Of a stretch of 44,288 bases of DNA, positions 1 to 44,288 are shown piece by piece (position 1 is the first letter of the stretch; each line of letters starts with the position of its first letter). The stretch comes from a virus (Duplodnaviria; Caudoviricetes). The stretch lies in the IMG/VR virus record IMGVR_UViG_3300043184_000101, positions 1-44,288 of that record. The stretch is one strand, 5' to 3'. The notes beneath the pieces are model-generated. The model was given only the letters and a program-made list of their open reading frames with translations. It was not told the DNA's origin and ran no database searches. The position numbers and the translations under genes are program-made.

Positions 1-231
1 CTGTAATTTTTGCTAGGTAGAAAAGAGAAAAAATGCGAAGAATCTAGAAAATAAACAGTAGAAAAAGTAAGTGGCTAGACAGTAGTGGGTTTATCAAAGA
101 AGTCAAAAAGAAGAGATCTGTCTAGCCGTTTACAATTCTTATTTGTAGGATTGAATGTATCAATGTAAGAATAAGATAAAAGATCAATGGTAAGTTAGCA
201 AGTAAATATGTAGTAACACATAAGTAAATAG

Positions 232-253
232 AGGGTTACATTTCTGTAACCCT
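232..253. terminator. Intrinsic terminator hairpin ending the lysis operon (possibly bidirectional)
   Basis: AGGGTTACA-tttc-TGTAACCCT perfect 9-bp stem 14 bp downstream of the last minus-strand gene, with T-rich flanks. Confidence 0.7.
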
Positions 254-267
254 TTTGTAAAAGAAAA

Positions 268-702
268 TTATTTCTTGCCTTGAGCCTGTTTGTAGAAAAA
301 GACAGCGGATTGGACGGCAGTAAGCAGAGTAGTTTTATCTAGATTCAACACGTCGCTAACAGTTTTAAGGGTAAATTCGTCTAGCTTAACCTCTTTGCCA
401 TTTTGGACAAGTTCAAGCAAACGTAACCTTAGAGCCTCAGCAGCGAGACGTTGCCTACCACCATCACGTACAAGCTCATTGGTGCTAGTGAGAATATCTT
501 TAACGCTAGTGTCTAGATTTTTAGCAGCTTCCAGAAGCAAATCATCAGCTTTTGAGGGTGTAGCTTTTGTTACCAACTCAACTATTGGAAAGGCTGTTTG
601 AGCTAGACTTGATATTTGGTTTATTGCTTGGTTTAGTTTCTTGTTTGTAAATAAGTTAGCAAAAAATCCACCTATCTTTTTAAAGAAGTTAGAAAAAGAC
701 AT
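268..702 (-). CDS. Hypothetical lysis-cassette protein with N-terminal amphipathic helix
   Basis: 144-aa ORF, SD AAGGAGA upstream, last gene of the operon; MSFSNFFKKIGGFFANLF is amphipathic. Confidence 0.7.
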   Translation of the reverse strand: MSFSNFFKKIGGFFANLFTNKKLNQAINQISSLAQTAFPIVELVTKATPSKADDLLLEAAKNLDTSVKDILTSTNELVRDGGRQRLAAEALRLRLLELVQNGKEVKLDEFTLKTVSDVLNLDKTTLLTAVQSAVFFYKQAQGKK

Positions 703-780
703 ATTAAATTATCTCCTTGATTGTGAATGAGTTAATAATGAGTTAATGTTGTTTGAAAGGGTAAAGTATAGATTGATTTA

Positions 781-1590
781 CTAGGGATTAAGTCTGTCTA
801 CTAAGAATAAAACATTGCCAGCGCCATTTAAGATCCTAAGCACTTTGACAGTAGGGCGAACAAAGAACTTATCAAACTTATTCTTTGGAGGCTTAGGGTT
901 AATAATTGGGTCAATGAGGTGATGAGATAAGTCTGATAAGTTATTAGTAAGCAAGGACACATTGTAGGTAGTATCCTTAATATTACTTAGAGTTTGGATT
1001 AAATTGGGGTCATTGGTTAGAACTTCTAAACTCTTAGCACTGCCCTTTAATTGTGCAAGTGTAGCGATTAATTCTGGCTCTGATTTGATGATCAGGCTTT
1101 CGCTAGTTCTAAGGATAGATTGAACCTGGTCACCATTTTGTTTTAATTGATGAGTAGTTTCTTGGGTTAAAGAGTCTAGAGAGCCAATTTGTTTTTTAAG
1201 GGAAGAAATGGTTTCTTTAGCGTCGTTCTTAAGCTCATCAATAGCAGGCTGGATGTGTTTTTCCAGGGTGTTTACGGTAGCAACAGTTAAGCGGGTTGCT
1301 CCTTTTGTTGCCTCATCTGTTGATTTAATTTGTGACCTGGTGGCCTCATCAATGTAGGCTAGTCTTTCTGGAGTAACAAAATTGTCTACTTTTGTGATTA
1401 AAGATTTGCCGCTAGCTATTGTGCTAATTAGTTCTGGTGAGGTTTGGGTTATTGCTTGTCTTCCTTCCCTAACTAATAAAGCAAGTTCATATAAACAATA
1501 ACTTGCTGTAATTGGGACTGATAGAGTAACTAAAAAGACCACAGACAAAATACTAGAAATAATTAAATATTTGGTTTTCTTTTGGATCAT
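781..1590 (-). CDS. Membrane-anchored helical/coiled-coil protein (possible spanin-like lysis accessory)
   Basis: N-terminal KKTK plus hydrophobic TM segment followed by a long helical region; directly downstream of the endolysin. Confidence 0.6.
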   Translation of the reverse strand: MIQKKTKYLIISSILSVVFLVTLSVPITASYCLYELALLVREGRQAITQTSPELISTIASGKSLITKVDNFVTPERLAYIDEATRSQIKSTDEATKGATRLTVATVNTLEKHIQPAIDELKNDAKETISSLKKQIGSLDSLTQETTHQLKQNGDQVQSILRTSESLIIKSEPELIATLAQLKGSAKSLEVLTNDPNLIQTLSNIKDTTYNVSLLTNNLSDLSHHLIDPIINPKPPKNKFDKFFVRPTVKVLRILNGAGNVLFLVDRLNP

Positions 1591-1651
1591 AAGGGTTTTC
1601 CAATATAGGTTAGATAGGTTAAGAAGATAGGAACATGGAGGTAATTGGCAA

Positions 1652-2182
1652 TTATTTAACGCCTAAGACTTTTTTAGCCGTTGCATAATAACGGTCACGG
1701 TCAGCCTTACCATTGAACCCGCCATTGACCAGTTTGGTTATAGAGTCAAACTTTTGTTGGTCAGCTAGTTTATTAAGCTCTCTGCTTTCAAAAAAATGGC
1801 CTGCAATTCTAAAACCTATTTCAGGATTTGAAGCTAGTTTAGGATTATTTTCTAAGTCAACGCCTAACGCTTTTCCTACTTCGCGATAATTTGCACGGCC
1901 TGTTAATTGAATGGGGCCACGTCCTTTGAAGCGAACGCCATCACCTGCAACAACATTACCTAGGTCTTTGCGGCCTTCGTAATTGGAGCCACTAGCAAGT
2001 TCCTCAAAGTATTTAAGTTGAGCGCTCTCATGAGCGAGTTGGCTTACAAATGCTGCTATCCTTAAAGGTGTATTAATTTGAAATTCATCCATAGCAGAGT
2101 TTAGATGGGGCAAGTAAGTCTCAGCTTTGGTTTTAGGAAGAGTGGGCATCATAGCCCTAAGCTGCTCAATTGTAATAAGCAT
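1652..2182 (-). CDS. Endolysin, glycoside hydrolase family 19 (chitinase-like)
   Basis: Motifs AAFVSQLAHES, FKGRGPIQLTGRANY, ITKLVNGGFNG..DR; SD AAGGAGA. Confidence 0.93.
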   Translation of the reverse strand: MLITIEQLRAMMPTLPKTKAETYLPHLNSAMDEFQINTPLRIAAFVSQLAHESAQLKYFEELASGSNYEGRKDLGNVVAGDGVRFKGRGPIQLTGRANYREVGKALGVDLENNPKLASNPEIGFRIAGHFFESRELNKLADQQKFDSITKLVNGGFNGKADRDRYYATAKKVLGVK

Positions 2183-2233
2183 AGTATCTCCTTATAGGTT
2201 TAGAGTTATATAAAAATAGGTTTGATTTTTAGG

Positions 2234-2485
2234 TTATTGGGCTTGAGAGGAACGAAAGTGGTTAAAAAGAAAACCAAGTAAACTTACGATGAAGCCAGCT
2301 AAGGCTCCAGTAAATCTAGCATTAGACTTAAAGCTAGAAATATCGGTGTGTATTTGATTAGTTTTCTCTTCTAATTTTTCTAATTTGTTATCTTGTTGGT
2401 CAAGACGGAACATAACGAGCTTTTGATATTCGTTCCAAGTTTCGTTATATTGAGGCATTACAGTGGTTCCTTTTTGTTGGTTCAT
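2234..2485 (-). CDS. Holin-like small membrane protein
   Basis: 83 aa, coiled coil plus one C-terminal TM (FTGALAGFIVSLLGFLF), immediately upstream of the endolysin. Confidence 0.65.
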   Translation of the reverse strand: MNQQKGTTVMPQYNETWNEYQKLVMFRLDQQDNKLEKLEEKTNQIHTDISSFKSNARFTGALAGFIVSLLGFLFNHFRSSQAQ

Positions 2486-2547
2486 AATTTTACCTCTTTT
2501 AATTATTGATAAAGTTGAGTTTATGCAATATGTTGAATATATTGTTC

Positions 2548-3516
2548 TTAGCTAGCATCGCCACCACCGCTTCCACCACCATCACCACCAAAATTATCTG
2601 TAGTGATAAAATAACTTTTAACCGTTCCTGTTTTCTTAAGTAAGTTGATAGAGTTTTCAGGAGAATTAGCAGGGATAAGAAAGTTATTTATTGTGTCCAT
2701 TTGTGGAACATTGCGGTTAAGTAAGCTTTCAGGATCTTTAGCAACTAGGACTCGGTTTATGTCTCTAGCCTGGAATTGTAGTTTTAAGTTTGAGTATTTT
2801 GTTTGTAGGCAAGGATCTGAGTCTGGAGAAGTGTCTATGAGTAGACGCTCATTAGTTTGTCCAAAATCGTTGCGAGTAAGGATTAAGTTGGCTAGAGGGT
2901 TATTGCCTAATAAGTCAATCCTCAACCAAGTACCAAAGTCTACACTATAACTAAAGCCAAATTGGTTGCAGAGTTTTTGAATAGCTTGTCCTAGAGTTGA
3001 GTTTTCTACAGCAAAAGGTTGAAGATCCTCGTTTGCATTAGTTGTATCAACCCAAGGAGGTGGCTCACTTGATTGCCTAATTACCAAGTTTAAGCGGCTT
3101 CTAGTGTCACCATTAGGTTGTTGTGTTGCGCTTAGCCCACCACCTAAGGCTAGCAATGCTAGTGCATGAACTGTTATGGGTTGAGGGAAAAGCTGACGAT
3201 AACTAAAAGGCTCTACGTTAAGAAAAATACTCTCAAAATCCCTACAAGTTATTTGATAAACGCGATAAGGGAAAAACTCTGGTAATAGCTGAATTGCTCC
3301 AACTTCACCACCAAATAGCTTTTCTACTGTTCCATCTTTGTAAGTATAAACAATAGAAACAAGTTGTCGGTGTTTTGGAGGAGGTTCTGTTCCATTGAGC
3401 TTGATTTGGAAAGACGCTCTTTTTCCTCCGTTGCCTCCACTATGAGAGATTTGAGGGATAGAAAATGAGCGATAAAAGTTAAACCCGATTTGGATGGAAA
3501 AGCCTTGTTCTTGCAT
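2548..3516 (-). CDS. Minor tail/tail-tip protein, paralog of the N-terminal part of 3557-5275
   Basis: Position after tape measure; shares a ~53-aa block (RVLVAKDPESLLNRNVPQMD...KKTGTVKSYFIT) with the neighbouring gene. Confidence 0.7.
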   Translation of the reverse strand: MQEQGFSIQIGFNFYRSFSIPQISHSGGNGGKRASFQIKLNGTEPPPKHRQLVSIVYTYKDGTVEKLFGGEVGAIQLLPEFFPYRVYQITCRDFESIFLNVEPFSYRQLFPQPITVHALALLALGGGLSATQQPNGDTRSRLNLVIRQSSEPPPWVDTTNANEDLQPFAVENSTLGQAIQKLCNQFGFSYSVDFGTWLRIDLLGNNPLANLILTRNDFGQTNERLLIDTSPDSDPCLQTKYSNLKLQFQARDINRVLVAKDPESLLNRNVPQMDTINNFLIPANSPENSINLLKKTGTVKSYFITTDNFGGDGGGSGGGDAS

Positions 3517-3556
3517 AGTATTACTTATAATGTAACGATTAAGCCGTTAGTCTTAT

Positions 3557-5275
3557 TTAATGACAAGTGATGTATAAAGAGAATGCAGAGCGAGAGCTAA
3601 TTAAAGCTAGATTTGTAAACTCTTCTGAGTAGCCATTTGACCCAGGGGTTAATGTAGCTTCTAGATGGACGTTAATAGTAACAACAGAACCAATTGCAGG
3701 TCTTAAATCAATAGGAGGTAAGGATCCTTGGATGCTGCTGCTTTTTTCTTCTGATCTAAAGTAGAAACCAGGGGAAGTTCCTTCGCCAGTTCCACCACCT
3801 TCATAGAAAATTGATGTGTTGATGTTTTGTGATACTCCAACGCCACTTACTTCTATCATTGAATTGGCTGAGTAGCTTGCAGCAGGGAAAGTACCAAAGT
3901 TAGCAGGTAAGCCAATAGATGACCCACTTACAAAAGAATAGTAGTCTAATGTAAGAGTACTAAGGGTAGTTAAGCTTTCATGAGTTAAATCTAATGTAAT
4001 GGTGTAGTCCTCGCTATAAGTGCCTTCTTGTGCATCAGCAGGAGGGTTAAAGAATTGATAAGGAGAAATAACAATATCAGCAGAAGCCTCTTTAGGTATA
4101 AGAGGTGTGTTAGTTAAAAGTATTTTGTTTGCATTGCCAGCAGTTAAAGCAAAATAGCTATAATCACAAGGGTTAGGTGGAACAATCCCTGCTTGGTCTA
4201 CAGTATGGAAGACTTGATTTTGTTCACCTTCTACTAAAATGCTACCACTTCTTGGTGCAAATTCATTTGGTGCGACACTAAAAGCCACTACACCATTGCC
4301 ATTGCCACTTGTGTTTCCTGTTAAAGTAATCCAATCATCTTGGCTGATTGCGTTCCAACTACAACCGTTATCATCAATTACATCAAAGCTTCCTTGCCCA
4401 CCTTCTTTAGGGAAACTACTGAAAAATGGGTTAATTGTTAAATTACAAGGTGGTTGATTAGGGGTGATAAAGTATTGTTTTACTGTGTTTGTTTTTTTGA
4501 GCAAATCAACTTGGTTTGTTGGTGAGTTAGGCAAAATCAGGTAATTATTGATGCTGTCCATCTGTGGAACACCGCGATTAAGTAAACTCTCACTATTTTT
4601 AGCAACAACAACTCTAGTAATTTCAGGGTAAATAAAGCTAGGTTTAAGAGAATCGTGATTAAATGATTGGCATTGCCCTAAACGGTTAGCCTCCACATCA
4701 ATTTCCTTATTGCTAGATATTTGACTATGTTGCCACAACACTAAAAACCCAGTTTCGGGTTCGATAAACCATTGAATACCAAGAGATTTACATAAATCAT
4801 CAAGGCAAGCATCTAAATATTGCCCAATATATTGACGCTCTAGGACTGTATCCAAGATGGAGTTTTCACTATCTACAATATTTCCAATCTGATAACGAAC
4901 GTTAGTAATAAAAGGTCTGGCACCACTTGTGTCTAGAAGTTGGTTTATGATGAAGGAAAAAGGGTGATTAAACTTAGCTATAATAGGGTTGCGTCTAGTA
5001 TGAGTGTAATAGCCTAACGCATTATAGCTAGTTAAGTAATTATCAAAATCTCTTGAACGAGAAAGAATATTCCCTACAAAAACTTGTTCTCCAGAATATA
5101 AAACTTCAATTTTGGCTCGTTCTGTTTCTGTCCAAGGTAGAGGAGTTTTCCCTACAATATCAAAGGAAAAACTCGTTCCACCTTTGGCTGTAGAATGGGT
5201 CAATTTTGGTTTATTACTAAATTTGATAGGGTCAGCTAAATTTCCTATTTTTATGCTCCAACCTTCGCTAAACAT
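3557..5275 (-). CDS. Tail-tip protein: hub-like N-terminus, BACON domain, C-terminal beta-rich putative receptor-binding domain
   Basis: BACON signature GGQGSFDV...CSWNAISQDDWITL...GNGVVAFSVAPN..PRSGSILV; tail module position. Confidence 0.78.
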   Translation of the reverse strand: MFSEGWSIKIGNLADPIKFSNKPKLTHSTAKGGTSFSFDIVGKTPLPWTETERAKIEVLYSGEQVFVGNILSRSRDFDNYLTSYNALGYYTHTRRNPIIAKFNHPFSFIINQLLDTSGARPFITNVRYQIGNIVDSENSILDTVLERQYIGQYLDACLDDLCKSLGIQWFIEPETGFLVLWQHSQISSNKEIDVEANRLGQCQSFNHDSLKPSFIYPEITRVVVAKNSESLLNRGVPQMDSINNYLILPNSPTNQVDLLKKTNTVKQYFITPNQPPCNLTINPFFSSFPKEGGQGSFDVIDDNGCSWNAISQDDWITLTGNTSGNGNGVVAFSVAPNEFAPRSGSILVEGEQNQVFHTVDQAGIVPPNPCDYSYFALTAGNANKILLTNTPLIPKEASADIVISPYQFFNPPADAQEGTYSEDYTITLDLTHESLTTLSTLTLDYYSFVSGSSIGLPANFGTFPAASYSANSMIEVSGVGVSQNINTSIFYEGGGTGEGTSPGFYFRSEEKSSSIQGSLPPIDLRPAIGSVVTINVHLEATLTPGSNGYSEEFTNLALISSRSAFSLYITCH

Positions 5276-5913
5276 TAAAGTATATCTCCACCATTTCCTC
5301 CATCACCAGAGCCAGCACTAGTGACGAGAATGTCTATCCTACGGGCAGAAAGAGGAAGGCTAGCTTTTATATTTCCTTCGCTTGCAAGCTCAAAAAGGTC
5401 TTTTTCTAAAATAGGAGAGCAAGAGCATTGCCGTTGTAGAAATCCACCAATATCAACAAAATTGATTTGCTGAATAGGCCAAGTCACGTCCACTTGGTCT
5501 ACTGTATCTTTATAGCGAATACCATCAAGCAAGCTAACTCTCTCAAATGTGTTGAAAGAAAAGCCTCCACGAAGTTGAGTTAAAAAAGCTAGTTCAGCCC
5601 TAGCTTGTTGTTCACACTCTACATTGCTCATAGCTTGTTCATTAAAAATGACTTGAGTGTAAAGACCATCTCCTGCCATTTCTGCTGCTAGGAATTGGGC
5701 TTGCAAGCCTGTAGCAATAGCCTCTCCAGACGCATAGATTTGCACCTCAATAACTGTTTCTGTTCCACCATTAGGCGCATAAAAGCTTTTAGGCTGTTTT
5801 AGGAATATCTTTCCGTTAGCCTGATCAATGTAGGCTGTGTAATCATCTCCAAACTGTTCTGATAAAGGCTTGGTTGGATCTAAGAATGCTAAAGTAAAAT
5901 TAATTGTTGCCAT
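5275..5913 (-). CDS. Minor tail protein resembling the C-terminal half of a tail hub protein
   Basis: Directly after tape measure, stop/start overlap (TAATG) with the next gene; pattern GDGLYTQVIFNEQ...QARAELA...GFSFNT. Confidence 0.6.
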   Translation of the reverse strand: MATINFTLAFLDPTKPLSEQFGDDYTAYIDQANGKIFLKQPKSFYAPNGGTETVIEVQIYASGEAIATGLQAQFLAAEMAGDGLYTQVIFNEQAMSNVECEQQARAELAFLTQLRGGFSFNTFERVSLLDGIRYKDTVDQVDVTWPIQQINFVDIGGFLQRQCSCSPILEKDLFELASEGNIKASLPLSARRIDILVTSAGSGDGGNGGDIL

Positions 5914-5922
5914 TGGTTTTGT

Positions 5923-8900
5923 TTAACCTCTACGAGCTAGATTAGCTCCATTAAGTTGGCGCAGTCTGTCTTGGTTTACTTGGTTTTGTTGGCTCATTAG
6001 GTCAGAGAAGAGGTCTTTTAACTGATTGACTGTTTTGTTATCTCCAAGAAATCCTTGCACTTGTAGGTTTACTGTTACTTGGTTGTTATTATTTTGATTA
6101 ATAGATTGGCTTGTTGAATTGTTTGTTGAATCAACAGGCTGACCTTGGGCATTGTTGTTTTCAGCTATTGAAGCCTTGTTATTTGTAGGGGTTGAAGGGT
6201 TAGAAGGGTTAGAAGGGTTGTTTGCTGATTGATTAGGCGTTTTAGGTGAAACACCAACGGCAGCATCAGGAGCTACCGGAACAAACCCTTTTTTAGAAGC
6301 ACCTTCGCCATCACCATTTTGAGTATCTTTTTCACGATTAGCAAAGAAACCCTGTTCATCATCTGTTAGATCACGACCACGAGGGACTTCTGGAGCTTTT
6401 GGAACAGTAGGTTTGTCTTTGTCTCCAAATCCGTCGTTACCTTTATCACCAGGAAGACCACCACCAGGTTGATTAGAAGAACCATCAATAATAGGGCTAT
6501 CTTTAATGCCAACTCCTTTAGCACCTTTGTCTTTACCTGCTTTAGTAACCTTTTCTACAAGCTTAATAAATTGATCAGCAATATCAGTAGTTCTTTTCTT
6601 GATGCCTTTAAGGTTAGTAAAGGATTTACCATCTTTGAAATCAATAGTTACAATCACGTTAATAACGTTATTTTCAGTCCCACCAAAAAAAACGCTATTG
6701 ATGTTTTTTTGGTAAACATCTTCTGCATTAGGTGCTAAATCAGGGTTCGATAAGATTGCAGTAAAGGCATAAGCTCTAAAAGCTTCTCTACCTAGAGCTT
6801 TAGCTTCGGCCTCGATTTGATTACCTTTTTTGCCTTTAAGGAATAAGTCTCCTGAGCCAGGAGCGTTAACGTCTGTTACTCCTGCTTTTTGTAGCATAGC
6901 CTCTAAGATTTGTAGCACTAGAGCTTTGTATTCTTCTCCTGTTTTGATTTGAGGAGGGATAGTTGGATAAGTTCCGTTTCCTGTAGAGTTAGAGGATTTA
7001 TTTTGATTTACTAGATTTTGTGAGTTTTGTGATTTTGGGTTAAGTCCAATATTATTATTAGGTTGAGAGTTAGAGTTAGTGTTAGAGTTAGCGTTAGGAT
7101 TGTTGTTTATATTAGGTGAACTACTGTCATTTATAGGACTATTAGGGTTGTTAGCTGGTGAGTTAGGGTTAGAGTTAGGGTTAGAGTTTGGGTTAGCTCC
7201 AATATCACCATTAGGTTGTTGGACTGCGCTGATAATATTGCTGCCTATAGTTCCAGTTGCTCCTGAGGTATTAAAAGGTGAGGATGAAGGGCTACCACTA
7301 TTATTATTTTGGTTATTAGTAGTATTACTTGACGGGTTTGTAGGGGAAGCACTGGAGCTATTATTTGCAGCATTGTTAGTTTGTTGGTTTTGGCTAGCTA
7401 CTTCATCCTTAAATTGTTTGAGTTTCTTTAAGATATCATCAATTGCTTTTCCTGTAAGACCAGCGTTCTTAGCAAAATCAGTAAAGAACTTTTCAGCAGC
7501 AGCACCTCCATCATTGAAAGATTTTGAGATTTCAGCTAGGGATTCAGCTGTCTTGGTGCGTAGTTCTTCTACGTGTTTCTTATACTCTTCACGTTCCTTT
7601 TTGAGAGCTTCTCTTAGCTGCTTATCCTTGTCATCAAAAGATTTAGTCCTATCATCAAACTCTTTCTTTTGCTGATCAATAAAGTCTTTTCTTCTTTGCT
7701 CCTGGTCAGCTTTTTCTTTTGCTAAAGCTTTATCTCTTGCTTCTTGTTCAGCAGCATATCGCTTACGGTCTAGTTCTAGTTTTTCTTTTGTAAACTCTTC
7801 AGCTTGTTGTTTTTGTTTCTCAAAGTTAGCTTTAATGGCTGCTAAGGTTTCTTCACTTACTTTACCACGAAATTTCTTAAGCTCGTCTTCTGCTTTTTCT
7901 TCTATGTCAAATTTTTTGTCAATGCCATCTATTTGAATAGAAAGCTCTTTTTCTATTTGGTCTATTTCTTCACTAGTTTTAGCACCTTTCCTTTTCTCGT
8001 CAGCTTGTTTACGAGCAGCTTCTATTTCTTCCCCTTTTTTGGCCTCTCTTGCAAGCCTAGCTTTATCATCTTCAGCTAAATCGCTTAATTCTTTTCGTTT
8101 TTTCTTGATGTCTTCTTCTATTTTAAGTTTATCTTCTGGGTTAGCTTTTGATTGTTTGGCTAAAAGGTCATTAATTTCAGCCTCTAAATTAGCCTTTTTG
8201 CTTAGGGATTCTTCTTCGGCTTTGGTTTTCTCTTTTTCAAAATTAGTCTTTATATTAAGTAATTCTTCTTGGAAACTAAGTTCTTTTTGGATCTTTTGTT
8301 GGTTTTTTGCATCCTGTCTTTCAAGCTCTTGTTGGGCTTGTTTTTCGTCAAAGTCCTTAAGTTTATCCGCTTGTTGCTTACGTAAGTTAAATAATGAGTT
8401 AGGGTTATTAGGATCTTCTCTGTCCTTATCGTTTTGTTTAATTTGATCCTTGATTTCGTTACGTTTTTCTTCACTATCTTCTAAGAGCCTTTGGAGTTCT
8501 TTTTCTAGATTGCTCGCTATATCAATGGTTTCTTGTGCTGCTCTACGCCTCTCAGCTAATTCTCTCTCTTGCGCTTCCTTAAAGCGTTCAAATTCTTCTT
8601 TAGTAATTCTTTCAGTTAGAATTTTTTGTATTTGTTCAGCAGTATCTTCAAATGATTTAATAACAGCATCTTTGCCAGGAAAGGCCAAAGTAGCACTAAA
8701 TCTAATAGAATCAGCATCAGCACGTAAATCAATTATTTGTTGTTTAAGCTCTTCTACACTAGCTTTAGACGCATCAAAGTTTTGCTTGATGGAGAGAATC
8801 TTTCCAGCAGTCTTTTGTATAGCGCTATTAAGATCGTCTATTTCTTTTTCATTTTCTTTTATAGAGTCTTTGAATTTAGAAGCATTTTTATCACTATCCT

Positions 8901-11808
8901 TGAAGCTATTAGCCACTCTGTTAACTGCTTCACTTGTGCTATCGATTTCACCTTTTAAGGCTTTTTGTAGGGCTAATTGCTCACGTTGGAGTTTAGCTAT
9001 TTCCTCATTGGCTGTAATGATTTTGTCATCTACATCTTTACCTAAAGATTTTTGTGTTGTTAGGTCTGATAGGTTAGAAAGTTGATTTGCTAAAGATTTT
9101 TCTGTTAGTTCAAGCTCTAATAAAAATGTTCTTCTTAAAGCTTCTTCTTTGCTTAGCTCGCCTCTAGTAAATTTATCTACTAGTTCCTCTATTGATTGTT
9201 TTTCTTGGTCATTAGCTACCTTAGTAAGGGCATTACGAGTTTTAATAGAACTTTCTAATCTATTTGCTTGCTCCTGGTCGGCTTTCTTTTGGGCATCTGA
9301 GACTGATTTAGCCTCTTCTTTATCTTTTCTGGCAAGTTCAGCTTTTACTGCTGAAAGACGTTTTTCTATCTCTTCTTTGTCTTTTGCTGTTATTCTAGCT
9401 ATTTGAAGTATTTCTTCTAAGCCTTCTTTTTCTACTACTAAGGGCTTCTTAATGGCTTCAGCTCTTTGTCTGGCAGCTTCTACACTTTTTGAGGTGATAG
9501 ACTCAAGAGCTTTTTCTGATTCTTCTTTAGCCTCATTAACCGATTTTGTAAGCTCATTTTTCTTTTTTTCTAAAGAAGCTTTAAGAATATTTTCTGAGCC
9601 TTGGTTTGCTTTTTGTTGGACTTCTAGCTCTGTTTCGGCAAGACGTTGTTTAGACTTAGCTACATTCTCATTTAGCTTAATTAATTTTTCAGATGTAATA
9701 TTTGCATCTAAAATAACATTAGTATTAATTGCTTTTTCAAAATCAGAAAGATCCTGTGAGAGTTCTTTTTTACGTTCTTTTGCAGACTCTTCTTGTTGGA
9801 TTAACTGTTCTGTTTTTCTCTGATTGTCGAATAAAAGCTGTTGATTAGCTTGCTGGACAATAGCTAACTCATCATCAACTGCCTTTAATTGTCTTTGAGT
9901 AGCTTCTCTAGAGTCAAAAGCAGAATTTGCACGTATTCTACTTTTCTTTTCTTCTGCTGCTTGTTCAGCTTGAGCGACTTTCTTAGCACTCTCTTGTTCA
10001 GTTTTAATTCTTTCTTGAGCAAACTCTTTTCTTTTTCTATCAATTTCAATTTCTGTGTTGATAGTAGTAGTTAATTGATTATTTAAGGCTTCTCTTTTTT
10101 GGGTAATATCCTCTTGGATTAGCTTACTTTCTGCTAGTGCATTATTGAACTTAAGAGTAGCAAGATCGTTATTAATCTTTGCAATTTCTTGGGCAGCTTG
10201 AAATTCATCTATTGCGCCTTGCCTTAGTCTTTTTTCTACATCAGCAATTTGTTTTTTGGCTAAAAGTTCAGCATTTTCTGATTGGATTTGTTGTTGTTTG
10301 CCGAGAGCCGCGACTTTTTCAGAAAGAGCATCAAGGCTTTTTCCTGTTTTCTCATTTGCATCTATTAAGCCTAAGCTATTGTTAGCTAAGCCAACAGTAG
10401 CATCACCAGCTTTTTTAAGACCATTAATAAGCTCTGTGTTAATGCCTAAAACTTTTTGTACGCTAAGAGGTAGCTCTTCTAAGATATTACCAAAGCCTGC
10501 TAAAACCTTTCCTGCTCCTTTTACAACATCTACTAACGTGTTACCAATGACTCTTACTAAGCGTTGTACGACTTCTAAAGTAACTTCTAATCCTCTTCTT
10601 ATGTCGTCATTTTCCCTAAATTCCTTGAAAGCCTGGCTGGCATTTTTAGCTATATCAGCAAAATCATCAGCAAAATCAGCACCTATAATGTTGCGTAAGC
10701 CTTGAAGTTTTGTTTCTATATCAACTAAATCTAAAGATAAACTACGTAATTTATCAGAACTGATTTTGTCTAATACAATTCCTGAGTCTCTGATTTTTTC
10801 CTTAAGGATTTCAAAGTTTCCACCAACTTGGTCGATAACCTTTTGTGCTCTGAGTCCAAAGAGCTTATAACCTATTTCTGCTTTTTCTGTACCACCAGGT
10901 AAAGCCCCAAACTTAGTAATTGTTTCATCTAAAATATCATTTAATGTTCTTTCGTTACCATTAACATCATTGAGAGCAACATCTAATTTCTCAAAGATAT
11001 CAACGCTTTTCTTTACCCCTTCTCTAGCGCTAACTACTCTTTCTGCTGTAAGGTCAATAGCGCCAACAACCTGGACAAATGTTTGCCCTATTTGGTCAGC
11101 AGCAACCCGCAAAACAGATATAGTTTCTGCGCTAACACCTGTGGTTGTAGTTAATTGATCAATTTGTTTTTGGCTTTCAACAGCTTCTTTTGTGATTTCA
11201 GAAAAAGTCTCAACTAGCTTAATTCCAGCAACTGACAATTCAGCAAACTTTTCTCCTACAGCACCTAGCCCTGGCAAAGTGCCAGCAAGCTTACCTATAG
11301 CCTCAAAACCTTTTTCTAGAGCTTGTAAGGGATTAGTTCCTGTCGCCAATGCTTCAAGAGTAGAATTAATAGAACTGGCAATTTGCTGAAGACCTTTAAT
11401 TTGCTTTTCAGAGGTTTTTTCTATTGCGCCCTGTTTTTGTTCTTCAGCTTTGAGTCTTTGCTCTGCTTCCTTTTGTGCTAATTGGTTCGCCTTTTGAGAA
11501 GCTTTTTCCTCTTGATCTACTACTCTTTCAACAAACCTAACTTGTTTTTCTACATCTTTTTCAGCTTGAATAACAAGTTTAGCCTTAGATTCAAGCTGCT
11601 TTTCTGCTGATTTGATAGCTTTAGCATTACCACTCTCTCTAGCTTTTTCTAATTTTTGCTCAGCATCAGCAACTTGTTTATTAGCAGATTCTAAAGAAAC
11701 AATAGCAAGTTTTAGTTTATCTGTGGCTGTCTCGCCTTGCTTTAATCCTGCTATAAGGCTTTGTGCTTCGGTAATTAGTTTTATTCTGATTTCTTGTTCG
11801 TTTGCCAT
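5923..11808 (-). CDS. Tail tape measure protein
   Basis: 1961 aa, largely helical; TMP-like N-terminus (EIRIKLITEAQ) and LTTTTGVSAETISVLRVAADQIG segment; C-terminal VTVNLQVQG; position between tail tube and tail tip genes. Confidence 0.88.
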   Translation of the reverse strand: MANEQEIRIKLITEAQSLIAGLKQGETATDKLKLAIVSLESANKQVADAEQKLEKARESGNAKAIKSAEKQLESKAKLVIQAEKDVEKQVRFVERVVDQEEKASQKANQLAQKEAEQRLKAEEQKQGAIEKTSEKQIKGLQQIASSINSTLEALATGTNPLQALEKGFEAIGKLAGTLPGLGAVGEKFAELSVAGIKLVETFSEITKEAVESQKQIDQLTTTTGVSAETISVLRVAADQIGQTFVQVVGAIDLTAERVVSAREGVKKSVDIFEKLDVALNDVNGNERTLNDILDETITKFGALPGGTEKAEIGYKLFGLRAQKVIDQVGGNFEILKEKIRDSGIVLDKISSDKLRSLSLDLVDIETKLQGLRNIIGADFADDFADIAKNASQAFKEFRENDDIRRGLEVTLEVVQRLVRVIGNTLVDVVKGAGKVLAGFGNILEELPLSVQKVLGINTELINGLKKAGDATVGLANNSLGLIDANEKTGKSLDALSEKVAALGKQQQIQSENAELLAKKQIADVEKRLRQGAIDEFQAAQEIAKINNDLATLKFNNALAESKLIQEDITQKREALNNQLTTTINTEIEIDRKRKEFAQERIKTEQESAKKVAQAEQAAEEKKSRIRANSAFDSREATQRQLKAVDDELAIVQQANQQLLFDNQRKTEQLIQQEESAKERKKELSQDLSDFEKAINTNVILDANITSEKLIKLNENVAKSKQRLAETELEVQQKANQGSENILKASLEKKKNELTKSVNEAKEESEKALESITSKSVEAARQRAEAIKKPLVVEKEGLEEILQIARITAKDKEEIEKRLSAVKAELARKDKEEAKSVSDAQKKADQEQANRLESSIKTRNALTKVANDQEKQSIEELVDKFTRGELSKEEALRRTFLLELELTEKSLANQLSNLSDLTTQKSLGKDVDDKIITANEEIAKLQREQLALQKALKGEIDSTSEAVNRVANSFKDSDKNASKFKDSIKENEKEIDDLNSAIQKTAGKILSIKQNFDASKASVEELKQQIIDLRADADSIRFSATLAFPGKDAVIKSFEDTAEQIQKILTERITKEEFERFKEAQERELAERRRAAQETIDIASNLEKELQRLLEDSEEKRNEIKDQIKQNDKDREDPNNPNSLFNLRKQQADKLKDFDEKQAQQELERQDAKNQQKIQKELSFQEELLNIKTNFEKEKTKAEEESLSKKANLEAEINDLLAKQSKANPEDKLKIEEDIKKKRKELSDLAEDDKARLAREAKKGEEIEAARKQADEKRKGAKTSEEIDQIEKELSIQIDGIDKKFDIEEKAEDELKKFRGKVSEETLAAIKANFEKQKQQAEEFTKEKLELDRKRYAAEQEARDKALAKEKADQEQRRKDFIDQQKKEFDDRTKSFDDKDKQLREALKKEREEYKKHVEELRTKTAESLAEISKSFNDGGAAAEKFFTDFAKNAGLTGKAIDDILKKLKQFKDEVASQNQQTNNAANNSSSASPTNPSSNTTNNQNNNSGSPSSSPFNTSGATGTIGSNIISAVQQPNGDIGANPNSNPNSNPNSPANNPNSPINDSSSPNINNNPNANSNTNSNSQPNNNIGLNPKSQNSQNLVNQNKSSNSTGNGTYPTIPPQIKTGEEYKALVLQILEAMLQKAGVTDVNAPGSGDLFLKGKKGNQIEAEAKALGREAFRAYAFTAILSNPDLAPNAEDVYQKNINSVFFGGTENNVINVIVTIDFKDGKSFTNLKGIKKRTTDIADQFIKLVEKVTKAGKDKGAKGVGIKDSPIIDGSSNQPGGGLPGDKGNDGFGDKDKPTVPKAPEVPRGRDLTDDEQGFFANREKDTQNGDGEGASKKGFVPVAPDAAVGVSPKTPNQSANNPSNPSNPSTPTNNKASIAENNNAQGQPVDSTNNSTSQSINQNNNNQVTVNLQVQGFLGDNKTVNQLKDLFSDLMSQQNQVNQDRLRQLNGANLARRG
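6189..6219. repeat. Short in-frame tandem repeat (AGAAGGGTT-like; NPS units)
   Basis: gggttgaagggttagaagggttagaagggtt encoding NPSNPSNPSTP. Confidence 0.6.
7060..7195. repeat. Low-complexity 6/12-bp repeats (GTTAGA/GTTAGG) encoding an N/P/S-rich linker
   Basis: Repeated gttagggttagagttagggttagag encoding NPNSNPNSNPNS. Confidence 0.6.
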
Positions 11809-12139
11809 AAATACTATTCTTTAACGGATACATTAAGGGAGGTATAATGTAGAGTATGTTTGCTTAGCGTTTTTTGATTTTATTTTTTGTTGTTTTGTCG
11901 TCGGATGGAAAGATAAAAACTAGGTCAGTAATATTTAACTGTAAATCAAAGACTTAAACCATTTGTTCATCGCTGTAACTACTACTATAGCAAGGCTATT
12001 GACCTGTCTGATGGTGTAAGAGTTTAGTAAATCAAGGTAGCAATGGGCTAGAAACAATTCTATAAGATAAACCTTTTAAGTTATTTTAACCTGCTGGCTG
12101 CTTTCAGGTAGCCAGCTTGATAAGAAAAATAAAAAGTAT

Positions 12140-13408
12140 ATGAACAAAAAACTTACAGATGAACAGATAAAAGAAATAGTTGAGCTTTATCATAGTAAAC
12201 CAGCCGAAAGATTAAAACTTCCCGAACGTTATAACGTCTTACCTACCTTGATATATAAAGCAATGAAGTTAGCTAAAGTAAAATTCCGGCCTATAGAAAA
12301 CCTTACCCTAACAGAAAAACAGCAAATAGTAGATTGGTATCAAGCCCATAGATTTAAAAGTATCGAACTAACTATTTTGTTTACCGTGCATCCTTCTATA
12401 ATCACCGACGTTTTGGCAGAAAGTAATATAAAACCAAGAACTGCAAGTGAGCGCCATAGACAATATAAGTGCAATTATAATTTCTTCTCTGACCTTAACC
12501 CTACCTCAGCTTATTGGGCTGGCTTCATTGCAGGAGATGGAAACATTCATATTCCACAAAGTAAAGAAGATAAAAATAAAGAAAACTATAGTCCAGTAAT
12601 AAAAATTGGCCTTGCGGCTGAAGATAAAACCCATCTTGATAAGTTTAGGGAAGCGTTAGAAAGTAACCATATTATACGGATTGTCAATCAGTCACATAGG
12701 AATAGGCAGCCTCTAGCAGATATTACTATAGCATCTCAGGAGCTTGCCGACGATTTAACCAAAAACTTTTGTATTCGCCCTAATAAATCCCTCAACATGC
12801 AATGGCCTTTACATTTACCTATTGATTTACAGCGTCACTTTTTACGCGGCCTGTTTGACGCTGATGGCTGTTGGTGGGTAGGTAAGCCCATTGGTAATCA
12901 ACATCCGCCTTTAGAATGGAGTTTAATAGGTAGTATTAGCGCTATTGAAAAGATACAAGATCTCTTGTTTGAGCATCTAGGTTTACCCAGAGGTAAATTT
13001 AATAAAAAGAAAGCTGGAAGTAAGCACAGTACACACGAGAATATTGTTGCTATTCGTTATAAAGGCAGAGGGCATGTTATTAAAATCTTCAACTTTATTT
13101 ACCAAGATGCTGGTGTATGGCTTGAAAGGAAGCGAGATAAAATCGAACCTTTTTTAAAACAAGATGAGCCAGTTCAGATGAGGCTAACTAAAGAACAACA
13201 ACTTGAAGTTTGTCGGCTCTATCAAGAAGAGAAGTTGAGTTCAGCTATTATAGCTAAACAGTTTAAAATGACGAGTAGTCCTATTCTCAAAATCCTTGAA
13301 AAACATAATGTCCCATGTCGCACTAACTCAGAAGCTCAAAAGTTAGCTAAGCAACAAAGGCTGCTATGCAAACCTATTCAACTGTCACTTAATTTTGATG
13401 AAGATTAA
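12140..13408 (+). CDS. Free-standing double-motif LAGLIDADG homing endonuclease with HTH-like repeats
   Basis: Motifs AYWAGFIAGDGNI and RHFLRGLFDADGC; repeated (L)TxEQxxEIxxLY segments at both ends; antisense to the operon. Confidence 0.88.
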   Translation: MNKKLTDEQIKEIVELYHSKPAERLKLPERYNVLPTLIYKAMKLAKVKFRPIENLTLTEKQQIVDWYQAHRFKSIELTILFTVHPSIITDVLAESNIKPRTASERHRQYKCNYNFFSDLNPTSAYWAGFIAGDGNIHIPQSKEDKNKENYSPVIKIGLAAEDKTHLDKFREALESNHIIRIVNQSHRNRQPLADITIASQELADDLTKNFCIRPNKSLNMQWPLHLPIDLQRHFLRGLFDADGCWWVGKPIGNQHPPLEWSLIGSISAIEKIQDLLFEHLGLPRGKFNKKKAGSKHSTHENIVAIRYKGRGHVIKIFNFIYQDAGVWLERKRDKIEPFLKQDEPVQMRLTKEQQLEVCRLYQEEKLSSAIIAKQFKMTSSPILKILEKHNVPCRTNSEAQKLAKQQRLLCKPIQLSLNFDED

Positions 13409-13522
13409 GTTTCTTTCTGTACTGCCAAAGAGCATAGCAACGGCAATTTGTGCGCGTTTAAACTCTTCTTCACCTTTGAAAACAGCACGTAGTATTAAGT
13501 CTATTTGACTATTGATTGCCAT
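13385..13522 (-). pseudogene. 45-aa ORF resembling a truncated tape measure N-terminus
   Basis: Translated by hand: MAINSQIDLILRAVFKGEEEFKRAQIAVAMLFG...; starts 15 bp after the previous tail gene and ends inside the 3' end of the endonuclease gene. Confidence 0.4.
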
Positions 13523-13537
13523 AAATGTTTGTTGTGG

Positions 13538-13993
13538 TTATCTAAATAAGCTAGAAAGCTTGATGGTAAGTTGTTGACTAAATTCTTTAGCCAGATCATC
13601 AGCTAACTGCTGGTCAGGAGCAAAAACAAAGCGTTTTAAGCGTTGTTGACCTCTGGCTACTGGGTCAGTGATGGTCACATTGATTTGTTCTTTAGAACCA
13701 GCAAGAGAAAAATCAAAACCCTCACCTACTCTCAATGTGTTGTAGAGCCTATCAGTTAAGCGCTCAAAAGGACGATTGCCAAACTTTCTAGAACGAATAG
13801 ACTTATAAGGCTCGTTGAACTCAGCATAATCTTGATTATCAATAGTTCTTTGAGCAGTTTCACCTACAATAAGCTTTAGTTTAGGAGATGAAAATAAGCT
13901 TTCTAAATTAGCTGATTGCTCAATGGTTGTAATAGTCAGCTTTAGCTTATTATCTAAATCTGTAGTATCAAAAGTAAATTCTAAATTAGCCAT
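13538..13993 (-). CDS. Virion morphogenesis/tail completion-like protein
   Basis: 151 aa; RPFERLTDRLYNTL resembles the L..TG.L..Si motif of this group; position in the tail module. Confidence 0.55.
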   Translation of the reverse strand: MANLEFTFDTTDLDNKLKLTITTIEQSANLESLFSSPKLKLIVGETAQRTIDNQDYAEFNEPYKSIRSRKFGNRPFERLTDRLYNTLRVGEGFDFSLAGSKEQINVTITDPVARGQQRLKRFVFAPDQQLADDLAKEFSQQLTIKLSSLFR

Positions 13994-14645
13994 AAATTGT
14001 TCTCACACTACTATGGATAGGTGTGTTTGGCTCATACCATAAGACTCTCCAGCGTCTATAAAGCTGACGACCACGATCACGAGGACAGTTATCTGGTTTA
14101 CGACCTGTCAAAACATGGATAGTGCTTTGGATAAAGTTATGATTAGGGCCAATGGTGAGTTTTGCAGGAGCAACCCAACAACGAAAGTAATAGCGATACA
14201 TTACTATATTTCTGATAGATTCATCTTCACTATTGAGGTTGGTTATTGCGACTAAGATGGAATGCTTGGAGGTGGTTGGCTCCCCTCCAGCATCACGTAT
14301 ATAGCCATCATCAATACCGCTAAATTCAAAGAAATCAAGTACATCTAAGTCTCCATTAAATGCTAATTTTGTGCCTAGAATTATTTTTTGATCCGTTAGC
14401 AAAACATCATCAGGTACATTTGAGTTTCCTGCTGGTAGTTCTTTGACTTGGAATTGTGGATCAATGTCTAGCCCTCCCAGAGTTCTACCCAAATAAAGAG
14501 AGCTAACAGGCCAAGGAACACGCCTTTCCATTGCTGGATCAGGCGGTGTTCCTTCTATTGTTAGAGGTGGCAAACCTGTCATTTCATCAAAGCTTGGGTT
14601 AGCAAAATAAAAGATGGGCCCATTTTGCAGTTGTTCAGCAAACAT
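13986..14645 (-). CDS. Tail tube-like protein (second paralog)
   Basis: LGRTLGGLDIDPQFQVKEL...PDDVLLTDQKIIL matches the siphovirus tube pattern G.T.GG...e....P.D...T. Confidence 0.55.
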   Translation of the reverse strand: MFAEQLQNGPIFYFANPSFDEMTGLPPLTIEGTPPDPAMERRVPWPVSSLYLGRTLGGLDIDPQFQVKELPAGNSNVPDDVLLTDQKIILGTKLAFNGDLDVLDFFEFSGIDDGYIRDAGGEPTTSKHSILVAITNLNSEDESIRNIVMYRYYFRCWVAPAKLTIGPNHNFIQSTIHVLTGRKPDNCPRDRGRQLYRRWRVLWYEPNTPIHSSVRTIYG

Positions 14646-14694
14646 AGTTAGTTTTAGTGATTATTGGTTAGTTTTACTTAGTTTGATTAGAAGC

Positions 14695-15801
14695 TTATGC
14701 GGCTGCTTTGAAAATGCTAGGTCTAGGAATAGATAGATAGCATATATCTTCTCTACCTTCTGGAGGTGTAGCAGTAAGTTTTAACTGGACGGGAGCGTTT
14801 TGTTTCTTTTGAGAGAGTTGTAGGCCATTACCTTTTACTTGATAAACAACCAGTTTATAGAAGTCATTGCTAGGAGTGCGACTAGTTACAATTAACCCAA
14901 ATGATTGTTGTCGTTGTAAGAAGTTAAAGAGTATGACTTGGGCATCATTGGTGCTAGCGACACCAGTGAGACCTGATGCTAAACGCAAAACTCTTGGACT
15001 AAGGTCTTGAAGGGCATTAAAGCTTATTTCAGCACTTGAGCCTGTTATATAAGAATCAATAGGAAAATAGGATTGGTCAGACTCTATTTTTTGCTCATTT
15101 CCTTGTGCATTAAAACCCAAGCCTTCTGTATAGCCAGCATGGTCTAGACCAGGAACACCAATAGCAAACCCTTCTGGATTAACATCAATGAGGCTTGGTG
15201 GAGCAGGCTTCCACTCTACGCTTATATCTAATTCGTTACTTGCTTCTCCTAGGGTGTCCAAAGCTTTTATGGTGATAATTGAGCCTTGATTGCTAAAACC
15301 AGCATTTTGACCATTTCCATAAAAGGCAGAGAAACCTGCTTTTATTTGGTCTAAGTCATTTTGCGGGTTAGAAGTGTAAAATCTTATGTTGTCTTTGGTA
15401 GGTCTTACACCATCAGCAGCATTTTTCATTGCTTCTACGACATCAACAGCAATGCCAGTAAGATTTTGATGTGTAGTTTTAACATCAACTTCAACAATTA
15501 AATCCTCAATATTGCCATCAATTTCTAGCTGGTGAAAAGTGAAAGCTAATGTAGTTCTAGGGGTAAGAAATTTGCCAGCTAATTCTGCTGTTATGCTTCC
15601 ACCTGTAGGGGTTTGATTGTTTGTTCCTCCTCTCAAAGAGTCAGATTGAAGGGAAGATAAGCCTATTTGACGGCCTCCTAGTTTGATTACATTTGAAGGA
15701 AGTGCTGGTTTTAACTTAGTTAAGTATTTTCCTGGAACAATTGTTATATTGTTTAAGCCATGAAAGATTTCTTCAATATTGCTATTGAGTCTACGTGCCA
15801 T
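14695..15801 (-). CDS. Major tail tube protein with inserted domain
   Basis: SD AAGGAGA; AGYTEGLGFNAQGNEQKIESDQSYFPIDSYITGSSAEISFNALQ tube pattern in the C-terminal half. Confidence 0.68.
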   Translation of the reverse strand: MARRLNSNIEEIFHGLNNITIVPGKYLTKLKPALPSNVIKLGGRQIGLSSLQSDSLRGGTNNQTPTGGSITAELAGKFLTPRTTLAFTFHQLEIDGNIEDLIVEVDVKTTHQNLTGIAVDVVEAMKNAADGVRPTKDNIRFYTSNPQNDLDQIKAGFSAFYGNGQNAGFSNQGSIITIKALDTLGEASNELDISVEWKPAPPSLIDVNPEGFAIGVPGLDHAGYTEGLGFNAQGNEQKIESDQSYFPIDSYITGSSAEISFNALQDLSPRVLRLASGLTGVASTNDAQVILFNFLQRQQSFGLIVTSRTPSNDFYKLVVYQVKGNGLQLSQKKQNAPVQLKLTATPPEGREDICYLSIPRPSIFKAAA

Positions 15802-15853
15802 TTTATTTCTCCTTGGGTATTAAAAAAATATGATTAATTTGTATAAATGTAGG

Positions 15854-16441
15854 TTATTTGTTGATATTAGGGCGGATGTCCATTTGTAGTTCTAGGACAG
15901 GAACTAGAGCAAATACTTTAGCTATTGCTGTATCTTTTTCTAGTAAAGCACGTCTGGTAATTTGTATATCAGGGATAGGTTGGTCTTTAGTCGGCCAACC
16001 ACTTGTAAAGACTTCAGGAGTGCAACTAGCAAAAGTCTCTAATAAAGCTTGATAAGCGCAAATGTATGATTTACCTAGTTTTGCTACTTTGGAAGGGTCA
16101 GAAGCTTTAACTGTGACACCGACATAAAACAAAATAGTTTCAACTTTGCCACTTTCTTTTTTGTCAGAAACAATTTGGCTAGGAGACAATACAAAACAAC
16201 TAGTGCTGTTAACTTCTCCTGTAAGTTCAGTGTGAAATCGCTCTATTAACTTAAGGCTACCAGGTTCTAATTTGTCTAATTGTTCTTGTTCTCTAAGTAC
16301 AGTTTCTTGATTTTCCTTAACTAGTTCAATAATTGTTTCTTGAAAAAAGGTGTCAGAAGGGCATAGATAGCGGCGTTTGGCTATTTTACCGTTTACTACC
16401 CAAGGTGGTGCTTGTGCATTCATAGGTATTTTACCTCGCAA
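15854..16441 (-). CDS. Putative tail terminator/neck protein
   Basis: Position between adaptor and tail tube genes; no diagnostic motif. Confidence 0.5.
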   Translation of the reverse strand: MRGKIPMNAQAPPWVVNGKIAKRRYLCPSDTFFQETIIELVKENQETVLREQEQLDKLEPGSLKLIERFHTELTGEVNSTSCFVLSPSQIVSDKKESGKVETILFYVGVTVKASDPSKVAKLGKSYICAYQALLETFASCTPEVFTSGWPTKDQPIPDIQITRRALLEKDTAIAKVFALVPVLELQMDIRPNINK

Positions 16442-17192
16442 AATTAGATTTTTTCTTTCCTAAAACAAAGTCTTGGAATTGTTGCTTTGCTTCTTTGAGC
16501 AGGGCATCAGCATTGATGGATAGAGAAATTGGAGGCTCAGAAGTGCTTGAGACTGTAAATAATTGTATTTGCACCAAGTGAATTTGATAGGCAACAATTG
16601 TTCTAACCAAATTTCTATAAACTCTAGCTGCGTTTGGTTGCAAAGTGCTGGTATCAGAAGGAGTGGGATAGCCTTGTTTGGCTGCTAAGGAGTAGACAAC
16701 AGCACTCCATTGATAAATCCATTCTTCTATTGTTGTGCGCTTAGGTTGGCTTTCTTCATCAAGTACAAAATCACTAACCAAACTAGTACATTCCTCTACA
16801 GTTGCCAAAGCCACTCTTTGATTTTGTTCAATAGCAGAGTTGAGCCTCCAACTATGGCTTAAATAGCCTAATCTAAACCATTCTTGCAGCATTTTAGGTA
16901 AATCTGGCAATGGCTTAAGGTATCTAAATATCTCACTGGGCAAAGAACTAGCACGTCTAAAAATAAGCTTCACTGCTGGAGATTGTTGATTGAGTAAAGA
17001 TAAAACATCTTTTTGGTGAGCATTTGGGCTATCAATTGGGTAGCCATTGCGCTCGACTATTTCCAAAAGCTCTGAATATTTGTCAGAAATATCGAGTTCA
17101 ATTGCTTCGCTTGTTGCATCACTAGATGAGCCTATTTCTAAATCAGGTAAAAATATGGCTACTTGTTCTGTTGTGCAGAAAAAGATACTCAT
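16431..17192 (-). CDS. Head-tail adaptor-like protein with two tandem adaptor domains
   Basis: Two repeats: FCTTEQV...GYPID and LATVEEC...GYPTP, like the YcT.edv...gY.vP pattern of DUF1320/gp36-type adaptors. Confidence 0.6.
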   Translation of the reverse strand: MSIFFCTTEQVAIFLPDLEIGSSSDATSEAIELDISDKYSELLEIVERNGYPIDSPNAHQKDVLSLLNQQSPAVKLIFRRASSLPSEIFRYLKPLPDLPKMLQEWFRLGYLSHSWRLNSAIEQNQRVALATVEECTSLVSDFVLDEESQPKRTTIEEWIYQWSAVVYSLAAKQGYPTPSDTSTLQPNAARVYRNLVRTIVAYQIHLVQIQLFTVSSTSEPPISLSINADALLKEAKQQFQDFVLGKKKSNFAR

Positions 17193-17224
17193 AAATTCTT
17201 TAGATTAGATTTAAATTCTTTAGG

Positions 17225-17722
17225 CTATTTGGTGTGGATAACTTTGAGGTAAGCACCTCTAAAGCTATTGGTAGAGTCAGCATTAGAGTCTTCAAAATGA
17301 AAACTTAGCGTATGGCTTACGGTGTTGTCGTAGGGTAAGTAACCATTAAACCCAATATTTGCAACGCTTATTGCTCCTGCTAATTCAACTAACTCTATTA
17401 GATCTAGTGATTGACCTAAAAATTGGGTTCCTTCTGCGATAAAATAACTAAATGGAGAAAAAATTTCCTGACCATCGAGTTTAACTTTTAATGAGCCAGA
17501 TAGGTTATTGACCCCAGCAACAGTTTTTAATCTTAGAGTCGCGTTGATTTTGCCTCCTGGCTGGGTAAAAAAGTTTGGAGGTATTGTAAAGCTATATATT
17601 TGTTGTTCACCTTGATCACCAGTCTTTATAGTAGTTTGAGCTTGAAGGCTGAGGATGCTTATAGGGTTGTTCTTAGAGGTTCGTTTAGGTAAAGGTAATT
17701 GATTTTCTCTTAGTGAAAACAT
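17225..17722 (-). CDS. Hypothetical phage structural protein (165 aa; start corrected to 17722)
   Basis: SD AAAGGAAA before ATG at 17722; the 204-aa ORF-track version runs into the inserted MITE. Confidence 0.7.
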   Translation of the reverse strand: MFSLRENQLPLPKRTSKNNPISILSLQAQTTIKTGDQGEQQIYSFTIPPNFFTQPGGKINATLRLKTVAGVNNLSGSLKVKLDGQEIFSPFSYFIAEGTQFLGQSLDLIELVELAGAISVANIGFNGYLPYDNTVSHTLSFHFEDSNADSTNSFRGAYLKVIHTK

Positions 17723-17737
17723 TGTTTTTCCTTTCTT

Positions 17738-18094
17738 GGGGGTTTTTAAATAACGCCCGAAAAAGTATATTCCAAAAATATAATTAGCTAACTTATAGTA
17801 AAAAAAAGATTTATAAATATGTATTTCAAAGTGTGCCAAAAGATAAAATTAAGAGTATTTTGACATTTTGATTTTGGCACGGCTTTTGGCTCAACAAAAT
17901 CATCAAAATTCATATGTATTATTACTAGATTTACTGTTGAGCCAAAAACTACACTTTTTGGCTCACTTATACTCAATAAGCGTATCCTTATTGTTTACTT
18001 ATATTTATCAGTAGTTTCAATAAAAGCTAGTAACTCTGGGCATAAATTGGCTTACCTTGGAATATACTTTTTCGGGGGATATTTAAAAACCCCC
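17738..18094. mobile_element. 357-bp non-autonomous Tn3-like element (MITE), copy 1
   Basis: 38-bp TIRs GGGGGTTTTTAAATA(ACG/TCC)CCCGAAAAAGTATATTCCAA, 36/38 match; no transposase. Confidence 0.9.
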
Positions 18095-19567
18095 CATGCG
18101 CATCAGGCTAAGAAAAGACTAGGAGTAAGTGATTGAAAATAAAGGGAATCCCTTAGAAAATAAAAACAAAAATATATAAGGGAAACCCTAAAATGAATAG
18201 TGAAATAAAAATAGCAGAAGAAATGAAGAAAGTACTAGAGCAAAAGGCACGAGAGTTAGGACGAGAAAGTGGGTTTATAAAAAGGGAAGTGAAATTGGAC
18301 GGGGCAAAATTTGTGCAGATGTTAGTGTTTGGATGGATGAGTAATCCTCAAGCAACATATGAAGAAATGGCGCAAACAGCAACAACGCTAGGAATAGATA
18401 TAACTTCACAATCAATAGAAGAAAGATTTAGCCCACTCTCAGCAGAGTTCTTAAAGAAGGTGTTAGAAGAAACAATTAAGGTAGTAGTAAGAATGGAGCA
18501 AGCAAATATACCAATATTAGAAAGATTTCAAGGAGTATATATAAAAGATAGTAGTACAATTACGCTACCAGATGAGTTAAAAAAGATATGGAAGGGATGT
18601 GGAGGAACTAACTCAGAACAGGCTCAATCAGCCTTAAAGCTACAAGTACAAATAGACATAAAAAGTGGTAGAATTTCAGGACTGTATTTAGCAGATGGAA
18701 AAGAGCCTGACGTAAGCTCAAAGTTAAACAATCCAGAAACAATGGAGTTAGAGGAAAACTCTATTCACATAGGAGATTTAGGCTATTGGTCAATAAAGGT
18801 CTTTAGAGAGATAGAAAAACAAAGTAGTTATTTTCTATCCAGGCTTAAGACCAGAGTTTTGGTTTATGAGAATACTAAAAAAGCTTGGCCAGTTGTTAAA
18901 ATTTTAGAGAAAAAAAACGCCTCCCAACTAGACACGCAAGTAAAAATAGGAGAAGACGAGCGTTTTGCTTGTCGTTTGCTAGCTGTAAAAGTTCCTCCAG
19001 AAGTTGCAGCAGAACGTAGAAGGAAATGGAATGAAGAGGCTAAAGAAAAAGGGAAAACTGTCAGTAAAGCAAGATTAGCTCAAGCTGATTACTCTGTATT
19101 TATTACTAATGTTCCTGTTAATTTGCTTAGCTTGAAGGAGGCTTTAGTTTTGGCTCGCTGTCGTTGGCAGATAGAATTACTTTTTAAGCTTTGGAAGAGT
19201 TATGGCCAAGTTGACAAATCTCGCAGCCATAAACCATACCGTATTCTTTCTGAAGTATATGCTAAACTTATTATTATGCTCATTCAGCACTGGATTTTGA
19301 TTGCTGGTTGCTGGAATTATCCTAACCGCAGTTTGCCCAAAGCTGTTAAACACATTCAAAAGATGGCTTTATTTATTGCTTGTTCTTTTTCTAATCCCTT
19401 TTTACTTAGCCATTGCCTCAGTATCGTTTTTCTAGGCTTTCCTCATTGTCTTATGAATAAACGCAAAGCACGCCCTAACAATTATCAACTTCTTTTTGAC
19501 ACTGATAATTTGGCTGCTTTACCTAAACCCTTTGTTTTCTCTCTTTGTGCTTAGCCTGATGTGCATG
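18095..19567 (+). mobile_element. IS4-family insertion sequence (IS231-like), ~1.47 kb
   Basis: 18-bp IRs CATGCGCATCAGGCTAAG / CTTAGCCTGATGTGCATG (1 mismatch); duplicated target GGGGATATTTAAAAACCCCC at 18075-18094 and 19568-19587; exact ends ambiguous within the G/C runs. Confidence 0.9.
18193..19554 (+). CDS. IS4-family DDE transposase
   Basis: DSSTITLP, GDLGYW and RWQIELLFKLWKS motifs; stop codon lies inside the right IR. Confidence 0.93.
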   Translation: MNSEIKIAEEMKKVLEQKARELGRESGFIKREVKLDGAKFVQMLVFGWMSNPQATYEEMAQTATTLGIDITSQSIEERFSPLSAEFLKKVLEETIKVVVRMEQANIPILERFQGVYIKDSSTITLPDELKKIWKGCGGTNSEQAQSALKLQVQIDIKSGRISGLYLADGKEPDVSSKLNNPETMELEENSIHIGDLGYWSIKVFREIEKQSSYFLSRLKTRVLVYENTKKAWPVVKILEKKNASQLDTQVKIGEDERFACRLLAVKVPPEVAAERRRKWNEEAKEKGKTVSKARLAQADYSVFITNVPVNLLSLKEALVLARCRWQIELLFKLWKSYGQVDKSRSHKPYRILSEVYAKLIIMLIQHWILIAGCWNYPNRSLPKAVKHIQKMALFIACSFSNPFLLSHCLSIVFLGFPHCLMNKRKARPNNYQLLFDTDNLAALPKPFVFSLCA

Positions 19568-19739
19568 GGGGATATTTAAAAACCCCCAGTTTAGTGCTGA
19601 AGAAAAGAAAATAGCTAAATCGGTTATTGAAGCTTTGATTTTACAGCACCAAGCTAAAGTGCTTGCTACTTTACCTACTAATTAGTTTTAAGTTAGCTAG
19701 TACTAAAGCTTTATAAAAAATACCTCTCTAGAATCTTTA

Positions 19740-20156
19740 TCACAAAGAACTAAAATCAAAATTGTCTATAGAACTCTCTATAAGAGAAACAGATTTTTTT
19801 AAATTATTGATAAAATGCTCTACACTTATTGTGTGCAATTCAGGATACTCTTCTATCACACTTTGCCCGGAATCGTCTGTAAGGCACACTCGACTATCTA
19901 TAATCCAAGTCTGTTCTTTAAAACTACAATCAATAAACCAACATACGAATTTGTTTATTTTGAAATTAGCCTCTATATACATCTCAATCATACTTCCTGA
20001 TTCATAATTTCTAAATTCAAGGTCTCGTATAGTTTTAATTACTTCCTTTTTATTGTCTAATTTTCGGCACATATCCATAAATTTTTCATTACTTTCGGCA
20101 ACAATTTGTACCAAGCTCATAGCTATTTCATTATCTGTCTTTTTTAATTCTTGCAT
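19740..20156 (-). CDS. Cognate immunity protein of the Rhs toxin (putative)
   Basis: Small acidic ORF starting 25 bp after the Rhs stop, SD AAGGA. Confidence 0.75.
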   Translation of the reverse strand: MQELKKTDNEIAMSLVQIVAESNEKFMDMCRKLDNKKEVIKTIRDLEFRNYESGSMIEMYIEANFKINKFVCWFIDCSFKEQTWIIDSRVCLTDDSGQSVIEEYPELHTISVEHFINNLKKSVSLIESSIDNFDFSSL

Positions 20157-20181
20157 TAACTTTTTTCCTTAAGTAATAAGT

Positions 20182-23100
20182 TTAATCTTTTTTAGGAAGT
20201 TTACCTTTATCAACTACAGCCGCTTTTATTTGTTCAGGAGTTGCCATTGCTCCTTTAATACCAACATGACCAGGTGGTACATTGTCTGGAATCACAGATC
20301 CTACTGGTAACTTAGATGTGTCTACTTTAAAATACTCGTTTCCAAACTTAAAAACAGGTAGCTGTCCTTGAGGTAATGGGTATGGATTTGATAGAGAGTC
20401 TCTAAAAGATAATATACCCCCATCTACATCTCGCGGTGTAAGACTACCTGGGTTAGTACGGCCTTCTCGGAAAATAAAAGGTGGAATAGGTATAATTTTT
20501 CCTAATAATAGATCAGGAACTACTTCACCAGCAGCTTCTGCAACAGCAGTAGGTAAATTTCCTTGCTCAATAGATTCTTTTATTGCGTCATTTACATCTG
20601 TTGGATTGTTAGCATATTCTTGATAATCACCAGCTAAATCTATATAAACTTGTACATCTTCTTTGAGTACTTTTTCTGGTTCTTTGCTCAATCTCAGAAT
20701 TTTTACTACTGTACTTGATACTTTGTTTGCTACTCCTTTACCAAATGCTTTGAAAGCTTTACCTACTTTTGAGAAAAACCCTTCTTTCTTTTCAGGTTCT
20801 AATCCAAGAGGATCGGTAAAATTAATAGGATTATTCAAAGTATAACTATATAGGTTAAGAGTTTGTGGGTTTCCAACTTTAGTACTTCCTCTAAATGGAT
20901 CAACACTCATAAATCTTCCATTTATATTTGAATAATACCGAGCTTGGGCAAAATCCAGCCCTGTCTCTTCATCTCGTTGATAACCAGTAAATTTCTGGCG
21001 TATAGAATCGGTAATAGAATAACCAGGTATAGATGACCTATTGCCAACAGAATCAGATAGTTGATCGCCGAATGGCAAGAAATCACGCCTACTGATAACT
21101 TGACTTGAGGAATCAGTTAAGATTCTAGGACTGCCTAAGTGATCTGGGGTGTGGTAATTGATCTTGTCACTTTCAACAGTGGCAAGCATACCGCTAGCAC
21201 CATAGATATGCTCACGAGCAGGAGAACCAATAGCCGCAACTACTTGGCCATCGTACTCAGCAAGTAACCGTCCAGATTGGTCATAAACAAAACGAGTTGT
21301 GAGGGAAGGTGTCAGTTTTTTAACTCTCCAACCGTTAGAATCATAAAAATAGTTGGATATGGTGTTAGATCCTTGAGAAACCGATATAAGCCGATTTTCA
21401 GCATCATAGAGGAAAGACTTACCAGAAGGGTCAGCAATTAAATTACCAGCTAAGTCATAATCATAACCAGGAGAAGAAATTCTATTTTTAGAAGGGGAAA
21501 TTTGTAGGGTTTGAGCATTAGTCCCACTTACACTCAATCTGTTTCCATAACGGTCATAGTCATAGGATTGATTCCAAGTCACTCCAGGATTTAGCGCAAG
21601 AGGAGAAGGTTCTATAGAAGTTGAGAAACCGTTTAAGTCAGCACAAGTGGTTCTACCATTTAGGTTTACAAAAACTGTTGGCAAGTTTCCATTACCAAGA
21701 CTGGTACTATCATATGAAAATATACATTCAACCCTTACTTTTGTACCTACAGAGTTAGGAGGCAATAGGACAAAATAAGTCCTATCTCTACGGTTACGCT
21801 CTGCACTGTCTCCTCCTGATGCATTCCCGTTAGAATCTATAAAAACACCCAAAGAATCAGAAACAGAGTTGAAAGGAGCTTGAGCTATAGCACCCTGACC
21901 ATTTATAAGAACACCCATATTAACCACAGTAGAAGAACCAGGGTTAAGCTGCGGGCTAATTACCTGAGCCGAGTAAGAGATGATCAATTGAAGTTGAGAA
22001 TCAGGACGAGCAAGGCTTGCGTTGGTGAGATCAACTTCAAACATAGCTGTTCCTTCAGAATGTGCTTTAGACACATTCTCTAGACCAAGCGGGCTGTTAG
22101 TTGCGTTAAAACTGCCAACACCATCTACAGCAAAAAAATCACCTGTTTGACCAAGGCTATCCGTAGCAGCACAAAGAACTTGAATTAAACCAGCAACAAC
22201 TTCACCACAAGCAGAGGTAAAACGAAGTTCATGCAAGCCTGTGCTACCACTAGAAGCATCCACCATCAAAGTAAGAGAGTTTGCAGAACTGCTAAGAATA
22301 GATACACTTAAACCACTACCACCAACACTCAAACTTTGGAGTTGGTTAAGTGCTACACCTTCAAGAGTTATAGTGGTTTGTTTTTGAGGTTCAACTTGAG
22401 CAACAACAGAGTCTGCACTACCGCCACCGACTGAAGGACAACCTAAATCACCAAATTCTTTAGCAAGTTTGAGCCTGTTAAGCTCATCATAAGCAAAAGC
22501 CTGCTCAAACACTCCTGTAGAAGTCAAATTAAAAGTATTTTTAGCGCCATTGCCTGGAATAAATCTTCCGCTAGTAAGTTGAGAACCCCCGCCACCATCA
22601 TCTTGACCAGTGTAAATAGTGATGCGGCCAATATTTCCATTGTTTTTGGATTGGTCAAGTTGGGGTTCTGGAGTCGTAGCAGAGCTAAGCGAAGAAAATG
22701 GATAAAGACCGTAGTCATAGCTTAAGCGGAATTTTTCATCACTGAAACGGAAAAAGCCTAAAGAAATATCAGTAGGTTGAAGGCGACTATTGTATTTGAT
22801 GGAGTGATTTAAGCCATTGCCTAATATTTGGTTAGCCAAAGCACCACTAGGACTGTATTCAGCGTTTTGGCTTATAGTTTGGTCATTGCTCATAACTTGA
22901 GTAATTTGACCAGCAATATTGTAGGAATGAGAAATAGTCCTTGTAGAAGGATAAGTATGCTCTACGGGCAAGCTAGCTAGGTTATATGAGCTATTTGTAA
23001 CGTAGTGCTGACCATCAAGAAGTTGGGAGCTTTTTGTAATTCTGCCGCCAATGTCGTAAGTATGAAAAAGCGCGGTAGCAGCATCCCGGGTGGTAGAAGG

Positions 23101-26100
23101 ACTAAGAATAGCCGATGTTCTACCAAGCAAGTTTTGGAAGCTAAAACCTGGAGGTAAACTGACTCCAGAAGGCAAGCCCGAAGGTACCACATCATAAAAG
23201 TATCTAGCTTCGGGGGTAGAATCACTATAAGTTTTAGTAGCAAGGCGATTTATAGAATCATAACTGTAAGTAGTAATTATATTACGTGGATCTTTGCGTT
23301 CTATTAGGTTACTAGCTTTGTCATATTTGTAGAATGTAGAACCATTGGATGAAGCGTCACCACTTTCTGGGCTGGTGGCGGAGATAAGACGACTTAGAGC
23401 GTCATAAGTAAATGTTCGCGTTTGAACGCCTTGATTAACTTGTACCAAATTAGATCTAGCGTCATAAGAGTAAGAAGTAATTTGGTCAAGCGTTTGGGAT
23501 GTAGAATTAGGCTCATAAACATTTGTAAGTCTGCCAGCAGCATCGGTTTCACTTTTACGTTGCTTACCTGCTTGGTCTGTTACTGTGACAAAGTTAGTTT
23601 GATAAGTTGTATTTACAGTGCCAGTTAAAAAGTCAGAATTACCAAAAGTTTGAATCCTAAACACTCTACTCAGAGCGTCATATTGACTAGTAGTGTAACC
23701 GTCGGTAGAGCTTAATCCTGAAAGAGGACGGAAAGGATTGGTTACTTTCTCAACTCTCCCTAGAGCATCATAGAAAGTTTCTGATAGAACATCACCCTCT
23801 GGGTCAGTTCTTCTTTGTTTGGTAGTACGCAAAAACCCATCAAATTCACTTACAGATGTTAAAACCCTACCGCTATCCAGGGAACTTTCTACCGTCACTG
23901 TGTTTGGATACACCCCAGGCGCACTATAAGTGTAGGTGGTACGACCAAAACCACCGTTTGAGTCTCCCCCTGGTCTTGTTTCCAACGTTAAACGGTCTAA
24001 TTTGTCATTGTATTGGAAAGTCGTAGTGTCATTATTAAGTCCTGTGCTAGAAAGTACCGCTCCTGTATGAAAATCAAATACCCGACTTGATGTTAAAACC
24101 CGACTTCCACTCAATCCGCTGCTCACATGTTGCTTACTTTGCTCTGGGAATGTGAATTGTGAGCTTAAATTATAAACACTTTCGCTCCTCTGACCTGGGT
24201 TTGGCCCCAAAACTTCTACTACATTACCTAAAACGTCATAATGAGAATATAACGTTGATGCTTCTGGCCTACCAAAACCCGTTGTTACAGCCGTAACATT
24301 ACCTCTTTGCACACGCGAAGGGCTTTGATAAAGCTGTGCATGACTGTCTACTGTAAGTGTTCTTGGCGTTAAAGCAGCATTATTTGCTCCGCTGTACTGG
24401 TCATATTCGTATTTTGTAGTATTTTCTACTATACCAGCCCCATTTTTTATTGTCTCGGTGTCTACAAGGGAACGCAAATGGGTATCTAAAACGGTGTCTA
24501 AATCGTCACTTTCTTGGGCATTAAGTGCTGTATAATCTATTCCATTTAATGAAGTTACATAAGATCGCTCTACTCTGCGAATTATCTCATTAGCATAACC
24601 GGTTAAAACTTCACTCGTTACGTTGTTAAATTGGTCATATTCGTAGTCAACTTTGCTAGTTTTAGTCCCTCCATCAAGCAAACTATTAGTAGATCTAGTT
24701 ATTCTTGGGTTATTTTCTGGTTGTGCCAAAGTGTTGGCGTCTGCGCCTGCTATCCAGGCTACTCCAGATTGCTGCTGATATGTGGTAATGCTACGGCGCA
24801 TAGGGGTAACGCCATCAAAGTTAAATTGTTGTGTTTCAAGCTCTTTACCTTCTAGCCAAGGACGATATCCAGTTTGTGGAGGTGTGCCGCCTGCTCTATC
24901 TAGCCCACGCTTAGGATGACCCGAAAATTTATGAGAACTTTTACTTAAAATTCTGTCCCCGTTGTTAGGATCTACTTCTGTTTGCTCTACTGTAACATCA
25001 CCATTTACTATGCGTGATGGATCTGTGGGGTCAGAATACGTAACTTTACCTTCAATTTGTGTAGAATTTGATGGAAAAGTTCGCCTTTCTACTACTCTGC
25101 GAAAAATTTGATTGAGTGTAGGGTCATAACCACCATTGTTTAGACCAATATTAGGCCCCATTTCAAACTCTACAACACCTTTAGCAGGAGTTTTAACACT
25201 CACTACCTCACCATAACTGTTGTATTTGAACTCCCATTTATGACCATCTAGTGCAATTGGCGTAGAAGAATCTGGCAAAATGACTTCATTAACAACTCTT
25301 GGGTTAAAAGGTATATCAGGAATTGATAGTTGGACGGCTTCAGCAGGGAACAATTGGTCAATATTCTTCTTGGTTTGCCCTGTAGCAAGATGATTTTCTA
25401 GTTTTCTACCTCTGACGGTAGTAACTCTATCTTGTCCACCAATTCCTTTGACGGTAATAGTAGCCAAAACGCCTGTAGAAACATCATAGCGAACCTCAAT
25501 AGTTCGTCCCATGTTATCAATTACAGTTTTAAGGCGATTGCCATCATAAAGATATTTGATTAAATTGCCGTTGTGGTCGCGTTGTTTGACTACTCTACCT
25601 TGCTCAATTCTAAAACGTGTTCCATCTCTGAGATAAACGTAGCCACTTATGTTGGTTTCGTTTGTACTAAAGAGGGAATCTTTTATTTCTGTGTCACTTA
25701 CAAAAGTTGCAGACGTACCATCTTTAGATTCAAACCGTTTTCCTCTAGAAATGGGCTCACAATTAACTAAAAATCTTGGCTCTCCATCATAAATCCTATC
25801 CCTAAAATCATAGGTTGTTCCGTCTGGAGACGTAAAAGTCACAATCGTTATCGTTTTTTCTGGTTTAGGTGGTTGAACTCCGGGACCTGGAAAGACACAT
25901 GTTCGGTTTGCTTTGTTAATTATTGCCGTGTGAACAACTCTTAGAGCACCTGAATGAATAGTCCAACCTGCTCCTAGTGATGAAATTTCAGGGTCAGGCT
26001 CACTATAAGAAGGAATATAAGTAGTAACTATTGATGGCTGTTCGCCTGCAATTCTGGCTGCAACGTCTGTTTCTACTTTATCTACGTACCAAGTTTTGGA

Positions 26101-26394
26101 ATTGTAGGATAAAACTACTCCAGCACTCATCCCTCCACGACTAGTTAAACTAGCCAAAGGAAATGACATACTCACATTGCCATTAAATAGGTTAACTTTG
26201 TCAAAGTTGCTACCTCCATAACTCCCCAATGGATTAACACCTTTGGCTAATCCAGTCGGTATTGACTGGGTTGTTGGGCTAGAGGTAGTAACATTTGGCG
26301 TTTGCACTGGAGGAGGATTCGTTTGACCAACGGCTACACTCGCTATTTTTAATGCTAACACTATTGCGATTAAGTTTTTCTTCCAACTAAACAT
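20182..26394 (-). CDS. Rhs/YD-repeat polymorphic toxin with Sec-type signal peptide (2070 aa; start corrected to 26394)
   Basis: YD repeats, DHLGSPR, DEETGLDFAQARYY, NLYSYTLNNPINFTDPLGL autoproteolysis motif; N-terminal MFSWKKNLIAIVLALKIASVAVG; SD AAGGA. Confidence 0.95.
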   Translation of the reverse strand: MFSWKKNLIAIVLALKIASVAVGQTNPPPVQTPNVTTSSPTTQSIPTGLAKGVNPLGSYGGSNFDKVNLFNGNVSMSFPLASLTSRGGMSAGVVLSYNSKTWYVDKVETDVAARIAGEQPSIVTTYIPSYSEPDPEISSLGAGWTIHSGALRVVHTAIINKANRTCVFPGPGVQPPKPEKTITIVTFTSPDGTTYDFRDRIYDGEPRFLVNCEPISRGKRFESKDGTSATFVSDTEIKDSLFSTNETNISGYVYLRDGTRFRIEQGRVVKQRDHNGNLIKYLYDGNRLKTVIDNMGRTIEVRYDVSTGVLATITVKGIGGQDRVTTVRGRKLENHLATGQTKKNIDQLFPAEAVQLSIPDIPFNPRVVNEVILPDSSTPIALDGHKWEFKYNSYGEVVSVKTPAKGVVEFEMGPNIGLNNGGYDPTLNQIFRRVVERRTFPSNSTQIEGKVTYSDPTDPSRIVNGDVTVEQTEVDPNNGDRILSKSSHKFSGHPKRGLDRAGGTPPQTGYRPWLEGKELETQQFNFDGVTPMRRSITTYQQQSGVAWIAGADANTLAQPENNPRITRSTNSLLDGGTKTSKVDYEYDQFNNVTSEVLTGYANEIIRRVERSYVTSLNGIDYTALNAQESDDLDTVLDTHLRSLVDTETIKNGAGIVENTTKYEYDQYSGANNAALTPRTLTVDSHAQLYQSPSRVQRGNVTAVTTGFGRPEASTLYSHYDVLGNVVEVLGPNPGQRSESVYNLSSQFTFPEQSKQHVSSGLSGSRVLTSSRVFDFHTGAVLSSTGLNNDTTTFQYNDKLDRLTLETRPGGDSNGGFGRTTYTYSAPGVYPNTVTVESSLDSGRVLTSVSEFDGFLRTTKQRRTDPEGDVLSETFYDALGRVEKVTNPFRPLSGLSSTDGYTTSQYDALSRVFRIQTFGNSDFLTGTVNTTYQTNFVTVTDQAGKQRKSETDAAGRLTNVYEPNSTSQTLDQITSYSYDARSNLVQVNQGVQTRTFTYDALSRLISATSPESGDASSNGSTFYKYDKASNLIERKDPRNIITTYSYDSINRLATKTYSDSTPEARYFYDVVPSGLPSGVSLPPGFSFQNLLGRTSAILSPSTTRDAATALFHTYDIGGRITKSSQLLDGQHYVTNSSYNLASLPVEHTYPSTRTISHSYNIAGQITQVMSNDQTISQNAEYSPSGALANQILGNGLNHSIKYNSRLQPTDISLGFFRFSDEKFRLSYDYGLYPFSSLSSATTPEPQLDQSKNNGNIGRITIYTGQDDGGGGSQLTSGRFIPGNGAKNTFNLTSTGVFEQAFAYDELNRLKLAKEFGDLGCPSVGGGSADSVVAQVEPQKQTTITLEGVALNQLQSLSVGGSGLSVSILSSSANSLTLMVDASSGSTGLHELRFTSACGEVVAGLIQVLCAATDSLGQTGDFFAVDGVGSFNATNSPLGLENVSKAHSEGTAMFEVDLTNASLARPDSQLQLIISYSAQVISPQLNPGSSTVVNMGVLINGQGAIAQAPFNSVSDSLGVFIDSNGNASGGDSAERNRRDRTYFVLLPPNSVGTKVRVECIFSYDSTSLGNGNLPTVFVNLNGRTTCADLNGFSTSIEPSPLALNPGVTWNQSYDYDRYGNRLSVSGTNAQTLQISPSKNRISSPGYDYDLAGNLIADPSGKSFLYDAENRLISVSQGSNTISNYFYDSNGWRVKKLTPSLTTRFVYDQSGRLLAEYDGQVVAAIGSPAREHIYGASGMLATVESDKINYHTPDHLGSPRILTDSSSQVISRRDFLPFGDQLSDSVGNRSSIPGYSITDSIRQKFTGYQRDEETGLDFAQARYYSNINGRFMSVDPFRGSTKVGNPQTLNLYSYTLNNPINFTDPLGLEPEKKEGFFSKVGKAFKAFGKGVANKVSSTVVKILRLSKEPEKVLKEDVQVYIDLAGDYQEYANNPTDVNDAIKESIEQGNLPTAVAEAAGEVVPDLLLGKIIPIPPFIFREGRTNPGSLTPRDVDGGILSFRDSLSNPYPLPQGQLPVFKFGNEYFKVDTSKLPVGSVIPDNVPPGHVGIKGAMATPEQIKAAVVDKGKLPKKD

Positions 26395-26411
26395 AGTCTT
26401 TTCCTTTTTTG

Positions 26412-28820
26412 TTACGGCACTACTGTGATTGTGCAAGTCCATTCAGGGTGCCCTGAGGCAGAAATAGTGGCTGTTCCTACTTCTAATGTAGCGTCTATAA
26501 AAATATCTTCTCCAGGTTTAGCTAAAATACTTAGATTTTGACTTCCTTGTACAAAAGTATACGTAAGCTCAAATCCTGTCCTGTTGTGAACAATTATGGT
26601 TTTCTCTCCTCTTTTCACTGTCAACTCGTCAGGATCAAACCCATAACCGTTAGAGTAGAGGGGAATTTGCTTTCTAGTTCTTAGTGTTATTACTAGATCG
26701 TCGGTTGATGTAAGTTGTCCATCTGTTGCAGTTAACCTTAAGACATAAGTTCCTGGAGAATCAAAAACAGCGTAGGTTGCTAAAGAGGTTTGGGAAGTAA
26801 AAATAACCGATGAGGAACCACTAATTTTGCTCCAACTAAGGCTTAAAACAGAACCTGTCGGCAATCCATCATCGCTAACTGTACCTTCAAGATAGACTGT
26901 TGCTGGTAAAAGTATATCTCTGTCCGCTCCTGCGTTAACTTGAGGAGCGAGATTTTGTGCTTGAGCGGGGTTAACAGTGACAATTACTTCATCACTCCCC
27001 ACCAAAACGCTATCACTAGCCATCAACCTTAAGGCATAAGTGCCAGCCAAAGAAAAACTAGCTTGAGTTATTGCTGTATTTGGGCTTGTAAAATTAACTG
27101 TTCCGGGGCCACTTACCTTTGACCAAGCAAGAGTAAGTTGACCGGGGGGATTAGGAAGCCCGTCATCTGTAACTTGACCTTGCAAGGTAGCTTGATTAGG
27201 CAAAGTAACAGCCTGGTCTTGCCCTGCATTAACTTGTGGAGATTGGTTGTTAGCTTGTGCAGGGTTGACTGTAACAATAACATCATCTGTGGAGGTTAAT
27301 AGACTATCTGACACACTCAGTCTTAAGAGGTAAGTACCCGCCTGACTAAAAGTAGCTTGAGTTATTGCACTGTTAGGGCTAGAAAAAGAGACGCTACCAC
27401 TTCCACTAACTTTACTCCAAGACAAAGTTAGTTGCCCTGGAGGATTGGGAATTCCATCATCTGTAGCCGTGCCATTAAGAGATACAGAGTTAATAGGTAA
27501 AGTAATTGTTTGGTCAGCACCAGCACTAACAACAGGAGGTTTATTTGCGTTACCTCCTCTGGTTACAGTGACGCTAGCATTTCCAGCGTTCCCAAAGATG
27601 TCAGTAGCAATGACTGATATAGTGTTACTACCAGTGTTAAGAGGTATCGTTGCACTATAATTATTGTTGTTAATTGTTGCATTTACATCATTAACCTTTA
27701 CAGAAGTGACAACCGAATCATCACTAAAACTTCCTGTTACTGTTGTTGTGGCAGTATCTATATTTTGGCCTTGAGTTGGCGAAGTGATAGTAACTTGAGG
27801 AGAAGTCACGTCCGAAACGAAACCTTTAATCAAAGAATTGCTATTGAGGTTAACCCTATCACAGGCAAGCAAACCTACTAATTTACTGTTAGAATTAAGG
27901 TTAACTTGTCCGCTGGGTGCTTTTACAGCACCGTAAAGTTCTGTATTAGAGTTTAGGTTTAACCCACCGTTAGAGATATTTAAGGATAAAGAAACAGGAA
28001 TTAGAGGGTTTCCAACCTTAACATTACTACTAAAATTAATGGTATTTTGCACATTAATAGTAACATTGCCTTTGATTTGTATCTCACTGTTAGAATTGAG
28101 ATTTATAGATTGAAAATTATAAATTGTACTTTGGTTATCAACCCCTAAAATAAATCCAGAACCTGCATTAGCAGTAAATTGTCCGTAAGTTCCTGCTGGA
28201 ACAGCTAATAACCCATAGTTTGAGTTTAAGGTAAGATTACGTATGCTAGAGAAATCACCTGGAGTTTGTTTAACACTCAGAGCTAAATCTCTTGTGCCTT
28301 GAGGTTGTGCAACATTGGGTAAGGGGTTAAGTTGTATTGCATCTGTTCTTGTAACTATATGATTAAGAGTAGTATTACTATTTAGGGCTATACTATAACC
28401 TGAAGGTAAATTATTACCAGTTCCAACTACTGTTCCCCTATAAACACTATTACCTCCACCATTTACAGTAATATTAGGCGTTCCAGGTACATAAATATCT
28501 CCTGTAACTACTGTATTGGAATTTAGGCTAAAAGATTCCCCCAACAATACTCTTATTGATCCTTCCACTCTCGTCCCACTTAAATTTGGTGAATGCCTGG
28601 TTACTAAAACTTCTCCTGGTAATTGTAAGGTTGGATTTATACTAGCATTATTAAACAAACTCTTAGCTTTATCTCTTTTTCCCGTCACATCCGCAAACAC
28701 AAAAGAAGACAGACTTAGCAAGTTTGTAATTAACATTATTGACAATAAACACTTTTGCCAACTTAGTAGCTTGTTGCTAAGTAGCTTCTTTTCCCTCAAA
28801 TTATGTATTTTAGTATGCAT
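26412..28820 (-). CDS. Secreted multidomain protein: beta-helix-like LNSN repeats, Ig-like domain, three PKD-like repeats, C-terminal cupredoxin-like domain
   Basis: Signal peptide; repeats NxxPxVxAGxD...DDGLP...WSKVSG...GTYxLRL...DD; C-terminal GFDPDELTVKRG..IVHN; upstream of and co-directional with the Rhs gene. Confidence 0.8.
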   Translation of the reverse strand: MHTKIHNLREKKLLSNKLLSWQKCLLSIMLITNLLSLSSFVFADVTGKRDKAKSLFNNASINPTLQLPGEVLVTRHSPNLSGTRVEGSIRVLLGESFSLNSNTVVTGDIYVPGTPNITVNGGGNSVYRGTVVGTGNNLPSGYSIALNSNTTLNHIVTRTDAIQLNPLPNVAQPQGTRDLALSVKQTPGDFSSIRNLTLNSNYGLLAVPAGTYGQFTANAGSGFILGVDNQSTIYNFQSINLNSNSEIQIKGNVTINVQNTINFSSNVKVGNPLIPVSLSLNISNGGLNLNSNTELYGAVKAPSGQVNLNSNSKLVGLLACDRVNLNSNSLIKGFVSDVTSPQVTITSPTQGQNIDTATTTVTGSFSDDSVVTSVKVNDVNATINNNNYSATIPLNTGSNTISVIATDIFGNAGNASVTVTRGGNANKPPVVSAGADQTITLPINSVSLNGTATDDGIPNPPGQLTLSWSKVSGSGSVSFSSPNSAITQATFSQAGTYLLRLSVSDSLLTSTDDVIVTVNPAQANNQSPQVNAGQDQAVTLPNQATLQGQVTDDGLPNPPGQLTLAWSKVSGPGTVNFTSPNTAITQASFSLAGTYALRLMASDSVLVGSDEVIVTVNPAQAQNLAPQVNAGADRDILLPATVYLEGTVSDDGLPTGSVLSLSWSKISGSSSVIFTSQTSLATYAVFDSPGTYVLRLTATDGQLTSTDDLVITLRTRKQIPLYSNGYGFDPDELTVKRGEKTIIVHNRTGFELTYTFVQGSQNLSILAKPGEDIFIDATLEVGTATISASGHPEWTCTITVVP

Positions 28821-29377
28821 AAATTTTCCTTACGTCTATTTTTGCAAAACAGCATATTACCGCGAAACCTTAGTAATAATTATGACTCATATAAATAGAA
28901 CACAAATTATACTTACAGTACTATTTCTTGCAAGATAAATATTATTTATTTTATCGTAAATAATTTATATAGCGTATTTTATAGCTTTTTTATATTTTAC
29001 GTTATTTTTCTTCAAAATATAAAAAGGGTTCTTGGTGGCTTTTTTATGGCGTGGAAAAAAATCTGTTTATTAAATCAGTGTTTAGTATTTTCATTAATAT
29101 TTTATTATTTTTGATTGGTAAGCCTAAAAAAGTCCCCTATAAAGTATATAGGTGCATTTTTTAGAAAAATCCGGCAAGGGCTAGGAAAAGTTTTTCCGGG
29201 TTGGCGTATTTAATCATAAATACTTACGTCATATCTAATATTTGTATAATCGGTAAGTCATACAAATAGAGTAAGTTCTGAAAAATAAGCTTAAGACCTG
29301 TTTGCAAATGAAATACCTTCATCAAGTTTTATTGATAAATTCTCGTTCAAAACTCTCATTCAAAATTTATTACTTAT

Positions 29378-30505
29378 TTAACGTCCAGGTTCGTCATAAT
29401 CGTCTCTGTCGTCGTAGCCACAACCTTGCTCATACTCGTAAGCTTCAGCCTCTTCTCTCTCCTGCTCCTCCTCTATAAGTCGTTCAATTGTTTGTTCATA
29501 TTCTCTTTCCAAATCCTTAAAGTCGCCAATTGTTTGTTTAGTTGATTGAATTGCTGCCTCCAACTCTCTATTTGTTTCTCCAACAATTTGCTTTCTTGGT
29601 GCCATTGCTGCTTCTCTTTCTCTAGAACCAATATCTTGTTGTCTCGCTTCTTCAACTCGTTCTCCTGCCATCCCACTAGCTCTTGGTAGTGCTCTCTCGC
29701 CTCTGCTACCCTTTTGCTCTCCTCCTCTACCCTCTCTAGACTCTGCTTTAATTGTTGATTCTCTTTCTTGGCCTCTCTCAATAACATTTGAAGTCTGTTG
29801 TTGATTTCCTCTAGTTCTCTCTTGGTCAATTTCTTTTACCCCTGTGTTATGTTTTTCTCTTTGTACATAAATTTCTCTACTTTGCTTTTTTGCTACTTCG
29901 CCATTCCTATTTGCATCTAGCACTAACAACTTATTCATCTCATTTTTCAGCACCCTCTCTTGCTTGTTCCTCTCTATCCTATCCAAGTACTCTTTCTCAT
30001 CTCTTCCCATCTCTTTAGAGTAAACTCTGTTCCATTCTTTATCTAAACTTTTATAAGACCCACTTCCAAAATGAAGTTTTTCACCATTTATTTGTCTAGC
30101 ATCAACCCAAATATGAATGTGGGTATGATCGGTGTCTCTATGAATAAAACCACAAGCTCTTGCAGATGGCACTTTGCTTTCTAACCACTCATTCATCATC
30201 TGCTTTATTTTTTCTGTACTAACATCCCTTTCAAAACTAGCCATTACTCTGTAATGCGTTCTTACTCCTCCCTTCGCTTTAGCTCTGTAAATAGCCCTTT
30301 CACTTTTCTCTCTAGCCCAAGCGTAACAAGCCAAGTTTTCTCTCAGTTCCCTGTAATTTCTTGCTTCTTTTACTGAGTCTGGAATATTCCTCATTAAAAC
30401 TCCCTCTTCTTGATCAAGAACAGCAGTTTGGCGAGATATATATTCCATGTGAGCCATCGACGCTCCCAATTTTCCTACCTTAAATCTAAAAAATGTTGCA
30501 CTCAT
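29378..30505 (-). CDS. Relaxase (HUH, MOBP-like)
   Basis: HMEYISR (catalytic Tyr) and HRDTDHTHIHIWVD (3H motif); ATGA overlap with mobC; adjacent oriT. Confidence 0.88.
   Translation of the reverse strand: MSATFFRFKVGKLGASMAHMEYISRQTAVLDQEEGVLMRNIPDSVKEARNYRELRENLACYAWAREKSERAIYRAKAKGGVRTHYRVMASFERDVSTEKIKQMMNEWLESKVPSARACGFIHRDTDHTHIHIWVDARQINGEKLHFGSGSYKSLDKEWNRVYSKEMGRDEKEYLDRIERNKQERVLKNEMNKLLVLDANRNGEVAKKQSREIYVQREKHNTGVKEIDQERTRGNQQQTSNVIERGQERESTIKAESREGRGGEQKGSRGERALPRASGMAGERVEEARQQDIGSREREAAMAPRKQIVGETNRELEAAIQSTKQTIGDFKDLEREYEQTIERLIEEEQEREEAEAYEYEQGCGYDDRDDYDEPGR
29473..29829 (-). CDS. Overprinted coiled-coil mobilization protein (MbeD/MobB-like) inside the relaxase gene
   Basis: 118-aa alternate-frame ORF, TTG start with SD-like AGGGGT, clear heptad pattern. 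Confidence 0.5.
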   Translation of the reverse strand: MTKRELEEINNRLQMLLREAKKENQQLKQSLERVEEESKRVAEAREHYQELVGWQENELKKRDNKILVLEKEKQQWHQESKLLEKQIESWRQQFNQLNKQLATLRIWKENMNKQLNDL

Positions 30506-30900
30506 AAACCTTCCTCTAGTTCCTTGAGTAAGCCCTTTATTTTTTCTCCAACAAGATTTATTTCTTTTTGACTAATCAAACTTTCTCCTGTGAGTTTATT
30601 ATCTTCGTAACTATGAGCTAATTGATTTACGTTTCTTCCTAACTTCTTTAGCTGCCACATCAACTCTTCAAGTTTCTCTCTTTCCTCCCCCTTTGTTCTT
30701 TTATTTTTTCTCCATTTAACTTTTTCTTTTAATCCTCGCGCTATTAAATATTTACTTACTGTCATATTTGCATATTCTGCCAACTCATTTATCTTCTCGT
30801 ATTCTTCTTTTGTCACCCTAATGAATATAACTTTTTCTCTTTTCTCCTTGACGCTATCTTCTTTGCCTTCAACTTTTTTTACTTTCGCCACTAGTCTCAC
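30502..30900 (-). CDS. mobC: Relaxosome accessory ribbon-helix-helix protein MobC
   Basis: IFIRVTKEEYEKINELA...TVSKYL (RHH) and LKKLGRNVNQLAH motif; GTG start with SD AGGTGAG. Confidence 0.88.
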   Translation of the reverse strand: MRLVAKVKKVEGKEDSVKEKREKVIFIRVTKEEYEKINELAEYANMTVSKYLIARGLKEKVKWRKNKRTKGEEREKLEELMWQLKKLGRNVNQLAHSYEDNKLTGESLISQKEINLVGEKIKGLLKELEEGL

Positions 30901-31081
30901 CTCACCTTTTGCTCTTTTTGATTTTTACCTTATTAGTTTGCGATTTCCAAAATTTAATCTACTCACACCAACTTAACTTTTCATAAATTACTCTTTTACT
31001 TGGCCTAGTTACTCTACAAATCTTTCAGACTACAGAAGGTAGTCTGTTCCCTCCACACAGTGGCAGGACAGTCACAGACTG

Positions 31082-31140
31082 GCACTAGATAGCAATTTTC
31101 AAATTATTTGAAAATTTGCTATCTAGTGCGTATCCTGCAT
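31082..31140 (+). other. Origin of transfer (oriT), predicted nic between 31137 and 31138
   Basis: 22/23-bp inverted repeat GCACTAGATAGCAA(A)TTTTCAAA followed by G-TATCCTG|C, the IncP/T-DNA-type nic core; ~180 bp upstream of mobC. Confidence 0.85.
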
Positions 31141-31267
31141 TCTCTTCTTTTCCCACACACCACTGGATGATAGCACACCCCTCCCTCTCTTTCACTTCTC
31201 TACCGTCACCAAAGCCCACCAAACAACTAATTTCCTAGTATACGCATGGTTGATATCATGTTGCTTA

Positions 31268-31669
31268 CTAGGTAGTGGCCGTCACTTTTGCGTATACGCA
31301 AATGAAGCCCATTCTTTTTCTTGCAGTAAAAAGGCTGCTGGATTCTGAGGTCGTTTCCCCCTGAAAGGGGGACGGAAGGGGGTTTCTTCTTTTATTGCTA
31401 ATTAAGAGTAAGGTAGCCCGATAAAGCGTTAAGCAAAAAATTTTCCCGTAATGTTTTTTATGAAGGGAAAGTTTTTTGTAGCTTTTGAGGGAATTGACAG
31501 GATGATTAAAATTCGTAGACTCGAAGAAGACTAGCAAACTTGTTTGCTGCTGTCTTCTTCGGTCAAGAATTTGTCCAATCATCCTGTCAATGTCTACCGC
31601 TTTTCTTGGGCTAATTTCCTTGCGTCTGATAGCACGTAAAATCTTTTTCCTATATATTTTTTTCAGCAT
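31268..31669 (-). CDS. Hypothetical ORF (doubtful)
   Basis: 133-aa basic ORF with no recognisable motif; may overlap the replication origin. Confidence 0.25.
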   Translation of the reverse strand: MLKKIYRKKILRAIRRKEISPRKAVDIDRMIGQILDRRRQQQTSLLVFFESTNFNHPVNSLKSYKKLSLHKKHYGKIFCLTLYRATLLLISNKRRNPLPSPFQGETTSESSSLFTARKRMGFICVYAKVTATT

Positions 31670-32041
31670 TTCTTTTTTTAATTGCTTAGCACCCCTTTTT
31701 TGCCACTTAAACTATTCTTAAATAACCTATTTATAGTTTTTTAGAATATGAAATTTTTTACGAAATTACTTGTGAAACCCAATATGCATTTTTTTTCTGA
31801 TCAATACTATATTTTACTTACGTCTTATTAGGAGTATTTATTCAACTTTTTTTGGAGTTTTTTCTTTTTTGACTTTTTTTGACCTGTCTTTTTCCTTGCT
31901 GGCTCTTTTGGTGTGCTTTTTTCTAAAATTTTGAAGTTTTTTGACCCACTTTTCCTTTTTTTAAATAGTCCTCCCCTTTGCTGCCTCTTTTTTTACCGCA
32001 GTTCCTCTTTTTATTCTTATTTCTACTTTGTTATTTTCCCT

Positions 32042-32866
32042 CTACATAAATCTATAGCGGTGTTTCTTATAGCTCCTTCCAGCTATACCTCCCACCAATC
32101 CCCTCAACTCATACCCTATCTTCAGTCCATAGCTTCTTGCCTTACTCAATACCGCTTGGTAAAAGTCTGTTTCTGATACCTTCTTCCCACTTGCGCTCTC
32201 TCTTGCTACTTCCTCCGCCGCCTCCTCTATTCCCCTCTTTAGCTCCTCTGGCGCTTCTTCACACGCTATTCTCTCTTCCTCATACCTCGCCTCTTGCTCG
32301 GCCTCCATCCTCTCTAGCGCCTCTCTCCCTCTCCTCTCCTGCTCCAGCCTCTCCTCTTGCGTCAACTCTACCTTCTCCACCACCGCTTCTACTACTTTTA
32401 CCTTAGCCTTTCTTACCCAAGGTCTTTTTACTCTTTGGCTTGACCCTTCCCTTGGCTCTTTTGCTTTCTCTTGTCCTGTTACTTGTCCATAGAATTTGTC
32501 TAATGCCGCATTTCCCTTCCTTATCGCCTCTTTTGCCCACTCTACCGCTGGCCTTGAATAAAATTCTACTATCCTGTAATAGTTCTGATCTGTTCTCTCT
32601 ATTATTATTCTCCCTGTCTCCTTTAGCTCATATAATGCATTTTGCACCTGTCTTACTGATCTCCCCACTGCCTTGGCTAACCATTCTTGGTGGAAAAATG
32701 CCTCTCCTGTTAACTGTTGCTTTTGCCAGATCTGGAAAAACACACGCTCACTCGTTGGTAAATGCTTGATGTGTTTCCTATTTCCCTTGCACATTAGCCA
32801 GTCTGTCTCATTAAATCCTTCTGGCCTTTGCCATACTCCTTCTTGCATATCTAATTCTTGATTCAT
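32042..32866 (-). CDS. Putative replication initiator, N-terminal winged HTH (274 aa; start corrected)
   Basis: FFHQEWLAKAVGRSVRQVQNALYELKETGRIIIER..NYYRI (HTH_36-like); SD AAGGAAGG before ATG 32866; next to the mob module. Confidence 0.65.
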   Translation of the reverse strand: MNQELDMQEGVWQRPEGFNETDWLMCKGNRKHIKHLPTSERVFFQIWQKQQLTGEAFFHQEWLAKAVGRSVRQVQNALYELKETGRIIIERTDQNYYRIVEFYSRPAVEWAKEAIRKGNAALDKFYGQVTGQEKAKEPREGSSQRVKRPWVRKAKVKVVEAVVEKVELTQEERLEQERRGREALERMEAEQEARYEEERIACEEAPEELKRGIEEAAEEVARESASGKKVSETDFYQAVLSKARSYGLKIGYELRGLVGGIAGRSYKKHRYRFM

Positions 32867-33012
32867 ATCTGCGTCCTTCCTTGAAGTCCGCCATCTCACT
32901 AGACCCACCAAATGTTACTTTTAATCCTCAGTCTAACTCGCTTATTTACCGCTACTTGCCACTTTCTCTGTTTTCCTGCTTGCCCTTAGCCGTAAACCTT
33001 TGTTATTCTGAG

Positions 33013-33038
33013 ATTTCGCACATTTGCGTGTGCGAAAT
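33013..33038. promoter_or_regulatory. Inverted repeat upstream of the rep-like gene (possible operator)
   Basis: ATTTCGCACA-tttgcg-TGTGCGAAAT perfect 10-bp arms. Confidence 0.4.
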
Positions 33039-33207
33039 TTTTATTTTATAAAACAATCAAATTACGGGGTCTGCTACTTTGGCAGCCTTTTCTTTTTTGT
33101 AAGCAAAAATTGTGAAACGAAATGTACACCATTGGGAGGTATTTGGGTAGAGTTACTTTTGTGCAGCAGCAAAATAAAGAGCTTGCCACTTTATTTGCTG
33201 GTTAGTT

Positions 33208-33657
33208 TTAGTCACTCAAAAGATCAGTATAAAACTCCTTGACATCTAAAATAGGTACAGACCATTCAGACACCTGTAACCCATCTTCATTCACAACTTG
33301 ACGTGCAGGCACAAAAGAAAAAGGATCCTTTCCACCGAATTTTATTTGCGACTGATTTAGAAAAAAGATCTGATTTTGTATAAAAACAAAATCTTCTACA
33401 CGGTACATAGGCCACCAAAATATAAAGCTTGCTGTTTTAGGATCGAGCATTGACGTTATTAAGCAAGACGTTGGTTCTTCATTAATAATTCGATCTAAGG
33501 CTTGTTTCCAATGTTGAAGATAGTCATCAACAGACCAATAACCCAAAGCTGAAGTAAAGTGCTCTCGAAAATTACCTAAAGTAATTAAGCCAAACACAGC
33601 TTCTCCATCATCGCAAGTAATAATTTTGTCAGGTACTAATTTTATTGAAAATGCCAT
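33208..33657 (-). CDS. cdiI: Orphan CdiI-type immunity protein (resembles Enterobacter cloacae CdiI)
   Basis: LGYWSVDDYLQHW, TSMLDPKTASFIFWWPMY, FIQNQIFFL and EDGLQVSEW match my recollection of CdiI-ECL (LSYW...DY..SW, SMYEP...FIFTW.LY, VQN..IFL, DG.KISEW). Confidence 0.75.
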   Translation of the reverse strand: MAFSIKLVPDKIITCDDGEAVFGLITLGNFREHFTSALGYWSVDDYLQHWKQALDRIINEEPTSCLITSMLDPKTASFIFWWPMYRVEDFVFIQNQIFFLNQSQIKFGGKDPFSFVPARQVVNEDGLQVSEWSVPILDVKEFYTDLLSD

Positions 33658-33673
33658 AATCTATTTCCCAATA

Positions 33674-34030
33674 GGGGGTTTTTAAATAACGCCCGAAAAA
33701 GTATATTCCAAAAATATAATTAGCTAACTTATAGTAAAAAAAAGATTTATAAATATGTATTTCAAAGTGTGCCAAAAGATAAAATTAAGAGTATTTTGAC
33801 ATTTTGATTTTGGCACGGCTTTTGGCTCAACAAAATCATCAAAATTCATATGTATTATTACTAGATTTACTGTTGAGCCAAAAACTACACTTTTTGGCTC
33901 ACTTATACTCAATAAGCGTATCCTTATTGTTTACTTATATTTATCAGTAGTTTCAATAAAAGCTAGTAACTCTGGGCATAAATTGGCTTACCTTGGAATA
34001 TACTTTTTCGGGGGATATTTAAAAACCCCC
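33674..34030. mobile_element. 357-bp non-autonomous Tn3-like element (MITE), copy 2
   Basis: Same orientation and, by eye, same sequence as 17738-18094 (offset 15,936); intact 38-bp TIRs. Confidence 0.9.
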
Positions 34031-34042
34031 TTCTTGTTTGAT

Positions 34043-34744
34043 TTAGGCTAAAGCGCCAAATGCACAATCAAAGTCATCTCTTACGCTAAAGTACTGATTA
34101 GCTAAAGATTGATAAACTTTGGCTAAATCGGCTTGCTCCTTTTGCAAGGCATGTTTAGCTCTTGCTTCCATTGCATAGCCTAATGCCAAACGCTTTACTA
34201 TTCTACGATCTCCTTTAGGTACTGTATTTATAGGAGGATCGCGATCACTAATTTGATGAATGCCTGTGTAGCGTATTTGGTGGCTTCTTGCCATTGTTGC
34301 TGGAGTTGATAACACTAAAATGTAATTGCCTTGCTCATCTGTGCTTATAGGGATTTCACCAGTATCAGCAAAAATTTCATCATTAGGAGAATCTGTTGTT
34401 GCTCCTAGTGGTGAAGAAAAGGGTGATAACCCTGTTCTATTTCTAGCAGGATAAGCACCTGGAACATTGGCCTTGTAGCTTTTTTGCCCTTTGAGCAAAC
34501 TTAGCAGCATATCATCATCAATTCCTGGCCTGTAGAGATAATCAGCAGGGAGAACAATTTCTTCATCTCCTGGTTCTATCTTGATGATAACTAGAAGGTT
34601 AAGTCTTCCTTTTCCTTCTAATAATGAATACTCTTCTAATGACTCTTCTATAGCATCGTTCCATTGGTCATCAGAAACATCTCTTAGGTAAGGGTTTTCA
34701 TTGTCAGCATTTTTTAATTCTTGGATAAAAGATAAACGTGTCAT
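34043..34744 (-). CDS. Head-tail adaptor/neck protein (putative)
   Basis: Follows capsid genes; helical N- and C-termini around a beta insert (IVLPADYL), SD GGAGA. Confidence 0.6.
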   Translation of the reverse strand: MTRLSFIQELKNADNENPYLRDVSDDQWNDAIEESLEEYSLLEGKGRLNLLVIIKIEPGDEEIVLPADYLYRPGIDDDMLLSLLKGQKSYKANVPGAYPARNRTGLSPFSSPLGATTDSPNDEIFADTGEIPISTDEQGNYILVLSTPATMARSHQIRYTGIHQISDRDPPINTVPKGDRRIVKRLALGYAMEARAKHALQKEQADLAKVYQSLANQYFSVRDDFDCAFGALA

Positions 34745-34759
34745 TTCTCTCCATTCTTT

Positions 34760-34993
34760 CTACTGTTCAGGAACAAAGCCTGTTGGAGTTGGTTCTTTGG
34801 CAGGTTCTTCTTTAACTTTTGGTTTAATTAAGGTTTCTACTTTGGGACTCATTGCCACATTCTGGTTACCTAAATTTACCAATGATAAAAGCTGGCCTTG
34901 TTCTTGTTTTTCTTCAGGGCTTGCTGCCACAGTAGGCGTTTGCTTGTTGGTAGAAATGTACTTTTTAGAGTCACCTCTTTGCATTAAAAGCAT
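34760..34993 (-). CDS. Small hypothetical protein after the capsid gene
   Basis: 77 aa, SD AAAGGAAA, fits the operon spacing. Confidence 0.6.
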   Translation of the reverse strand: MLLMQRGDSKKYISTNKQTPTVAASPEEKQEQGQLLSLVNLGNQNVAMSPKVETLIKPKVKEEPAKEPTPTGFVPEQ

Positions 34994-35012
34994 AATATTT
35001 TCCTTTATGATT

Positions 35013-35042
35013 AAAGGCTAAGAGTAGTTGCTCTTAGCCTTT
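35013..35042 (-). terminator. Hairpin terminator/attenuator after the capsid gene
   Basis: AAAGGCTAAGAG-6 nt-CTCTTAGCCTTT perfect 12-bp stem 13 bp after the capsid stop. Confidence 0.7.
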
Positions 35043-35055
35043 GTGATGGTGTTAT

Positions 35056-38000
35056 TTAGGCTGTTGGACGAGTAGAACGCAACTTACCAACAAAACGGAT
35101 TTGTCTGATAGGATGATTAGCAAAACTGCCATCAGCTTTTTTAACATAAACACGTCTAGCACAGTCAAGAATACGCATATAGCGAACATCATGAGGCTGA
35201 ATAGTCGTATTGCCTCCACCATTAGGAGCAAATTGACCAACATAGGGACCAAACATCTGCATTGGTAAACCCAAAGCATATTTAACAGGGCTTGCTTTGT
35301 AAATAAATGAGCGTCTCGCTCCTGAATATAAACCACCGTTGACTTGAACAGCTGCTATGGGGCCTGGGATGTTTCCTATTTTTACACCTTTGCTATAGTT
35401 TGGCAGGAACTCAACACCGGCAGGGGATTTTTGTTGCTCAAATAAATCAGCAATAGCAAAAGCACCCCTTGCAATTTGAGTGTGCATCATCCAAGTGTCT
35501 GCTTCTACAAGGTTTGGTTCGCTTGCCATATCTGCTGATATTCCCATTGCTAAGCTTATCAACCCTGCGTAGGTTTCTTGTATTGATTCATTTTCATTAC
35601 CACCTAAATCAAACTCATAGTAGTTACTACCATCATTGAACCAGTATTCATTAATGGTTGGGCGTGTGTTTTGATCAAATCCACTATCTTGGGTAAATCC
35701 AATAAACCCTTCGTTATGAACAGCAAATGTAGGTGTTTGTCCTGGTACTTTGGGAACAATGTTAAGGAATTGGTCAAATTCTCCCTCTATTTGTGGTGTG
35801 TTACCAGGATTGCCAACCCTGGTAGGATAAAGAGTTGTATATTCCTCAATATTGTCGTCGTCTACGGATAAATCAGGTTGAGCAACTAGGACTATTCTAG
35901 GGTGGTCTGCATTATCTCCAGCATAAGCAGCTCCTCCAGCATAACCAGTTTTAAGCTTACAAGCCCCATAAACATTATTTCCTAGCTTAACATCACCAAT
36001 CTGTCCATCTAATTTAACTACTACATTGCCATTGTTAGACCAGAACCATTGTTCTGCTGCTACCACTTCTTGAGGCGCTTTAACTCTACCTTGTTCGTCA
36101 GCAGCATATTGGAATTGGTCATAAATCATTCTACTAGTCTTATTAGCCATATCTCTACTTGTATGAAGTATTAACCCAGCTAATGAATCGTACGATACGG
36201 TTCCACTTTCTAATTGCCATTCTAGTTCTTGTGGTAACCTAAAACCTATTGCTCTCATAAAAGTAAAGATTTTTTGATAGCGAAGTGTGGTTTTTGCCTC
36301 TCCAATGCTTTCATTAGCACGGACTTCATAGTAACGACGAGTAGTACCAGGAGCAGGAGGTTCATATCCTTCTAATGGAATTTTGAACATTCTACCCATT
36401 TGTTTAGCGAATTGGGGGCCATAAACTTCTGCAAACTGCATTCCATCAGTAAACAAAATAAACTCTCTTAATATTGCTCTAGCTATAACGCCTTCTTGAT
36501 TACGCAAATCACCACCATCTATCAATAAAGCTTCGTCTAATGCTGCTCCGGTAGATTTCATTAGTTTGCGCCTAAAAGCTGGTTGAGTCTCTACGTAACT
36601 AAGAACTTCCTCAGCAAAGCCTTTTTGAGCGTCACTCGCATAGCTAGAGCGTTTTAATAGTTCACGTTCTTTGCTTTCTTTAGCTCTAGTAATAGCTTTA
36701 TCTAAAGCATCAGCGGCAGGTCTCCAACTACGATCAGCCTCGTCTTGTGCAACTTCTGCTCTTACTGTATTTCCAAAGATACCAGGAGCTATTCCACTTT
36801 TAAGTGACTCTGTTCTAGCGCTATCTAAAACACTCAAATCATTAATAATGGAGCGTTTAGCCTCATCAACACTAGCTTTAGAGCGAGCATTATCTAAAAC
36901 AGTTTGTAATGTGCGTTCTGGATAATTAGTTAAGCGTCTGCCTTCAATTTGACCTGATTTTTCTATTTCTTTAACGGAGTCAGTAACAGCTTGGCGAGCT
37001 TGTGATGCTTGTTTAGCTTTAGTTTCTTGTTCATCACGAGCAGCTTGAGTTTTCTTTAGTTCTGTTACTTCTTTGGTAATATCGTCTAATGCTGATAAGG
37101 TTTTGTTTAACATAGAGTTAAGTTGCTCTGTAGAGTTGGGATCTTGTGTTTTAGCTGTAGGAGTAGGCACACTACCAGGCTTAGGCGCACTATCCAAAGC
37201 GGCTTTGATTTTATTTACCATGTCCATAACGGCTTCGGGTTTTTTCATATCCTCAGCAATATTTGCATTATCTGTTTCACTAGAAGCACTATCACTTGTT
37301 GTTGGCATTGAGCCTTTAACGTGCATTTCTAGTGATATAATGGCTTCTTGGTTTAAATAACCACCTTTAGCCATACCTAAAATTTCTTCCATAGTCATCA
37401 TAGAGTTGTCTCCTATTGCTATCTTGTTAATATTATTAGAGTTATTGAATACAGGTTGTTTTAATGAAAGGATTAGTTTTTTGCTGGTACAACAACTTTT
37501 ACCACAATTACCCTGGCAATCTGTTGCTGCTTTTTTATTTGTATTAGATTGATTTATGCCATCAGACGTATAAGTTTTGAGTGTTTTAGCATGAGGAACA
37601 GCAGGGTTCTTTACCCTATCACCACCATCAAAGCGGCCTATTTGACAAACCCTATGATCGTCATACTCAACACAGCCATCTAAGATTGCTCTCAGTGAAA
37701 AATAAAGGTCTTCTTTTTGAGCTAGTTCTGCTAATTTATTTCCAGAGTCAGTAGGGAAGTACTCAATAGTAGCTTTGCCTTGTTTAGTGTCTTTGTCATA
37801 CCAAAGCTTGCGAAACACAAATGCTGGTTCTAACTCGCTATAATCGAAGCCAACTACATTTTCTTGCTCATCATAAACTGGTTTTGGATGCCCATTATAA
37901 CCAATCATTAACCCTAAATTGACATATTCTTGGGCTAGTTCAATGGTTTGCTCCATTGACTGGGCTGTGTAAGCTGTATCATTTAAGTTGATAAAATCAG

Positions 38001-38136
38001 CTTCTGTTAAGATTATGTCGCTATAAACACCATCTAAAGCTACTTTGTCGGGCTTGTTTTGTTTATGAAAAGAGCTTGTTATTGCAGCACATTGTTTATT
38101 AGTGCTTGCTGATAGTTTTGTTATTGGGTTGGGCAT
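35056..38136 (-). CDS. Fused prohead protease-scaffold-major capsid protein
   Basis: N-terminal GYNGHP, FSLRA and DRVKNPAVPHA resemble T4 gp21-type protease motifs; coiled-coil middle; large C-terminal region at the capsid position, followed by a hairpin. Confidence 0.8.
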   Translation of the reverse strand: MPNPITKLSASTNKQCAAITSSFHKQNKPDKVALDGVYSDIILTEADFINLNDTAYTAQSMEQTIELAQEYVNLGLMIGYNGHPKPVYDEQENVVGFDYSELEPAFVFRKLWYDKDTKQGKATIEYFPTDSGNKLAELAQKEDLYFSLRAILDGCVEYDDHRVCQIGRFDGGDRVKNPAVPHAKTLKTYTSDGINQSNTNKKAATDCQGNCGKSCCTSKKLILSLKQPVFNNSNNINKIAIGDNSMMTMEEILGMAKGGYLNQEAIISLEMHVKGSMPTTSDSASSETDNANIAEDMKKPEAVMDMVNKIKAALDSAPKPGSVPTPTAKTQDPNSTEQLNSMLNKTLSALDDITKEVTELKKTQAARDEQETKAKQASQARQAVTDSVKEIEKSGQIEGRRLTNYPERTLQTVLDNARSKASVDEAKRSIINDLSVLDSARTESLKSGIAPGIFGNTVRAEVAQDEADRSWRPAADALDKAITRAKESKERELLKRSSYASDAQKGFAEEVLSYVETQPAFRRKLMKSTGAALDEALLIDGGDLRNQEGVIARAILREFILFTDGMQFAEVYGPQFAKQMGRMFKIPLEGYEPPAPGTTRRYYEVRANESIGEAKTTLRYQKIFTFMRAIGFRLPQELEWQLESGTVSYDSLAGLILHTSRDMANKTSRMIYDQFQYAADEQGRVKAPQEVVAAEQWFWSNNGNVVVKLDGQIGDVKLGNNVYGACKLKTGYAGGAAYAGDNADHPRIVLVAQPDLSVDDDNIEEYTTLYPTRVGNPGNTPQIEGEFDQFLNIVPKVPGQTPTFAVHNEGFIGFTQDSGFDQNTRPTINEYWFNDGSNYYEFDLGGNENESIQETYAGLISLAMGISADMASEPNLVEADTWMMHTQIARGAFAIADLFEQQKSPAGVEFLPNYSKGVKIGNIPGPIAAVQVNGGLYSGARRSFIYKASPVKYALGLPMQMFGPYVGQFAPNGGGNTTIQPHDVRYMRILDCARRVYVKKADGSFANHPIRQIRFVGKLRSTRPTA

Positions 38137-38139
38137 TGC

Positions 38140-39510
38140 TTATTCTTGAGGTTGCGGAGTTGGAGGAGTTGGAGCAATGAGATTATTTGGCTGTTGAGTG
38201 TTTATTTGCTCAAGCTCACGAGTTCCTTCATCAACTTTGCTAATTAAGTAGTAAGAGCCACGAAGTTGACGAGCTTCTGCTAAAGTCACAAGACCAAGCT
38301 TAAAGTCTTCGCGAGATTGTTGGACTCTGCGCTCCATCTCAGATTCAGTCATTTGATCATCAAAAATAACCTCATAACTTACCTGATTGGGTGAAATATC
38401 TTCCAATGATAAAGATAAATCGTGCAATGGTTTATAGTGATTAGTGACTAAACCACGAGCAATTTTCCTTTGATGTGCATAAGCTTCTTTGCGAGTTTCA
38501 TCAAGGGTAAAGCGGTTTCCTGTTACATTCCACCCTAATAACTGGCGTGATATTCCTGTAAGTACAAGAACGGCATCAAGCATAAACTCTATGTCTTTAA
38601 GCTCTCCTTGTTGTGGGTCACCACCTTTTACAGCTACTTCTATGTTATTGGTAAAAACATCATCAAATGGGCTTATTTGCCCACCTTTTTGAATGTGTAC
38701 CAAACGAGATAAGTTTTTCTTGATGCTTTGAAACAAACTGGCTGCAATGCCTTTTCCTGTTGGCCCCAAGATGTTGAGATGACGGAATGGTTGATTGGCT
38801 AGTCTTCTGGGTAATAAACTCCTTAAAGCGGCAATAGAGTCTTTTGATAGGCTACGACCAGGAAAAAGCAGAGCATTGCCATAGCGTTGACCAGGCCGAT
38901 GTCTCCATCTCCAATGCATTATTTGTGATTGATAAAAGTAATCTGCCTCTCTATCAGTGTCAGAAGTACGAAAAATAAATGCTTTTTGAGGGTCAATAAA
39001 CTGGTCTCTTGCATCAGTGTTGCGGATCATTGCCTCTGTTGGCATATCGCGCACAGCAACTATTTGACCAGTATAATCTACTACTGGTTGAAGATAAGAG
39101 TCTCCAAATCCTACAGCAGAAAAGGCAAATGATGATGCATACTCTTCCAAACGACATTGTTCTTTGAGTCTTTGAAAGTTGCGTTCAGCTCTGTAGCCTA
39201 TTTCATCTGTAGCAGCATCCTTAATTGTTACTGTGTAGCCATTACTAACCGCGTCTTCTGCCAGCTTGATTAGTGCAGCTAAAACTACTGGATTATCTGC
39301 ATAAATTTCTAGCAATTCTTTGATAAGACTACGCCTAGAGTAAGGCTGATTATGTTTGCGGTTAACCGCATCAGTCTCAGGGTCAGACATCAAGTAACCC
39401 TGCTCAGATGTTTGCTGATCAGGGTTCCAACGAGTCATTATCTTCCAGGCACGCTCCAAACGCGCTTTGATGAGGTTAACTTTTGGTTGTGTTTCTAAAT
39501 CAAATGGCAT
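38140..39510 (-). CDS. Portal protein
   Basis: 456 aa between terL and capsid; NPVVLAAL, GFGDSYL, QIMHWR, YGNALL, TGISRQLLG portal-like motifs. Confidence 0.85.
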   Translation of the reverse strand: MPFDLETQPKVNLIKARLERAWKIMTRWNPDQQTSEQGYLMSDPETDAVNRKHNQPYSRRSLIKELLEIYADNPVVLAALIKLAEDAVSNGYTVTIKDAATDEIGYRAERNFQRLKEQCRLEEYASSFAFSAVGFGDSYLQPVVDYTGQIVAVRDMPTEAMIRNTDARDQFIDPQKAFIFRTSDTDREADYFYQSQIMHWRWRHRPGQRYGNALLFPGRSLSKDSIAALRSLLPRRLANQPFRHLNILGPTGKGIAASLFQSIKKNLSRLVHIQKGGQISPFDDVFTNNIEVAVKGGDPQQGELKDIEFMLDAVLVLTGISRQLLGWNVTGNRFTLDETRKEAYAHQRKIARGLVTNHYKPLHDLSLSLEDISPNQVSYEVIFDDQMTESEMERRVQQSREDFKLGLVTLAEARQLRGSYYLISKVDEGTRELEQINTQQPNNLIAPTPPTPQPQE

Positions 39511-39520
39511 TGGCGATTAG

Positions 39521-41560
39521 TTAATAGCTTATTTCAATGAGCTTAAGAGTTCCAGCAATTGCATCTCTGGCCTCATCTTCTAAAGATTGCAGATTAACGA
39601 TTTGTGACCAAATTCCTCCATTGCCTTGTAAGTAGTCAGCAAAAACTACTTTATGAGTGGCTATTGGAGAGGCTAAAGCGGCTATGTGGTAGCTTTGTTT
39701 ATCATTTGGTAGTTGTATTGGCATCAATGGCAATGGGTTTTCTTCTTTGATATTTTCAATTTCTACAGATTCAAAGTCAGATAAAAATAGTTCAAACACC
39801 TTTTCATCAACTGCTACAACCTCAAATGGTCGTTTTTTATGCAATGACCAGAACTTTTCTATTGCTTCACGAGGATGCACAGCTTTTCTCCATACTTCGG
39901 CCACATATTTAGTAGGAGTAATTTGATAGTCATCACTTTTTTCTATCCATACTCTGGCTATTGCGGAGGCTGTAGCTTGTGTGCTGATGGAGAGGAAAGC
40001 GAAGTCTCTCATTTTATCTAAGTTAATAGAAGTACCAAGGTTAGCACCTCTAGTAAGATATAATTTATTTCCAATTAATTTGAATAAAGAACAGTTTTCA
40101 ACAGCCATTTCATAACTATCAGGTTCATTTAATGCATGGAAGCTACCAGATAAAGCATCAGCTTGGTCTTTGTGAGCAGAAAAAGGAAAGTTTTCTAGTT
40201 CTTTAAGTGCTGCCTCATTCCAATCGCCACGAAGTATTTTGATATTGCCAACAGCAGCTTGAGCGCTTACAGGTTCTGCTCGGCTAACTTTATCTGCCCA
40301 AGGTGGTATTCCTTTTACGCTGTAACCGCTTAAGACTGAGCGAGCATAATGGTCTACTAAATGTTTCCCAGCAGAGGCTTTCTCTTGTTCTATTCTTATT
40401 CCTACACCATAGCCATCTCGGCTTGCTGTAGTTTTTATTACTCTCTCGATTTCAGCAGGTTCACCTTGTTTTCTTACTATATCTAGTATGTAGTAAAAAC
40501 CAGTACGCTTATCTTTACCAAGTAGCAACCCAACAGTGTAATCAGGGTCAGAGCCTGCTTTAGGACTGGTACAAGCTAAATCCCAAAACCTTACTTTTAT
40601 TAAATTAGCTGGTACGGCATCTACAACATCAAAATATTCTCGTTTGAATAGCCCACCACCTTTTGGGGATGGCCTTTGCTGGTATTGTGCGGCGTATCCA
40701 TAAGGATCTCGGCGTTTTTCTCGCTCTATAAACTCAGGAGGAAAACGCTCTGGCCAAAGTAGTTCACCTGCTTTTGTACGAGGGTCAGACCATCCAATTG
40801 ATGTTTTTCTAGTTTCAGGCTCGTACTCGCTACGGATGCAAAGATGCTCCCAACCACCTTCTTTCAATACCTCATTACAAAGGTCACGCTCGTGAACCCT
40901 TTGCATTATCAAGACTATAGCACCAGTTTGAGAATCATTAAGGCGGCTAGGAATAGCTCCATAAGCGTCTATTGCTGATTGTAATTCTGCTGTAGAGTTA
41001 GCGTCTTTAACATCGTGAGGGTCATCTATAATGATGGTATCAGCACCTTTTCCTGTTACCCCTCCATCAATGGAAACAGCTTGTCTTGTTCCTTGAAAGC
41101 TATTATCAAACTTACTTTTTACATTTTGGTCTCCTGTTAATGAAAAGCTTTTTGACCAGTTTTCTTGATACCATTCGCTTTGTATTAACCTGCGGCATTT
41201 AACCGATAATTCAAGAGCTAAATTAAACTCGTGGCTTAAGCATAAAAATCTATGCTCAGGTTGGTCAATCCACATCCAAGCCGGAAAACAGACTGAAGCC
41301 ACTAAGCTTTTCATGTGGCGAGGTGGTATGTTTATTACTAACCTGGTTATTTGTCTATTCTTTACAGCTAAAAGATGCTCACATACAGCATCAATAGACC
41401 AATTCCAGCTTAATCTCCTTCCAGGTTCTAATACATCCCATGCACCTCTAATAAAGTCCTGTAAACTAGGTGGTTGTGGAGGTGCTAGGCTCAGAATTAG
41501 CTCTAGCTCTTCTTTCTCCTGCTCGCTCAAGTATGGCAATAACTCTGGCAGCAAGTTCAT
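39521..41560 (-). CDS. terL: Terminase large subunit with C-terminal extension (likely start 41560; ORF extends to 41596)
   Basis: Walker A LVINIPPRHMKS, Walker B IIIDDPH, IMQRVHERDL, AQYQQRP, nuclease RFWDLA...KDQADA. Confidence 0.95.
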   Translation of the reverse strand: MNLLPELLPYLSEQEKEELELILSLAPPQPPSLQDFIRGAWDVLEPGRRLSWNWSIDAVCEHLLAVKNRQITRLVINIPPRHMKSLVASVCFPAWMWIDQPEHRFLCLSHEFNLALELSVKCRRLIQSEWYQENWSKSFSLTGDQNVKSKFDNSFQGTRQAVSIDGGVTGKGADTIIIDDPHDVKDANSTAELQSAIDAYGAIPSRLNDSQTGAIVLIMQRVHERDLCNEVLKEGGWEHLCIRSEYEPETRKTSIGWSDPRTKAGELLWPERFPPEFIEREKRRDPYGYAAQYQQRPSPKGGGLFKREYFDVVDAVPANLIKVRFWDLACTSPKAGSDPDYTVGLLLGKDKRTGFYYILDIVRKQGEPAEIERVIKTTASRDGYGVGIRIEQEKASAGKHLVDHYARSVLSGYSVKGIPPWADKVSRAEPVSAQAAVGNIKILRGDWNEAALKELENFPFSAHKDQADALSGSFHALNEPDSYEMAVENCSLFKLIGNKLYLTRGANLGTSINLDKMRDFAFLSISTQATASAIARVWIEKSDDYQITPTKYVAEVWRKAVHPREAIEKFWSLHKKRPFEVVAVDEKVFELFLSDFESVEIENIKEENPLPLMPIQLPNDKQSYHIAALASPIATHKVVFADYLQGNGGIWSQIVNLQSLEDEARDAIAGTLKLIEISY

Positions 41561-41960
41561 CTGCTGAGAGATTTTGTAGTTGGATTGCCCCACCATCTTT
41601 TCCTGTTATTTCTTGTCTAACTTTATCTGAAAAAACTTCTGGCCTACGGTTCTTTAACAAAAACATTGTTGCTGCATCGCTATATTCTGTTTTTGTTCCA
41701 CAAGGAACTCCTTCATAAAAAACATCATTTGTTACACCGTTTATAGCTCTGTCAAAAAGAGCAGATTCTAGGTTATCTAAAGCTTCCCCTATTGCATCAT
41801 CCCAAGCTGTAGCAAACTCTTTATCTTCTTTTCTTTGGTTGTAAACGGTTTGTCTAGAAACACCTATAGATTTAGCTGCTTGACTAACATTAGGGCTAGT
41901 GCGTAAGTAATCTAAAAATTTCTCTTTTTTTTCTACTGTCAACTTTGTAAAGTTTGCCAT
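41466..41960 (-). CDS. terS: Terminase small subunit
   Basis: N-terminal HTH (NVSQAAKSIGVSRQTVY), FATAWDDA, YSDAATMFLLK, EITGKDGGAIQ; overlaps the terL start. Confidence 0.9.
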   Translation of the reverse strand: MANFTKLTVEKKEKFLDYLRTSPNVSQAAKSIGVSRQTVYNQRKEDKEFATAWDDAIGEALDNLESALFDRAINGVTNDVFYEGVPCGTKTEYSDAATMFLLKNRRPEVFSDKVRQEITGKDGGAIQLQNLSADELAARVIAILERAGERRARANSEPSTSTTT

Positions 41961-41978
41961 TGTAAACCTTAAAAATTA

Positions 41979-42002
41979 AAGGTGAGCCAAATGACTCACC
42001 TT
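41979..42002 (-). terminator. Hairpin with U-rich tail immediately upstream of terS
   Basis: Minus strand AAGGTGAGTCA-TT-TGGCTCACCTT followed by TAATTTTT. Confidence 0.55.
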
Positions 42003-42050
42003 ATTTAGTTGTTGTTTGTCATGGAGGATAAATGCAGGCTTCATTAGGGG

Positions 42051-42281
42051 TTAGGGCAGATGACAAGGTGATACTTGATTTGCATCACCTTCAACCAACG
42101 CTAATTGTTTACTTTCTTGATTAATAGCCATTTGGCTAAGGGCGTTGGATTTATCTTTAAGTGAGCTAACAACGCCATTTATCTTGTTTGTTAGCTGACG
42201 TAATTTGTGTAAAAACTTTCTTTGTCTGCGATTAGGTGGCAAAGACAAACTCCTATTTTGTTTGCGAATAAAATTACTCAT
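42051..42281 (-). CDS. Hypothetical protein
   Basis: 76-aa ORF co-directional with the late operon. Confidence 0.5.
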   Translation of the reverse strand: MSNFIRKQNRSLSLPPNRRQRKFLHKLRQLTNKINGVVSSLKDKSNALSQMAINQESKQLALVEGDANQVSPCHLP

Positions 42282-42320
42282 AAACGGCTCTCTATCTCTA
42301 TGATTTATTGATGTTTATCT

Positions 42321-42614
42321 CTATATAGTTGCGTTTGTTGTGTTTGTAGCTATTTGCTCTAGATAGCGTTTAGGCAATTGGCGATGACCAAATGTTTTAT
42401 TTTTCTTTTTGTGATTAGTAGAAGCGATTAAAACAAATGTGCAAATGTGTTGGCTAGTGGCAACTTGATTAGCTTCAACAGGCTTTCTCCATTCATTAGC
42501 GGGAGACGAGTAAATAATCTTTTCAATTAATGCTCCTGTTGGAGAAATAGTATTTTCAAAAGGAAAATAAATCTTCTCTTTGGCATCAGACTTGTTAAAT
42601 CTTTTTCTTGCCAT
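42321..42614 (-). CDS. Hypothetical protein
   Basis: 97-aa ORF, SD GAGGTG. Confidence 0.55.
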   Translation of the reverse strand: MARKRFNKSDAKEKIYFPFENTISPTGALIEKIIYSSPANEWRKPVEANQVATSQHICTFVLIASTNHKKKNKTFGHRQLPKRYLEQIATNTTNATI

Positions 42615-43003
42615 TTAGACACACCTCTAGCTTAATCTAAATCCGCCCTCAACCAGCCTCGAAGCTATATCTTATTGAAAACATTGCTTCTATGGGAGTG
42701 CTTCAACATCCACTTATTTACTCTTAAGTTAATGTTGCAGGTTTATTTAGTTGTAGAGCTTGTTAGTTCAACCAGGCTCCAAAGGGTGTGAGTGTTTAAC
42801 CATTTGTTCTCCAAAAAATTAATATTCAATTTCGCTGGAGAATAGAATGGATTTTTACTTTCGTCAAACAGACAGATTTAATCTTACGCATTATTTCTAG
42901 ATGAGTATAGGAGTTTGTAAATAAAAACAGACAAGTTATTGTATTTTGTAAAGATTTATTCTTGAATATCACTATCTATTTAACTTGATTGTTTGGACAA
43001 GAA

Positions 43004-43561
43004 ATGAGCAAAAAACAGTTATTAAATTTAGATATAATGTCATTAAAAGAGCTAGATATAATGTTTTGCTCTGTAGTATTAAAACAAGATGTAAACCTAA
43101 TAGAATTAAGCAAATACCAAGTATCTAACGGAAGTAAAGAAAGCTGGAAAGTATTGCGACAACATTTAATAAATTGTCATCAAATTCTTACAGCTAAAGC
43201 GCAATTTCGGGTAAATAATGAAGTTAAAGAGAAATATTTTGTGGCGTTTATTTTGGCAGGAAACGATAATCCCACAATAGCATCAGGAGAAACCCAAGCT
43301 CTAGCTACAGTAAAAGCATTGATACTAGCCCATAGTGGTCAATATATGACAAGTCAACAGCTAAAAGAGTTACGGCTTGCAATAAGAAAAAGGAACGGTA
43401 AGCCACTTACCCAAGCTGAATTTGGAGCCAAAACAGGCAATCATACTCAACAATCACAATACGCTTACGAGATAGGAAAAAGACCTGTTCCTAGTTCTCT
43501 TGCTGGGGAAGCTTTTCAGCTATTTCAAAAGTCTATAAGTTCTGTTAATACAACAAGATAA
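43004..43561 (+). CDS. Phage protein: ABA-sandwich-like N-terminal domain fused to an XRE-type HTH
   Basis: C-terminal MTSQQLKELR...LTQAEFG...YAYEIGKRPVP; N-terminal ELD...SWKVL...ETQALATVKALILA; ATG at 43004. Confidence 0.7.
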   Translation: MSKKQLLNLDIMSLKELDIMFCSVVLKQDVNLIELSKYQVSNGSKESWKVLRQHLINCHQILTAKAQFRVNNEVKEKYFVAFILAGNDNPTIASGETQALATVKALILAHSGQYMTSQQLKELRLAIRKRNGKPLTQAEFGAKTGNHTQQSQYAYEIGKRPVPSSLAGEAFQLFQKSISSVNTTR

Positions 43562-43583
43562 TATTTAATAGAGAGGAAAACAA

Positions 43584-43799
43584 ATGATAGTAGAAGCAAT
43601 AGAATTAAAGAAAAAGATAAGTTTAGGAGATTACCCAAACTTATACGCGGGATATCCAGGAGACTTTTTAGCCACAACGGTTAGGGGAAACCAGCTAATT
43701 CTTAGCGAAGAAGTCTACAAGGAACTTCAAGGATTTGGAATAGCTCCAAGAGAAGAAGTTGCTATTAGTTTAAAAGCTGCATTTTTTACTAATAAATAA
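43584..43799 (+). CDS. Hypothetical protein
   Basis: 71-aa ORF, SD GAGAGGA. Confidence 0.6.
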   Translation: MIVEAIELKKKISLGDYPNLYAGYPGDFLATTVRGNQLILSEEVYKELQGFGIAPREEVAISLKAAFFTNK

Positions 43800-43971
43800 A
43801 GCTAAAGCCAATAACCAACTAAGCCCTCCATAAATTAAAGATAACGGCTAAGCACTTTTGATTGGAGTATTTTTCTGTTGAAAGTGCTTTGCCTAACAAT
43901 AAGCTTCATTCTCACACAAAGATAAAATACTAATAAGCCTTTATAAATAAATAATGTAGAAAGAGACAACT

Positions 43972-44288
43972 ATGAATTATAAAATTTACCAAGGTGATTG
44001 TCTAAAAATATTGCCTACACTAGAAAAAGAAAGTGTGGACGCAATAATAACTGATCCGCCATATTCATCAGGAGGACAATCAAGCGCAACTCGTGCAGCT
44101 ATGCCTTCTAAAAAATATGTTCAATCTGGAACAAAAATACAGCGTCCAGATTTCTTTGGCGATAATAAAGACCAAATGAGTTACCTTTATTGGTGTTCGT
44201 TGTGGTTAAGCGAGTGTTTTCGCATTGCAAAAGAAGGTTCTCCAATATGTGTTTTCACCGATTGGAGACAGCTACCTATTACAAGCGT
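43972..44288 (+). CDS. N6/N4 DNA methyltransferase (truncated by the window edge; absent from the ORF track)
   Basis: Translated by hand: MNYKIYQGDCLKIL...VDAIITDPPYSSGG...WLSECFRIAK...VFTDWRQLP. Confidence 0.92.
   Translation, partial: MNYKIYQGDCLKILPTLEKESVDAIITDPPYSSGGQSSATRAAMPSKKYVQSGTKIQRPDFFGDNKDQMSYLYWCSLWLSECFRIAKEGSPICVFTDWRQLPITS

What the first reader, a model, noticed from the sequence alone, without database searches (positions are those of the whole stretch)
17738..34030. Toxin-bearing mobilizable plasmid docked inside a prophage by a Tn3-like MITE (unresolved cointegrate)
Seen: two directly repeated 357-bp elements bound a 14,086-bp segment (19588-33673) encoding a Rep-like wHTH protein, oriT, MobC, relaxase and an Rhs toxin locus; one 5-bp TSD (TTCTT) flanks the whole block; no Tn3 transposase or resolvase is inside. 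Established: Tn3-family replicative transposition fuses donor and target with a directly repeated element at each junction and a 5-bp TSD. Inference: a whole plasmid was fused into the phage operon by a trans-mobilized MITE. Recombination between the copies would release a 15,936-bp circle and leave one MITE, giving a reversible plasmid-phage-toxin docking system. The integrated oriT could also mobilize flanking prophage DNA Hfr-style.
Basis: partly seen in the sequence, partly recalled or inferred. Interest (0 to 1): 0.9.

Follow-up and report, generated by a model that had tools for sequence, protein, structure and literature searches.

The report
Rhs plasmid fused into Acidobacteria prophage
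A small gene-less jumping element has landed in a temperate bacterial virus, and the assembly places a likely toxin-carrying plasmid between two identical copies of it, probably a plasmid-virus fusion of a long-known kind, although the short-read data cannot exclude that plasmid and virus are separate molecules.

Summary
Two identical 357-bp elements with 38-bp inverted ends bound the block, and TTCTT flanks it on both sides. Related phages in 3 of 6 runs laid (two studies) show the empty site. The host is a Blastocatellia (Acidobacteriota). The element's end matches 30/38 the end of a Tn3 transposon in that family, and it carries a conserved res-like core. The interior is plasmid-like: a circular 18.9-kb relative has the same Rep-mob-PKD-Rhs-immunity order.

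Three corrections. (1) The inner junctions do not match, so at least a toxin tip was lost: nearly, not wholly, a plasmid. (2) An IS4 sits in the left element's end, with an unusual 20-bp duplication. (3) The fusion is unproven: cointegrate and separate molecules give identical k-mers up to k=358, and only contigs were available.

The mechanism is known. IS101 made pSC101-phage f1 cointegrates, and TIME-COMP2 carries a rep gene and a partial mob gene. Reversible docking and Hfr-like transfer are untested. Fusion by either route about 0.58 (single-element cointegrate 0.48); separate molecules about 0.38.

The parts
17733..17737 (+). left copy of 5-bp target duplication TTCTT
   Evidence: single copy in the empty allele (joint 17732->34031 in runs X2, X3)
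17738..18094 (+). 357-bp Tn3-derived miniature element (TIME), left copy; 38-bp inverted ends 17738-17775 and 18057-18094
   Evidence: right end 30/38 to the end beside a Tn3 tnpA in G006
17938..17965 (.). perfect 11-6-11 palindrome inside the element, candidate resolution crossover site, with three further half-site-like repeats at 17833, 17872, 17884 (same core at 33874-33901)
   Evidence: 3 of 2000 shuffles; same geometry with changed arms in 2 of 2 complete relatives
18095..19567 (+). IS4-family insertion sequence, 1473 bp, CAT ends, transposase 18193-19554; duplicates the terminal 20 bp of the element's end (18075-18094 and 19568-19587)
   Evidence: NF033592 201 bits, cut-off 115
19588..19685 (+). 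3' remnant of an XRE-like regulator gene (label recalled), cut by the element; conserved after Rhs-immunity pairs in relatives
19740..20156 (-). probable cognate immunity gene (by position only)
   Evidence: no family hit
20182..26442 (-). intact Rhs/YD protein, 2086 aa, DPxG at residue 1877, C-terminal tip possibly a Tse2-like ADP-ribosyltransferase
   Evidence: tip is a weak lead only (Atlas score 0.90; no Pfam hit)
26412..28820 (-). PKD/Ig-domain protein that precedes Rhs in this family
29378..30505 (-). MobA/VirD2-like (MOBP-type) relaxase, HRDTDHTHIH motif
   Evidence: 57% to the relaxase of circular contig G001:C52
30502..30900 (-). MobC/NikA accessory protein
31082..31138 (+). predicted oriT: inverted repeat directly followed by TATCCTGC
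   Evidence: MOBP nick motif per PMC3772185 passages
31328..31608 (.). conserved hairpin cluster of plasmid backbones, candidate single-strand origin or leading-region signal
   Evidence: 77-82% in G001:C62 and G006:C371; DNA fold z=-8.9; no Rfam match
32042..32866 (-). winged-helix protein, likely replication initiator
   Evidence: HTH_36 below cut-off; hhalign 94% over 95 columns to the protein in the same slot of circular G001:C65; Atlas neighbours 0.95-0.96 include P1 RepL
33208..33657 (-). orphan CdiI-family immunity gene; only the last three codons and stop of its upstream gene remain before the element
   Evidence: the homologue in G006:C371 follows a toxin-like reading frame with the same stop-to-start spacing
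33674..34030 (+). 357-bp element, right copy, identical and directly repeated
34031..34035 (+). right copy of target duplication TTCTT; the site is intergenic between phage genes 34043-34744 and 17225-17722

Best explanation
Two identical Tn3-type miniature elements flank a plasmid-like Rhs segment inside a temperate phage, and the likely origin is replicative transposition of a single element from a small mobilisable plasmid, driven by a Tn3 transposase presumably supplied in trans, which would have fused plasmid and phage into a cointegrate that has not been resolved. Shown: insertion with a 5-bp duplication into a site that is empty in related phages; exactly two copies in the best-matching run; plasmid architecture shared with circular relatives. 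Inferred: before the fusion the donor circle had lost a short stretch next to the element (at least an old toxin tip), so it has no duplication of its own; the IS4 may already have been in the donor's right end, leaving the full 38-bp end intact and usable; resolution at the res-like core or by RecA would release a 15,936-bp circle and leave one element in the phage; the 16.3-kb insert probably cripples the phage.
For: Empty allele in X2 and X3 and X7. All four junctions exist as contigs in X1, element depth 62-67 against 28-38 for the plasmid and phage pieces and 45.5 for the IS piece; plasmid/phage depth ratio 0.95. G001:C65 is circular with the same gene order; G004:C683 has the insert's two end regions adjacent. 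A relative of the element sits singly with a 5-bp duplication on circular C52. Tn3 transposase matches in 4 of 9 family genomes, one with a 30/38 matching end. X1 holds a longer element sharing the left 195 bp at single-copy depth. IS101 precedent.
Against: Fused and separate states have identical k-mer content up to k=358 and no listed contig spans an element copy. Equal depth is weak: in X2 and X3, which lack the element, a related rep contig also sits near phage depth (8.3 vs 10.9; 32.7 vs 36-49). A res-like core favours fast resolution; directly repeated TIME244 pairs were 7 of 142 in PMC13367494. The cognate transposase and resolvase were not seen. Rep function is inferred only.
Confidence: 0.48

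Rival explanations
1. Same transposition event, but already resolved: the phage carries one element with the TTCTT duplication, the plasmid is a free 15,936-bp circle with one element and the IS, and the assembler threaded the circle into the phage through the 357-bp repeat.
For: Graph is 2-in, 2-out at the element and k-mer identical to the fusion. Relatives of the plasmid assemble as free circles. Res-like core present and resolvase genes lie beside family Tn3s. That SPAdes-type assemblers unroll simple loops by coverage is recalled, not confirmed: PMC4058921 has no word 'loop' and one search found no paper.
Against: The contig was assembled straight through both copies, as paired reads longer than the repeat would allow; depth ratio 0.95. 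Assembler and insert size are unknown.
Confidence: 0.38
2. Physically fused, but by the composite route: two elements sat on the plasmid, and the long arc between them moved as a TIME-COMP, leaving the short arc (the missing toxin tip) behind. The final sequence is the same.
For: Explains the mismatched inner junctions without a separate deletion; TIME-COMP2 arose this way.
Against: Needs two copies on one small replicon despite Tn3 target immunity; only two copies exist in X1.
Confidence: 0.1
3. The interior is not a replicon but a piece of a chromosomal Rhs island or integrative mobilisable element, carried as passive cargo.
For: Rep-like protein has no above-threshold family, no PLSDB match, no meaningful PDB match; no iterons seen. 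PKD-Rhs homologues also lie on contigs of 65-79 kb in G002.
Against: Circular relatives with the same order, the same slot filled by a homologous winged-helix protein, and adjacency of the two end regions.
Confidence: 0.04

Closest known systems
IS101 of pSC101 (209-bp TIME; as described in PMC4133298 Discussion and PMC13367494 Introduction)
   Same: Gene-less Tn3-type element on a plasmid, moved in trans, forming plasmid-phage cointegrates (pSC101 with phage f1); carries a res site.
   Different: Laboratory cointegrates with a filamentous phage in E. coli; here a natural tailed temperate phage of Acidobacteriota, a 357-bp element of unrelated sequence, and a 14-kb Rhs plasmid. Function here is untested.
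TIME-COMP2 of Pseudomonas ZM1 (PMC4133298)
   Same: Two identical directly repeated TIMEs around plasmid rep and mob DNA, 5-bp flanking duplication, no transposition genes of its own family inside.
   Different: 3.9 kb with a partial mobA, caught in a trap plasmid; here 16.3 kb with complete mobC, relaxase, oriT motif and an Rhs locus, plus a nested IS4.
TIME244, IS101 and MITESen1 TIME-COMPs (PMC13367494)
   Same: TIME-bounded cargo with 5-6 bp duplications, up to 11.4 kb; one type sits in putative phage-plasmids; directly repeated pairs argued to be unstable.
   Different: Resistance-gene cargo in Enterobacteriaceae; not near-complete replicons.
IS231/ISH8 subgroups of IS4 (PMC2266710)
   Same: CAT ends, about 1.5 kb, single DDE transposase; preference of IS231A for Tn4430 ends is recalled, not read here.
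   Different: Duplication is 20 bp against 10-12 bp for IS231, 10 bp for ISH8 and 7-13 bp across the family (Table 1); the YREK tyrosine is replaced.

Membership tests
TIME (Tn3-derived miniature element) | 50-500 bp, no transposase | tested here: met
   357 bp; six frames show only short or antisense-like open stretches; no listed ORF inside besides the spurious 5' extension of a phage gene
TIME (Tn3-derived miniature element) | about 38-bp terminal inverted repeats related to a Tn3-family transposon end | tested here: met
   38 bp, 36/38; 30/38 to the end 83 bp past a Tn3 tnpA stop in G006:C222, best of 1000 shuffles 23. The other end of that transposon was not found.
TIME (Tn3-derived miniature element) | 5-6 bp target duplication | tested here: met
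   TTCTT with empty allele; relative on C52 has ATTTT on both sides, relative on C110 has none: 1 of 2
TIME (Tn3-derived miniature element) | mobilised in trans by a Tn3 TnpA | not testable with these tools
   Host genome not held; longer relative in X1 seen only as partial alignments
Tn3-type cointegrate | directly repeated element at both junctions, duplication only on the target side | tested here: met
Tn3-type cointegrate | donor and target on one molecule | tested here: inconclusive
Tn3-type cointegrate | interior equals the complete donor replicon | tested here: inconclusive
   End regions adjacent in a relative and order matches a circle, but inner flanks differ and a gene is cut at each
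MOBP mobilisable plasmid | relaxase, accessory MobC and oriT with inverted repeat plus nick motif | tested here: met
   (MobP1/P2 models hit far below cut-off)
MOBP mobilisable plasmid | autonomous replication | tested here: inconclusive
   synteny and profile match only; no structure obtained
IS4 family, IS231/ISH8 subgroups | IS4 transposase and CAT ends | tested here: met
IS4 family, IS231/ISH8 subgroups | 10-12 bp target duplication | tested here: not met
   20 bp in the window and in G006:C222 against Table 1 of PMC2266710

The most novel reading that the evidence does not exclude
A natural, switchable plasmid-prophage fusion: a family of Blastocatellia Rhs-toxin plasmids docks into and out of a temperate phage through a res-carrying MITE, arming the lysogen, disabling the phage and turning it into an Hfr-like donor, while an IS4 lineage that cuts a two-helical-turn (20-bp) duplication rides on the same Tn3 ends.
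Probability: 0.12. Interest if true: 0.72.

Novelty: new member of a known kind. Interest (0 to 1): 0.42.

Why it matters
If the fusion is real it is a natural snapshot of a transposition intermediate joining three kinds of mobile element in a phylum whose plasmids are barely described, and it would place an oriT upstream of phage head genes. If it is not, the record is a clear example of plasmid DNA and toxin genes entering viral databases through a shared 357-bp repeat. Either way two side results stand: a family of small circular PKD-Rhs plasmids in Blastocatellia, and an IS4 lineage with 20-bp duplications, outside the 7-13 bp range tabulated for the family.

Tried and rejected
Exact pattern scans for the element's end found 0 matches in viral contigs, 0 in GTDB contigs and 1 in metagenome contigs (L001: 95 identical bases of the right end in a chromosomal-looking context). 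No viral relatives of the relaxase or of the 233-aa flanking gene. No PLSDB match for relaxase or Rep-like protein. PDB sequence search with the Rep alignment gave only nitrophorin noise at E>=0.029; no structure model was obtained, so the fold is open. The sequence that continues the longer X1 relative was not found in 0 of 9 family genomes, so its identity as the autonomous partner is unproven. The element's interior did not align to the res regions of the fetched Tn3 loci. No Rfam family; no promoter excess in the element. My early idea that the mismatched junctions mean a fragment of a large island was dropped. A Mu-like phage was rejected: relatives carry a tyrosine integrase. Runs X8-X24 held small shares; only X8 was laid and showed one 173-bp piece of an IS relative; no habitat claim is made. 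Depth parity was considered as proof of fusion and rejected. Look-ups of earlier scan findings gave nothing on this locus.
Full report
Observation. The window is a whole virus record of 44,288 bp. The two 357-bp copies at 17738-18094 and 33674-34030 are identical, directly repeated, have 38-bp inverted ends (36/38) and are flanked outside by TTCTT; a chance 5-mer match has P=0.0016. The site is intergenic in a phage late region with terminase, portal-like and endolysin hits. Inside lie relaxase, MobC, PKD, Rhs and CdiI_N genes and a weak winged-helix protein; none of 34 proteins scanned hit a Tn3 transposase or resolvase. Two things are not in the finding: an IS4 element at 18095-19567 that duplicated the last 20 bp of the left element's end, and inner flanks that do not match (AGTTT, CAATA).

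The insertion is real. Six runs were laid in two calls. A related phage with the empty site is seen in X2 and X3 (joint 17732 to 34031; one study) and X7 (another study): 3 of 6. X1, probably the source sample and so not independent, shows the filled state. Two related prophage-like regions in genome G001 also lack the insert; one carries two other genes in this slot and both lack the 165-aa gene, so the slot is variable. Viral relatives carry a tyrosine integrase. The host lineage is Blastocatellia, from a relaxase cluster member and the one GTDB locus found.

The element is a TIME. Of 9 family genomes, 3 hold related sequence and 4 hold Tn3 transposase matches. In G006:C222 an end 83 bp past a Tn3 tnpA stop matches the element's right end at 30 of 38 positions; 1000 shuffles of that 150-bp stretch reached at most 23. 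The far end of that transposon was not found. Of two complete relatives in G001, the one on contig C52 has a 5-bp duplication and the one on C110 has none. All three share a central 11-6-11 palindrome with changed arms; 3 of 2000 shuffles gave a perfect one. I read it as a candidate resolution site; which recombinase acts on it is unknown. X1 also holds a longer element sharing the left 195 bp at depth 31-34, a candidate partner that could not be read further (0 of 9 genomes).

The interior is plasmid-like. A search with the 14-kb interior hit 7 of 9 family genomes. G001:C65 (18,852 bp) has a 121-bp terminal overlap and the order Rep-like, integrase-like gene, PKD, Rhs, immunity-like gene, XRE remnant, leader, the same as the insert except for a different mobilisation module. 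Of 10 G001 contigs tested, chosen by hits or as large controls, 4 had the overlap (C52, C62, C65, C76) and 6 did not; 0 of 3 short contigs from other genomes did. C52 carries the 57% relaxase homologue and an RPA-family initiator. In G004:C683 the XRE remnant lies 18 bp from the rep leader, so the two end regions of the insert are neighbours in a relative. The window's Rep-like family matches the C65/C371 proteins at 94% probability over 95 columns (shallow profiles of 7 and 2 sequences), and no other initiator-like hit appeared among 8 of C65's ORFs scanned. An inverted repeat directly followed by TATCCTGC fits the MOBP oriT described in PMC3772185 (passages). Replication itself is not shown. 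The plasmid is not whole: the element cuts the XRE remnant on one side and, on the other, leaves three codons of the gene before CdiI, where G006:C371 has a toxin-like frame with the same spacing.

Fused or separate. In X1 the element is one collapsed node at depth 62-67 with two entries and two exits; all four junctions are real. The length-weighted plasmid/phage depth ratio is 0.95, leaving out the IS contig (45.5) and a 411-bp phage contig (45.1) that may be shared with a second strain. But the fused and separate arrangements have identical k-mers up to k=358, no listed contig spans a copy, and in X2 and X3 a related rep contig is near phage depth with no element present. Both states are products of one reaction. 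I put fusion by either route at about 0.58 and separate molecules at 0.38. Loop unrolling by the assembler is recalled; the exSPAnder paper (passages) does not mention loops and one search found nothing.

Mechanism. Most likely a trans-supplied TnpA moved the single donor element into the phage by replicative transposition. An IS4 already in the donor's end would leave the full 38-bp end usable and give the observed asymmetry; the identical IS-end-to-interior junction in X6 and X7 at depth 2-3 fits this but does not date it. Resolution would release 15,936 bp. By the RP4 rule (recalled), transfer from the nick would run towards rep, CdiI and then the phage head genes, and needs a helper conjugation system absent from the insert. 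A 16.3-kb addition to relatives whose matching integrase-to-lysis span is about 30-35 kb would probably exceed packaging limits; this is inference. The Rhs tip resembles Tse2-like ADP-ribosyltransferases only weakly.

Comparison. PMC4133298 (passages and first part of the Discussion) states that IS101 was discovered through pSC101-phage f1 cointegrates, and describes TIME-COMP2 with two identical direct TIMEs around rep and partial mobA. PMC13367494 (abstract, introduction, passages) lists TIME-COMPs to 11.4 kb, one type in putative phage-plasmids, and 7 direct against 135 inverted TIME244 pairs. The mechanism is therefore known. Searches (listings only) showed no report of such a fusion or of Rhs plasmids in Blastocatellia; the library omits most subscription papers, and no supplements were read, so tables of TIME or IS copies there could bear on novelty.

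Side result. Among 7 paired IS4-type elements the 20-bp duplication is perfect in 2 (window, G006:C222), 19/20 by eye in 1, absent in 3 and unreadable in 1; one further 19/20 match spans two elements on G006:C165. Several targets resemble the first 20 bp of the Tn3-type ends. The CCC/GGG flank bias is partly built in, since the pattern held two flanking bases; two unbiased loose ends in X1 also begin GGG. Table 1 of PMC2266710 (passages) gives 7-13 bp for IS4 subgroups. PMC6199540 (passages) did not state the IS231A end preference, which stays recalled.

Verdict. Real feature, known kind, key step unproven: interest 0.42.

Noticed in passing
window 18075-19587; G006:C222 (L032 8752-10267); G004:C734 (L108); G006:C165 (L109, L112): IS4-family lineage and its short derivatives with 20-bp target duplications, often in sequences resembling Tn3-type ends; canonical IS4 duplications are 7-13 bp.
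   Followed up: partly
G001:C65, C52, C62, C76 (L077, L039/L040, L016/L076, L088): Four circular 12-31 kb plasmid-like contigs in one Blastocatellia genome, with mix-and-match Rep and mobilisation modules; C65 carries PKD-Rhs and an Hfq-domain gene.
   Followed up: partly
window 31328-31608: Strongly structured 280-bp backbone element shared by several plasmids; several different contigs in X1 branch off here; no Rfam match.
   Followed up: partly
window 19588-19685 and 33163-33205: An XRE-like 3' remnant follows immunity genes in this plasmid family, apparently twice in the window (second copy degenerate, by eye); may mark how Rhs tips are swapped.
   Followed up: partly
L001 2393-2860: The element's right end is interrupted after 95 bp by a second miniature element with long inverted ends; a similar end recurs inside the C52 relative and in L130.
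   Followed up: no
G001:C44 41276-43737; G001:C18 81105-84335: Related phages have ParA plus Rep-O-like genes right after the lysis region as well as an integrase, hinting at a phage-plasmid lifestyle; the window stops before this point.
   Followed up: partly
window 12140-13408: LAGLIDADG-type endonuclease gene on the opposite strand just upstream of the long tail-like gene; absent from the matching stretch of the two G001 relatives.
   Followed up: no
run X1, window 16370-17156: Variants at depth 15-30 show a second, diverged strain or copy of the phage in the same sample.
   Followed up: no
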